A stretch of 64,000 nt of DNA, from contig CM074809.1 in the NCBI GenBank assembly GCA_037447605.1, positions 2,532,689 through 2,596,688 of the forward strand, read 5' to 3'. Below are positions 1 to 64,000 of this stretch, in pieces (within the stretch, counting starts at the first letter, position 1; each line of letters begins with the position of its first letter). Position numbers and translations under genes: made by a program. The notes under the pieces were generated by a model. The model was not told the origin of the DNA and did not search any database. It saw only the letters and a program-made list of their open reading frames with translations. This DNA comes from Zygnema circumcarinatum SAG 698-1b (taxonomy: Eukaryota > Plantae > Zygnematophyceae).

Positions 1-136
1 ATTCATTGAGAAAGGCAAAAAAGGCACCCTTTTTGTAGGTGATTGCACAGGATACAGTAAAACGCTCGCTGAGGCTTTTGCAGTTTGTGGCACAGAGCCG
101 GCAAGCTTAGCCTCTGATTAGGGCTTGCCTGACAGG

Positions 137-3100
137 TTAAGACCATCTGAAGTGCTTCAAGGATGATACGTTCTTGCCACAAACTCGGCAGCTCGTAATG
201 GAATATTTTTTTTGACAGTCTTCGCACGGACCGTAATGGGCTGCAATTGCGCAACGACAAGCCAATGGAAGCACGCTAGTCAGGCCAAAGACTCCGCAGT
301 CATCAAGACACAAAAAAAATGAATAACGTCTGGAAGAAACAATCCATGGTGGGCCCAGACATTGTTTTGTGTGTAAAAATTGAGGGCAACCGTAGCTTTT
401 GCACTAAGGTCAAAATGAAGCCTTCAAGATTGTCTGCACTAGTTCTATTGTAAGATGTAGCGAGTGAAATCAAGGGCACACCACTTTACCAAGCATGAAG
501 AATGAAGAAGCCATAGGAAGAGGGCAGCGCAGCCTTACCACAGTCCAAGACAATGTACTCCGCTTGTCTGGTCTGACAGAAGGTGCAAGCGTGCCGCAGA
601 CGTTCGGATGGAGGCACCACGCTCGGAGCGACTACGGAATCATAGGCCGGCGGCGCCTTCCCTCTCTCCCCTCCCGCTTCAGCTTGAAAACGATGGGCAG
701 CCGAAAAAGGATGTGCCTCCATGGCTCGTTCCGCAGTGGACATGGAGGCAGCGCCATGGCCAAGAGGACCATCTGTTCTCATCCCTATAGAGGGCCTCAC
801 GGATTCCATCGCAGCTACTCTTGAGTTCACTGCAGTAACAAGTTCTCCCGTGGACTTTGCCCCTACCTTTGTTCGGTTCTCTGAGGCTCTCTCAATGGCC
901 TCCTTTGGGGTATAATAGTGGTTATGGCCATGGGCGGGCAACTCCTGGGAAGCATCTCCTCTGGTCAACGGCAGGCTTGGCCAAGCAGATAGCTCGTTTG
1001 GTGACCTCGAACTAGGGGGCATCCCCTGGAGAGGCGGGCACTGCGAAGCAGCCATGTTTCTCTGTGCCATCTCCCATGGTTGGAGGACTGTATTATTGCG
1101 TACAGGGTTGATCTGCATAAATGGAACAGTAAGGTCAGTTCTCTGTGACAGAAACATTCCCACTGATGAAGTTCAGAATGAATCATGACAAACTTGTGTT
1201 CATGTTACAAACTGAATGTCAATTCTGGAACAATTCACACTGTTCTAATGAACAGTGTGAATATCCAGTAAGCGGCCTTCAGTCATACAACAGACTCAAG
1301 AAGGGCTCCTTCGTTCACCCGTAACTGCACAAGGTCAGTGCTTTTGCAAAATCTACAAATGCCACCTTACATATTACGATCACATAAAAAATACACAACG
1401 CAGTGGCCATCAAAACATTTTAAACATGCGTTTCTTTTGATGAGTTGGAGAAGCTCGCCTGGCACCCATACCATGTCCCTTCGTCGATTTTCTCCGTATT
1501 TACGTTTCCTTTTTTCCCTTTTAAGCTATTTTCTGATGAGCCAAAATTCAACGCAAGATTCACCTCTTGCGCTTCTAATCAAACGTCAGCCTATCGTTCA
1601 TTTACGCAAACGATATCTGAACATTCTTTTCAATCGACCAGTGAAACCTTCCCAGGAAAATCAGTGCCAAGAATCTTGATGATCGATTGCTTGGTGTTTC
1701 TGCAGGTGAGTTTGTTTTTCCTTTTTCTTTTTTACAGAGACCATTTGCGCCAAACTTTGAAAACGAGCATGGAATGCTATGCAAGCAAGGTGTACTGTTC
1801 CCGGTCAGAGTCTCACTGCATAAGGGACAGCACCTCAACCCCTGAACCCCCCCACGTTAGCAGCCACATCACCCACCTCCATCTCGTCCGCTACTCGCTG
1901 CAGAAAAGTCGTCCCTACCGTCCCATCGCGCGCAAGAGACCAACACTCGGAATCGCCGGGCACACTCATTCTGCACACAGCGCACCAAATGCACTCATTC
2001 AAGATACCCCGCCATCCGTTAATTGGCAACATTCAATAGTTGGAACGTATGACTTCCTCCTTTCCTAGACTCCCTCTGGACAAGAGTCAAGAATGTCGTC
2101 GTGCAATGCCTCCTACGCTTTCCAGGAGATGTGGAGTTCAGAAGTCCCTGTTTCTGCGTCCTATGCAGTGCAAAAGTGACTCACTCACATGATAGCTGCT
2201 GTGGAAGAGCGAAAAATCCCCAGCCTATCCCTTCAGCAAATATGCAGGTGCCACTCTAATTGCGACTCTAAAGCTCCACCCAGAAATAAGTGCTTGTCTG
2301 CAGTCTTCGTGGACAGTGTCCTAGTGGTTTCCTGTACTTACCTGAGCCATTGCCCCTGCTCCTCCTCCCCCGCCACGAGCGCCCCGGGCAGCAGGACACC
2401 CAATTCCTGTGCCATTCTGTCGGGCCACCGCCGCACTCTGTGACAGGAGGGAGAGACGACCTGCACCGACAAGCAGGGATTACAGGGATTACAGGGCAGC
2501 CTTGTTGGCAGGTTTGCAGGTGGGCTTCTTCTTACGTTTTGCTGGAATGTGTCTTCCAAGACCACCAACATTTGGGGCCGAAATCTCATTCAAGCACGAG
2601 AAGCAGCTATAGATCAAAGCATGTCTGTTTACATGACGCTGACTAATTTTCGCAAAAATGATGCGATTTGGATTGCATTCCACATTAACTACTACTTGGA
2701 CTCTAAGCTAAGATTGGAAATAGTAAGAAAGTCAGAGAATGGCAACCAATTCCTCTGGTACTGAGAAAAACTACGTCGTCATGTAGAATAAATTCAAACA
2801 AAACCCTGTGTCGACGAGATTTTGAGACACTGCCAGAACACCCAGCCACTCTGAGAATCAAGTGTGTAGAACCAAACAGACTAAGCTCAGGTCATGACCC
2901 ATTCCAATATCGGCTGTAAAGACTTCAGCGTTAAGGCATTCCCACATCCCAGGATCAAGACCGAGCACATGAACACCTTCTGAAAGACCTTGCCTACCTT
3001 GTATACCCACGGAAACTTTAGTCTCCCTGTGCGTGTCTCTACTAGCGTTGGTGTTGCCGACGATGACGACGTTTCCCCCCAGTCAGGTGGGTCCACAGTC

Positions 3101-6100
3101 CACCCCTTTGAGGATATGCTCCCAGATGTTCCCATACTTTGCGCCGTCCCAGCATGCACCGCCTTGGCCGCCTTCTTGGCCATTTCCACCGCCAACGGAT
3201 TGTACAGAGTTGAAGCGGCGGGAGGTGCTTTTGAGATGTTGGATGATGCCACCGCTGCAGGTGGTTTCTTTGGAGTGGAACTTGCTGCTGGCTGTCGAGG
3301 CAACATCAAAAACAGCAACATAAAGGGTCTGAAGACTAAAGGGCACTCTCATTGCAGTAGTTACATAACTTCGTTAGAGGCAAATGGAGGATGTGCACCC
3401 TTGCAAAGACAACACGGAGTGCGCTTAAAAGAGCCGTGCAGGAACTGGAACAAACATCAGTTTTCCTTTACCTAACACTTCACAACTGTTCTACTGTAGT
3501 GACTGTCTACAGGCCCCGACATACTACTCCCCCACAAACTGCCCAATGAAGCCTTACAAGGGGCAGAAGGTGACGAAACTTGGCGAGAATGGTTGCCTCT
3601 TGGTCCTCTAACGAAGACGTCGTGGAGGGTCCTTGCGCGAGCTGGTTTTCAACATTGCCAAAAAACTGTTTCCCGTATTCTGCACTCCCTTGCCTTGCAG
3701 ACTCGGCCATGAGGGGGGCCACCTGCGAGCCTTTTGGAGGACCCGCGACTGGTGGCAGCCCCGTCCTCCCTCCCCATTCCTTTAGAGCGATTTCCTTTTT
3801 GGTGAGCTCATCAGCTAGTTTATCTCTGCTACCTTCATCCATTCGTTGATGAACGAGTGAATCTAATTTGTACACACTCATGGATGTAGAAGTACTAGGA
3901 CTGTCGTTTTCTGGAATTTCTACAGCGCGGGAGGGATTGAAACCTGGAGGAACACTTGGAACACTCCTTTCAGCTTCAGGACGGGAGGAAATGAACTGCA
4001 TTTCAGCCTCCATGACTTGGAAACGACCAGTTCTACTTTCTCCTGCGGGGGAGTCTGGGGGAACTGAATTGGCTGGACGAGCAACTTGCTCATTTGATTT
4101 ATATTCTGCGTTGCGCTCCTGAATGTGCTCCTTACCTTTCGACTGATGGTCGTCTATGTCCACAAGTTTCCTAGCATGCTGAACACCGCTTGCTGACTGT
4201 TGTATGGATAAACGAGCGACCCTTGAGAAGAGATCGCGGACATCCTTATCTTTGGTATTACCATCCGTCTTCTGTGTGCCAGCTGGCAACTCCCCAACCG
4301 ACGTCTTTGCCACGTGCCGCTCCCTCATTGGCCGCCCCTCTGTGTGCATGTGGCCAGCTTCAATTGAGGCTTGCTCTGCGCCAACTCCTGATGCGATCCG
4401 ATCGACCGGAAGTACAGACTGAACAGCTGAGGAAGCATGGCCGACACTGCTACCATGTGAGCCAAGATCAGGATGCCTATCTGATGCAATGCTCGTAGAG
4501 ATATTGGCAGTAGAAGAATAAAGGCCCTCTTGAGAAGAATCAAGGCATAACTCCTCTCCTCCCCTGCCGGGTGGTTTGAGCTTCAATGGTGAGTGGGATT
4601 CTAGTAGGGCATTGCTCTGCTGCCCAGCCAGGCCATCGTGGCTATGTTCCTGTAAAGGACTTCCAACTTCAGGATGTATGGAGCCAACACCTGCGACCAG
4701 AAGTGAAGGGTCTGAGTTGGCGGCTGCTTGTGAGGAAAGGAAAAACTGAAGTGGCTGGATGGGCATTACAGTAGAGTATCCCATAAGCACTTTCAGCAAT
4801 AGGCGGTCATATATGTTGTATATGTCTTTGACCAAAAAAATATTATTGCAGTATGTCTTTACATAATCCTTCTGCTCAAATGTTTTTTTATCTCCATGAA
4901 CGTCATATGTTTTTGGCAAAGAAGCATCGACCTTGCGAGTACGAATGTTCCGGAGGTTGCAGAAGCTCGTCAAAAGCTGGAAGCGCAGTTGCGACTGGAA
5001 TTGAGACGAGAGATGCGGCCACTTGTTCAAAAGAATCCATGAGGTCCTCAACCTGCGCATATGCATCCAGGCACAAACGTTTAATGATTTCCCTGAAAGA
5101 AAGGTACTACAAACACATTGCAAACCGAGTCTAAGTCTAGGATAGGGACAAAAAAACAGTTTCCTCTGATGTTTTCAGCCAAGGTTAGGCGACACGGCCA
5201 ATTTCAACACAATGCAAAAATGATGTTGAACACTTCCATAGAATGAATCGACTGGATGTTTCTGCATTCTTTACTAAAACCTTCACCTGTTACTTCAACT
5301 CTTCAAAGATCCCTGCAAGTGAGTTATTACTACACACTGCCTACATTGTTCATGACATCAGAAGAACATGACACTAGCCATTCCCCTGCACGTTCGTTCA
5401 ACCATAGCCCATTAAAAGACCAACCAAGCGAGAATCGACAATCTTCCTATACCCCTTTCCATTTCCCCCAAAAACCAGAAACCCATGTCTGCTTTCATCG
5501 CTGCATCAACAAGAGACGGCCACCCAATGGCCGTCCGAAAAAACGCAGGTTGCACCCATGAGTTTTGGCAGAGAGAGGCAAAAGCTGCCCGGTCCTGACC
5601 TGCTGCGCGGTGAGGTAGAGCGGCACGGCCCACGCGTGCTCTGCGAAGCATCCGGAGGGGACTGCGAGACCGAGCTGCTGCTCATGCACGAGGGGGTAGT
5701 CGGTCACCAGCTGGAAGGAGACGGGCACCAACTGCCCATACTGCAAGCAACAACAACACAACGTCAATACATTTTGTTTCTACACCTGAAAGAACCAAAC
5801 AAATCGATGCGTTCGATGCGGGATGATACGTGCCTTAGATAATAAATAATCTAGCCAAACAGAAACGGGCAATTGGAATTTGAACAAACGACAGGGAGAG
5901 AATAATAGGGACTGCAACATCATATGGTCCGGCAGCTTCCGCTACATGGCTTATAAGGTGTGGTATATGCCTTACGAAATCTTCTACGGGATTTCATGCA
6001 TGTACCCTTGAACTTTACTCACATAATCCAGTCCAGAACTCACGGACTCATAAATCCCGTGCATATGGCCTGAATCCAGGTCAAACATGAAAAGGGCAGT

Positions 6101-9100
6101 CTCTCGTGGAGCAATTCGATGAGGACAAACAAGTTGATTAGGAGGCAACCAAACGGTTCCCGTTATTTTAAGCACCTCAATATCGGCTCTAGATGCGGGG
6201 ATCACCTACAACTCATACAACCAAGGATTACATCAGTATTGCGAAAGAAAGGACAATTCCTTCTTTTGATCAAAGAAATACAGTGGCAATCATTTCGTTA
6301 ATCCAACAGTTGACCTGCCCAACCACCGGTACAGCAGCTTGGTTCCCAAATATAAGCATTACTAAAAAGAACTTCCACAGGTGAATACTGAAGAAAAAAA
6401 TGGATGGGTCTGCATAAGGGCCTGCTGCCATTGAAGCAGAAAAGGACAAGCAAGCTGCGAAGCACATCCGAACGTCATAAAAACACAAACAATAAAAAAT
6501 GCTCATTAAACTTTCCAAAATTGAAAGCTTTTGAAAAAAAAAAGGGCGGAGAGGAGAGTGGGAGGATGCGAAGGAGATTCTTCATGGGGTTGTCAAATTC
6601 CATTTCATACCTCCCTCCCTCTCTTTTTCCCAAGAAAGTAAACAGCCGTACTTCGAACCAATAATATTTTTGTAAGATCCTCTCAACCGCACAAGCAGGC
6701 CATAGTTAGGTCCAAGAACATACTCTGCTACCGTCATCTTGCATTACATCCTGTCTTGGTCAACGGAGCTACTCATCTAAACCGTCCAAATGAATGCATA
6801 GTCCCTTAAAATGCTGATGTAAATCAGAAACAAGAAACTGAAATGCCGATATGCTCCAGAGTATGACTCCAGAGAAGCAGCCTTCGGAAACTCTAGAAGT
6901 ATGCATGTGCTTTCACAGATCCCTGTGTTCCCTGAAAGGAAGGACATACTTGGCCGAACGAATAACTGAACTCGGGCTGCTCATCCGATAGCTCTATCTG
7001 CTGCCAAGTCAAAGGCTCGGGAACGCCATAAGTCGGGGTAACACCATAAGTTCCTGAATCAGACATCATAGGTTCAGGCGTATTCACAAAAACGAGGTGC
7101 TACCACACTTAAATTTTACATTCTGGATAATGCACCGACGTGTGTTTCCGTACCTGATGAACCGTCTGATACTGTTGTAGAGGCCATCATGGATGAGGGC
7201 AGAAACCCGCTTAAGGAAGCAGATGGAAGCGCTGTTGCGGTAGCAGCAACTGCTGGATTGCAAGAGCCACTTTCTCCAGCCCCTTGCGAAGGGTGAGCTG
7301 CTGATGACGACAAGAAAGAAGGCAGGAAAACGGGGGCAGTGACCTGCAGAGTCGAGGAACGAGAGGGGCCATCCTTGCCTGCAGAAACCACCATAGAAGC
7401 TTCGGAGCTTCCACTCGGCTGACTCTGTAAAGGAAGGCTTGAAGGTGGAACAGAAGGAGCAGGTGATGACGGGTGAAAGTTGGTAGAAGCCGCAGTTGCA
7501 CTCGGATCGCTCTCGGTGTGGGCTTGGAAAGGTTGCTGCGCAGAAACCAAGCACCAAAAGTTTAATGGGCTAACGCCTACTCAAGAAGGACCACAACGAT
7601 AACAAACTGACAATAGCATATTTTATTTCAAACTCGTAAATCTAACATAGAAAATAGCGTGTCAAGCGAGAGGAGCTATTGCAGACCAGGAGTGGACGGT
7701 TAACAAAAAAAAAAGTCATGAAACGAACCCAACGTCTTCGCGTCGTCTACGTATGATTGCACTTGCATTTTTCTGTCGTAAAGTCTGTCCTAGCTTCTTC
7801 TTCTTTGAAACATCGGATATAAGGGAGACTATAAGAATGTTTCCCAGGAAAGTACGACTACCGCAACTTCTAGAATGTTAGGCTTAAACTATCTAAAGCT
7901 TAAGCCAGAAACATTTCCAGAATTTTACAACCTACCGGCTCAACGAATCGACTCATCTTCAGCATTACCTAGAAATACGGCGGTCCTGCTTCCAGGGTTG
8001 CTCCAAGTTCACTCATCATGCACATGCGACCTGCTCTAGCATGTCCTGTCCAGTCGGCGGTAGCTCATAGTTTACACTGAAGACATGGCCACTTTGTGGG
8101 TTTGGTGTATGATGGTGTCTGGAAAGCTACCTGGCGAAGAAGGTGAGTGCATTTGAGCTGTCCACTGGAAGTAGAATCGGAGCGGTTAAGCACCTGTGCT
8201 GTCAAAGCCTCCTCAAATGATCTGGCAGCAACCAACACTCCTAGCACCAAAGTTAGCAATTTCTTGAACCAATAAGCATTGAGCACTTTCAAATATCCTT
8301 GCTTTTACGTTTCAACAGGCTGTCTATATACAATTCGTTAATCAGAATCTGAATACTGTTCGAAGAACACGCTTGAGTTGCAGGAAAACAGACAAATCAG
8401 CCTTGACCATCGAACTATCACAACAGATGATTAAGAACAGACAGCAGCTGAAGCGGTGCTCAGCGTCGGTCACATTTGTAACCCAAGAACCCTAAAGTAA
8501 ACCCTGAACCCTCGAGGCATAGAGGTGTTTAACGATCCAGGAACTGACTTCACTGACTTCCATTTCCAGATTTTCCAAAAGTTTTGGGCCTACGTGAATG
8601 TGACCACAGCAACTTCGTGCTCAAAGTAACGCTTGATTTCCTCCACACACGCTCCGCCAGCAGTGAACTTCTCCACCAGCTCAAGGTCGTCAATGAACTG
8701 GTCCACGTCCTCCACAAGGAGATGCGTAGGCCTGCACGCCAACTGTTGACCACATAGAACAGCGGGACTAAGAGTCATCACGCATTCCGAGTCGATTCAT
8801 TTTTTTTTTTTTTTTCGCTCCTTTTCGCTCAAGGAGCGACGGTGAATGAAATTTTTAATTATATGAGTTTCTTGCTAACATGGAGAGTCATTTTGACAAA
8901 TCAAGAAATGGTCAACAAGCAGAGGGGAGTGTCTAAATGTAAGACGGGTAAAAGTAAGCAGAAGAGTTTTGCCAAACAAGGAACCGTTAGGAACGTAATC
9001 TATTGAACCGAATCAATATTCCTCGAAAGGCACCATTACTTTGGTTAACACGCCTAACCAGGGTGTGTTCCCATGTGCCACTTCCGTGAGCTTACAAGTT

Positions 9101-12100
9101 CAGAAGGCTTGACAATGAGGTCTCCCAGAAGGTCGGCTAAGGGCGCAGACCGATAATGACTAGGTCCCAAATTTCTGGACGAGGAGTTATCCAAAGGCTA
9201 CACAAACACAGCCGAAACACATCACTGCTGTCAGACCTTAACTGTAGCGTGCAATCCGTAGACATATACAAGTGCTACGATGGAGGGGACAACAGCATCC
9301 CCATAGCAAATACAAATGGTTGAATTGGTGCTGTGGGAAAGTTCGTCCTTGTTAGTATTCATCAAGATCAAGGCATCTCCAGAAACAACTTCACAATTGG
9401 CAAGTATTGTCACGGATGCCCTCAAACCCCTTCTGAAAGGAACATTTCCAAACATCAGGGGTCTGTTCAAGAAAGTCAAAAGTACAGATAAGCAAACATG
9501 GAATGTGAAACCTCAATTGCAAGTGGAGAGTTTGTAACTCACAAGCATGCATACATTAGAGACAATGCATTCCAAGTCCTATACTCCCTAAGCCAAGCAT
9601 TCTTCTCCTGTTTGTGAGGACGGTGCAACTCCAATCAGGTAGAAGCCCATCAAATCCTTTTCTAGAATGTTTACGATTGGAAGATCCAATTTGAATGCCT
9701 TTAATTCTAGCTTTATACATTAACATTGCACTTACTGGAAATTCTAAGTCATCATAAGAACCAACAGAATGACTGTGTTCCGCTCCATTGGAATGATCGT
9801 TCTGACTGAAAGCATTCAAAACAATCCCTGATTCCGTCAGTGCCAAATGTCCTCGATTGCTGTCCAATTGCGAGGCTCCCTCCGAAGGCATAGAGCCACT
9901 GAGCGCAGAGGCTTTCACTTTTCCCTGCAGGAAATCCGCCCACCCCTCTCCTCAAAACCTCGCTATATTCCGAGAAGCTTGAGGCTGCTCCTCCCTGCCA
10001 GCCTTTGCCTCAAAACTATTGTTCCTGCTCGCACTCCAAGCTGCTCCGGTGAGAAAAAGAGCAACATGACTACCAGAATGCAAAAGCAGCGCTATTTATT
10101 AAGAGGTGGACGATATTAGAAACATGGCTGCAGGCACCTCACCTTCTTGTTTTTTGATTTCTTGGCCTTGCTGCTAGGCAACAGATCCATTGGCTCACTC
10201 CTAACAATAAGCTGAAGAGGAAGGTCTTCATTAAAGGGCTTCTGAAGCTTCGTGCTCTCTACTGCCTGAACAATTCCAGTACGACGGCGGTTAACGGAGC
10301 CTGAAGCCGCATATGGTTGAAACAAGTCTCATGCCGGTCGTACCTATTGCTCACCTGTCTAAATTCGAGCCTATGTTTGCCATCTTAGAATACTGAAAAG
10401 ATAAGCAGATTTCATTTGTGTATGACTCCAAATATAACGACATCTGCACGCAGTTCTCAGCAAACAGAGAACTTCTAGTGGCAAAAAAACCCCTAACCCC
10501 TGATGGCCATGTACGAAATGCGTATTCAATATCCTTGATACTGAAAGCTTTCTCAGTCTGAACAGGATTTGTGACCTTACCGAAGTAGTTTCATTCAAAA
10601 GGGAGTGTTTAGGCCATTCAGCATTAGAATTTTTTAGCTTCACTAAATAGCATGAGTGTACGAAACAAGTATCCATAAAGAAGACTATAGAGGATTCAAG
10701 CCAACTCACTGATTTATAATAGAGAGTTCCTCTGGCAAGCTTTTAAGGAAGCGATGAAGCAGAATCAGAATCAGAATTTAAGTTTGATGGAAGAAACTTA
10801 CTTGACTATAACTCTTAGACACTGAGGCGTGCTCCGTATCCTCCTGTATATGAAGGACACTTCACTGCATCAGTATGATGGCTCCGTAAGCTTTACATTA
10901 CACTGATTATAATGCTTTTCCAGATGTGTCTCAGTTGCCAAAGCAAGAAGCAGCCACCCACTATCCGTATTCAGAAACGATATCCAGCATAGTCCTGGCA
11001 GGCCATCCCCGCAACTGCCATGTCCACTCTCGAAAAAGTAGAGAACCCTTACAAAATCGAGCGTGATTACCTAACTTGTTTGGGCAGCAACAGAAAAGAT
11101 GCAAAATGGAAGACGTTGTAATGACAAGGACCCTAGATAACCATTGCAAATGATTCAGTAATTCACACCTGCTCTGTAGCGTTCTTCGTGGACTTGACTG
11201 GCTTGGAATGTGTTGAATCCCGCATAGAGCGTTTGTTCTGAAGCTCAAAATTCTCAGGTGCCATTCGCTCTGGTACAGATATCGCTGCAGATACTTCTTC
11301 TTGTTCTTGTCGCCTGAGCGTCCGGTTGTCCTTCCCGGTATGCTGCAAAGGTGGAGCTTCGACCAGAGGGGTCCTCTTCTTCAGGTGAACCTTGGTCGAA
11401 TTTTCATCTTTAGTACCAATCTTGTGTCGTTTGTCCTACAAAGCAACAAAAATTACTTACAAGAAACTGAGCTCCCCCAGCTTTTCAACACTCGAGGAAC
11501 ACAACAACGTCCGGGAGTAGTTTCCCAAAATAAATAAATCCACATATAGAGTGCTCCAAACCAGCATAACCCGCTAGTGACCAATGGCTTGTGGACGCCC
11601 ACAATTGCACATCGAATGCTGACTCCACACAAGCTTCCCGCCTTCAATCTTTGTTCTACTACATTTATCACATGCAAAATACAATGTCCACATAGTCCAC
11701 AGCTAAACATGTTTTTCTTAAACTTGGCAATGTAAATGCCAGCAATGGAGACGCTAACCTTTGATGTCTTGAAGGCTCGCATATCCTTTTCCTTGTCTTT
11801 TTTTTTCTCGTCAGCGATAATGTACACTATCTACAAAAATCAAGAAAAAGGCAAGTTGCTGTTAGAAAGAAAAACCTTCAATGAGTATGTCTGGTGTAAA
11901 CGGAAATAAAAAGTGTAAATGGAAATAAAAAGAAGGGAGGGAGGGGGAAGGAGGGGGGACGAGGGGGGACGAGGGGGGACGAGGGGGGAAATAGGGCCTA
12001 AGACAGACAGATGTGACCACTCCAAAAACTGTGTCGATGTTATCCGGCACTGAGATTGACGATGAGTTAATCCACTCCATACCCTCTCAATTTCGTGTAC

Positions 12101-13479
12101 TTCACTTGAAAACCGGAGACGACCAACATATGATAGAGGGATAACAAAAGTACACATAGACATTAAATGTAATTTTCTGTATTTCAAGTTCCAGGACACA
12201 AACAATAACCTCCGTGTTGTCTTATAGGAGAGCCAAGGTTGGGAATGGTGCGACCTTCTCTTTCTCTTTGACGTAGGCTCTGTTGATAAACCCCTCACAA
12301 TCTGTAAATCAGCGCCCTTCCTCCAGCCAAACGCCCAACTTAGCTAAAAAAGAAAAAGAATGGCTCCAAAAAAAACTGACAAACTCTACCAAACACGAAA
12401 ATTGATCAAATAGCAAACTGGCATAGCAAAAATGTGATCAACTGCAGCTATTGTAACAAATTTTACAGATATTCCCTGGTTGCCCCAAAGTTGTATTGAT
12501 CAAGTAAACCCTGCATAAGTTTTTAATGTGGCCATATGCCGCTTCTACAGTAGTGTTCAAATACCTGCCGAAAAGCCACTCCCTAAAAAAAGATCGACGA
12601 GCATCTGATGGCATACTACTACAGACACCTCTAGAGCCTGTCATATGCACCTTTGGAATGACCAAGTCACGTGTAGCCAGTCCAAATTCTAACAACCATT
12701 TTACATTGAACCACATATTTGGATGAAAGATACCTGGTGTTATGCAGGCAGCACCATATTTAAAGGCGAAATCGTCCATGGCATTATTCATCTCTACAAA
12801 GCACGGGGCATGGTACATTATGAAGCAGCCCTGCGTGCATGACATCTCATATCTTCTTTGCGATACTGTAAGTTCGTGCGAATTTCCGGGACACCTGTCC
12901 GTATCTCTACTTCTGCATACACCTATAATATGGTCTACTCGATCGTCCTCGTCCTTCGCTTCAAGAGGAGGCAGTATTCCGGACCTTCTCAACTCATCAA
13001 GCTCCTTCATTCTCTCTAGCCTTCTCAAATCAGCCAACTCCTTTGCGACCTCGACCACTTGCTCTTCCCTGTTGTTTCTCTGTCTGCCCTGTTGCTTTTT
13101 CTTCTTCTCCTCACGCTTCTTAGCTTCCCTCCTTTCTACAGCCAGACTCCTACAAATTCTATCATTTTTTTGCTGGCCTTCCTCAAGAGCTTGTCCTGCT
13201 TTTAATGGATACATAGAAATGGCACTATCGTCAAGCTCATCAGAATCCCACTCGGCTAAATTATTCGAATTACGTTCCTCACTCGTGGCTGCTAATTTTT
13301 GTCTAGACTTCTTAGGCGACCTATTCATTGCATTCCTCCGTAACTGACTTGCTTTTATTTTCCGCTGCCTGTCCCATGCACTAAGCTGAACTCCTCCGAT
13401 GGTCGGTTTCAAAATTTTCTCTCTCGAGGTAATGATGTGCGAAGGGACAGGAGATTCCTGCTCCTTGAGAGCTGGCATA

Positions 13480-13526
<47 letters not shown>

Positions 13527-13619
13527 ATCATATTCATCGTCATCGTCACTGTCATCGGCTTCTTCTCCTTCTTCATTTTCGTCTTCCTCTTCTCCTTCTT
13601 CCTTTCCATCATCTTCCAT
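137..13619 (-). CDS. Large multi-exon (~25 exons, roughly 1,700-1,900 aa) putative RING E3 ligase: acidic N-terminus, TTC3/DZIP3-like Cys/His domain, RRM, DCD domain, long low-complexity region, C-terminal C3HC4 RING
   Basis: Phase-compatible GT-AG exons traced by hand: 13619-12734, 12301-12255, 11830-11759, 11435-11169, 8742-8594, 8221-8131, 6205-6023, 5740-5600, 5052-4932, 4690-3558, 3291-2998, 2460-2342, 1970-1877, ~1145-539, 240-137. Spliced RING reads CTFC..DCAH..CEDC..CRVC. RRM reads THLLVEDVD..ELVEKF..VVTFTSFEEALTAQ. DCD reads LFMFDLDSGHMHGIYESVSSG..LTAQQVEDLMDSF. Junctions near 10850-10130 and 6760-6210 are unresolved, so a two-gene model is not fully excluded. Confidence 0.65.
13480..13555 (-). 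repeat. (TCATCG)n coding microsatellite giving a poly-Asp tract
   Basis: Tandem TCATCG on +; translates to DDDEYDDDDDDDDDDDDDDDDD on - within the first coding exon. Confidence 0.9.
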
Positions 13620-14164
13620 GTCCGGAAACCTGGCATAACTTACAAAACAACTGAACCGTGTTTGCTCCGCCATGCGATTGCCGGTTGACTCAAATTCTCT
13701 CTGTTGCGTACTGTCTACTTGCATGCGTCTTATGCATGCATACAATTTTCCCCGGGAACGCTGCAAGATGGCAGCCTGACTTTACGACGTCGGGCACCAG
13801 CTGGCGGAGCCACAACCAGTGGGCCCCGGCCCTTTTTGGGCAGGCTCCCTCACCTCCTGCAGGGCCAGGCCGCGGCTTGGAGGGAAGGGGGAAAGAGAGG
13901 GCCACGTAGGCACAATATAGCTGCCACGTATGCAGTGGATACACGTGGCTCCCTGTGATTGGTCTTTCGCATCTGCAACGGATCTCGATGCCAGTACGCC
14001 CACACTGGTAACCGGCCGGTGCCCTTTCGAAGGGCGGTTTGTGCCTCCACGAGGGCAGCGGTCGGTCGGACTCACGACGTGATCGGATGGATGCACATGG
14101 ACACGACGAAATGTAGAACCGGAAGGGGAACCGGTCACAAGGAAGCTCCTAGCTTTGCTCTTTT

Positions 14165-14310
14165 GTGCTTAGGTCCTTATGTGACCAGCTCTTCGTGGTT
14201 CCCCATTGATTTCACGATGGGGAGGCCATCGAATGTACATGGACAAAACCAGCATGGGGAACCACGAGGGACTGGTCACAATGGACCCAGGGAAACCTAC
14301 GCCTAGGCTC
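14165..14310. mobile_element. Fold-back repeat family B, copy 1 (possible MITE-like element)
   Basis: ttaggtccttatgtgaccagctcttcgtggttccccat is inverted relative to atggggaaccacgagggactggtcacaatggacccagg. The core gatttcacgatggggaggccatcgaatgtacatggacaaaa matches copies at 25.9-26.1, 33.95, 42.17 and 57.7 kb. Confidence 0.6.
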
Positions 14311-14906
14311 AACCTCGCAGCCCTCACAAGTGACCCAGGAGCAAAGGTTTGCTTTGAGCGGCTGGAACGTGGTGTGGCTGGGGGTCACACTGCGAGATGG
14401 TATACTCGTGTTGCTACGGCACGTTCGTGAATGCAGAGTTCTGCTCATACTGCACATGCCAAATTCGGCTCCAGATAGAGGAAGTTTTGCATTTTACACT
14501 CGGTTTCAGGATGGCAACGCTTGACCACTTGGGGCAAGTTCGATGACGTTTATTGCTTCGATGACTTTCTTTTCCAAAAAGTAACACTGAAGGGCCTCAA
14601 GCAGATTGCCACCCCAGGTCGTAATCAGAATCAAATCTGGAGCAATTGCTTTCGCTGGAAGGGCGAACAGGGCCAGCCTGCGATCACTAATCATACAATG
14701 ATTTTCCAGTAATATATTTTCAAGTCAAGAATGTGACAAGGACAGCGAGCACTATGCATTGGTGCTGCTTCAAACTGTGCTAATGTCAACAGGTATTGAC
14801 TCTTACTATTAACAAAAAAATTATGCACACCAAACGTGGCCTCAACCTGCACAGTCTCAAAGAATATACTGCTAGTGGTACATAAATACAGGGACCCCTA
14901 TAGAAT

Positions 14907-17900
14907 TTAGAACTTAAATGTTAACTCAACATCTTCGTACCCAAACTGGGCCCTATGAGTGTTATAGAGTACATGGACGGCTTTGAAGTAGTCATCTCTT
15001 AAAGCATCCACCTCCTCCTCTGTTGGATTTGGAGTAGTGAAAGCAGGAGCAATGGGCTCCCCCACCACAAGTGTAACCGCTTTTGCTCGCGGCAACGGCA
15101 AAAACCCTAAGAATCCGAAGGGCAGAAAAGGAACCGGAAAACCAAAACGCTTGTACGTGTACCTCTGCAGTGAAAATGCAGCACAGGTGGGACCATTACC
15201 TTATGACAATAGAACACAAATAGCAGCATAGCATGCACCTATTTCAAACATAGTTTAAGATCTAGAATCAGAATCAAAAAACCCAGCTCCCTTCCGTCAA
15301 AAATGCAAACTTTAGCCACCTTCCACCACTAGTCATATGCATACTCCCTAACCTTCTCTTCTTTGAATTGGACAACACAACAAGGTCACAGAGAGACGCT
15401 GGCATGCTCCAAGGGTGTCCTTCACTTTTGCTACATTCTTCTCCAGTGCACACCTGCAGTGCAGGCCAATGTAGGAGATTGTCGAACAGCTTTGATTCTC
15501 CAAAACTAAAAATGGGAACCAACGATGCTCCTGTTCTCATTGCCATGCGAATGAAGCCTTTGTGGCGCGCACAAAGAGTGACTATCCCCTCTTGCTGCTG
15601 CATGTGGTAGGCCAGCTCCGACTGCAAACCCGGCAAACCAATTCCAGCCCGTCAGGACCTTACATGTCAAAAAAGTAGAGGACATCCCGCCTTCGGAGCA
15701 TACTACTTGCCTCCATGCATTCAAACTCCCAACATTCCTCTCAATATGCAAAAAAATCACCTAAAAAAGTATTCACTTTTGAAACTGCCCACCTGTCCTC
15801 CCGGACATAAAATCACCGACTTCTTCTCTGCGAGTGCATTCTCGAAAACATTCTTCGAAACCTCCCTCATACCCGCCCACATATTCAAGTCTCTCAGAAA
15901 TGGAACCCGAAAAACAACAGAAGCTGCAAGCCCGACCGGGTGCACTTCTGGAAAGAGGTTTCGCCATGCGGATGTGAGGTGAATCCAGGCGATGAAGGAC
16001 GGAAAAAGACCATGAGGCTGAGCCATTTCACCAAGTGCACACACGTTAGTTCAGTCGTGTCAAATGAGATATAGAAATAAGTCAAGTCAATAGTTATACA
16101 ATGAAACACCGTTATAAGTGAGCCATATACAAATTAGGAATTGAACTCGTCAATATGCGCTAGAATTGACTCAGACTCAGAATTCTGAAGTCGACTGGAA
16201 CGTAATCTTATGATTCCAATACTCCCCTGTTGGTAAAAGGAACGTGTGACGGAAGCCGAGTGCCAACAGTAAGAGGAGACAAGTGAAACAAACGCCACAT
16301 ATGATGCAACTTGAAACAGTCCGACTTTGCCTTTCACCCATCCGCAGCAGCTAGGGCAGATTCTGCACAAGGAGATGGTACATGTGAGACATACATGAAA
16401 TCCAAATATGTATTTCTTAGAAGGTGGAAGAGGTTGCTCCGACTCCCTCACTATGCGCACTCCTCTGAAGTGCAGCAACGATGCCTCCTCCAGCCATCGA
16501 GAGAACCTGCAATACCATAGCCAGAAATAAGTAAGCAAAGTTCGACTTGATCCGCATTTTTTCAAACACAGCAACCACATTCCTGAAGTGAAAGTCAATA
16601 ACAGCACCCGCATTTCCCGCACAATCTGTTCAATGATGCTGCTGTCATGTGGTGATTGACGTCCTATCCGAGTAGTCATTGGTTGCACGGACATGTTGTA
16701 CGCACATTCACACGAACCCGAGCAAGATATCCTATGTCTAGCAGAGGCAAACATGTCTGCAGGTGGTCCGAACAGACCACTTACGGGCCTTGCAACGCCC
16801 GCCATGTCCTGCGGCCCGTCCTCTCGGGCCGGCCCTGGAATGTGACTCCGTACGGAATCGCAAAAGCGAAAATTACAGCAATAGCCCAGCTCGTTGGGAG
16901 GGTCATAAATAAAGAAAGGCAAAGCGAAATACTAAATATGTGATTGCAATAAATTACAGAGAGCAGGGCCAATGACTGTGCCCTTACTCCAATCCACCAC
17001 AAATAGTCAGAGAGAGAGGCCTCCGGAAGGTTCCATGGCCCAAAAAGAGCAGTCTGCTTTTGCCGAGAACTCCAATGGGGAGGCTCGACGGTGGCTGAAG
17101 GATGGCCCTTTGCGCACTTGTTATACGTCATTTTTTCCACGGGACTGAGAAGCGGTTGAGGAACAGGGACTTCGCTGATGTCATCAATCGCAAGTGAAGA
17201 GGCTATGTGAGAGTGGTGGTCTCTGTTAGCATCCTGGACCTCACCATGGCCTTTGTCATAGGTAATCAATTGTCTGACGTTTGAGAGAGGATAGTCTAAC
17301 TCCGTTTGTGTGGGAGATTCGAAGATATTCGCTGCATCCTCTTGCAATTCCGTTGAATATTCTGAATCTAAAGGGGGCGCAAAGGAAGAGCCCAAACAAG
17401 TCTTGGCAATCTTTGAGGGGATGTTTGATGAAGAGAATAACCACAGAGAGGCAGCCACCTGGAGGGGAAAAGCAAGAACAACCCCAATCGTGATGAGAAT
17501 AGAAGACTCAGCCGAACGTCAGCTGAATACTTTCCAGGGGTCGAGTGAAAAAGGAAGTGTACCCTAATAATGTCCGATAATTTGCAAGGTAATTATGACG
17601 AACTCACCAGTGTCTCCGACAGAAAGCCGCAGACTCCGGCAGCGAGCAGGAGGCCTGGAGGCCAAAACAGTTCCATGTCTGCCCGTTCAGAATCAGAATG
17701 GTTCACCCACTGATTCCCTCCACGGCCCATACATTCTCTGCGTGCTGCTGCGATGGAGAACATGAGGAGTGGCGCTGCCGACGGAAGTAGTGTGAGGCCA
17801 AAAAACGACCACGCCAACGCCTGCGTGAGAACAAACGCCGCGCCTCCATGAAACGGCTGCCAAAACCGCCAGCCGCGAGTCCCATGACGCCAATGGCCTC

Positions 17901-18624
17901 CGACACCATGGGTTGTCAGGACTGCACAACATAGGACATCTCCGTTTTGTGGATTGAAGGGTTAAGGGGCATAGAAGGGAGGACTGCAGAATTGAGAAAA
18001 TGCAGCCGTGTTCAAATGCATCGATGGAATGCCAGGACAACCAGATTAAAGTAAACACGAGTTTTTATCTTGGTGGAGGGAATAGTCAACATCGGCCAAA
18101 AAGTAATGGGAGATGTGTGCAAGCATCAAACGTGGAATCTGCTATTAGAAAAAGAAAATCCTTGAGAAACCTTTCATGCTGAAGGTAGACGAAAGCGTAG
18201 GGGGCACTCACGATGGAGTAGAAAACTCGCATTTGGAGTACTTTGTTAAAAACAAAATGAAAACGCAGCAGCAGAGGCAGCGCGCAGCTGAAAGAGTTTT
18301 CCCGGATTTTTCAAGATATCAAGTAGCTTGAGATGCCCTCTAGATCTCAATCAATCCAGCAATCTCCATCCTTGCTTCATCGAAATTTGAGTAGGGAGAT
18401 GAAACAAACAGAGGCGGCACGTTACCTGCCAGAAAGAGTATGGAGGCTCCCAGCCCTAGCAGGGGTATCCTATACTTTGCTTGGAACTCAGCGCCTGCAA
18501 GCAAACCGAGTGCCAAGAAACTGAGGACTACGTTCCAGAAGACGAAAAGCGCCCACCAAATGTCATCCTTTTCTTGTGGGGTAACGTTTCCCTTCTTTGC
18601 AGACGATGGCACCTCCACTCCCAT
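14907..18624 (-). CDS. DGAT2: Type-2 diacylglycerol acyltransferase with a long hydrophobic N-terminal extension
   Basis: Spliced motifs KKYIFGFH|PHGLFP (HPHG), VILCPGGQ|SE, RHKGFIRMAMRTGASLVPIFSFGE, PLPRAKAVTLVVGEPI. All junctions checked are phase-compatible. ATG 18624, stop 14907. Confidence 0.93.
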
Positions 18625-18759
18625 TTTGACATCAGTTAGAGTTGAGCTGCAGGGACATTGATCAGTTAGAACTTGAGCCGCTCCAGATTCCGGAGACTGA
18701 GGTAACCGCCTTACTGCTCCGCTTTTGGATGTCAATTGAGGCCTCGCGCCCATCCCTCC

Positions 18760-18890
18760 TCTCCTAATTTTTTTCCCCTATTCCCTCCTTTCAATCCTCC
18801 CTCTCTCCCTCCCTCCCTCCCTCGCTCTCTCTCTCTCTCTCACTCACTTTCCTCCCTCCCATTTCTCTCCCTCTCCCCTCGCCCCTCCCA
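18760..18890. repeat. CT/GA-rich low-complexity tract at the DGAT2 5' end
   Basis: ccctccctccctcgctctctctctctctct-type sequence. Similar tracts sit at most gene 5' ends in this window. Confidence 0.8.
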
Positions 18891-18939
18891 CGCGAGGCGC
18901 AAACACTCGACAAGACGTCTGCAGGGGCAATACAAGACC

Positions 18940-19282
18940 GTACAGTTCTGTACTACAGTACTGTACAGTAACGCACTCAACGACAATACCGTACAAATGT
19001 CGTTTCGTACGGTATATTTCCTGTGCTTGAAATGACAACAGACTGATGACGTGGATTAACCATAGGGATCCACGTGTACCATTTCCAGTCCAACACGTCG
19101 CGCTTGGATTAAACAGAGTGCTGACGTGGAACGAGCTGAAAGCGGCCGGGCGGCAGCGTTTGGCGGGTTGCGGCTGGCGGCCGTTCAGACCGGAGTCACC
19201 GGAGTCACCGGACAGGGCCGACCGTCCGTACACTCGTGCCGGATTCGTACAACGCTGACGCCGTCATGCCGCCGTATGGTAC
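18940..19282. promoter_or_regulatory. Cluster of 10 GTAC cores (SBP-box/CuRE-like) in a divergent promoter
   Basis: GTAC counted at 18940, 18950, 18958, 18963, 18991, 19007, 19076, 19228, 19247 and 19279. About 1.3 expected in 343 bp at uniform base composition. Confidence 0.55.
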
Positions 19283-19321
19283 GGTAACGCTTGCTTGCCG
19301 CAGCTCAAGCACGGGGAGGCG

Positions 19322-19392
19322 AAGAGCGAGAGAGAGAGAGCGAGAGTGAGAGAGAGAGAGAGCGCGAGAGAGAGAGAGAGCAGAGCAGGAGA
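19322..19392 (+). repeat. (GA)n microsatellite in the 5' leader of the microprotein gene
   Basis: gagagagagagcgagagtgagagagagagag directly upstream of ATG 19404. Confidence 0.9.
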
Positions 19393-19403
19393 GCGGAGGA
19401 GCT

Positions 19404-19655
19404 ATGGGGCAACCGCCGCCGCGTCGCCCGCCGCCTCCGCCCGACCCCTTCCACCACCCGCCACCCCCGGGAGGCGGCTACCATCCGCCCGGCCCTGGAG
19501 GGCCTGGACATCCCGGCCCTGGAGGGCCTGGACATCCCGGCCCTGGAGGGCCTGGGCATCCCGGCCCTGGAGGCCCGCCGGGCGGTGGATTCGGGCCAGG
19601 GGGGGGCGGCGGGCCACATGGAGGAGGACATGGAGGACCGGGTCCGCACCGCTGA
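19404..19655 (+). CDS. 83-aa Pro/Gly/His-rich microprotein with HPGPGGPG octapeptide repeats
   Basis: Single-exon ORF with ATG after a GA leader; 24-nt unit cccggccctggagggcctggacat x3 plus a partial; 9 His; no signal peptide. Other frames over this GC-rich repeat are also open, which lowers certainty. Confidence 0.6.
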   Translation: MGQPPPRRPPPPPDPFHHPPPPGGGYHPPGPGGPGHPGPGGPGHPGPGGPGHPGPGGPPGGGFGPGGGGGPHGGGHGGPGPHR

Positions 19656-21207
19656 TGGCATGCTCGCATGGCGATGATGGCCTCAAGAAGGCGCTTCTTT
19701 TCTTGCAGTACGTGGGGATATTTGAAAACTGCGCAGTGTTTGTGAAGGGGTATTGCAGCGATGGAAGTTCGGCAGCGACATGAGCACTTATTGGGGCGGT
19801 TCTTGTAGTTTGAAAACTGAAAGATGGTGTTGACTAAGATTTTTCTGGAGGTCATTTGTCATTAATTAGGGGCAGATGAGATTTCCGCGTCAGCAGAGTA
19901 TGTAAGCTTTGATTGGTGTGCAGTCACGGCAGAGTGCAAAATATGTTCAAACAGTCGCCACCAAGAAAGATACAAGTTTTTATTCCAGACGATGCCTTTC
20001 ACCATGGACTTACACTTGACTGCATCGCTTCTTTCTACTTTCGTTGTCGTCTTGTCAACGTTTGGTGACGAACCTATTGGGAAAATGGTTTCCTATTCTG
20101 GTCACAAGCTGATTACGGGCACTGGTTTTTGCACCTCTATGAAGCATCTTTAACGAAAAAATATATGGGACGCGTTTACAAGATATTCTTTCTTTCCAAA
20201 GCCAGGCAAGAAATTAAATTATGGACCCTGCTCTGATCACGTGGTTTATGCAGCAATGGAAAATGTCTGGAGATGGCAAGTAAATCATCAGGATTGGAAA
20301 TGGGAGTCAAGAGTTTGATTCAGCCGACTGTCCAATGCATTCATCTCAGTTTGAAGACTATCGATTATCGGGAAACCACGAACAATCAAATAGTCGACTT
20401 CTAATCAATCGGTGTAGGGCGAGGGCTAATCAACACAAGCCTCCCAGGAGAGCAGATGATGTAGACCCCCCCCCCAAGCCCTAACGGGTGCCGGAAGGTT
20501 TTCAGGCCTTAAGCACCCACAGGCTGCACAGCGCATCGCTCTCACTTTTCTCACTTCCACAGTCGACAGAGAATCGCTGTGTCTACTTCGAAATCCGAGG
20601 CCGATTGGGCCTCCGGAAGTCGGAAGAGGTCCGTTAAGGATCTAGCGTGAAATACGGAGTTGAAAAATCAAAATTGTAACTTGACCTTCTTGAAACTCGT
20701 GATGAATTTATCTTTTGATGGGCAGGGTACTCAGACATGGACGAAGCACAATGACTTCGTGTTTCTTAAGATTTCAACCAACGCAAGTCGTTCAAGTTGC
20801 ATTCACACAACAGATAGTTGAAGCTTCAAAAGGCTTTACATGGGACAGCATGGCTTCATGGCTCAGATAAAAGGAAGTCATTCATTGAGAAAACGAAGAA
20901 TTTTTATTGGAGCATGCATGGCATGAAGGCTTGTACTGCCATGGCGCTGAAGGATGCCATGCATCGCTATTGTTGTCAGTCTACGTATGTTTCACACACG
21001 GTAAACGCCCATTCGCCTTACGAGCATATGCAGTAGGCTCTTGTCCGCCGACCTCTGCTTGAATTAGTGTTTCATCCAGCCAAGAACACAAAGCGTAACC
21101 GTTAGGATACCCCACCGTTTCCAGACTCGTCTTGTCCAGAAACGGTGGTCGTACACCCATGGCAGCTATTTACTAACCTGACCCTTCATCAAATTAATTC
21201 AAAAGAA

Positions 21208-24200
21208 TCAGATATTCAACTTTTCCACCCAATATCTCATCTGTTCCGCCACCTGCGCCGCTCCTGTCGATCCGTATGATTGAAATTTAGTTATCGAATT
21301 TTCAACTCCGAGGAATGTATACACGTCTTCTTCAAAAATGGGGTCGAGGCCTCGGAAATCATCCAAAGACAATGCCTGTAATTCGCATCTCCTTGAGACC
21401 GCTAATGCCACTGCTCGTCCAACTACATCATGTGACGTCCTGAAGGGCATCCCCTGTGAAGAAGGAAAGACGTGACACGGAGCAATAGGCAAGTCGATTA
21501 GCAGCAACACAGTTGAGAACACAGAAGCTTAGAGTACATCAAAAGCGAAACCAGCCAGAGGGCTTAAAAAGCCCGAGGAAAAGCCACCTAACAACTAACT
21601 GTAAGAAGATGAGTCACAGTTATCGGAAATGTCTGTCCTTCGATCCAATGCTCACCTTGTAGACGAGATAATCTGCAAGGGTCGTGGCATCCAGGTGTCC
21701 TGCTGGCAGTGACTGCTGCAAACGCTCCTTATTGAAGGTGATGTTGGCTGCAAACTCTGCGCTCACTTCCAGCACGCCAAGGACAGTCTCCACACTGTCG
21801 AAAAGCGGCTCCTTGTCCTCCTGCAGAAAACCAAGATGACGGAAATTTATGCCGACCGACGAAGCTAAGAAACGACGGACACAAACATCTAACACGAGCC
21901 ATAGTCAAAGTTAACCGCATTGGAAACTGCAACAAGATTTTTCCATTTTCCAGGTGAATGTAACTCAGTAAGCCATATGTGTCCTACTGTCCACACAGAT
22001 GGAAATACTGGTTGCGATGACTCGCTGATTGAGTTACTCTATTTAAAAAACCCGATTTACTTCATGGTGCGGAAGATGAACATAGTACGGGAATGTTTCA
22101 TGTTTCATTTGGGCAGGAAAGTCACCTGCAAGTCCCTGTTGTAGGCCAATGGCAACCCCTTGCAAAGCACAAGGAGTGTGGTTAGATCCCCAATAACTCG
22201 TGCTGATTTCCCCCTTACAAGTTCCATAGGATCTGGATTTTTCTTTTGGGGCATGATGCTGCTCCCGGTCGACACGCGATCACTTGGCGTAATGAACCCA
22301 AACTCTTCGGTGGCCCATAAAACCCACTCTTCTGCTAGGCGAGAGGTGTGGATAGCGATGATAGAGTTCGCAGAGAGCAGCTCGATGAGGAAATCACGGT
22401 CAGACACACCATCTACGCTGCAGGGAGTTACCATGTAGACATGAAGAGGTTTTAGTAATCGCACATAAAGCAGGAAGGACTTTCAGCAGTAAAAAGAAAG
22501 TGTCCAAATTTGTGTGCACAACCCACACAATCACCTGCACGAATGAATGGAGACTTGCCTGTTCCGTAGAGGCGCCGTGAAACCTAATGCTTGCGCTGTG
22601 AAATGGCGGTCTATGGGCAGACCCGTGCCAGCCAATGCACAGCTTCCTAGTGGCGAAAAGTTCAATCGTGTTCGGCAATCAGCTAATCGTCCAGCATCAC
22701 GTTCCAACTGCATGCCTAACAACACTGCTGACCATTAGCCACGAGGTGAAGGCCAAGAGCTTTCATGACAAAAGAACTTTGCTGACTGCCACCTGCAAGG
22801 AGTTCAATGACGTCGTCCAAAGATATTGCAGAAAAGTTCGTCTTCCAGCCGCCAGTAAGACTCCTACTCTGTGCCTAGGCAATTTCTTCACGCAGTTCCA
22901 CACTCTTCTTTGGTAACTGTGCAGGTTTTCCGAATAAGACGATATTTTGCGGATGAAATTCCCGAATTTACTCAAGCATCCATCACTGTTTCAGCTCCAA
23001 CCTTTTGGAACGGATTCATAGTGTCAAGAACTTCATATCAACCTCCCTCCCCCAGCACTTCCAGGACAGGAGTACTCACCATCTCAACATAGGCTAGGAG
23101 CACATGCTGCAAAAGCAGTGGCTGCGCTCTCTGTAGATGCGTGTATCCCGGAACCACCAACCCCTCATTTGCAATAGCCAGCTTCACCAGTGCCACCTGG
23201 CATCACTCCAAACGTTCTGTCAGAGGGCAAGATGCGCATGGAATGAAAGCGGGGGGAAACTCACTTAGCATAAATACACCTAAGGGCAACACGCTTCCAC
23301 GCCACGTATCCTGGCAACTCTGTGGGATGCTAACATTTAAAATAGCAGCTCTCGTTCTTATACTACTAGCGTTGGTCGTCAGGCTTTCTAAGTCACCCCT
23401 TGAATTTTGTTTGTATACAGCCAGTCATAGGAGATTGCCATTCGGGGCAGGTCGCCCCCATCCATCAAAGCAGAGCTTCAAATCAAGACGGCATAATCTA
23501 TCCTTTCATACTGTCAGATACATCAAACAAGCCCACGCGTTTCAAACGCTTTCCCTCAAAAGCCTCACCTGCAACTTCTGAATGTGATCAATGAGCTGAC
23601 CAATGGCATCACGGCACCAAAGGCGCACATCTGTCACCACTTGGTCATTGCGACTACGAGCCGTGTGAAGCTTCTTGGCAGGTTCCCCGATGAGATCTGT
23701 CAGGGCAGCTTCGATGTTCATGTGCACGTCCTCCCGATCTGCTCGCCACTCGAATTCGCCATTCTCAATTTTTTGTTCAATTTCATCAAGCCCCCGCAAG
23801 ATTGCGTCTTTGTCTGACTCAGACATGAGACCCTGCTTGTATTAGTCACCACACAAAGAATGCGAAGGTTAATTTCAATTTGGCTGATAGGACACCTCAT
23901 TAACTGAACAGTTTGCTCAGAGGTCAAAGATAATAGGGGAAAACCCTCGAAACAGAAACCAAGTTGCAGGTAAATTCAACCTCATTTTTGTCATACAAAA
24001 ATGAACCCTCACAAACACTTCCACAACATGGCCTCTCCTAGAGTCAGCCAGCTCCTATATCTCTTCAGACAGTCAACAGACAATTCTAAACCCTATTGCA
24101 AGTTAAGTGCCAGAATTCTCCGAAGTGCACAATTTCAATGCCAGGCTCCCAGACACAAACTAAAGTGTCCAGCACAAAAGATAATTATGAATATTTCATC

Positions 24201-25344
24201 AGACCCCATAAGACAAGCATTGAAACAGAACGCTAAATATTCAAGTAAAAGGGAAAGCTTCCACATGTCCAAAATTTTGGGGTCCTATCTAGACTCAGAA
24301 TTCTCCACTTTTAATCATATCATCTACTCCTCAAAGTGATAATGCAGCCTCTAAACAATTTAATAAAAAGAAACAATTGAGCTCTAGCATTCATGACAGC
24401 AGGTTAAAAGCTCTCTAGTAGGTATCTATGGTTGTGATTTGCACACCAAGACAAGAAACCATCCTTTCATTTAGAATAAGGACCTTTCTCCTTTTAATCA
24501 TATTTCTAAAAAATAATCTCGGCTAGAAAGGGAAGAAGATAAATTCAAAGAGCAACAATACACCTATATAAACAAACGGTTAATCTCCTCAAGACGTGCC
24601 TCTGTTGGCTTCCGCTAGATAGTACATGCCAAACTAAGTACGCCTCTCATTGTGCTCCATCACGAACAAGAGCCTGTTGTGACTAGAAAGGATTTAACTC
24701 CTTAAGCAAACCGACAGCCCGCCAAAACTTATCACTAAGTTTTCTTAGAACAAGCGAGAATGCCACTGCAATCCTCTGGGTGTGATTAAAAGTTACGGAA
24801 GCTGGCACAATTGCTTGGCACTAATTCGACATTCTCTCTTTATGCAAGGTCGTCGTTAGCAGTTAAAGACCCTTTAGCAGGTCTCAAACTTCAGAAGACG
24901 ACAGCACACAACTTTGAGCCACAGAAAATACAAAATACGCAACAGGCAACTCTGAGTTTCCAGCTTTTAATTTACACTTCGAAGAGACTCTCGTTTTCAA
25001 AGTACCTGTTTTGCAAGCATGCTGGCGTGTGCGCGGCTTCCCTGTAAATCAAACTTGTAAAGTTTTTTGTCGTATGAGACAGACTGGCCGAACTTCTCAA
25101 CTGCGGGAGTGACGGAATCTTCAAACCTCCCTCCCCACAGCTTGGCTTCCTTCGCATCCTTATCTGTTGCAACCGACATCATGGCTGTGCCAACGCTAGA
25201 AGCTGGAAATGCTGCTGACAGCGCGCCTGACGCCACGCCCCGACTGGAAGGAAGCGCTACACTGCGCAGAGTCCCTCGAGATGCGACTGTAGGAGCTCCC
25301 ACCGCTGCTGCCAGCTGCAAACACCCCCCGGGTCCTGCGGCCAT
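21208..25344 (-). CDS. ASL: Argininosuccinate lyase with probable plastid transit peptide (7 coding exons)
   Basis: [65 protein letters not shown] (fumarate lyase signature), [12 protein letters not shown]. Ala/Ser-rich N-terminus from ATG 25344. Confidence 0.97.
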
Positions 25345-25885
25345 GGCGCCACGTCCACGCTCCGCTAAGCAGCCTGACTCCTCTTCTCTCCCGCCTTTCC
25401 TCCCTCCCTCGTTCCCTCCCTCGTTCTCTCTCCCTCCTTCCCGCACAGACAGGCTTCTCCTCAGCAGCAGCAGCAGCTAGCCTGAAGTTTGAAGCGGAGG
25501 GCAAGCACAAGTCAGCTCGTCCCCAGGAGACGGTTGGATCTTTCGCACGCGCGAGAGGCCGTCGGTGCGGCGGCGGCGGCGGCGGCGGCGACTCGCCGGA
25601 TCCACCGCCACGCGGCGGGGCCCCGCGCGGGATCCACTGCCGGCCAATCGCTGCGGCCGGAGCGGACACGTGGCTTTCGCTTGGACTTGCGGCGCCGCCT
25701 TTTTTACACGCAAGGTGCCGTATGGTACGGGGGGGGGGGGGGTGCGAAGGCCGCCGGGAACACGACACGGCAGACTTGACTTGCGGAACATCGAACGGAA
25801 GGTTTCTTAGGGCATCGCCATCGTCAGATCAATGCCGCCACATCATTCTTCTTCAAGGATTCTTTCAATACGGAAAGGGAAAGAT

Positions 25886-26130
25886 GCGACCAGTTCCTCG
25901 TGGTTCCCCATGCTGATTTTGGCAATGTACATTTGATGGCCTCGCCATCGTGAGATCAATGCTATTTCCCCCTTCCCAAGAAAGGAAGTGGCATTGATCT
26001 CACGATGGCGATGCCATCAAATGTATACGGACAAAATTAGCATGGAGAACCACGACGAACCGGTCGCAAAGGTCCTAAGGACAAAACGAAAAAGCTATGA
26101 GCGAAAAGCTACGCCTAAGCTCAACAACGC
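25886..26130. mobile_element. Fold-back repeat family B: 77-bp inverted arms (25886-25962 / 25991-26067) with a 28-nt loop
   Basis: Reverse complement of the left arm, gcattgatctcacgatggcgaggccatcaaatgtacattgccaaaatcagcatggggaaccacgaggaactggtcgc, aligns without gaps to the right arm with about 10 mismatches. Confidence 0.75.
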
Positions 26131-26668
26131 AATTTCAACCGATTTCTTATACGGAGTACCGTACTTATTTGCAGGGGAAACGCGATGTCCTCGAAGTACA
26201 TACTCGTTTTGGCACCAGACTTGAGTCGCTTGATTTAAAACTCGCGATTACGGTATGGTCCCTGTCCTGCTCCACGGCCGAGTACCTACGCAGCGCGCGC
26301 TCAGAGCCTGCCCTGCCTCGTATCGACACACTCCCTGTGCATTAGATGGCGTGGCCATCGTGAGACCAATGCCGATGCCAATGCCAATGCCAATCCTCAT
26401 ACTTGCGTCCAACGGTTGGTTCATCGTGCGAGTGTCGTTTGGTATGACGCGACGTAGACACGTGTTACCTTCTGACTGTTGGATAGACTGCGAGCGAACG
26501 ACCGTTCGATATGCTACGTGGACACGCGCAATAATCGCACCGTTAGATTTCCACCTGCGGGAGCCGTTGGATAGGCCGTGTGGACTGGCGTTAGATGCTG
26601 GCCGTTGTATGCATGTGCGAAATTTGGTGAGGATGGCCGCTATTTGCCACGTGGACAGACCATCCGCG

Positions 26669-28131
26669 CTCTCTCTCTCTCTCCCTTTCCCCCCCTCTCA
26701 ATGGTTGCAACCACTGACTAGCTTCCCAGCCAACCATTGCAAGTAACTTCAACCACTGGACTATTGATTCCCGCTCCACCCAACCATTGCTAATGGTTGC
26801 AACCATTGGCTGGCTACCCAGCCAACCATTGCCAATAACTGCAACCATTGGACCATTGATTCCCGCCCCACCCAACCATTGGATCCAATGGTTGTAACCA
26901 TTGGCTGGCGTCCAGCCACCCATTGCCAATAAACGCAACCATTGGACCATTGATTCCCGCCCCACCCAACAATTGCCAATGGTGGCAACCATTGGCTCGA
27001 TATTCAGCCAACCATTGCCAATGTCTGCAACCATTGGACCATTGATTCCCGCCCCACCCAATGGTTGCAACTATTGGCTGGCTATCCAGCCAACCATTGC
27101 CAATAACTGCAACCGTTGGACCTTTGATTCCCGCCCCACCCAATCATTGCCAATGGTTGCAACCATTGGCTGGCTACCCAGCCAACCATGGCCAATAACC
27201 GCAACCATTCGACCATTGATTCCCGCCCCACCCAACCATTGGATCCAATGGTTGTAACCATTGGCGTGCTATCCAGCCAACCACTGCCAATGACTGCAAC
27301 CATTGGACCATTTATTCCCGCCCCACCCAACCATTCAATCCAATGGTTGGCTAGATCCGGAACCAACGGTTTGCAAATCGCGACCATTTCAATGGTTGAT
27401 CCAACCCATGGTCGTCCGCCCTGCCCTTGGCCCGGAATGTTTTCGGCTACCCTTCGCGGACGTCCGCGATTGGGCGTGCGTCGTCCGGGCAGCTGAAGGT
27501 TTAGTCCAGGGCAGCCCTACACTGTTTTCGGCTGCCATATCCTCGAAGCAAACGTCCGCGATTGGGCGAGCGTCGGCCGGGCAGCTCAAGTTTGGCGCCG
27601 GGCAGCATTCAAATGGTTATTTTGCCTTCCCCGCGAATGAATCGTCCGCGATTGGGCGAGCGGTGGCCGGGCAGCTGAAATTATTTCTGGTCCTCCGTCG
27701 CCGCGATTCCGATCAGGGGCAGCCCCCCTACGGCGCGTCCCGTCACGTCGCGCGCACCGTACGTCAGCATTCCCCCACGTCGGTGGCGCCACCTGTACGT
27801 CCGTACAGTCTGATCCACAGGGGAGATGAGGTAGGCGCGCGGCCGGCCATTTTGGGCCACCCCTTTGTCGTCCGGGCAGCTCGCTGCCAAACTTGAGCTG
27901 CCCTGCCGACGCTCGCCCAATCGCGGACGCTTGCTTCGCGTATGGGGCAGCCTGTAATAGGTTTGGTCTGCCCGGGTCCCTCCCCAAGCCCTCGCCCCGC
28001 GGCCCGGGCTGTCATGTCTTCCTTCCTCCCTCCCTCCCTCACCGACCACCCGCTCTCTCTCACTCTCTCGCTCACTCTCCCTCTCTCTCTTCTCTCTCTC
28101 TCTCTCTCTCTCTCGCTCTCTCTCTCCTCCT
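26669..28131 (+). mobile_element. Composite repeat element A, copy 1 (CT tract + palindromic 92-bp array + second 92-bp array + inverted unit + CT tract)
   Basis: Collinear and highly similar to 32066-33180. No transposase, TG..CA ends or TSD recognised. Confidence 0.65.
26696..27350. repeat. ~92-bp minisatellite, 7 units, made of overlapping palindromes
   Basis: Anchor gattcccgccccaccc (first copy gattcccgctccacc, last tattcccg) at 26766, 26858, 26952, 27044, 27126, 27218 and 27313. Contains CCAATGGTTGCAACCATTGG and CAACCATTGGATCCAATGGTTG palindromes and a TTGGCTGG-CTAC-CCAGCCAA hairpin. Confidence 0.92.
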
Positions 28132-28139
28132 GCCCATCC

Positions 28140-29124
28140 ATGGCCGTGCCAGGTGCTGCCAAGGCGGCAGCTTTCTGCTCCTTCTGGCTGCAGCTGTTGC
28201 AGCTGCTCGCAGCAGCGTTGGGCGGCGGGTTGAAGGCTGCTGCAGCCGCCCGCCCGCACCTGGAAGACCTTTGTCTCGTGTGGTGCACCGTCTCCTGGCA
28301 TGCGCTGGCTGCCATGGCGGTGCTTGGATACAGCGCTTGGGCGTGGCTGCTTGTGGGCGCCACGGAACTCGGAAAGGCCTACCTTTTCGCGGTGGACTGG
28401 TTGCACGAGGAGTTCGCAAAGGAGTTAGCGAATCCTCGTCGGGTATGACTTGCTGCACCTTTCAAATATTTCAAGCTTTTTGTTTTAAGGGTGGTTAGCA
28501 TCGGAAAGTGCTTTTTGCGTTTGTGCTGCTTGCTTTTGTATGGGCTAGTTTTGAAGGTTTGTATGCATACGCTTGACTGATTTGGCGTTTGCTGATATCT
28601 TGTTTGCAATACAGCTCCCCCAGACTGTGAAGACATATCCCATTGTGCGCGACTCGAAGAATTATTATGCCAAGTCCTCAGATTACCCGAACTTGAAGGC
28701 GCCGCTCTATGATGAGCCTGAGCCGCTATTCAGTGCGAGGCGGCCTCTGTTCCGCGACTCCTCGCCAGTTTTTAGTGCAAGCCAAAATGCATTCAGTGAG
28801 CCGCAGTACAGCCGCCGCCGCAATGGTCCCGGGGAAGGGAAAATGGGAGTGGGAAGAAATTTGCACAGCTCCTCTTCTTGGAAAAGGAAGCTGGGAAGCG
28901 ACCTCCAAGATTTGGTTACCATCCATGAAAGGCTGAACAGCGGTTGGGATATCGAGGCGAGCAATGCGGCCTTGGCGCGTGAATCGGCTCTTCTGCGCCA
29001 GTCACTGGCCCGCTTAGACAAAATGCTGCAAGTGAAGCCTCTCCATCCGATGTGGACTGATCCCAGAGGAGTGTTTTTGCCATCTGAGGATGGCCAGGGC
29101 TTCAAGTGTCCTCTGTGTCCTTGA
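28140..29124 (+). CDS. Two-exon hypothetical protein (~270 aa): hydrophobic N-terminus, coiled coil, ends GFKCPLCP
   Basis: Exon 1 28140-28442 (donor GTATGA) and exon 2 28615-29124 (acceptor tacag) join in phase 0. No family recognised. Confidence 0.7.
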
Positions 29125-29417
29125 TTGAGACAGGGTGTAAAAATAGAGTAGGAAGAAATAAGGCAATTTTTTTTTTGGTTGGAAAGAAGTGTGGCCCCCT
29201 ACAGCAGCATATCCTGCATGATGCATGGTTTTTGTTTCATATTGAAGCACAGCGTGACAATTGTCACGCTCTGTAGCGGTCCACAGTCCTTGAGTCCACA
29301 TAGCAGAATAACTGTGTCAGAAATTGTCAGTTGTAAATTTGTTGCCTTAAAAGGCTGTCCTTTTTGATGAAAAAAAGGTCTTTTTGATTGTATGACTCTC
29401 TCTGTACCTGTTTTTTG

Positions 29418-29427
29418 NNNNNNNNNN
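29418..29427. other. Assembly gap (10 N)
   Basis: Run of n in the sequence. Confidence 1.
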
Positions 29428-29863
29428 TTTGAAACATGGGCTTTTCAAGCTACATGGCCTGTTGGCAAGCGCATTGGTCTATTTGCATCATCACTGCACT
29501 GAGGTGATAGAAATGATTAGGAGTTGGTTGGCTGAATCGCCAGCACTTGTCTTTGTAACCTTGTCATCACCTTCTCTGACAATATTGCATCGAGAGTGAT
29601 TGTCCAGGTGGTGGGAGAGGGAGAGAGGGATGGAGGGGGGTGGGGAAGGGAAGGTCGCCCTCCACCGTGAAAACAGAATCAACAACTCTTGAAACAAATG
29701 TTTGCACTAGAACATAGAACTCCTCCCACACAGCCTACTTATGTTGGCCCCACCACTCAGTACCCAGTCATTCGAGGACTATAATCAGGTGCTCCATGAG
29801 CGTAAAAAATATCACTCCCCGTTAAGCATCACACCACTAGCCATACATATGTACATTGCGCCT

Positions 29864-31642
29864 TTACAGCCGCCTCAAGTTGTCCAGCCGAGCTTGCAAG
29901 TCGCTGTCTATGCCGTCGCCTTCAGGGGGCGGGCCTCCTCCCCCTCCCTGCTCCCGCCGGTTGAGCAACTTTGGCGGCTGTGGCCTGCACCTGGGGCTGG
30001 GCGGCAACCGCAGGAGCGTTCACAAGCTGCGGAAGGAGGGGCAAGGCAGAAAAATGTTTAAATTCCCGTCAGTAAGAGATTCAGGGGCTTGCTAATGGAG
30101 ATTATTGGCAGCATGGGAGACAGGCCGCATGCATCTGGAAGGAGGGTGGGGAGAAGGAAAAGTGGAATCCCAGGAATCCCTCTCTCTCTCTTCCTCCCTT
30201 CCCATCTCCCCCCCGCTTAGACTATATACAGACGAATGTGCCTTACCGCATCTACTGAACAGCAGCAACATGACCTTCTGCTTTACTAGACCATACATGT
30301 GGGTGAGTGCTTTCGATAATTAAGTGTATGTGCCTTTTATATAGAAGGAATGGTCTTTGCATTGGGAGAGAGTACGTGAATTTGAAGTCAATCCGAGTCT
30401 GCTGATGGACCTAACTGACCCAACTTTTTGCACTAACAACGGCATGAGCTGAATTCATGGGGACTCGCAGCAACTTCAACCAATGACATGGATCAGGTAA
30501 TTTGATCGAGCGTCCAACCCTTGAATTTTTATAACATATTGAGCAATTGACAAGATATCGTATTCCAAAGAAGAGAGCACGAACCTGCTGATCCAAATCA
30601 ATTCCAATTTCATCCAAAACTTGATTCACGAGCTCCTCCGTTTCCTCCTCTTCCTCGTCTCCTTCCAAGGCATCATCAATGGCATCCCCCATCATTTCCG
30701 AAGTCATTTCCATCTTCTCATTCTGACGCTCAAACTCCTGCATTATCTTTTGGAGCGCGGGCAGGTTGAGCTGCTTGTTCATTTGGCCCATGGCCTTCGT
30801 GACTCCCCTCATGGCTTCCGCCATGGCCTGTGTCGACTTCAGAGTCTGTACACAAACACAAAACTTTCAACAGCTGGCAGAACACGCCCTTCAAATGCAA
30901 AAACGTCTCATCAGGTTAGAGCTGATCCACTTCTAGTGCTTGCCTGAGAGGCTCAAGCTTTTGCTTTACCAAAATGCACCTAAAATGGATGTTGAGTATT
31001 GGATAAAAAGCTGCCTTCTTACCTGTATTCTTAATGAAATGCCCTGCAGCTGAGACTTCAGCGCATAAAACTTTGTTATTTGGTGCCTTGTTCGCCCTCA
31101 CAGCTCCCTGCAAGCCGGTCTCCCTGCCAGAGCATTAGTACGGAAAACACAGACGCCTTTACAGAGTCGAGTTTTCTGAGCAAACAGTGGGAGAAAAATA
31201 AGAATTTCGACGTAAGTTGAAACACAAAGTGGCAAAACTAGTCATGTTAAGTGCAGAACAACTATCCAACTAGGCAAGCGAATCGATTCTGCAGAAAGCA
31301 GGCGGCAAAACCGACCTCTATCCATTCGATAAAGAATAAATATTCACATGCATATTTTGCGTACACAGCATCGACATTTGACAATGAATGAATGCAAACA
31401 ATACGCTTCATTCAAAACTAAAAACGAAGGAAGGCATATAAATTAAGATGATGAACCCTGCACTTCGTCATGATGCACGCACGGCTGAACAAATGGCTCG
31501 AGGGAGCGACAGGAAAGCGAAAAGCCCACCATCTGCCCCTGCTTTGCAGTCTTCTTTATTTCTGCGATCAGTTTCTTCTCCTGTGCCTGCAGCTGCTGCC
31601 TCTCCCGCTCGATGTCCCGAATGGAGCGATCCAGCAGGAGCT
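29864..31642 (-). pseudogene. VPS2: VPS2.1/CHMP2-like ESCRT-III pseudogene (exon 1 missing, two deletions, one frameshift)
   Basis: Exons 31642-31530, 31107-31023 (85 nt; 105 expected), 30845-30585 and 30026-29864 (163 nt, not a multiple of 3). Conserved RENKRM and VMAKDLI segments are absent. TLKSTQAMAEAMRGVTKAM and IDSDLQARLDNLRRL* are intact. Confidence 0.85.
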
Positions 31643-31661
31643 CTGCAATAGCCACAGCCCA

Positions 31662-31850
31662 ACTCCACTTTTTGCCGATTTCTCCTCTTTGAACGCCGCC
31701 ATTGCAGAACGCAGCTCTAAGTTCGAGGAACACACGGAGGATGTAGGGAGGAGCCTGGAGCAGCTCGGAGAGCAGGCGGCGGTGGCCATGGCTGACCTTG
31801 AAGCGCATTACTATGCTTCACCTGACAGGGACTCTTCAGCAGACCAGCGG
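31662..31850 (+). pseudogene. MED22: C-terminal fragment of Mediator subunit 22
   Basis: LFADFSSLNAAIAERSSKFEEHTEDVGRSLEQLGEQAAVAMADLEAHYYAS matches, as I recall it, the plant MED22 C-terminus (IFSGFASLNDHVEQR..LKELESHYYSS). No N-terminal part or promoter upstream; VPS2 exon 2 begins about 20 bp away on the other strand. Confidence 0.7.
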
Positions 31851-32065
31851 ATAGTGCTAGCTCTCATGGATCGCAGTTCCTCATCCCTCGGTACAGCAGC
31901 TGCTGAACATCGTCTTCTTATCTTCTTGGCCTCAGCTTTTCCACACTGTTGCTTGTCACAGAGAAGGTTCCAAGCAGGGGTTTCAAAAGCAACCAGCAAG
32001 CCTCTACCTCTGTTCTCAGCACATTCTGTGAAATGGAAGCATGCCTCTATCAATGTCATTACCCC

Positions 32066-33180
32066 CTTTCTCCCTCTATCTCTCTCGCCCTCACTCTCTC
32101 ACCCCCTCCCTCACACTCCCTCTCCCCCTTTCCCTCTCTCCCTCTCTCCCTTTTTCCCCATCTCAATGGTAGCAACCATTGGCCGGCTACAAGTTAACCA
32201 TTGCCAATAACTGCAACCATTGGACCATTGATGCCCGCCCCACCCAATCATTGCCAATGGTTGCAGCCATTGCCAATAACTGCAACCATTCGACCATGGA
32301 CCATTGATTCCGTCCCCACCCAACCATTGGATCGGGAACCAACGGTTTGCAAATCGCGACCATTCCAATGGTTGATCCAACTCATGGTCCGTCCAGCCCT
32401 TGGCCCGGAATGTGTTCGGCTACCCTTCGCGGACGTCCGCGATTGGGCGAGCGTCGGCCGGGCAGCTGAATTCTGTCCACGGGCAGATTGGAAATGGTTT
32501 TGGCTGCCGCAACAGTGAAGCAAACGTCCGCGATTGGGCGTCTGTCGTCCGGGCAGCAGAAGGTTTGGTCCGGGGCAGCCCTAAACTGTTTTCGGCTGCC
32601 CAATCCTCCAAGCAAACGTCCGCAATTGGGTGAGCGTCGGTCGGGCAGCTCAAGTTTGGCTCCGGGCAGCATTCAAATGGTTTATTCTGCCCCACCAGCA
32701 AAAGTAATCGTCCGCGATTGGGCGAGCGGCGGCCGGGCAGCTGAAATTCTTTCTGGTCCTCCGTCGCCGCGATTCCGATCAGGGGCAGCCCCCCTACGGC
32801 GCGTCCCGTCTCGTAGCGCGCACCGTACGGCAGCATTCCCCCACGGCGGTGGTGCCACCTGTACGTCCGTACTGTCTGATCCACAGGGGAGATGAGGTAG
32901 GCGCGCGGCCGGCCATTTTGGGCCACCCCTTTGTCGTCCGGGCAGCTCGCTGCCAAACTTGAGCTGCCCGGCCGACGCTCGCCCAATCGCGGACGCTTGC
33001 TTCGCGTATGGGGCAGCCTGTAATAGGTTTGGGCTGCCCGGGTCCCTCCTCAAGGCCTCGCCCCGCGGCCCGGGCTGTCATGTCTCCCTCCCTCCCTCGC
33101 CGACCACCTGCTCTCTCTCGCTCTCTCTTCCTTTCCCCCCTCTCAATGGTTGTAACCATTAGCTGGCTTCCCAGCCAGCC
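32066..33180 (+). mobile_element. Composite repeat element A, copy 2
   Basis: Two palindromic units (32161-32335), four gtccgcgattgggcg units (32435, 32526, 32618, 32710), an inverted unit at ~32950-33005, a CT tract, then a restart of tctcaatggttgtaaccattagctggc. Confidence 0.65.
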
Positions 33181-33270
33181 GTGGGGAGGTGACGGGGGAG
33201 GTCACGGGAGGGGAGGGGGAGGGGAGGGGGAGGGGAGGGAAGGGGAGGGGAGGGGAGAGGACTGGAGGGG
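33181..33270 (+). repeat. G-rich (GGGGA)n tract, potential G-quadruplex
   Basis: gggaggggaggggaggggagggaaggggaggggagggg. Confidence 0.7.
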
Positions 33271-33929
33271 CGGGAAAGAAAATATTCAAAACAGGGGGGC
33301 TATCTCCACCCGAAATATCCAAAATGGGGGAGGGGGCAAAATAGCCAAAATGGGAAAGGGGCGGGATAACCAAAAAAGGGGGGGCGGTATATAGTTTTCC
33401 TATTTAAAAATCAGAGACCTTTTAAATCAGACCTATTTTTTTTTTTGGAGGAAGCTCAAGGACAAAGCCCCGACTGGAGGGACCCCCAAATTGTTGCCAC
33501 GTGGCGCGTTGTGGCTGCACGAGGGTAGCGTGTCGTTTTCGTAGGTGTCACGTAGGATAAGAGGCAATTGACCGTACTTCTTGGATAAGGTTTTTTTGTC
33601 GGATGCGGTGCTCACACGCGTGTGATATGACGTGGCAATGGACGGTCGTTGTAAAAAAAGTAAAAAGCTGGAATCCTGGCTTGCGTTGATTGGTCGGAAA
33701 CTTGTCGCGTACGCAAACGACATGTTTAACGTGTCTCTATCCATACGGTACGGTATCGCCGCACCGTACCGTGAAATTGTGAAGGCCGTCTGGATGGCGG
33801 CGCCCTCGGGAGGAAAGCCGCGCCACTAGCCTTTTGGGTTGGAAACGTGGTACAACTTGTTGGGAAACTCGCCATGCAATCTGTTTCATAGCCTGATCTT
33901 TCGTCTATGGGCCACTCGGTTTACATTGG

Positions 33930-34085
33930 GTCTCCATTTTGTCTTCGTCCATATATATTTGATGGCATCGCCATCGTGAGATTGATGCCAACTCATACAG
34001 GTTTTCACTGCACGAGAGAAGTGAATGGTCATCGGTCTTACAATGGCGAGGCCATCGAATGAATGTTTGTTCGTGGACAAAGGCC
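33930..34085. mobile_element. Fold-back repeat family B, degenerate inverted pair
   Basis: atttgatggcatcgccatcgtgagattgatgcc (minus-sense arm) followed by acaatggcgaggccatcgaatg (plus-sense arm). Confidence 0.55.
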
Positions 34086-34454
34086 ACACGCAGAATTTCG
34101 CCAAGTTTTTTTCTTGCAGTTAAGGCCCAACAACAACAACGACGCAGCCCTCGCGCCGCGGCGCTGTTCCGTGGCGCCGCGGAGCGCCGACGGTGTTTAT
34201 GCGCGCAGTTGGACGGTGTGGAGAACGGAGCAGGTGGCATGGAACGCGTGACGTGACGGCGCCTTCCTGCCTGCGGATTCCAGAAGCAGCAGGGATGGGC
34301 GGAAGGGGCGCGGTTCAGGGAAGGGAGGGGTTTGGCGCCATAGCCGTCGCTGCTCAAGCTTGCCCTCTCGTGCCACTGGAGCGGGACCGCCGCAGCCGCT
34401 ATAGCCGGGAAGGGACGCGACGTGAGAAGCGCTAAGTGAGCGACAGGCAGCGGT

Positions 34455-37400
34455 ATGGGAGGCGGCGGGCCAGCGGCTTCGGAGGTGGCGGCGGCGTCTG
34501 CAGGAGGAGGGCAGATGGAGGAGACAGGCTATGCTCGTGCAGAGGGGCCGGTAATGATGATGATGTCAAAGCGTCTGAGAGCGCTGCGGAAGAAGGCCAA
34601 TCGTATTTCGCAAATTGAGGAGTCGAAAGTGAGCGGGAAGGTGATCAACAAGGAGCAGGAGGAGATGTTGAGATCGAAGACTTCTGTGATGTTGCTCATT
34701 GACGAGTATGAGAAGCTGCGAACGCCGCTGCAGGCTTCTGTGAAAGAAGAGGTTGCTGAGGCTGAGAAGGTATTCCTCACGCAGGCTCTGCAGCAGAGGA
34801 GTACTGCTGCAGCGGCTGAAAGCGAGGGGAACGTGCAGGGAGAGCAGAAGGGGGAAGGGGAGGGCGTTGAAGAAAACGGGATTCCGCGTTCAGAAGCAGG
34901 CGGTGAAGCGGCTGACGGAAGGAAAGTGGAAGAGAGCAGAGAAGGATTGTCGGAAGTTTACGCTGCAGGGAATGCAGCGAGTGGAGGGAAAGGAATTGAT
35001 GGACTCGATCTTGTGAAGCTGATCGAAATGCTGTATTTTGGAGCTCTGTTTGACGTGAAGACGGCTGAAGGAAGCGGACATCCAGGAAGCGAAGCTGAAG
35101 TGCTTCGGTGGCGACGTGAACAGGAGCGGAATTCCTGTTTGTCGTATGATGTCGTTTCGGACGATGACGCAACACCGCCTCTGACTGAGCAGGATTTGGA
35201 TGCCATATCCATGCTCAGCCGACTGTTGACTTCTCGAAGCCCCAATGCTGGCAACCATAAGGAGGCAATTGAGCGTTGCCTGCAGCATGCCACGAAATGG
35301 TTGCAAGGAGTTGAGGAGCCAATTTCTGACAGCCTTCAATTGTCATGTAAGCATTGTCCCGCCATCCAGTGCTCACGTTTATATCTTGAACGTCGTGCAC
35401 CTTATCAAAACCCTCCAACGACAGATGTCAGGCCATGCATGGGGGGTTTCGTGAATACTTGCAACTATTAATGGACGGTGTTCCGTCACAAGGCACTTAC
35501 TGTAAATTATGTACGTTTGCAGCCTGTGAAACAATTGTGGTAAATTTCTCAGTGTCGTTGTTAGAATCGATTTTCCTTCCCAACTGGGATTCTACTCTGG
35601 TGGTTATGCAGGTGTTGACATGGTGGCTGATTGAATTTGATTCTGACAGATGAAGCCCGCTGACACAGAATAGCATGTCATTGGTCAAGAAGTCCGTTGT
35701 TGAAACTCTTTGGTCTTTGCGTAAATTCAGGGCGGATTTATTCAGCTTGACTACTTGGGCCTGAATTCAAGTTTTATCTTTACATGCACTTTTGCCAGTC
35801 CGCCATATTTAACTTCAAGCTCGCACTTTTCCGATTGTATTTTGTGGTAGTTTTACTCTTGTTTGTATTGAATTCTTTTTCTATTTGGTCAATTGAAGGT
35901 ACTTGACTCAAGAATTTGGTTCAACTGAGGTAGGCTCAGATATGTCCAATAGTTGTCACTGTCCTGATTTGGAAATCCTGATGCTGTTTTACTCTCAGCA
36001 GCAGCTTGTATCATATATGGTTGATATGTATGGCACATGAAGCGTAATTGCTTTACTCGACTGCTATTGCGGAAGCATTATCTGACAGCCTACGATACTA
36101 TATCTTTCTTGTTTTTTGCTCCATGTAATTGATAAGTTGTTCGAATTTCTGCATGACGTGCAGATGCACAGGTGAAGGACAGACTACGGCGCATTGTTTT
36201 GTCAGAATTTTTCACACGGAGTGTTTTGGACGTAAATGCCGAGGTAGCTGCAGCTGCAGCTGCATCAGGGCAGTTTGTCAGTGAAGCCTTGCCTGAGGTG
36301 CAGTCTACAGGGGTAAGTGGCCTGCCACGTTTGCCGGAGGCGGGGATGCTGGTGATTATGTCCTTGGATGCTTAATCAATTTTACAGGCTTCATTCTGTT
36401 ATTTGATTTAACTGCTATCATGTCTGTTTTGTTCATCATTTGGAAGGCCACGCCTAACATGATACGATCCCTATAGACGTATTGGTTAAAGTTGTAGTCC
36501 TTTTTATTGCCCGACTCAGCTAGCAATTTGTAATTTATGAGAGCTACTATTAGTATGCATCAATCGCTCTTAGTCCACTCATACCAGCTACTTGATTGGG
36601 GGTGGTGTTGGGTAGTGGGTTTGAACACTGTGGAAAGGAAACACTGCACTTGAGGAACATGACGCAATTGATTGTAGGAATTAAGTTGGCTGATTTCTGC
36701 TCAAGCTTCTTCGCCGCAGGACCAGGCAGGCGCACCTCAATATTACTCTGCGCCACCCTTCACTGAGTATGTTGTGGCTGGGCAAGACCATGGACTTCCA
36801 GAAGGAACCGCGGAGCACATGCTTGTGTCACCTGTTACAAACTTCGTGCCACAGGGTGGCTTTACTGTTGTGGATTCACAGGTACCTTCATTGACTTCTT
36901 AGACTTGTCTATTCTTTAGAGATTTCGAGTAGGTAGGCTCTCAGTCGGGTTAGTCTTAATCTTCCTTTTGCTCTGTTTCGTAGCATACCGTTTCTCGGTG
37001 TACATGCAACGATAGCATTATCTTATTTTTTCAAAATGCCGTGGAGCTATCCAGGATAAAGAGTTGCTCTTTTTAATTTGCAAATTGAAGGTTGTGTTTT
37101 CAAGACTGCCGTCCTTTTCATTCTTTTGTATAGGAAGTCCAATGTGACAAAAGCAATGCTTTCTGCTTCTTTGTGCATCATGCAGTCTAGATGCTTCTAC
37201 CAGTCCCTATAGCGAGCTGAGTGGTTAAGCTTTTGTCAAGTTTGAGTGCATAAATGGTGTAGTTCTTGTGAAGGTGTCGTCAGTGTTGCTGGAGGATATG
37301 TCTGCCCTGAATTTCGACCTGCTTCTGTTATGGTGCACTGCGTTTACCAGGTTCACCTTCAGTATCCCGGGCATGAGTCCATGAGTTCGAACATCTCAAC

Positions 37401-37875
37401 ACATCCTGGGGATGTACAACAGCAGCAGCTTGAACGGGGGTATCTGCCCAATGGTGTGCAATATGCCGACCCAACAGTCGTGGAAGGACTCCAGCAGTCC
37501 CATCCCCATCAGGTTCAACCACCCCACATTGCTCACCAGCAGCAGCCTCCCCCGCAGGCTGAAGGTGCCATGCATGGTGCTGGAAACCACCAGTACACAG
37601 GCGCATCCCGGGGACCCATGGGTGGCCGGCTTCAAAACAATCCTGGGCGAGGCTATGGTGGCCGCATGCGTGGGGGGAGGGGAGGAGGCCGAGGGGGGCG
37701 TGTCCCGTTTGATCAGCAGCCAGGGCAAGGCGGGTATGGGCAAGGAGGCTTCCGTGGAGGGCCTCGAGGTGGGAGGGCTCCTCGGGGGGGTGGGAGAGGT
37801 GGCGGCCCTGCAGGCTGGGGAGGAGTACCAACCAATGGAGCAGCGCCTCCACCTGTCAGCGCCGGAGCACAGTAA
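34455..37875 (+). CDS. Caprin-like / plant glycine-rich RNA-binding protein (At1g27090-type) with C-terminal RGG region
   Basis: Exons 34455-35346, 36164-36312, 36768-36881 and 37351-37875 are phase-compatible. Motifs GPVMMMMSKRLRALRKK..INKEQEEMLRSK, LYFGALFDV and HKEAIERCLQHATKWL; tail RGGRGGGRGGR..RGGPRGGRAPRGGGRGG. Confidence 0.88.
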
Positions 37876-38587
37876 CTTTGCAGGCAGTAGGCTGCTGTTA
37901 CTTGGTAGAAGTCTGTCGAAGTGGGGTGAGCCTTGCATTGTATCTTGTGCTGTGCGGCTCGATTCTACAGTTGAGAAGGTACGGGGATTAGAGGAGATAT
38001 GGGTACTGCAGAAGCAGCCGCAGCTGCTGCACTGCGTGCAAGTTAGTTGGGGAGGGGTCCGATGGGATTGTTGCCCGATGTAAAGTTGAGGTTCAAGTTG
38101 ATCAGCGAAGATCTCTGCCAAGAGCATCTCCTGTCCGCAGCACTGAAGTAACGATGCCCAGAGTCATGTGATTTGCTTTGAAAAGCATTCCCGAGTGTTG
38201 TCCGCTGTTTGCCCGTTTTGGCTTTAATGGAGCCATGAAGAGTGTTTTTTGTTTATTGGTCAAGCCACCTCCTATCGCTCTTTAGCCACTTGGAGACCAA
38301 TACATTCCCCTTCTGTAGTAGAAGAACATCATAACTCCAAAAAGTGCATTTTGAAATGGCAGCCCTGCCAACTGCATGGAGAGGTTTTCAAATAACCTAA
38401 TGTAAAAAAAGGTTCCAATTTTTTCCAAATAACTATGGACTCTTCTGACCACGTAATGGAACTTACTATTGTAGGCATTAGATGCTAAAAATTGTATGTG
38501 ACATTTTCCAACTCTGTACAAGTAGAATATAACTACAAGAACTTCCTGATGTGATCTTCACACGCCTGCAATGCGGCCGACGGAGGT

Positions 38588-41352
38588 TCATGATTTCAAA
38601 GTTGAAATGGACAGGCGGCCTCTTGGAAGCCTTTTGGCGATTTGCTGAGACCCCATCCAACATCCCCACAGTCCGTTTGCCAGCAGGACATCCCGCATGC
38701 CCTTACTGGAAAGGTCTCCAGACCTAACTCCATACATAAACTACTCTACAAGAGCTGCAAATAAACATCTAGTCATGATGACAATACGAAGGAAAGGAAA
38801 AAGGAGAGTAGAAAGGATGAGTCTTACGAACTGCCATAGCAAAATGGGACAGACTGAAAATCATTCACGGAAGGAATTTCTGGCTACAGGTCCTCTGACC
38901 GGAACCTAACGAGGATTGGAAACTGACAAGGAAATAGGGCAGATGTGCCTCCCAGAATTCGAAATTTCGATTGGCAATAGTTCTAGCATCACACCGTTTC
39001 AAGCTGTACGACATTATAAATGACTGCACCCCCACGGCTATTGCAGCCAACGAAAAACAAAAAAAAAATCCTCATTTATCTCACCTCAAAGAGCTCGTTA
39101 ACATTTTCTGCTGTTTTGGCTGAAGTCTCTATGAAAAACATTCCATTTGCTTCGGCATATTCTTGCGCCATCTGCATGCGACCCAAAAGATACAATACAC
39201 CGCAGAAAGTAGAGAGTTGACGCAAGGGCCGCTGTGAACAACTCGACAGTGTGCTGCCGCATTCAAGATGAGAGAAAACGAACGATTTAAAGAACAAAAG
39301 GAGCAGAAATAAGCAAGGGTCAAACTAACCTCCTGTGAAACCTCACGGTTCTCTGCCAGATCGGCCTTGTTTCCCACAAGAGCCATCACCATGCCTGCAG
39401 TTCCATGCTTTTGGAGCTCCTGAAAAAGGAAGAAACCATGCGCAATTCATTACTTTTCTGTTCAAAACATTGCAGACACGAAGGACGAAAAGGTATTGCC
39501 GACAAAAGGCGGAGAACAAAAGATTGCGAACACTTTGAAGAAAATGATTGTTTTTGCTTTCGTTCGGAGCATGAATTCAACATATTCCATATCCCATTCT
39601 TTTTGTCAAAAAAATTCCAATAGCCGTGGTTGTGAGGCATAAACCATAACCCTTGAAGCATGTCATGTGTGCCCCGTGTATGTATTTTATCTGTCCCATC
39701 CCCACCCTCCCGGTGAAGCGTGGGATAGTAGCACAACCTTCACCCAGAACTTGGCTCTCTGAAACGTTTCCGTATTGGTGATGTCATACACCACAACGGC
39801 TGCTGCTGCTCCACGGTAGTACAAGGGAGCCAATGACATGTACCTGCACAGCCATCACCCCCTCCTCGTCTCTATCAGCCAGAAAGGAGCTAAAGGACCA
39901 CCTGCCTCTACTTCTCGCTCGTCCCCACTTTACTCCCTCTGTAGACCTGAGCCCTGGCCTGAGCCTAGACCCGGAGCCTGAGTAAAGGTGGTTTGCTGAA
40001 AGCTTTGAGGTAAGCCTTACCTCTCCTGTCCTGCAGTATCCCACATCTCGAACTTCACTGTTGTTGAATCTTCCAGTGCCACTGTTTGCGCTAAGAAGGA
40101 AGCGCCAACTGTCACCTACAGGAACGGGCAGGAGAGAAGTTATAGAAGAGAACTTTCATACAGTAGTGAAAAAAAAATTGCTCAAGAACAAAAGAAAGTG
40201 TGGCGCAATATTAACAAGAACCTTTCGATACGGTACAAGCTTAATAAGCATGTAAAATAGAGGATGATGCATTGATGGCATATCACGAGTCAAAAGAGAA
40301 GACCCTGTTGATAACTACTTTAGTCACGCCCGAACAAATTTTGCGCTGATTGTTTTCTTTTCCTAATGATTTTTTAGGCAATGTCTCTTGCCGCTGAATC
40401 ACATCAAAAGGATCAGCGCATAAACAACTCCCTCTTGCAATTTCGAAATGCTCCCCAGTTTTCGGCTTAAATGGAAGAGAAATTCACCTTAGACGAAGGG
40501 TCGAATTGGCCGCGGACAAACCGTAGCACAATGCAACTCTTGCCCACGCCGGAATCTCCCAAGAGGACCAGCTGCGACATCATTGACCGAAACAAGAACA
40601 TTAGCAGAGCTATTCCTTATGTCGGGCTTACGGACGAAGTCAGTAAACATACCCTTAATCATAAAAAGCATAAGCACTGACTAACACAAAATTTAATGAT
40701 TCAAGTGCCCCCCACATGATAAAAAAACACTTCAATTTTTAAGTTTTAAAAGGTCGTCAAATCCGTTAGTCTTTTAAGGAGTTTCATTTTTAATTGCTAA
40801 GTTTAATTGTTTAAAAATAACGTGACAAAGTAAAAGCCGGCTCTTAAAGACTGCCTTTACATAAGTTACTTTTGCTTACAGCTTTCTGGGATCATTGAAT
40901 TCTCTTTAAAGTGAAGTGAGACATTTAACTGCGTACATCAAACCAATGAATGATCTCCAATACGCTCTCACTCTACATGCGAATTGCAAGAATAGCATCT
41001 GCGGACAAGCAATAGTTGCAGGCGAAACGAAGCGTGCAGAGGAACAGTTGGGGTCACTGCGGCGTTCGTCTTTCTGTTCGCCATACCTTCACTCGAATGT
41101 TCTTGGTGTCTTGACCTGTATTTGGCTCTTTTCCCAGGCCACGTAGATTTGAAGACGTCCCTTTGACTGAAGTAATGCCCGCGTCACATGTCCAGAAAGG
41201 TGAATGTCAGGACGGGAGCAGAACAGGCAGGCCTCTCAGCCTTCCATGCAATGCATCGAAAACATGATCTGAGTAGGGCTGCCCGTGGGGCTGTCTGCAG
41301 CGTGACATTCTGTCCCGTAGAGCGTACCCGGAACACTCGCAGCGCAGCCCAT
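38588..41352 (-). CDS. RABF1: Plant-type Rab5 GTPase RabF1/ARA6 (8 coding exons)
   Basis: Exons 41352-41328, 41166-41087, 40571-40488, 40115-40021, 39843-39738, 39419-39330, 39171-39085, 38644-38588. MGCAAS start (Gly2/Cys3), [26 protein letters not shown]; no C-terminal Cys. Confidence 0.95.
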
Positions 41353-41442
41353 CGAAGCCGCCTACTCCCGCGCTTTCAGGTCTATGCTTAGCAAGGATAC
41401 CAAGGCTCAAGTAAAGGGTCAAGACGGGAGGTGGGGTAAGAA

Positions 41443-41496
41443 TTAGGGTTGAAGTTAGGGCCAGAATTAGGGTTGAAGTTAGGGCTAGAATTAGGG
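41443..41496 (+). repeat. Five TTAGGG motifs at exact 12-bp period (telo-box-like array)
   Basis: TTAGGG at 41443, 41455, 41467, 41479 and 41491, upstream of the RABF1 ATG in a probable 5'-UTR intron. Confidence 0.85.
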
Positions 41497-41705
41497 TTGA
41501 GCTCCGCTGAGAAGTTGCCTTACTAGAGAGGCTGCGCAGGAGGGAGGGCGCGGTCGGGGGGGGCACGTGGCGCTGCCTAGGCCCCCGCCAACCGCTGCGG
41601 CGAGTCCGAAACCGTCGACGGAAGGTTCCATGTGACGCTGTTCGCTTGTTCTCTGCCCTAAAGAACATATGCATGCATGCATGCATGCGTCGGTCCCGGC
41701 TTCGA

Positions 41706-41920
41706 AGCTTGCGCCGGTCGGACCATTGGATTGGTGTCGAACCATTGATTTGCGACCCAGCCAGCCATTGCCAATGGTCGGATACCATTGGATTCAATGG
41801 TTCCCAACCATTGCTCATTGTTCCAACCATTAGCGTCGGACCAAAACCATCGCCAATGGTTGCGAACCATTTGACGTCCAACCATTGCCATCCAATGGTT
41901 GCCGACCCAATGGTCGACTT
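41706..41920. repeat. Degenerate CCATTGG/CCAATGG array (family A relative)
   Basis: Repeated aaccattg / caatggtt units. Shares 29 identical nt with 50996-51024. Confidence 0.75.
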
Positions 41921-42159
41921 GTGAAAGCGTTTTTAGCCGCGCCATGTGACGTGATGCTGCCGCGGAATACGAACGGTTTGAAATGTGGTTCCAAGTTCAA
42001 CAAACCTCCGACCGCTTCGGGGGTGTGCAGCTTCGCCAGCTTGCTCGCTGCCCGCCTTGGCGTCAGCCGCCGGCGAGAGGTCATCGCGAGGGAGAGCAAT
42101 GCCCGTCCTGATGCCGTGAAAGAGAGTGGTGTATTACTGCTATTAGAGAAAGGGAGGTG

Positions 42160-42270
42160 CGGCATTGATCTCACGATGGCGATGGTGCCATCAAATGTAC
42201 ATTGAAAAAATCATGATGGGGAACCAAAAGGAACTGTCGTAAAGGACCCAAAGACAAAAAGAAAATTACC
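42160..42270 (+). mobile_element. Fold-back repeat family B, single arm
   Basis: gcattgatctcacgatggcgatggtgccatcaaatgtacattg..ggggaaccaaaaggaac..aaaggacccaaagacaaaa aligns to 25991-26090. Confidence 0.65.
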
Positions 42271-42958
42271 ACTGGTCCCACGAACGCCATCGAATGTATG
42301 TGCACAGAAGCAATCCAAACCGCTCACAGCGGACCGACCCATGAAGGGACGCATGGAAGGCCATGAGCCGAACTCTGCTTCTAGGCCCAACAATAACGGC
42401 ACCGTTGGCTCTAGTTGCAGCCAGCCGCTAGGGTCGCCCATGTGATGGGGCAACTTCCCTGTGGATGTCGAGGCAGGAGGCACATGCGTCTCAGCGGCCA
42501 TGGCCATGGCCATGGCTATGGATGGGCCCAAACTCCAAAGCGGCCGGCAGAATCAGGGGCGCTCCTTGTGGATAGCGCTGCGGTGTGCGCGCACACTCCA
42601 CGTGGACACGGCCAATCCGAGCGCACCTCTGGGTCTTGGCGCGCGTCAAAATTCTACACGTGTCTGCCTCTGGTTGGCCAGAGCTCCTCAAGCATGTGGC
42701 GTTACCGCCCCATCTGCCCGCCGTACAACGCAGCGGACTTAACGTGGCCCGTGCCCCGCCACGGATGCCGGCCGCTTGGTTTCAAGCGCCACGTCATCAA
42801 TTGTAACGTGTCATTGCCAGCGTGGGGACATTGGCCTCTCCCCATTGGCCACACGGATGCGAGGGGTGCCACGTCAACCGCCACGCGTGCGAGGGAGCAG
42901 GAGAGGCGCGAGGAGAGGGAGCGGGGGAGGGAGACCGTCGTTTGGTCGAAGCCTCGCC

Positions 42959-45254
42959 ATGGCCATGGCGGCAACGCAGCCTCTCCTCTGCGCCTGTGGC
43001 AGCGCTCCTAACCGCGTGGCACGTGTCGCATGTTACAGCCGAGGGGAGCTTCCACGTGGAAATTCAGTCGCACGCCAGGTGGCGGCATTGCAGGGCCCTT
43101 CGGAAGGCTCCACTCAGAGGCTTCGCGCGTTCTCCTGCAAGGAGAGAGTGGCGGAGGCGAGAGAGGAAGGGCCATGGAGCTGCGGGGGAGAGGTAGGTGA
43201 GGACGACGAGAAGAGGGCACCATCCATGGCGGCCTGGCTGGCGGCTCTATGCGTCGCTCTCACAGCAAATGCAGGTGATCTCCCCTTTAATTTTTTCCTT
43301 CCTGTGGACGCAGTCTTCTTTGTAGTTTTGGTGGGAGATGTTAGTTTTGCTTGCTTTCTTCTAATGGATACGGTGCTCAATTCCTGCATGTTGCCAGGTG
43401 TCGCTCCTGCGGAGGCCCGGAGGCTTGAAGGTGTGAACAAGCCGGAGCTTCTTCCGAAAGAGTTTACACCAGTCATAGACGCGGCAGGATTTCTCTCTTC
43501 TGGACAGGTCAGAACAGGGCGGAGAAAGCTAAATCTTGAATTCTACATGTTGAGCACCGGAACAGCTTAAGATTGGCGTTTAATCTGAGGAAAATCTTAA
43601 GGGAGTCAAAGGGCATTCTTTCCTGATTTTTAGTTTCGGCATTTGAGGAAGTTTGTTCTCTACTGACATGGAAGTGTGCCTGTGCTGCTCTGCAAATTGC
43701 TCCTTGCAACATTTGCCTTTATCTGTAGGAGGCGCGGATCAGCCGTGACCTGCTACGTCTCGAGGAGGATACAGGTTTCAAGCTGCGCTTGCTCGCTCAG
43801 AATTACCCGGAGACGCCAGGTGTGTGTGATGCTTCACTATTGTTCGCATTTCTTAACCTTTTGCCAGCAGCGCCGTGGTCTTTATCACAGTCTTGCACTG
43901 CAGGATACAACGAGACCCTTTAAGGTAGATTGTAATGTTGGTTCCTTTCCTGTCTTTTTTCACAATACTTGAAGGGGTTGGGGAATGCAATGCACAACGA
44001 ATTACTGCTTCACATGTTTACTATAGGGAAACTTCGTTTGTGAGGATAACAAGAGCAAAACGAATTTCAGTATAATAGCACGACAGCCTTTCTTCCCTGT
44101 GGGGCTTGTAGTCAAGGCATCCCAGTAAGAAGAGTAACTGCTTACGTAACAAACTAAACTTGCCATATTTAGAGAAACATCTTTTCAAATCTTCTCTCTT
44201 GCTCAATTCTTTCGTAAACTATGAAGCTGTAGTCAACTGCTCCGATGCGCGGACACTCCATGCTGATCACGACCAATTAAACTCGGCGTTCCCGGAAACT
44301 CTTACAGGTCTTGCCATAAAGGACTTTTGGGGAGTTGACGATCAAACGATCGTATTTGTCGCGGATCCGAGTCTTTCGGGTATGACTTTTTTCGTACAAT
44401 TGCTAGAAAAGGCTATGGTTTTAGTAAACAATTCTCTTCGAGTGTTGAAAGCCTAGGGACTGGAGAATCCAATAGTCCCATGTAGTTCAGCTTGTGTCAG
44501 TGAAATGATTTTCTGCTTGTTTTTGTATTCACGTTCTAGCCATTTAATCTGAAAGGCAGATAATGAGAGCAAAACTTTTTGTCGTTTTCACTGCTACATG
44601 CATAGTCTTGAATCTGTACAGGCATGTGCATAGGCTGCATTGCAGTTTCCCCTTTTCTTGTTTAGTTAGTAATGTCAAACATGCAATTCGAAAATGTCCT
44701 CTACGCAGTGCTGATCCTTTCCGATCCCGTATCTCTTGCAGGAAACATAATTAACTTCAATGTAGGTTCTATAGTAGACCTTAGTGTACCTCGAAGTTTT
44801 TGGACTCGTATTGCTGGAAAATATGGAAACATGTTTTACTGGAAAGAAAAGGTAGGGTCCCGACTTGACATTCACCTCCCATTACTTTGCCGCTTTTGGG
44901 CTTCTTTTCCATCTCGCACACGTCATCATTGTCAGCATCAATATTGTTCGGCTGCGCACCCTCGACGCCAAACCCTACTTCTCCCCCACCTTCCTCTCCC
45001 TCCCTCCCTCCCTCCCTCCCTCACCCCTCCCCNNNNNNNNNNCCCTCTCGCCTGTCGCCACTCCCCTCTCCCTTCTCCCCTCACAATTGGTTTGGTTGTT
45101 CCTCTCCGTCTTCGTTATTTTCTTACGCTGTTCTTTGTTTCCATGTGTTCAGGGTGAAGATGTAGCGATTGAAGCAGCAGTAGTGGCCATTGACGCGTGT
45201 CTGAGGGAACCTCCAGGTCCGAGACAATGCGCCGAAATCAAAGGACCGGATTAA
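42959..45254 (+). CDS. Thylakoid lumenal ~15 kDa protein 2-like (TPM-type domain), 6 exons
   Basis: Exons 42959-43274, 43398-43507, 43729-43819, 44308-44379, 44742-44851, 45153-45254. [60 protein letters not shown], CLREP. Bipartite transit peptide ending A-E-A. Confidence 0.9.
45033..45042. other. Assembly gap (10 N) within an intron
   Basis: Run of n inside a C-rich tract. Confidence 1.
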
Positions 45255-45927
45255 AGCTTCTCCAGACGAGCGCCCTCATTTCTCCTTTCTTTAATCTCGT
45301 CTAAACCGTAATGTTTTTCATTTAATAAGAAAAAAAAAGTTTTATACCGCCCGTGTGATGATTCCTACTTCAATGTGCCTTGGGTATGCTCTGACTGACC
45401 TGGTCATGCTCGCATGACTGAAAGTTGGCGAGGCAATGACAAATGGGGTCTTGAAATAGCCAGGAAAGGGCATCTAGTGCATTTCTGTAGGGCGTGTAAG
45501 ACCACTTTTATTGTCGACACCTCCCTTCTGGGGCCTTGCTATACTGTCTAGTCGACTCAGGCACGTGTGGCGGCGTCCAGTTCTCAACGGCGTCCAGGAA
45601 GGTGGTGAAGCCTTTGTGTGAAAGCCGAGTTTTGTAAAGTCGGCATGCCATGTACAGCTGGTCTCCAACCTATTCTTAATGATTCGAATTTACTTTGTAG
45701 CGCTTTGCAGCCAACTACACAAATCCATCGCGTTATGCCTAGATAGCTTGACAGGTCCACATATCGTACCACACACTTATCACGAACATTTGGAAAAAAT
45801 TATATTCCGTTTGCACTTACATTTTACAACACAAATCGGACGCCTTTCAGAGAGAAACAAACGAAACGAATCAATACTGCATCATGCCAAAAAAGCCCTT
45901 CAGATCCCGCGTCTATCAGGCAGTGGC

Positions 45928-48900
45928 TCAATGCATCTGAGGTGAGAGCTTCTCCCCTCCGCGATGCAGGTGAGGCGACAGCTTGTCACTCCCCGCACTC
46001 TCCATCTCGGTGCCGCCTGAGGCGGTGCCTTCCAGGAGGGGCTCACTCTCCCTCTCCCTCTCCTTGGCCACTTCTGACTTTGCATCCGACCTTCTCGATT
46101 TGTTGCCCCCTGCATACGCCTTGTAGTACAGCGAGCCAAACACAAGGACCTGCAAACGGCATGTATTTCATTAGACTACGAGCATTCCGATCACTTTGCC
46201 AATATCATGAGCACCGTGAAATGGTGATGTGCGGGGCCGCCAGTTTTATCAAGCCTTGACAAAAAAAAGAAAAGATAAAAAAAAGATAAAAGATAAAAGA
46301 TAAAAGATTAAAGATTAAAGTTGATAAAATAAGATAAAAGATAAGATAAATAAAATAAAATAAGATAAAAGAGTAATAAGATAAAATCATAAATAAGCTA
46401 AAAGATGTGCAGATGAATAGAGGAATGACAAGACCGCACAGCACTATCTACGGGGGCCCTTCCATAGCATATGGGTGTGGCCCAATATGCATATCGACCT
46501 TCCCGTGCGCAGTGTCTGAGAAAGCAAAGCTTCGAGGATGCTAGAGTCGGGCAAGACGGTGGAAAGTAGACTGGTAAGACCTGCTTAACAAGCAAGTAAA
46601 CAGCCTAGCAAGGTAATCTAAAATTCCAAAAATACGTATGGAGAAGACTGCTCCCCTGAGTGAAGGTTCAGAAAAGCTTACTGTCCCAGCCAGCTGCGCT
46701 ATATTGAGTGGAGGCCCATAAATTAGACTAGAAAGGAGTATACTCAGAAGCTGCATCCACCATGGTCCAATTCAGAGAACAAACAAATGTTACTAATTGC
46801 ACAGAGATTTACGAACGAAACGTAGAAGGAAGGTACCGCAAGACCATAGGCAATGTGCAGAAACCGTCTGGAAGACTGGATGGTGGAAAGCCAGACAGAA
46901 CCTCCTCAGCGGATAGACAATACCTACAACATGCAAGGACCTACAATACGATGAAGTTGGGGCACTAACAAAACAACAAGAGGAGAACTGGGAAAAAGAA
47001 GGGTGGTAACCCAAACGGAGCAGGTGAAGGCGGGAAGCAGAGGCAGCAAGAAGTCGTCGTGTAAAGGAGAATTGTGGAAGCATGAGTGAACGGTATTTCA
47101 GTATTACTGCATTTCAGCCTACTTCAAACAGTAGACCAAACCCACCTGCCTAGTTGTCATTATTGTGGCAAACACAAGGGCCCCAAATGTGCGAATTGTG
47201 TAAGATATAAAGAATTGGCTTGTGGTGGCCGCCTGTGAAATGCGTGGATTCACGAATCAGAATTATATAAAAAACAGCCCAGAACAGCCCAAACCTAAGA
47301 AATCTCTCTACCCTTTTCTCTCTCTCATACACAAACGCTTTCCTCTTCTCTCTAGCTCTTTCTCAAACGCCCTGCCCGCGCCCTCTCTCTCTGGTGTCCT
47401 AAGTCTTCCCCTCTCACGTTTTATGTTTTCAAGCCCCTTGTCGTATAACTGCTTCTGACTGGAGGCATTGTATCTATTGAAGTACCTTTACAGACTGGGA
47501 TCATAGTCACGGCAAGGTTTCTCAAGAGACCAAGCAGCAAAACACTTACAAAAGAGAGCAGCATGATGTCAAAAAGGCATTGGGGATGCCTCAAAACAAA
47601 GTCAATGGCTAATAGCAGGGTGCCTTGGCTCAGTAATCCTGTAAGCCACAAGCAACACATGTAGAACGAGTGTTAGAAAGCACATTACAATACAAGAAAC
47701 CATATGGCTCAAGTACCTTCGTTCCCGCTTCCCTCTAATCTTTACTTCACGCATTTCCTCCACCCACCCAAATCCTCTGCAACTCTTGCATAGTAAGCTG
47801 TTCATCGCATCTATGAAGCCATACATATCTACACCAGATGAGGGCATTCATATAACAGTAGAACGCAACTAAATTAAGACGAAGCAGATACGGAGTACTA
47901 CACAATCGCAAATTACATGCCTCGCACGACACACTAACTCGCTACAAAGTTGCAGCAAGGTCACGCTTCCCATACTGACCAATTAAACTTAGTGCTGAAG
48001 AACAGAGGGTTACGTAGAGGATCTGATTAAAAGTTTCCATGTTGTAGCCCTTGAACAGTTTGTCCTGAAATGTGCTAGTGAAGCCGTCAAACCTGCAATA
48101 CGTGTGTATTGTATTATTAGGACAGCCCCTATGTTGAAGGAAATAACAATAAAGCACATGGTAGAATTAAACAAGGCTCTTCAAGACAAGGTTTAGGAAT
48201 TTAGGTCCATTCGCAGTTAGAAAAAGTTCACAAAGTTATGCTAGTAAGCCGAGCGATATGGATAACGACAAAGCCTTTTTGAGCTTGTCAACGATAAGGG
48301 CCAGATAGTAAGGGTTTATTCAACAAAAAGAATTGACGCAGGCAAAATCTTTCTACCTCAGAGTTGTTGTCATCCCTGTCCCGGTGCCTGAAGCTTGCAA
48401 AATCAGTTCCTAGTAAAGTCTAATTTCGCTCACCCAAGATAGCCGAGCATCAAGCTGACACCCCAGACAGTGCTCTCAACATTTTTTCGCGCTTTACGTG
48501 CTCCCTGAGAATTAAAAGCCACCACAGCCACCGCGACACAAGGTGAACGATGTAAGAGTGTGTTTTTAGGGCTCTGCGCCAAGAGACAATCACTGATCGC
48601 CGGAAAGAAAGTGACAAGCAACTAGGGTACACCCTACCAAAATGACTGTGACTGAACAGGTCCAGACATAGATCAAGCAAAACAGTATGCCAGCTGGCAC
48701 AATGTCCACAAAGAAGCTTGTAGAAGCACGTTTGCTTGCAATCAGGCAACAACATGAAACTTATTTAAACATTGAACAATGGTAATCAAACATTGGACTT
48801 GCCCTGAGCTAACTACTGTCCTTGGAAAACTGGTTCCGTCACTAAAGACAAATTCAGATTACTTGTACTCCAGCACACACTTCCGTTCTTGCAAGTTGCA

Positions 48901-50580
48901 CACATGAATCGTAAACCTCATTCATTTAAGTCAGTCAATCCCAAGAGCGGCCTCTTCCGACTACGATCGATCTGGGCAGAACTACACAATTTAACAAGGC
49001 AATAGAGAGAGCTGGCAGTACTTTTCTGAACCATGATGCTATCATGAAAAATGAGCGACGCCTTTTCCAGACACCTCCGAAAATAAATTCTGTAGCTTAC
49101 CGCTGCCATAAGAAAAACAGCACATCCTCCTGTAACTGTGGAGGCAACGAAGTAATCATTCAGGCCATATCTCTTCTGCATGATGGCCGTTCCCCAAATC
49201 TGATACCCAGATATGTCTGCTCCCAATCAGTGTCAGGGACTTCAAACTGCTATCAAACTCTCCAACCGGTAGTCACATATGATTTCAGCATACTATCAAA
49301 TCACCTCTAGAGTACAAATGACATGGCTTCGGACTTTCTGACAAAAGGAATTGCAAATGGCACAACAGGATGGAAACATCAGGGATAAATAGAGTGCAAC
49401 CGTTTCCTCTTTGTTAAGAAGCAAGCAAGTTGGTGATTTTACCATCACAGGTATCATTTTCGCTGACTTGGCCAACGTTTGAAGGGGAAAGCTGACATAT
49501 TTCAGAGCCTGCAAAGGAACTACACGCTTGTTAGAGGACACTTGCATTGTTTGCAACTTCACAACAACACTTTTTCAAAGTACAGACGAAAAGTTGACAA
49601 CATGAACAACTAAGAATATCAAGGAATGTGTTCACAAAAGAGGTCTCCTACAGTTTGCTCTTTGCTTACACTTACTTTGCTTAGTATTCGATGCAAGGAA
49701 AAAAAGGCAGCAGCAAGTCCGTTTCAAACTCTAGTAAAAAAGACTCCAAAATGCCTACAACGTTTAAGCATTTTAAAGATTAGCTGCGCATTACTGTGCC
49801 TTTAAGATCGATCAGAAAATTCATCTACTCTATCGGTCCAAAAAGGCGAAAAAATAGTGAGAGATAACCTCATACTGGCATGTTGTAGCGACCACGTTCG
49901 ACAGGGAAACACCCGCATACGAATATAGAGGCGCAACAGGAGCCATCGACTTGCGCTGGAACTGCATATCGACCCCTTAGATACACATAAATTTCTGACC
50001 AGAAACGAGGATTATCACTCATAGCTCCACAGCTTGGTCAGCTCCAAGCTGCGTAAAGCCACATTTGAAAACCAGATACAGCTCGGTGCCCTAGACCTCA
50101 TGGGAAATGGCCGGATGTGAGAAATGTACCAGCATAATTCCGATAGCTACTGCGCATGTCAACACCCTATTACACAGCACAATAAACAATGAATGCTTAA
50201 AAAGCTCCTCCTCGGGCCCATATGGAACCTTCATGATTCTCTCCTGGGAAGACATTGCACAACAAAGGAAGTATCAGGAAATGAAAGTCCCTCAAGGAAA
50301 GCAACAGACGCAAAGTGTTTCAAAAAGCATAAACAAGAAGCAGATTGATGTGCAGAGAAACAGCTGCAAAAATCATTCGAGCGCAATGCCAAGTTTAATG
50401 CATGATAAATAATAAGTGTGGTGATTCGGGTTGTGAAAGAAGCTTGCAGTAAGCCCGCCAGCTGTTCACCTGCATGACGCCATATATGATCAGGGTGCTA
50501 ACAACTCCTCCTACGCACCAAACAAGCTTTGCAGCATCCGACTTTACTACTTCACGGCCTGAATCATCTGTAGACTTCAT
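45928..50580 (-). CDS. UTR5: Nucleotide-sugar transporter, UTR5/SLC35B2-like (UAA family)
   Basis: Spliced motifs [105 protein letters not shown]. Start codon uncertain (the frame is also open from ATG 50763). Confidence 0.9.
46262..46404. repeat. Degenerate (AAAGAT)n intronic microsatellite
   Basis: aaagataaaagataaaagataaaagattaaagatt in the last intron of the transporter gene. Confidence 0.9.
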
Positions 50581-50949
50581 GCTGCCAAGAGTGTGTAGTA
50601 GCTGGATCCCAGCTCCAACACGAAGGAAAAGGAGTTTCTTTGCAGAAAAACGGCAGCACGTAGTCAAGTAGCGGCTAAGTTCCCCTACGGACGAAGCAGC
50701 CGCGCACGGCCGCCATGGCCTCCAGGAGGGCAGGGCGAGCCGCGGCGAATGCTCTGCCAGCATCGACCGAGCGGCGGCGGCGACCGTCCGCTCTCCTCTG
50801 CTACATGTAGGTGCAGTGAACTGTGCGCCGTTCCGTGAAAGAAAACTGCACCGCCACCATGTGGCGTGGCCGTACAGGCATGCATGCGTGTATGCATGGT
50901 GGTGTCACGGCCAGGTCGAACCATGCATGGGACTGTGGGCCGACTGCAA

Positions 50950-51065
50950 ACCAGCTGCCAACCATTCGAATGGTTCGGAAACGTGGCAATGGTTGGACGT
51001 CCAACCATTGCCATCCAATGGTTGTCCAATGGTTGTCCAATGGTTGCCGATCCAATGGTCCGACC
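50950..51065. repeat. Degenerate CCATTGG/CCAATGG array with (TCCAATGGTTG)3
   Basis: gacgtccaaccattgccatccaatggttg-tccaatggttg-tccaatggttg-ccgatccaatggtccgac; homologous to 41873-41918. Confidence 0.8.
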
Positions 51066-52844
51066 TGTGCAATTTGATTGTTTGAGGGGAGGTCGTTCAT
51101 GCAGGGATACAGTACCCCAAGCAGCTGGAGGGGGTCCAGCGACAGAAGTGCTGTGACTGTAACCAACCGTTGGCACTGCCCGGCAAACAATGGCAAAACA
51201 GACTATGTGAAGGCTTACTTATTGGATGGTTCGACCTGTGCATCGTGTACGTGTGCTGGCCGCGGCCCATGGTACTTGGACCGTCACCTTCTGGCATTCA
51301 GCAATTAATCATGGTCCCATGGAACCACATTGGTCCACGGGCCATAGGCTGTATGTGGCTCTCAGGCTTGGGCCGGCATGCGAGATGGGGGCATTCTTTT
51401 CGATTTTCCTTTTCCAGTTCTTTCTATTGTGTTCTGCTTGCATTTATTTCACTAACTTGCACTTACCTAGTCTCCACTTCACAACTTTCTTTTTTACTGA
51501 TTTCTTTATTCTTATCCAGGGCCTGTTAGGAGGAAAACTGGCTCATTTCACAGCACGAGTCCACCATGTGAAGAGTATGAGGCTCCTGATTGCACCTGAA
51601 CATTGCAAGCCGCCTCAGTATATAGAATCTATATGAAGCTCCAAACCGTTCAGTAAACAGACAGAACACAGATCCGTTTGCTGCAGGGACAAAATCGAAT
51701 AAGACAAGCCTGCCCTTCAGGCAGGGGACAAGGGACGGCTTCCCATCAAGAGCGCCCAAAAAAGAAAGGCACATATCCGGTGCAGGTCTGGGAAGCCTAA
51801 GGGGGCCATAATCAGACAACTTCGCAATTCCTTCCCTCCTCCATCACAACTGTTTCAAAGGAGGCCCATATTCTTGAAATGTCATTTCAAAAGGGAGCTC
51901 GCGATATCCACTTCGAATCCAAACCGGTCTTCAGACTAATGATGGAATCGTAGATGAGGGTCTAAATGCTTGTCCTGCACATGCATCACAACAATAATTG
52001 CTTTGTCAAAAAAAAACAGGAAGTAAAAGAGACAATCGCCAATCCCTGACTTTTTTTTAATCTGTAGCATGAACTTCAAAGCTGAACCAGAATGACTAGA
52101 AATTTTAGAAACCTGCACGAAATTGAATCGCAGTCAACATGGCACATCTCCTACAGCCATTGAACAGAACAATCAAAAAATAGCTTTCCTGGAGGAAAGT
52201 GGCCAAGTAGCACCACAAGCTTCCGTCGCACTATACTCACCTAAAGGATATCCTCTCCACCCTGCTGAAAGGTAGAAAGAAGTCCGGTAGAATTAGACAA
52301 TGGGGCATCACATAAAGAAAGAAGCAGCGTACCTCAAATTAGAGAAGATGCACCGATTGAAACAGACGGCAGCCTTCTTTTTGCGAACTTGGTGCGAGGT
52401 CACATGAGGCTATGCTTTTACAGGGCTTCTGCAAGATGTTGAATATGGAGAACGCCAAGGAAAATAAGGTTATTCATCTAAAATTGTACCGCCGGAGAAA
52501 GCTACTTGCTATTTGCAGTTTGCTGTTTGCTGCATCCACCATTCATGAAGTGTTGAGAGTTAAAGCGATACGAGCGGTTGCATCAGGACAGCTTGATCCC
52601 CGAATCACGTGTCTTAAAGGATGCTACGACTGCAGTCACTGAGAAGTTCCAAAGTGGCGCAAGTAGGCACGACTGAACTAGCTTTATGTCAGACCTTATA
52701 ATCTGTATATGTGCACTTTGTACAGCGGCGCGCCTTCGGGTAGTGTCTGCTTCTTCTGTCTGCATGTTAGGGTTGTCTTTGAATCAAGGGATACCCCATT
52801 GTTGATGTGGCCATTTGGACTATGTGTGCGTGCACACACATGCG

Positions 52845-54950
52845 TTAACTCCTATTTCCTGTAGCGTCCGCTTCACCATCATCATCCTCCATTTCTTCTT
52901 CATCTTTAACTGGACCTTCATACTCCTCGCTATCGTCTCCATCAGCAGAATGCTCCTCGTCCTCCTCACTCCTGTTGCCACCATCCTGCTGCTCTTCATC
53001 GTAATCTTCGGCATCCTCACCACCATCATCTCCTCTATAATCCTGTCCACCATCCATTTCTCCGCCACCATCAATTTCTCGGTCTCCATCCCTATCCGAG
53101 CCAGCTTCAACCTCTTCTTCAATCACCTCTTCCTCCAGTTTTTCATACTGTGAACCTGCTGCCTTTCCTTGCAACCCAGTTTGTACCGTGTCGATTTCCT
53201 GCAGGCACGTGTCTTCAAGAGCCACATCCGCCCATGCTGCTTCAAACCCCTCGTCCTCAAATCCATCATCAGAAGCTTCCTCCTCCTCTTCTTCCCTCTC
53301 CGCCCTTCCACTTTCCATGTGTTCAGGTTCCACCTTTTGGTTCGCAGAATGCCGTCCCAAGCTTGCAACCTCGGTCTGTCCAGCACTCTGCCTCTGCCTC
53401 TCAACATCTCGGAGCTCCTTTTCCCCTCCTGCACGTTCTGCACTTGTTTTACCAGCCAATTGCTCCGTCGGTCCTCCCCCAATGTGTACATTTAACGGCT
53501 CTTGTAAACTCCGACCCTGTCCATTAACCGGCAGCAATCCCGACTTCTTCCCCTCCTCTTGACCAATATTCACACCGTCTTTCCGTACATTGTTTATTGG
53601 TTCCGTCTCGTCATCCTCCAACAAATATGGGCTGGTTCCTGTCCCATGTCCACCACCTCCACCTCCTCCTACAGCAGAAGGCACTTCCTGCTTCAAACTT
53701 TCAACTTGACCTACCATTCTCTGAGCCTGCTGCACTGTTTCCCAAAGCCTTCTGGCATCTTCCTTCTCTTTTAGCTCCTTTTCCTTTTGGGCCAGGTGGT
53801 TTCTCAGATCACTTAACCTCTCTTTCTCATCATGCAATTGAAATTGGGCAATCTGCACCTGCTCTTCGCCTGCCATCTCCCCGATTGCTCGTCGTTTCAG
53901 CACAACATTGTAGCTTTCTATAACTCGCTCAGTCTGCCCCACGAAGGACAAGCTGCGACTATGGACCAAGTCAGCCCAGGCTTGCCATTTTTCAGCTAGT
54001 GAGCGCTTAAGGCCCGCGTCCCCCATGGACGTACCAGGATCAACTTCCTCTGGATCCCATTCCGCCAAGACATGATATGGCAGCAACCTGCAATTCCCCT
54101 TTCAGATTTAGGAAAACTCGAAAACAAGATGAAGATGGGATTTAAAGCCGTTACTGGACAAATTTCCCGCACCAGATATGTCACAAAAACGAATTTCCAC
54201 TGCAGCGACAAGGATTTGTCTTGTGGAATTGCATGGCAAATGCCAGTAGTTGAGACTAATAACTTTTCAAAGTCGAAAAGCCTGATGGTTTCCATTACTT
54301 TAACCATTATGCTACCTGGAGCACAAGGCCCTAGTCCATTAAGAACCTAAACATGCTGCTCATTACCATTGTACATATGAGGCAAGCAGCAAGAATTTAG
54401 ATTCGAAGGCAGAGTCTGCGAAACAGCGAGCTGGATCGCAAAATAAACTAAATTACATTGAAGATAACACAAAGGCAAAGGTTAATCGACGTGTACTTTG
54501 AAAACTAGCACAGGTATTCAGAGAATGAGTTGAAGCACTTCCCAAACACACATCCGCCGAGCTCTGAACGTAGGGACCTATAATGGGAATCATGCTTCTA
54601 ATAGTACATCTCAATTAAGACAGCTAAATATTATTGCATTGCTCGCATATCAATGGCTGACGAGGCCTTTGTGTGATGTTCACTACGTCCTCCAGTCACT
54701 GTGTTGAATGCATCTCAGACCGGCCAAAAACAAACAGTTATGATGTCAAACCAAGTCTCCCTATCACTTCAAATGCTATCGTCTCGCTCGAAAGACATAC
54801 GCGCTGGATAATCATCTCACACCTTTCGCATGCATCCCTGAGGCTGCCGAAAGGTCGCTTCAAGTCCGGCGCAGCAGCACGCTTCAAGTCCTCATAGGCC
54901 AAAGCAACCTCCCTGTCCTGCGGCCCCGCCGAGCCGCTTACAGCTGGCAT
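52845..54950 (-). CDS. GLTSCR1-domain protein, BRIP1/2-like SWI/SNF subunit, with acidic C-terminal half
   Basis: Exons 54950-54823 and 54087-52845 splice to LAYEDLKRAAAPDLKRPFGSLRDACERLLPYHVLAEWD, followed by KRRAIGEMAGEEQ and a coiled coil. Additional 3' exons near 52750-52340 are possible. Confidence 0.82.
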
Positions 54951-55145
54951 TGCGGGGAGCTGTCACTCGCACCCTCCCCTCTCCTCCATGGCAAGCTCTC
55001 CCGAAGTTTTAGTTGCTCCTTTGTTAGGGAGGTGAGCCACTATGCACTACTGCTCCGTGTCCCGGTGCAGTGCAGCTCGCGAGCGGAGGGCGAGAGACAA
55101 AACGAAGCGTGTGCCCACTGTGCCGTGAGGCAACCCAAATTTGAA

Positions 55146-55161
55146 TTTAGGGTTAGGGTTT
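55146..55161 (+). repeat. Short telomere-like TTTAGGG-TTAGGG (telo-box) motif
   Basis: aatttagggttagggtttgg just upstream of the S66 coding region. Confidence 0.6.
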
Positions 55162-55222
55162 GGATTACGGTACTGCCATCATGGCCGTGTGCAGGTGGAG
55201 GGGAGGATGCTGAGTGCGGCAA

Positions 55223-57995
55223 ATGCTGTCTTTCGCAGCCATGATGCTTCCTCCACCAGTTCAGCACGGAGATAGAGTAAGCGTCGTTGCTCCAGCAGGA
55301 CCCGTCCAAGCCGACCTCCTGGCCTCTGGCATAGCCGTTCTGCAGAGCTGGTGAGGAATTGATTTGCCAATATCTTGCTCCAATTATTGCACCTTGATTT
55401 TAATTGCGTTTCTTATATAGCAGCTCGTGTTGCTTTCATCCCTGAAAAAGGTTCGAAAGAGTACCCGAACCTTGATACCCGTGCAGGGGGCTTCATCCAG
55501 TAGTCCATGAGCAGGTGCATCGCAAACAGGCTTATCTGGCAGGGCCTGATGAAGCGCGAACCAAGGCATTGGTGGAGGCCTTTACGGACCCCACAACGAC
55601 AGCTGTCATTTGTGCCAAGGGTGGATATGGCTGTACAAGGCTTCTTGTGCTGTTGGAGGAAGAGGAGTTGGATTGCCAAAATTTGTTGAAGAAACGATTT
55701 TTCGGCTTCAGTGATATTACGGCTCTTCACTGGTGGGAGGTCGGCATCAGAGAAAACCGTCCTAATTTGTGCTTCTGCTGATAGACTGAAATCCTTAAAG
55801 ATTTCCATCCAATTTGTGGATGCGGTTTAGGCAAACGTAAGAGAATTAATCTCCTGAGCGTTCTTGCATGGATCGAATTGTAATGCATGATATTTGTATC
55901 TATGAAGTACCCAGTTAAGTCCGTATAGACTGTCAGCAATAATTGTAGACAGACTTTCTGTCTTTCGTAAGTCACTAGCTATGCCTTCAGAGGAACATAC
56001 TGTCTCTTGGAGGCGTATCTTCCTGCTTGTTTACTCCTGTTTCCTTCAAGTGCTTGTCTTGATGTGCTAAGCAACCAGTGCAGAGGCGCCTTTCTTGAAC
56101 ACTGCATTCAAACTCCTAGCTTAAATTCCAGTAAAGCTGAACAGTTCGAATGTGAAATAGGAAAGTTGATCTAAGTTTTCCTTAGTAACAGCAGAATGTC
56201 TCTGCGTTCAGTTGGTTGCACAAAGTCCTGCCGGGGTACCATTCATTTCATTCGCCAATGCCTGCGACCTCACTGTTCACTGAGGGCAGCAAGGCGAGCA
56301 AGCTATCACTGCGTGCAGCACTCTTTGAGCCAGAGCTGAAGTTCGCCTGTCCTCCTTTGCAGGTACATGGCCATAAGCTTGTCTGTGATTTGCAATTATC
56401 CGTAAATTAAGCTTGAAGTGAAATGCCACATGTAAGTTGCTGTTTGTTCTTTCGCTGAGTCTACTGTCGATAGCTGAGAGGGACAGGTAGTTAGAGGTTT
56501 TCTTGGCAGATGCATTTGCTTCATTATCTGTGGCTCTCCCTGTAACACTTAACCACGAACTATGATTGAGTTGCAAACTGGCACCTTCGATCCGAGAATG
56601 CTTGCATGTATAACTTGTTGTATGGAAGGCATGGTATGATGTTTTTAGATGCGTGATGTAGCAAACCATTATGATTTGGATGTCTCAATTACCATAGTGA
56701 GACGTTGAGAAAGCATGCATATGTCTGCTTTTGGAAAGACGGCCTGCAAGACTGCAGGCTCGTCCGCTTTTCTCCTCCTATACTGCATTTGGGCGGCTAC
56801 TGTATGGAACGATGGAGCAAGCAAAATTTGAATAAGCGATTGTGTTTCCTAGTGTCCAAACATCCTTTCGATTCTCTGATCTTATTTCTCCACTAAGCTC
56901 AAGATGGATGAGCAGTTGATCTTGGCTAAAACTGCACCGAAAGCTTCGTGATCCTGGTGACAGCTCATTCTGAGCAGACAGATGGATGTTTCAACAACTC
57001 GCCGGAATTTGTGTAACGATTCTCTGGCACTGTATGGAGTAATGAGTATCGGGTTCTGTTGAATGCAGGGCCAATGCCTGCAGATGGGCCGCGCAGCAGA
57101 ACATGGCGGCATGGTGCGCGGCCGACTTGTCGGTGGAAACTTGTCATTGGTCGTCAGTTTGATCGGAACACCCTGGCAGATTGACCTGCAGGGCGCTATC
57201 TTGCTTCTGGAGGACGGTAGGACAGCTGCCATCTCCCAACCTCCTTTATGTGATAGTGGTTCTCCACGTTTATTAGTATGACCCAGTGTCTCGAGCAACC
57301 TGATTTTGAAGACTTGTGATTTATTCATAGGTTGCAGTTTCTGTTGTTGAGGTTGGCAGTAAATGAGGACATATATCGAGTGGACCGCATGTTCACACAG
57401 TTGGTCACTGCTTCTGGAGGAGTAGGAGCCTTGGCGCAGTGGGGCGGTCTTGCTCTCGGGGACTTCACTGGCATTGCCGCAGACTTGCAAGGTGAGAGTT
57501 GGGTACATGAAGTAAGCTGGCTGGGCTGCAGACTATGGTTCTTCCTATGGAGCATTCAGAGAGAGTATTTGAACTCAGTCCAAACCTTTCGCACAGGTTT
57601 CTAGGTTGTTCTTATGGCCGCATTGTTAGCCTAGAAGTAGAATTCCGCTCATAGGTTTTTTCTATTGTCTTTAGGTCCTTTTGTGGCCGGTTCCTCTTGG
57701 TTCCCCATGTTCACTTTGTTCATGTACGTTTGATGGCATCACCATCGCAAAATTCATTTCTCTTTAACAACTGTTGGCTTCTTTATTGTCGTCAGAAAAT
57801 ACGAAGGCTGCAATGCAGGATAATTGCGAGAGAGACCTGGAAAGGTGGTTCTGGCTCTCTCAAATGCGGCTTCCTCCAAGCCTACCAGTGATTTCAGGTT
57901 TGCCTATCGGACACATAAAGGACAACAGGGTGGTGCCCATAGGCGCCGTGGTAGAAATGGATCTCAATTCCGGCACATTGCAAGCTGCATTATAA
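55223..57995 (+). CDS. Peptidase S66 family LD-carboxypeptidase (LdcA/MccF-like), 6 exons
   Basis: Exons 55223-55350, 55487-55732, 56212-56362, 57069-57216, 57360-57491 and 57796-57995 are all phase-compatible. GDRVSVVAPAG, AKGGYG, GFSDIT (Ser), GGNL, LLLEDVNE (Glu), LPIGH (His). Start uncertain (55223, 55241, or an upstream exon from 55051). Confidence 0.92.
57635..57755 (-). mobile_element. Fold-back repeat family B, single arm inside S66 intron 5
   Basis: Reverse complement gcgatggtgatgccatcaaacgtacatgaacaaagtgaacatggggaaccaagaggaaccggccacaaaaggacctaaagac aligns to 26001-26090. Confidence 0.65.
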
Positions 57996-59007
57996 CTGGG
58001 TCGACTCCATTGTTGCCAGGGATTTATTCGACGACAACACCGGAATAATGTGAAGCGTAGTTTGATTTTTCAGACTACAGTAGTGACATGGAGAGACCAT
58101 TCTATTTGTTCAAACTGTATTTCCAGGCGAAGCTTATGGTTTTTTTTTGATGTTGTACCGTGGTTTTCTGTGTCATTTCCCGATTCATAATGGTCAGCTA
58201 ATGATATCTTTATGGTTCTGGATACTTGGCATGAAGCTTCTCAACAGAAAACGGTGTTTGTCCTAGGGTAGGTTCAAGCACCACCTGCGCACCTAGGGCA
58301 CTGAGTGCCCAACATTGAATGCAGGCTTGTTGCTTGAAAGGTCGTCCATGTCATTGCTTTTGCAAAGCTGTTTCATTCGAGTTGATACGTATTCGCTTGC
58401 TGCGCAGAGACTGAATATATCATTACATAACGTAATGTAAACACTCCAAGCCCTCGACCCAGGCACAAAGGAGAAAGCAACTTACAATAGGATAAGCATG
58501 TTTGAAATCACTTGTGCAGTGCTTGCGTGGACTCACTCGTCAACAAGAGACTTACGAAATAATTTCTTTGCCTTTGGGGCAATACTCTCACTTTCCACAT
58601 CTGTTTGGCTCGCCTAATGGACAAAGAGAGAGAGAAGAGTAAAACGGACAAGGAAGGAAAGGAAGTAAGAGAAAGGACGTTAGTAGCATTTTTATTTTTG
58701 TGATGGTTTTGAGACAGCGCTGGCGGGAATTGTCGATATAGAATTAGATTAAGCTATTATGGAGCTTGTTCACAATCAAAAGTTTTGGATTCGTGCTAAC
58801 GAGCTCGTAGTATTAGAAAGCCTCTAAGCATTAGTTCCCTACCTTTCTGAAAAGTGAGGGAAGTGATGCCCATAAGCTTTTCCGAGCATGAGTATCACAA
58901 CACGGCCCAACATTACGAGGTGTGGCAGCCGTGTGCTATCTCAAGGAAACCCTTATTCTGTTTGCCAATGTACGCTTGCGAATGCTCCAGCGAGGCATGC
59001 AGGATTG

Positions 59008-62000
59008 TCACACGAGCCCAAACCCTTCCGAATTGTTGATTGCAAGGAGTAGTCTTTCTCTCAACTGCACACATCGAAACAAGAGGCCCAGCATTTCACT
59101 CGAGGCTCGAAGGGAAGGGGGAGGGGGGCGGGAGGAGGGGTGAGGGGGGAAGGGGGGAGGGGAAAGGGGGAAAGGGGAGGAGGGAGGGTGAAGGGGGGCG
59201 GGAGAGGAAATGGGGGAGGGAAACGGGAAGGGGGGAGAAACACTGCCTTTTTATTGAACATTTCCTACATCCCGAACTCGAGCTCTGCCACCAGTCACAA
59301 GGACAACTCACTTTTCCACGGCTACTGTACTCGGGAAGGAGAAGATGATTGAAACACGTGTGGGATGTAGGCAGCCTTTCAGAGTCTGGACCTGTGAGCC
59401 AGCACCCACCAGCGAGCTTGAGATGCAGGCAACCTGTAAATTCCAAAAAAAAAAAATTGACTTTCAAAAAAGTCCCCCATGGAAACCTGGAAACCTGTAT
59501 TTTAGCTACTGCAGCTCTGTTCCACTTTGCTGCACTACTCCAAAGCATTTGCACTTCACTTCAAAACAGCATGAATGAATACACCTTGGCGAAAGATGAC
59601 AAAGGGCAGAGCCGCCAGGCCCTGGATAGGCGCACGATCGCTCCCTGTGGCAAAACTCAGCAGCTGTCTCTTTTGCTCCTCAGCAAGGCCGTGTATAACC
59701 TGTTCAAGACAAGGAGACTGCTTCAGTTGACAGCAAGTCATGCTACATCAGGGACTGGAGTACATGTCACCACTCTATGGGCCAATGCCCGATTTCGCTT
59801 TCATTTAAATAGAGAGTCTCCAAAAATCCCGTTATTCAATATAATGCCCTTCCTTCCTCACCATTTTCTCCGGAGTGACAAAAGCGTCTCCAAGGAGACA
59901 AAGACTAATTATAAATCCATTGCAAGCCAATGATTGTCAACAAATTCAGCTGAGGATGAATGCCTACACTCAGCTGTGCAGCTGCAGAGGAGCAATCACC
60001 AGATCAGGGACGAGAGCACTCTTGCAACAAAACATCACCTTTGGGTTTGAGTATAGATGTTTGCAAGCTGATCGTTTGCACTATGGAGCAAGGTATCACT
60101 CTGGTTTCAAGCTTCATCTAAGTTATTATTGTGCCTCACTGGATTCAGTACTTTCAAGCTCAGGTCTCCCTCCCAGACATTACTCTGCTTTCAGTTCGTG
60201 TAAAGCTCTCGGGGCCACACAGATAAGGGCAGTTACCTCCCAGAAGTCCTTAATGATGGGTGAATCTTTGGTATAGCCCCCCTCATAGCGGGTCGCTCGC
60301 TCCCTGCATGCCGTGCAAGCAAACATGCACCTTGGAGAGTTAGCATGTCTCAGACGGCGTTGATCGTTTGTGAACTTGTCCATAAGCGAGGACAACGACG
60401 AGATTGTGAACTACAAAATGAGCAAGAAAAACCACGGCCTTCTCGTGTCACTCAAGCTAGTGCAATCTGCCTATAACTAGAGGAATACTCACATCGACAA
60501 GCACTACATTTAAGATCCTGACCTACAACTTGACGAATGAGGATGCAATCCAACAAAGAGGCGAAAAAAAGCAGAACTTGGAAACAAATACGAAGCTTAC
60601 CTTCACAGCAGGAACACCAATGGAGCAAATAGGGCACTCACAGGGCCAGGAAGTCGAGAGTAGCGCTACCACATATGAGAAGCCGCAGCTCTTCGGGTCG
60701 CAACATTTGCAGTACACGCCCACCACAAATGCGATGGAATCCTCGACTGAATGCTGCAAATGGCTGCTCTATGGCTTCGTTTAGATAGTACTGCACACAG
60801 CCCGTTCGCCATAGCCATATCAGTGCTTTGTTGGCTTTTAGCACAGCCGCAGCCCAACTCTGCAATATTGCAGTACACAATCATGTGCAGATAGGCATTG
60901 AGGAGTCTAGTCTTGATCTATGGAGGTCAGGGTCAGGCTGATGAAAGGCAATGTGCACACATAAAATCTTCTTGCTACTAACTGAGAAAAACACAAACTA
61001 CGGCGGCAGATACAGAAAAGAAAAAAAATTTAGAATCGAAGTCACTGCCTAAGAATAGCCACCTAGTCAGCAAAATAGTAAAGCAGACTGAAGTCTCCTC
61101 AACGTAGAAAGCAACCTTTTTGAAACCAAATAGGTTCCTCTACAGCTTCCTACAAAGGTTCTTTGGCCATCACAATTGAAAGCAAAAGGTGAGCAGGAAG
61201 TGGGAGGCTTACATTCACACAAAGGTCCACATATTCCTGCCTGTTCTCTGCAGTGACATTTATGTTGCTTCCACCTTCCTTCAGATCTACAGTGCTAGTT
61301 TCCCCAAACATGTCACAGACTGAAATCTGAAAAGCCCGCATATATACATCCTGCATGGGAAGTCCATGGTTCAGCTACATGTGTGCAAACGAATATGGAG
61401 CCATTTAAACAGCCTACGCTGCTCCCATCATGCAGAACTGGAGGACAGGACTATGGTTGGGCTCTATGAGCACACATGCTCACATTCGATCTACTGTCCG
61501 CACAGGAAAACCACAACTCCTTGTTAAGAGCTTCAGAATGTTTTCTAGGTTACGGAGCTGTTGGAAGAGTCCGTTCCGACTCCTTGGATCACCATTTTAT
61601 GAAGGGCATCGGATATATTGGACAAATGCAAATGCCACTTCCATGCCTAGCAGCCCAGTAAAGGAGGCAGTAAGTGCTGCAACTGCATTCTCATTTTGAT
61701 AACGCTACACAATGTTAATTCACCTACTTGCACATCCCCTTGGAAGCTCAGCAAATCTTTGAGGCCCCTTGCCAATTGAGGATCGACCTGCAAGCAAGAG
61801 CATGAAAATCAGCGGCCCCACTTCAGCCCATGCCACGTAGAAGGGTGGATGTGGGACTAACAGGAGAATGTATAAATGGACAGTTAGATGGATAGATAGA
61901 CGGAAAGACGTAAAAGGAGAGGCGGATCGACAGACGGAGGACCATGCATATCACAAATAAGGTTAGCAAAATAGTTAAGTGGGAGGGGAAACAGATAGAC

Positions 62001-64000
62001 CTAAGGCAATATTTATAGACTAAGGCACTGCTTGCAAGGGGTTCTAGCAATTTTGACTGTGCATACTCCTCTCCGTCAGTGCAAGATCTACATACGCTTC
62101 ATAGTAACTATGCATCTCATGTGTCCCAAACAACCAGAAAAGTTCGTAGAGACAGTAACTTTCTGAAGGTGAAAACATGCCAGTTTTGCACAACCACCAA
62201 TGGCTACATAGCGTCATACATGTCATTTGTATTTTCAACAACAACTCAACAGCAAAATCAGGAATTTCACCTCCATCAAATCGTTGAAATGGCCAGACTG
62301 CCCAAGGAGCTTCTTGTAGACGATAGAAGGAAAGCGGAGGTCCAAAATGTGGCCGTTGTAGGTTGCAAGCGACAATATAGTTCCGATGAGTTCGTAGGAA
62401 GTGATGAGGTCCGGGTCCACCATCCACGATTTGGCGCTGAACCAGCATTGGCGGGTCTCCTCGTCGTACGAAAACATGCCGTACTGCGAAGGGATGGAGG
62501 CAAGCAGAGGGGCAGACTTCAGACACACGCTCTGGAAGGAAGGGAGAATGTGGGTCGGGAAAAGTCGTTAAACCAATTCAGATACTTCCTTCAATGTAAT
62601 TCACATTTAAAGAAGACGAGCCAACAGACACCCAATGGATAGAGTGTGACAAGTCTCCCCGCAAGTATTTTGCAATGTTGTAACTTCTTCATATAAAAAA
62701 GGTGAAATAGGAAAGGAAAAGGTGAAGTGCGTGAAGTGCGTAAGCGGACATATAGGCAGCCAGTCACTTTGTGTGATGTTTTCCAAGAAGCAGACCAACC
62801 AGCTTGTGCCAACCAATAGAGCATCGGACAGAAGAGAACGTTCCTTAAGAAATAAGAGCATTGCAATTTCAGCCTAGGCCAATCTGCAATGTCATTGTAA
62901 TCGAGCATTTCCGAGTTGAGGGATAATTATTCAAGCCACCACATGCGACCGAGGTTAAAGAATGACCATATTGGTGGTACACACATATGACAACGTTTTT
63001 GTTTGGACAGCCGAGGGGAGGAAGTGCGAGATGGCGGAAACCCTCTCGCGTCATTCCCGTATGTGGTAAAAGTGCACCTTTGGGTCGAAAATCTTTCTGA
63101 CAATGAGCTGGAAAAACTCCTTCTGCACGCCCCCTTCATCCACTCCATCTTCTCCTACGAACTGGACCTACACAACAGCTCTTGCGAACGAGAAAGATAA
63201 GTGGAAGACATTGGAATAAGTGCAAAAGCTTCTATCCACTATTGCTGCACCGACAACTCACTTAATAACGCCAATGTGCCCATTTATTCAGAAAGCAGCA
63301 AAATGAGTGTCTCAGCTCAGCACGGGTAGACAAAAATACAAAAAGCTAAAGCATTACGTGCGTGCTCACCACACTTGCAACTGCAAAGAGAGAGGAGCTT
63401 TATGCCTTAAAATGAAAGAAACACAGAGCGGCGTGTGTGAAGGCCAAACCAACTGCTAAGACCGCAAAGAACTGTTGTCAATTGAGCATTGTGGCAGGGA
63501 CGATGAAGGTGAACCGATATCGATCTGAAGATCTCCAAAACATAGTATCACTAAAACACATTTGATTACTAGTCAATCAACTAAAGATTCACGAAGATAT
63601 ACCAAGGAGAAGACTGAGATTCAAGATGCTATGTTGACAAACCTTGAGGGGCTTCAATAGGTCCTCTGGCCGTCTCTGTACCTACAATAGCAACAAATGA
63701 GATGCTATCAATGTCGGGATGCTATCAATATTTAACCTCAACATAATTCAGATCTAAAGAAATACACGCCAGTGTAAGCACTGCCAAAAGGTTGGCGCCT
63801 GACTGGTGAACAGTCCCATATTGAGGCAGCATGTGCGGTTTGCCATCAACAGGAGGCATAAGCTCGCCTTGAGGTTAGGGTAGAGGAAGAAAGCAGCTCA
63901 CTCCAGTTGGGCCACGAAAATATTTCAGCTTCAAAGGCGAAGACCATGTCCAGTCACTGCTCTATTTTACAGGTGTATTCATTCCTATGCACTTTCAAAG
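59008..64000 (-). CDS. HECT E3 ubiquitin ligase, HERC/UBE3A-like HECT domain; 5' part lies outside the window
   Basis: Exons read [13 protein letters not shown]|[100 protein letters not shown] (catalytic Cys), and [11 protein letters not shown] (stop 59008). Confidence 0.93.
59105..59235. repeat. G/A-rich intronic tract (potential G-quadruplex)
   Basis: Multiple G4-G6 runs in the last HECT intron. Confidence 0.7.

Follow-up and report, generated by a model that had tools for sequence, protein, structure and literature searches.

The window, a 64,000-nucleotide stretch of Zygnema circumcarinatum SAG 698-1b DNA, carries on its minus strand a gene spanning positions 137-13619, from an ATG at 13619 to a stop codon at 139-137. 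These are exactly the bounds proposed in an earlier sequence-only reading, which had placed a Cys/His block, an RRM, a DCD domain and a RING in one gene; all four were found, in the claimed order, on one strand and in compatible frames. After the start methionine comes an acidic stretch, which is also seen at the N termini of P0002 and P0018. The same layout was found in Klebsormidium nitens (GAQ89571.1, locus DF237486.1), in Mesotaenium endlicherianum (ME000058S08624) and at a Sphagnum locus, and these three further lineages reinforce the four-domain architecture. Of 20 raw open segments taken from the window, most gave no Pfam match. The domain calls, weak in the window alone, became solid through the PF19179 match of Mesotaenium, the three-domain matches of Klebsormidium and the DCD domain of Sphagnum, and clear through these relatives and the use of exact exon pieces. 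Domains of the window were read from separate exons. An RVT_thumb match in the window (E = 0.067) was judged not significant. Judged by sequence, the gene and its four-domain architecture are real and conserved.

Exon 1 (13619-12734, minus strand) encodes the acidic run, a K/R/E-rich stretch and the larger first part of the Cys/His block (approximately 12935-12735); in the streptophyte proteins, the basic K/R/E-rich stretch directly precedes this block. Its donor (CAG/GTATCT, the slash marking the splice site) leaves one base over. Exon 2 (12301-12255, minus strand; acceptor TTTACAG/AT, donor AAG/GTCGCA) completes the TTC3/DZIP3-type block with a D-C-x-G motif. The split codon, G plus AT, reads D, which completes the CITP-D-C motif seen in the relatives. 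Exon 2 continues exon 1 within the query (P0002 residues 385-403), and the same small exon was found in Sphagnum. When searched against 1.84 billion representative proteins, exon 1 matched P0001 (E = 6e-14), P0002 (E = 5e-12) and P0003 (E = 7e-4); in a local tblastn comparison with the Mesotaenium protein P0002 (E = 4e-16), the match ended exactly at 12735. Six cysteines and one histidine are invariant in the block, and all are retained in the window. The earlier assignment of this block to the TTC3/DZIP3 type could not be reproduced from the window alone, which gave no Pfam match at E ≤ 0.1; in the relatives, PF19179 scored 27.2 bits (P0002, above the cut-off of 26.9), 26.1, 21.5 and 20.9 bits, with P0003 at E = 8e-6, and GAQ89571.1 matched TTC3_DZIP3, RRM_1 and DCD. 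A sequence search of the PDB with the Cys/His block returned nothing. An AlphaFold2 model of the P0003 block, built from a four-row alignment (pLDDT 63.8), gave nothing but meaningless antibody-like matches in the PDB by Foldseek (E > 0.2).

Between exon 2 and the first RRM exon lies a linker stretch (12254-8743, minus strand) with weak collinear exon candidates at 11134-11069 and 10952-10908; the collinear Sphagnum matches in this stretch are weak (E = 0.047 and 0.015). Pfam gave nothing for its open pieces, and the residues that come after exon 2 in the relatives had no match in a motif search of the window. By blastn, the window gene showed no DNA-level conservation with either the Sphagnum or the Klebsormidium locus, and the linker exons could therefore not be located in this way. 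These 3.5 kb without an assigned exon would suit a different reading, in which two or more adjacent genes, such as a TTC3/DZIP3-type gene and an RRM-DCD-RING gene, were merged by hand-splicing; so would the status of both the Mesotaenium and the Klebsormidium model as predictions, the latter with a wrong C terminus. However, neither a start-like or stop-like feature nor another gene was found in the stretch, and the N-terminal block is joined to the RRM and DCD domain in single annotated models of Mesotaenium and Klebsormidium, two independent annotations. Order and strand are constant in the four lineages, whereas the adjoining genes are not the same from species to species. The conserved blocks are collinear and on the same strand relative to P0002 and P0018 and to the Sphagnum locus; 11 of the 14 matches between the window and Sphagnum fall in one collinear chain, and only 15 of 2,000,000 permutations did as well. 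Several intron positions are common to the window gene and its relatives, and phases agree at the four joins examined, with GT-AG sites at each. We regard a merger of neighboring genes as very unlikely.

The RRM is formed by two exons on the minus strand, exon a (8742-8595, β1-α1-β2-β3) and exon b (8221-8131, α2-β4). Exon a matched P0002 (E = 1e-6) and K. nitens (E = 1.6e-5), with ends that coincide with the K. nitens exon ends, and exon b matched Sphagnum (E = 4.7e-7). At the junction between them (8595/8221), the donor leaves two bases and the acceptor (GCCAG/A) gives one; the donor of exon b is CAG/GTAGCT. Pfam returned RRM_PARP14_3 for window exon a below cut-off (E = 0.026), and RRM_1 for K. 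nitens at 18.3 bits against a cut-off of 20.7. A family profile searched against the PDB gave 23 matches at E ≤ 1, all of them to RRM proteins (lowest E = 3.3e-4, across some 80 residues), and the RRM call of the earlier reading is upheld by this search. The aromatic residues of RNP1 and RNP2, the canonical RNA contact in RRMs, are absent in all four species, with the exception of one phenylalanine at the central RNP1 position in K. nitens; the window reads L-L-V-E-D-V at the RNP2 position and H-E-V-A-V-V-T-F at RNP1, up to the final F, and the relatives otherwise read much alike. The RRM is atypical on this evidence, and RNA binding by it is doubtful because these aromatics are missing. The missing aromatics also fit an explanation in which the gene and its domains exist as described, with the RRM-like and DCD-like ones serving as protein-binding adaptors in an ordinary substrate-recruiting RING ligase or scaffold that plays no nucleic-acid role. 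The PDB matches of the profile include RBM8A/Y14, the GW182 RRM and the PTB RRMs, several of which contact proteins through the surface of the RRM.

The DCD domain is spread over three to four exons on the minus strand. Exon 0 (6387-6315; acceptor TTCAG/T, donor CAG/GTCAAC, phase 0) would encode the first strand of the domain; it was aligned by eye with the DCD start in P0002, P0018 and Sphagnum, and, of the DCD exons, it is assigned with the least certainty. Exon a (6175-6023; acceptor at 6175 or 6205, donor TAT/GTGAGT, phase 0) encodes the central motif and matched Pfam Dev_Cell_Death (PF10539) over profile positions 37-60 with 20.9 bits, below the cut-off of 27.8 (E = 3.2e-4), as well as K. 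nitens (E = 5e-5) and Sphagnum (E = 1e-4). Exon b (5740-5600; acceptor TTGCAG/TATG, phase 0, donor CAG/GTCAGG) gave collinear matches to P0002 (E = 0.28) and K. nitens (E = 0.059), and its donor is located where the Sphagnum frame ends. A tentative exon c (4994-4932), with acceptor and donor both in phase 0, may supply the last helix (LL..F); it is similar to the helix found after the LYL motif of P0002 and P0018. A further match resembling the start of a DCD domain (9479-9378), extending partly into a K. nitens intron, was set aside as probably due to chance because its position upstream of the RRM is not collinear. Searching the PDB by sequence with the DCD region returned nothing.

On sequence comparison, the window DCD is divergent, which again suits the protein-adaptor explanation. 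Against that explanation, the core motifs of the domain are preserved, and the orthologue from Sphagnum exceeds the Pfam cut-off of 27.8 with a score of 29.8 bits; K. nitens (E = 7e-5) and Mesotaenium (E = 0.077) also match, all at the homologous place. In addition, three modules, each of which has a nucleic-acid link in other proteins, have stayed together with a basic K/R-rich stretch across a very long period. We consider the adaptor explanation a lesser possibility, although the strongest of the competing ones.

A Ser/Pro/Ala-rich open stretch between the RRM and the DCD domain (7580-7119, minus strand, approximate bounds), in which all three minus frames are open, is a probable linker exon; it has no Pfam match, and a low-complexity linker exon occupies this position in K. 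nitens. After the DCD domain, a large, disordered-looking exon rich in Ser, Gly, Ala and Glu (4754-3558, minus strand, approximate bounds) lies within a 555-codon open frame (3510-5174), likewise without a Pfam match, and a similar low-complexity exon follows the DCD domain of K. nitens. Within 3132-1877, three short blocks on the minus strand (3132-2986, 2463-2341 and 1993-1895), with exon bounds partly set, gave collinear matches to Sphagnum (E = 0.03, 0.051 and 0.004). A perfect donor (CAG/GTAAGT) is present at 2342, and Pfam returned nothing for 2890-3348 or 1838-2032. The 3′ end of the gene contains more small exons than a simple model would suggest.

The C3HC4 RING is interrupted by an intron. 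Its first half, from the Cys at 587 to base 539, is encoded by an exon at 1162-539 (minus strand, approximate acceptor, with a long open frame upstream) and lies within a 228-codon open frame; the last exon (240-137, minus strand) runs from the His at 238-236 to the Cys at 181-179 and ends with the stop codon, after a tail of 13 residues. The halves match complementary parts of the 49-position Pfam profile zf-C3HC4_3, the first at positions 3-21 (E = 0.021) and the second at positions 21-48 (E = 0.003). The first half also matched Sphagnum (E = 9e-4) and K. nitens (E = 0.006), and the second matched Sphagnum (E = 0.012). At the junction (539/240), the donor GTG/GTAAGG leaves one base and the acceptor TTGCAG/CC gives two. 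Read from the separate exons, the pattern is C-x2-C-x11-C-x-H-x3-C-x2-C-x8-C-x2-C, with all eight zinc ligands at canonical spacing. K. nitens also has the RING, interrupted at the position and in the phase seen in the window, and the second half there scores 26.7 bits against 27 (E = 4.8e-6); the Sphagnum RING is divided between the same two residues as that of the window. The annotated Klebsormidium model reads the RING in the wrong frame, and public models therefore hide the full architecture. The Mesotaenium protein model contains no RING.

If the locus were a decaying copy of such a gene, domain scores in the window would be expected to be weaker than those of the relatives, as they are, and the protein libraries searched contained no protein identical or nearly identical to that of the window gene. 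Yet every conserved block is open, as are the 555- and 228-codon frames; the eight RING ligands and all invariant N-terminal Cys and His residues are in place; and GT-AG sites of matching phase occur at each of the four junctions examined. Of the explanations considered, a pseudogene is the least credible.

Only three relatives were found among the 1.84 billion representative proteins, none of them from a seed plant, and the apparent absence of the family from seed plants in so large a library points to its loss after the bryophyte split. Searches from the window returned no animal proteins. A metagenome scan recovered Sphagnum contigs only, and two word-based protein searches with Mesotaenium regions returned only the query itself, one of them being swamped by low-complexity words.

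The reading that we favor, with a probability of about 0.6, is that this is one gene, encoding a long, mostly disordered protein with four folded modules in fixed order that would act as an RNA-associated RING ligase. The modules would be a TTC3/DZIP3 Cys/His block of two-zinc type, an atypical RRM, a divergent PUA-like DCD domain and a C-terminal C3HC4 RING followed by a short aromatic tail. In the proposed mechanism, the RING would recruit a ubiquitin-loaded E2, while the upstream modules would choose the site at which the ligase acts. The DCD domain, the basic stretch before the Cys/His block, or both could hold the ligase on nucleic acid, the RRM could contact either RNA or protein, and proteins on the same RNA would be ubiquitinated. 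Since its layout recurs in Klebsormidium, Mesotaenium and Sphagnum, the gene represents an ancient and so far undescribed kind of putative ubiquitin ligase in the plant lineage, one that may be guided by nucleic acid.

The DCD domain could read a modified base, but this would be the weakest step of the proposal. The suggestion in the sequence-only reading that recognition of modified RNA is coupled to ubiquitination is weakened because the RRM lacks the RNP aromatics and the DCD domain is divergent. The corresponding full model, an ancient streptophyte ligase whose DCD domain reads a modified RNA base and whose RING ubiquitinates the proteins on that RNA, appears improbable to us. If true, it would be an RNA-side counterpart of UHRF1 and the first tie of the DCD family to the ubiquitin system, and a layout with an N-terminal zinc module and a RING at the end would be common to it and to animal DZIP3 and TTC3.

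Several known systems resemble the favored RNA-associated ligase in part. CNOT4 is an example of a ligase with both a RING and an RRM. Such RRM-type ligases combine the two domains in one polypeptide, with the same logic of RNA-tied ubiquitination; in the present gene, by contrast, the RING is C-terminal, the RRM is without RNP aromatics, and a PUA-like domain and a TTC3/DZIP3 module are added. No sequence relationship to the RRM-type RNA-binding ligases was found. Animal DZIP3 (hRUL138) and TTC3 share the TTC3_DZIP3 domain (PF19179) and a C-terminal RING with the streptophyte proteins. Their RING is of the RING-H2 type, and DZIP3 carries a HEPN domain and TTC3 a TPR. The streptophyte RING is instead C3HC4, of the zf-C3HC4_3 type, and no Pfam match to HEPN or TPR was found in the window pieces, P0002 or P0018; the animal proteins, in turn, are without an RRM or DCD domain. 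The K-rich region of DZIP3 and the K/R/E-rich stretch before the streptophyte Cys/His block are both basic. RING ligases carrying RNA-binding domains are a known class that includes DZIP3, counted there by virtue of its K-rich region, and those with an RRM form one family within it (PMC5707401). The TTC3/DZIP3 zinc module is not confined to animals, and the plant lineage also pairs it with a C-terminal RING.

Plant DCD proteins belong to the same Pfam family that is matched at the corresponding position in each of the four species, above cut-off in Sphagnum, but the DCD domain described here has diverged and sits inside the protein, between an RRM and a RING. In their survey of DCD architectures, Bell et al. 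name none of RING, RRM, TTC3 and DZIP3 as partners (PMC7641849), and literature searches found no paper describing the combination, in agreement with the earlier impression that it was undescribed. The DCD domain has been grouped with EVE and YTH, modified-base binding being a prediction, and its roles in plant stress and cell death have been reported without a demonstrated ligand or mechanism (PMC7641849); no experimental DCD ligand was found in the literature searched. A conserved fusion of DCD, RING and RRM offers a concrete hypothesis for one branch of the DCD family and suggests that DCD works beside RNA and ubiquitin. The nearest precedent for reading a base and then ubiquitinating is provided by UHRF1 and the plant ORTH/VIM proteins, in which a PUA-like reader, SRA, is joined to a RING; SRA is listed among the PUA-like domains that bind 5mC (PMC7641849). 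The streptophyte protein differs from these in having DCD rather than SRA and no PHD or Tudor domain, its likelier target would be RNA, and the comparison is offered as an analogy. Relative to the literature, the gene appears to be a new variant of the RNA-binding or reader-coupled RING ligases.

The comparison has also exposed the frame error in the public Klebsormidium model, by which the RING had been hidden. Homologous proteins are already present in public databases as unnamed models.

An exhaustive phmmer search with window positions 12651-13400 as query returned three matches in total from 1.84 billion representative proteins: a 165-residue metagenome open reading frame (ORF) (P0001; E 6e-14), a 1318-residue protein (P0002; E 5e-12) and a 147-residue ORF (P0003; E 7e-4). 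No identical or near-identical protein was found among these matches. Cluster look-up identified P0002 as Mesotaenium endlicherianum ME000058S08624 and placed P0003 with the 1700-residue Klebsormidium nitens protein GAQ89571.1 (P0018), which carries the UniRef name 'RRM domain-containing protein'. The P0001 ORF was located on long contigs (L005-L007), which are Sphagnum DNA, since the adjoining SF3b1 ORF matches annotated Sphagnum proteins at 100% identity. JGI metagenomes, when scanned, yielded further Sphagnum contigs only. No seed-plant, fern, liverwort or other-moss match to the N-terminal block was detected at E <= 0.001 in libraries holding such proteomes; many seed-plant proteomes are present in the collection related to the 1.84-billion library, yet none gave a match. 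The distribution of the family looks patchy, comprising Klebsormidium, Mesotaenium, Sphagnum and the window species.

Alignment of P0002 and P0018 to the window by tblastn resulted in same-strand matches in protein order, at 13607-12735, 12305-12249, 8724-8596, 6160-6029 and 5743-5591 (minus strand). This order was kept in the Sphagnum-matching blocks (13052-12732, 8223-8125, 6133-5999, 3132-2986, 2463-2341, 1993-1895, 593-489 and 244-185, minus strand), and counterparts of the first RRM exon, the second part of the DCD and small exon 2 were also located in Sphagnum. A single chain contained 11 of the 14 window-Sphagnum matches obtained at E <= 0.051, and was equalled by 15 of 2,000,000 random orders. 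The locus has different neighbors in each species (a DGAT-like gene in the window, SufBD in Klebsormidium, SF3b1 in Sphagnum), so general synteny does not explain why the four blocks lie together. Judged from its genes, the contig looks like DNA of a green-lineage eukaryote.

Exon 1 runs to 12734 (CAG/GTATCT), leaving one base, and exon 2 starts at 12301 (TTTACAG/AT); the split codon encodes D and recreates the CITP-D-C motif seen in the relatives. Two bases are left at the 8595 end of the first RRM exon, the second starts at 8221 and supplies one base, and the DCD exons (6387-6315, 6175-6023 and 5740-5600) are connected by phase 0 joins. The RING is split past its third Cys, with one base over at 539 and two bases at 240 (all minus strand). 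In Klebsormidium, the RING is split at the same place and phase as in the window (TGCG/GTGAGT), and the ends of the first RRM exon are identical in placement. Introns after CITP and after the DCD LYL motif are common to Sphagnum and the window. The sequence-only reading had placed TTC3/DZIP3-like, RRM, DCD and RING domains in one gene; collinear blocks, junction phases and the domain scores of the relatives confirmed and extended this architecture.

Stop-free frames on the gene strand (minus) were found at 12441-13781 (447 codons, containing the proposed start Met at 13619), 3510-5174 (555 codons) and 489-1172 (228 codons), with short frames at 8593-8796 and 5987-6205; the last, at 140-403, is terminated by a stop at 137-139. 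Comparison of the raw window pieces with Pfam gave hints only, from Dev_Cell_Death (E 3.2e-4, under its cut-off) and RRM_PARP14_3 (E 0.033), and no match to TTC3/DZIP3 or RING. Outside the domains, the predicted protein looks mostly disordered, with long low-complexity open frames that have no Pfam match.

The TTC3/DZIP3 domain (PF19179) scored 27.2 bits in P0002 versus a cut-off of 26.9, and 26.1, 21.5 and 20.9 bits in P0003, P0018 and P0001, respectively. In the exon 1 part of this block, six Cys and one His are invariant, and exon 2 adds one Cys, a set that is enough for two predicted zinc sites. A K/R/E-rich basic stretch precedes the block in all species. The predicted structure of the P0003 block was poor (pLDDT 63.8), and no match to it was found by Foldseek in the PDB.

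Against Pfam, P0018 matched RRM_1 (E 0.002) and Dev_Cell_Death (E 0.0055). An RRM profile built from the RRM exon of three species and two full proteins had 23 matches in the PDB at E <= 1, all of them RRM proteins, the best being chloroplast ribosomal protein cS22 (E 3.3e-4, ~80 residues). The elements follow the beta-alpha-beta-beta-alpha-beta order expected for the fold. The aromatic RNP residues are absent from this RRM, and it may bind protein instead of RNA. The DCD is divergent, though its central motif is retained: a Sphagnum ORF (L005:16282-16677) exceeded the DCD cut-off (29.8 versus 27.8 bits, E 5.7e-7, profile positions 4-64), and the K. nitens exon and the exact window exon (6029-6175) reached E 7e-5 and E 3.2e-4. 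A stretch at 9378-9479 (minus strand) resembles the start of the K. nitens DCD region (E 0.018); it lies upstream of the RRM, is non-collinear and matches partly within a K. nitens intron, and is probably a chance match.

The two window RING exons matched complementary parts of zf-C3HC4_3, the first half positions 3-21 (E 0.021) and the second positions 21-48 (E 0.003). All eight zinc ligands are present with canonical spacing, and a short tail containing aromatic residues comes after them. The second K. nitens half by itself scored 26.7 bits versus a cut-off of 27. Both K. nitens halves fall inside the annotated gene or immediately beyond it, at 21262-21327 and 21896-21961 of DF237486.1 (L004). 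The annotated C-terminus of GAQ89571.1 is the same DNA in other frames and the model stops early, so that no RING is visible in the database protein. In its true form, the K. nitens C-terminus appears to consist of a C3HC4 RING and then a short tail. The Mesotaenium protein model likewise has no RING at its end. With the RING missed, the four-domain layout is invisible in current annotations. Extending the architecture search beyond the window showed the layout kept from Klebsormidiophyceae to a moss and, judged from these sequences, it is real and conserved across that range.

Ligases that combine a RING with an RNA-binding domain form a recognized class of CCCH, KH, RRM and K-rich families, to which DZIP3 belongs (PMC5707401). 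Bell, Wolf and Koonin placed DCD, EVE and YTH in a PUA-like group with predicted modified-base binding, in which SRA is another reader; their survey of DCD architectures makes no mention of RING, RRM, TTC3 or DZIP3 (PMC7641849). The sequence-only reading noted no earlier description of the TTC3/DZIP3, RRM, DCD and RING combination, and literature searches likewise found none. It is reasonable to infer that the ligase would be guided by nucleic acid. UHRF1-type proteins join SRA to RING fingers, a DNA-side precedent for the reader-plus-RING logic of the window gene. Modified-RNA reading is possible, though unsupported.

Between exon 2 and the first RRM exon, 10964-11380 (minus strand) gave a sub-threshold, nonsignificant match to RVT_thumb (E 0.067), with no other sign of a retroelement. 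Dispersed repeats are visible at 26.6-28.5, 32.4-33.0, 41.2-41.9 and 50.7-51.2 kb, and the ORF translations of 27681-28406 and 32420-32986 are almost word-for-word alike. A periodic unit with GA-type microsatellites ('ERER' runs in translation) occurs at three other places in the window. Assembly gaps of 10 Ns lie at 29418-29427 and 45033-45042. By eye, neighboring minus-strand ORFs resembled a putative DGAT2-type acyltransferase C-terminus (14907-15101), argininosuccinate lyase N-terminal exon (24997-25446), VPS2/CHMP2 exon (30411-30824) and HECT ligase C-terminus (59096-59554).

What the first reader, a model, noticed from the sequence alone, without database searches (positions are those of the whole stretch)
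26696..27350. 92-bp minisatellite built from nested palindromes and dense CCAAT/ATTGG sites
Seen: 7 units (spacings 92, 94, 92, 82, 92, 95) containing a perfect 20-bp palindrome CCAATGGTTGCAACCATTGG, a 22-bp palindrome CAACCATTGGATCCAATGGTTG, an 8-bp-stem hairpin and a GC-box-like CCCGCCCC. Known: CCAAT is the NF-Y core; non-autonomous Helentron/DINE-type elements carry internal tandem arrays and microsatellites. Inference: either a multivalent protein-binding platform or the tandem core of an undescribed TE family.
Basis: partly seen in the sequence, partly recalled or inferred. Interest (0 to 1): 0.75.

Follow-up and report, generated by a model that had tools for sequence, protein, structure and literature searches.

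The report
CCAAT-word minisatellite inside a repeated promoter-side cassette
The 92-base repeat is real, but it is the variable-length front part of a 1.0-1.5 kb non-coding cassette copied to several gene-start regions of this land-plant-related alga; that is an ordinary kind of repeat whose possible role as a movable promoter piece is untested.

Summary
Observation confirmed. At 26699-27349 there are 7 units of about 92 bp (TRF score 870) with exactly the reported spacings and all four named sub-features.

The array is not a stand-alone element. It is module 1 of a composite non-coding cassette present twice in direct orientation: copy A about 26650-28130 and copy B about 32054-33180. The module order is CT tract, array 1, linker, an unrelated second 92-bp array, an ACGT-rich unique part, an inverted array-2 unit, a GC-rich tail and a CT tract. 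Non-array parts are 93-97% identical. Homology stops at the cassette edges. Array 1 has 7 units in A and about 2 in B.

The 9-mer AACCATTGG (26 copies against 0.5 expected) occurs only in these two copies and in two degenerate promoter-side clusters at 41.8 and 51.0 kb. Motif columns are no better conserved than spacers, so the words look inherited by amplification and not individually selected.

Apart from array 1, the cassette is CpG-island-like. In copy A it runs through a CT leader into a gene's ATG.

Helentron/HINE, LTR and TIR-transposon tests fail or are inconclusive.

Unverified scan notes describe what seem to be the same arrays at other loci and on other pieces of this genome. Low to moderate interest.

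The parts
26650..26698 (+). Copy A, left edge: short piece resembling the cassette tail (GACCA-CCGC) followed by a CT-rich tract
   Evidence: 26658-26735 is 84% identical to 33102-33180; alignment A2
26699..27349 (+). Copy A, array 1: the reported 92-bp minisatellite, 7 units, with a 4-unit higher-order duplication
   Evidence: TRF; the repeat finder; unit alignment (units 26792 and 27152 are 96% identical)
27350..27459 (+). Copy A, linker; holds CCAACGGTT and CAATGGTTG words and the 16-bp palindrome TCGCGGACGTCCGCGA at its 3' end
   Evidence: 94-95% identical to 32330-32470 (D9/D10); palindrome
27460..27682 (+). Copy A, array 2: about 2.5-3 units of an unrelated 92-bp repeat (conserved ~37-bp head with CCAATCG in reverse, variable hairpin-bearing spacer)
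   Evidence: no homology to array 1
27683..27875 (+). Copy A, unique GC-rich, ACGT-core-rich segment (CCACGTC, TGACGTA); CpG o/e 1.2
   Evidence: 97% identical to copy B (D3); CpG profile
27876..27979 (-). Copy A, inverted array-2 unit closing a long inverted repeat with 27506-27606
   Evidence: the repeat finder I3; DNA fold z = -9.6
27980..28130 (+). Copy A, GC-rich tail (CCGCGG/GCCCGGGC palindromes) and a CT microsatellite that ends 12 bases before an ATG
28143..28443 (+). Context: first exon-like ORF of the downstream gene, ending at a GTATGA donor-like site
   Evidence: translation; no Pfam family
32054..32163 (+). Copy B, left edge: tail-like TGTCAT piece and a CT-rich tract
32164..32333 (+). 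Copy B, array 1: about 2 units (the second has a 23-nt deletion and a 7-nt insertion)
32334..33131 (+). Copy B, linker, array 2 (3.4-4 units, 32433-32745), unique segment, inverted unit (32942-33045), tail and CT tract
   Evidence: one whole extra array-2 unit relative to A
33132..33180 (+). Copy B, restart of array 1 (a partial next cassette), broken off into a (GGGGA)n tract
   Evidence: 86% identical to 26687-26735 (D5); alignments
41700..41925 (.). Degenerate, non-periodic cluster of the same CCAATGGTTG/CAACCATTG words
   Evidence: weak BLAST hit to array 1
50940..51070 (.). Second degenerate cluster: (TCCAATGGTTG)x3 and a 30-bp perfect palindrome of the same word, about 200-300 bp upstream of a minus-strand ATG at 50763
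   Evidence: identical 30-nt block shared with the 41.8-kb cluster

Best explanation
The 92-bp array is the variable-length upstream module of a 1.0-1.5 kb non-coding composite repeat (a 'cassette') that has been copied into several intergenic regions next to gene starts in this streptophyte alga. Each unit is a ~58-nt imperfect foldback plus a tail, built from the 10-nt word CAACCATTGG, which contains a CCAAT box on the other strand. The array grows and shrinks by unequal exchange or replication slippage. The many CCAAT words are there because one unit was amplified, not because each site is kept by selection. The cassette as a whole has the composition and layout of a CpG-island promoter. 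Its most likely effect is therefore to supply upstream and leader sequence to the adjacent gene, including a dose-variable block of CCAAT-type sites for NF-Y-like factors. Shown: the array, the cassette, its copies, the copy-number differences, the composition and the position. Inferred: how the cassette spreads (no transposon hallmarks found), promoter activity, and which protein binds.
For: - Array and spacings.
- Two cassette copies with the same module order, 92.6% identical over 612 nt and 94-97% in sub-blocks; homology ends at the cassette edges and the flanks are unrelated.
- Unit number differs between copies (array 1: 7 vs about 2; array 2: about 3 vs about 4), and one indel equals exactly one array-2 unit.
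- Four-unit higher-order duplication inside array 1.
- AACCATTGG occurs 26 times against 0.5 expected, all inside A, B and two degenerate clusters.
- Motif columns are not more conserved than spacers (0.086 vs 0.078 changes per site, p = 0.77).
- Not coding: the period is not a multiple of 3, there are no Pfam hits, the array translation has no relatives, and 10 of about 12 A/B differences in the longest shared ORF are non-conservative replacements.
- No Rfam family in the array.
- Linker, array 2, unique part and inverted unit have CpG o/e 0.9-1.26 at GC 57-67%, against a window mean of 0.71.
- Copy A lies between a minus-strand argininosuccinate-lyase-like first exon (ATG about 25344) and a plus-strand ORF whose ATG (28143) follows the cassette's CT tract.
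- Copy B lies between a Snf7/VPS2-type gene on the minus strand and a plus-strand gene with plant homologues.
- There are 23 CCAAT[C/G][A/G] sites in A and 10 in B.
Against: - Only two full copies could be examined. Both lie within 6.5 kb in the same orientation, so plain local duplication is not excluded.
- No terminal inverted repeats, target-site duplications, subterminal repeats or Helitron-type ends were found. The edges fall in CT-rich low-complexity DNA and cannot be placed to the base.
- Dispersal to other chromosomes rests on unverified first-reader notes.
- Promoter activity and protein binding are untested. Copy B is 1.27 kb from the next ATG and not adjacent to it.
- The selection test has low power (7 units).
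Confidence: 0.5

Rival explanations
1. Purely local duplication: a promoter-and-leader piece was copied nearby by unequal crossing-over or replication-template switching at the CT microsatellites. There is no mobility of any kind, and the array is a by-product minisatellite.
For: - Both copies are within 6.5 kb in direct orientation.
- Each is followed by a 5' fragment of a further copy (28010-28130; 33078-33180), and the edges lie in CT microsatellites.
- More copies are reported only 5 kb beyond the window end (note s1-378364).
- No transposon hallmarks were found.
- A follow-up note on another piece (s1-555068) concluded local copying of a promoter-leader piece.
Against: - Notes s1-368047 and s1-400700 describe 92/95-bp palindrome-stacked minisatellites on other pieces of the genome.
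- The degenerate word clusters at 41.8 and 51.0 kb have unrelated flanks.
- The genes flanking the copies are not duplicated.
Confidence: 0.2
2. A host cis-regulatory platform: a homotypic cluster of CCAAT-type sites that arose in place and is kept by selection to recruit many copies of NF-Y or another factor recognising CAACCATTGG.
For: - There are 17 CCAATGG and 4 CCAATCG sites in copy A, and all four word clusters are in intergenic DNA near gene starts.
- CCAAT-based modules are reported as common promoter parts in this genome.
- The neighbourhood is CpG-island-like.
Against: - Motif columns change as fast as spacers.
- Copy number is 7 vs 2 between otherwise 93-97% identical cassettes.
- The 9-mer is absent from every other promoter in the window.
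- Outside the four clusters, CCAAT[C/G][A/G] is at chance level: 37 against about 43 expected for the whole window.
- The genome's usual CCAAT-N9-CCACG module is absent from the cassette.
Confidence: 0.13
3. A non-autonomous rolling-circle element of the Helitron/Helentron (HINE/DINE-1) type, whose central repeats are arrays 1 and 2.
For: The layout matches the published HINE scheme: microsatellite, then one or exceptionally two consecutive unrelated arrays, then a right flank with short palindromes; whole elements are sometimes in tandem with truncated copies (PMC4067079, PMC7492417). Here there is a CT tract, two arrays, GCCCGGGC/CCGCGG palindromes in the tail, and partial restarts after both copies.
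Against: - No inverted 11-mer (up to 1 mismatch) links any candidate left flank to the right flank in A or B.
- The candidate boundaries show no T runs or TT.
- No Rep/helicase ORF was recognised in the window (Pfam).
- The published HINE examples are from animals.
Confidence: 0.1

Closest known systems
Short satellite-like arrays carried as 'central repeats' of non-autonomous Helentrons (HINE, DINE-1/DINE-TR1; oyster Cg_HINE) - PMC4067079, PMC7492417
   Same: A dispersed non-coding element made of a flank with a microsatellite and a short tandem array of 2-9 monomers. Occasionally there are two consecutive arrays of unrelated monomers. Array orientation is fixed relative to the flanks, copy number varies between copies, elements lie near genes, and elements occur in tandem with truncated copies.
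   Different: No subterminal inverted repeats, no TT/T-run boundaries and no identified Rep/Hel partner. The monomer is 92 bp, not 140-180 bp. The lineage is a streptophyte alga. The rest of the element is CpG-island-like and ends in a CT leader abutting an ATG.
Tandem 'monomer' promoters of mouse L1Md retrotransposons (PMC6454616, abstract seen)
   Same: A repeat family whose upstream part is a tandem array of promoter-type units with variable number between copies.
   Different: L1Md is an autonomous LINE with ORFs and ~200-bp monomers. Here nothing is encoded and promoter activity is only inferred.
Promoter minisatellites and tandem repeats at plant gene 5' ends (for example the FWA and SDC promoter repeats of Arabidopsis; recalled from memory, not checked here)
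   Same: Tandem repeats lying directly upstream of a gene, some of them transposon-derived, with the potential to modulate its expression.
   Different: Those act as targets of siRNA-directed methylation. No methylation or small-RNA data are available here, and the cassette's CpG content argues against long-term methylation outside array 1.
Genome-wide CCAAT-N9-CCACG(T) promoter module of this same genome (scan notes)
   Same: CCAAT-containing words, promoter-side location, and partly carried by repeats.
   Different: A different word and geometry: the cassette holds no CCAAT-N9-CCACG, and the window holds a single match at 13944. The CAACCATTGG word is confined to four clusters and is not scattered over promoters.

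Membership tests
Minisatellite (tandem repeat with a unit of tens of bases) | Head-to-tail copies of a 10-100 bp unit, above chance | tested here: met
   TRF: period 92, 7.0 copies, 84% matches, score 870; spacings
Helentron-associated interspersed element (HINE/DINE-1) | Central tandem repeats preceded by a microsatellite in the left flank | tested here: met
   A CT tract lies directly before array 1 at all three junctions; two consecutive arrays
Helentron-associated interspersed element (HINE/DINE-1) | 12-15 bp subterminal inverted repeats near both ends (PMC4067079) | tested here: not met
   No inverted 11-mer with up to 1 mismatch between candidate left flanks and the right flank, in A or B. 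Caveat: the termini are not defined to the base.
Helentron-associated interspersed element (HINE/DINE-1) | Short palindrome 8-35 bp from the 3' terminus | tested here: inconclusive
   CCGCGG and GCCCGGGC lie in the tail (27990-28009; 33056-33075), but the 3' terminus is unknown
Helentron-associated interspersed element (HINE/DINE-1) | Insertion at TT with T runs at the boundaries; autonomous Rep/Hel/endonuclease partner sharing the ends | tested here: inconclusive
   No T runs at any candidate boundary. No such ORF was recognised in the window. The partner search needs the whole genome.
LTR retrotransposon (cassettes as LTRs) | Direct terminal repeats enclosing gag/pol or a non-genic interior, with TG..CA ends, PBS and PPT | tested here: not met
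   The interior 28143-32050 holds an intron-containing Snf7/VPS2-type host gene and no gag/pol. No TG..CA ends or PBS-like TGG were seen at the edges.
TIR DNA transposon / MITE | Terminal inverted repeats at the element ends and a target-site duplication | tested here: not met
   The only long inverted repeats are internal (array-2 unit against its inverted copy). No matching flanks at any candidate edge.
NF-Y-type CCAAT-box cluster | CCAAT pentamer with permissive 3' flank (C/G then A/G; consensus recalled from the literature) | tested here: met
   23 such sites in copy A and 10 in B
NF-Y-type CCAAT-box cluster | Core better conserved than the surrounding sequence; factor occupancy | tested here: not met
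   CCAAT columns 0.067 vs other columns 0.083 changes per site, p = 0.70; ACCATTG columns 0.086 vs 0.078, p = 0.77. Occupancy is not testable with these tools.

The most novel reading that the evidence does not exclude
The cassette is a self-spreading promoter: a non-coding mobile unit that delivers a complete CpG-island promoter with leader to host genes. Its two unrelated upstream arrays are both held at a 92-bp period by a structural constraint (for example half a nucleosome repeat, or a fixed template-switch length), so that array length tunes expression of the gene it lands in front of.
Probability: 0.12. Interest if true: 0.65.

Novelty: new member of a known kind. Interest (0 to 1): 0.3.

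Why it matters
If the cassette family really is dispersed and supplies working promoters, it would be a clear case in a close algal relative of land plants of repeats spreading ready-made regulatory DNA, with a built-in, length-variable block of CCAAT sites. That is relevant to how promoter architecture diversified before land plants arose. As it stands, it is a well-defined but ordinary specimen of a minisatellite embedded in a larger non-coding repeat. It is useful mainly for repeat annotation of this genome, and as a caution that dense 'binding-site' arrays can arise by simple amplification.

Tried and rejected
- Metagenome scan for the 20-bp palindrome: 4 contigs, all isolated chance palindromes in AT-rich unrelated DNA with no array.
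- Searching the array's longest translated ORF against the 5.8-billion-protein collection, to recover spurious ORFs over related arrays: nothing.
- Literature search for the motif strings: only primer sequences.
- Rfam scan of 25000-34500: only sub-threshold miRNA-like hits, outside the array or in low-complexity DNA.
- Coding hypothesis rejected.
- LTR hypothesis rejected because the interior holds host genes.
- A suspected third ~90-bp array just upstream (26380-26662) did not hold up: 49% column identity.
- Cryptic homology between arrays 1 and 2: none.
- Organism identification: the best protein hit was Mesotaenium endlicherianum at 46%, so the source genome is not in the protein collection. 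Genome-wide copy counts, empty sites and orthologous promoters could therefore not be examined.

Full report

Yes. Tandem Repeats Finder reports an array at 26699-27335 with period 92, 7.0 copies, 84% matches and score 870.

Exact searches confirm each named sub-feature, with some corrections:
- The 20-bp palindrome occurs once (27150) and is really 22 bp long (27149-27170).
- The 22-bp palindrome with a central GGATCC occurs twice (26873, 27233).
- The perfect 8-bp-stem hairpin occurs in three units.
- CCCGCCCC occurs in six of the seven units.

The word CAACCATTGG occurs 24 times in the window against 0.15 expected. The window has 22 perfect palindromes of 14 bp or more against 4.3 in shuffles. 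Two units fold as single-stranded DNA with z = -5.4. Each unit carries six ACCATTG cores, five direct and one inverted. Its first ~58 nt form an imperfect foldback.

**2. What the array belongs to**

The array is one module of a larger composite repeat that is present twice in the window in direct orientation. The order in both copies is:
- a CT-rich tract
- array 1, the reported repeat
- a ~100-nt linker
- array 2, a second 92-bp repeat with a conserved ~37-nt head containing CCAATCG in reverse and a variable, hairpin-bearing remainder
- a ~190-nt GC-rich unique segment full of ACGT cores
- one inverted array-2 unit
- a GC-rich tail
- a second CT tract

Copy A spans about 26650-28130 and copy B about 32054-33180. 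Outside the arrays the copies are 92.6% identical over 612 nt and 94-97% identical in sub-blocks. Homology ends at the cassette edges, and nothing else between or beyond the copies is duplicated.

The copies differ mainly in unit number:
- Array 1 has 7 units in A and about 2 in B.
- Array 2 has one whole extra unit in B.

Within array 1 of copy A, units 2 and 6 are 96% identical. Units 3 and 7 share the GGATCC junction and a TGTAACC variant. This shows a recent four-unit (~360-bp) higher-order duplication.

Both copies are followed by the beginning of a further cassette:
- In B the tail runs on into 49 nt of array 1 and then breaks into a (GGGGA)n tract.
- In A the tail and CT tract recur and then give way to an ATG.

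**3. Surroundings**

The best protein match for a flanking gene is Mesotaenium endlicherianum at 46%, followed by ferns and bryophytes. The genome is therefore a streptophyte (charophyte-grade) alga that is not itself in the protein collection.

- Copy A lies in a 2.8-kb head-to-head intergenic region. On the minus strand is an argininosuccinate-lyase-like first exon (hallmark KLWGGRF, ATG about 25344). On the plus strand is an ORF whose ATG at 28143 follows the cassette's CT tract by 12 bases and whose first exon ends at a donor-like GTATGA.
- Copy B lies between a Snf7/VPS2-type gene on the minus strand and a plus-strand gene starting at 34455 that has plant homologues. Copy B is 1.27 kb from that ATG.
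- The DNA between the copies holds intron-containing host genes, which rules out the idea that the copies are LTRs of one retroelement.

**4. Is the word a general cis-element or a family marker?**

The heptamer ACCATTG occurs 60 times against 8 expected. The 9-mer AACCATTGG occurs 26 times against 0.5 expected. All 26 lie in copy A (16), copy B (5) and two other places, 41.7-41.9 kb (2) and 50.95-51.06 kb (3).

Those two places are non-periodic, degenerate clusters of the same words. They share an identical 30-nt block and a CATGCATG tract with each other. The 51.0-kb cluster contains a 30-bp perfect palindrome made of the word and lies 200-300 bp upstream of a minus-strand ATG.

Outside the four clusters, CCAAT[C/G][A/G] is at chance level: 37 sites against about 43 expected for the whole window. 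The genome's widely noted CCAAT-N9-CCACG module is absent from the cassette. The word therefore behaves as the signature of a repeat family and not as a site scattered over promoters.

**5. Selection on the sites?**

In the seven-unit alignment, columns inside the ACCATTG cores change at 0.086 per site against 0.078 elsewhere (Fisher p = 0.77). CCAAT columns change at 0.067 against 0.083 (p = 0.70). Power is low, but there is no sign that the sites have been protected since amplification. The best-conserved block is GATTCCCGCCCCACCC, not a CCAAT word.

**6. Not coding, not a known RNA**

- The period is not a multiple of three.
- The module's ORFs hit no Pfam family.
- The array's translation has no relatives among 5.8 billion proteins.
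- In the longest ORF shared by A and B, 10 of about 12 nucleotide differences are non-conservative replacements.
- Rfam gives nothing in the array.

**7. Composition**

Array 1 is CpG-poor (o/e 0.37-0.41) with a TpG/CpA excess (1.71). This follows from the word itself. The linker, array 2, unique part and inverted unit have CpG o/e 0.9-1.26 at 57-67% GC. That resembles the neighbouring promoter DNA (1.16-1.37) and is unlike gene bodies here (0.1-0.9; window mean 0.71).

This is the signature of unmethylated promoter-type DNA, or of a young repeat, and not of a long-silenced transposon. Together with the ACGT cores, the CCAATCG boxes and the CT-rich leader that reaches an ATG in copy A, it makes a promoter-donating role the most likely effect. 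That role is inference only.

**8. Transposon tests**

Published HINE/Helentron criteria (PMC4067079 and PMC7492417) are:
- a left flank with a subTIR, an inverted repeat and a microsatellite
- central repeats, exceptionally two consecutive unrelated arrays
- a right flank with a subTIR and a short palindrome
- TT target sites
- occasional tandem elements with truncated copies

The gross layout matches well. However, no inverted 11-mer (up to 1 mismatch) joins any candidate left flank to the right flank in either copy. No T runs mark the boundaries. No Rep/helicase ORF is recognisable in the window.

No terminal inverted repeats or target-site duplications were seen either. The only long inverted repeat is internal: an array-2 unit against its inverted copy, fold z = -9.6. 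Because the edges fall in CT-rich low-complexity DNA they cannot be set to the base, so these negatives are not final.

**9. Elsewhere in the genome and in public data**

Public data gave nothing. The metagenome scan found four chance palindromes, and the literature search by motif found only primers.

Notes from this scan are all unverified first readings that I could not test:
- A ~1.2-kb composite module in tandem at two loci abutting gene 5' ends, and a 37-bp-repeat/54-bp-spacer array (37 + 54 = 91, matching array 2), both about 5 kb beyond this window's end.
- A 92/95-bp palindrome-stacked minisatellite with a 374-bp higher-order repeat on another piece.
- A nested-palindrome minisatellite between two divergent genes on another piece.

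If these are correct, the family is dispersed and the four-unit higher-order structure predates dispersal.

**10. Verdict**

This is a real minisatellite, but it is the expandable part of an unclassified non-coding cassette that sits at gene starts. The dense CCAAT/ATTGG sites are explained by amplification of one foldback unit.

The protein-platform reading stays possible but gains nothing from the sequence.

Two things remain unexplained. First, two unrelated arrays share a 92-bp period with no detectable homology. Second, the word CCAATGGTTG may have derived, by one C-to-T change at a CpG, from the MYB/MSA-type word CCAACGGTTG. That word survives in the linker (27362-27372), in the upstream flank (26408) and once in the array (27111).

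Nothing here concerns a pathogen, toxin or human DNA.

Noticed in passing
window 14204-14289, 25885-26068, 26311-26372, 33927-33990, 42147-42265, 57620-57753: A separate ~185-bp hairpin MITE-like family (85-nt arms, 87% complementary, 14-nt loop at 25885-26068). Copies or fragments lie near three of the four CCAAT-word clusters, possibly only because both prefer intergenic DNA.
   Followed up: partly
window 27460-27682 and 32433-32745: Array 2 has the same 92-bp period as array 1 but no detectable homology to it (alignment score within the shuffle null). The shared period is unexplained.
   Followed up: partly
window 26408-26418, 27362-27372, 27111-27121: CCAACGGTTG / CAACCGTTGG variants (MYB/MSA-type AACGG core) differ from the array word by a single C-to-T change at a CpG. 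The array word may descend from them by deamination before amplification.
   Followed up: no
window 50984-51013: A 30-bp perfect palindrome (two CAATGGTTGG words facing across ACGT), next to (TCCAATGGTTG)x3, about 200-300 bp upstream of a minus-strand ATG at 50763.
   Followed up: partly
window 41439-41500: A 24-bp tandem repeat (2.6 copies, 97% matches) containing TTAGGGTT, which is telomere-repeat or telo-box-like, about 220 bp before the 41.8-kb word cluster.
   Followed up: no
window 26400-26650: The stretch just upstream of copy A is rich in CNGTT(A/G) MYB-type cores and holds two ACGTGGACA boxes. It is not a clean tandem repeat (49% column identity).
   Followed up: partly
window 29251-29270: An isolated 20-bp perfect palindrome AGCGTGACAATTGTCACGCT between the two cassette copies.
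   Followed up: no
window 33183-33375: Right after copy B's truncated restart there is a (GGGGA)n tract, then 2.5 copies of a 25-bp AAAATGG-containing repeat, ending near a TATATAG. This may be another repeat inserted at the break.
   Followed up: no
window 30135-30214 (minus strand): A hairpin scoring 33.6 bits against Rfam mir-877 (gathering score 47, E = 0.0013). It is below threshold and lies in the gene region between the copies, so it is probably chance.
   Followed up: no
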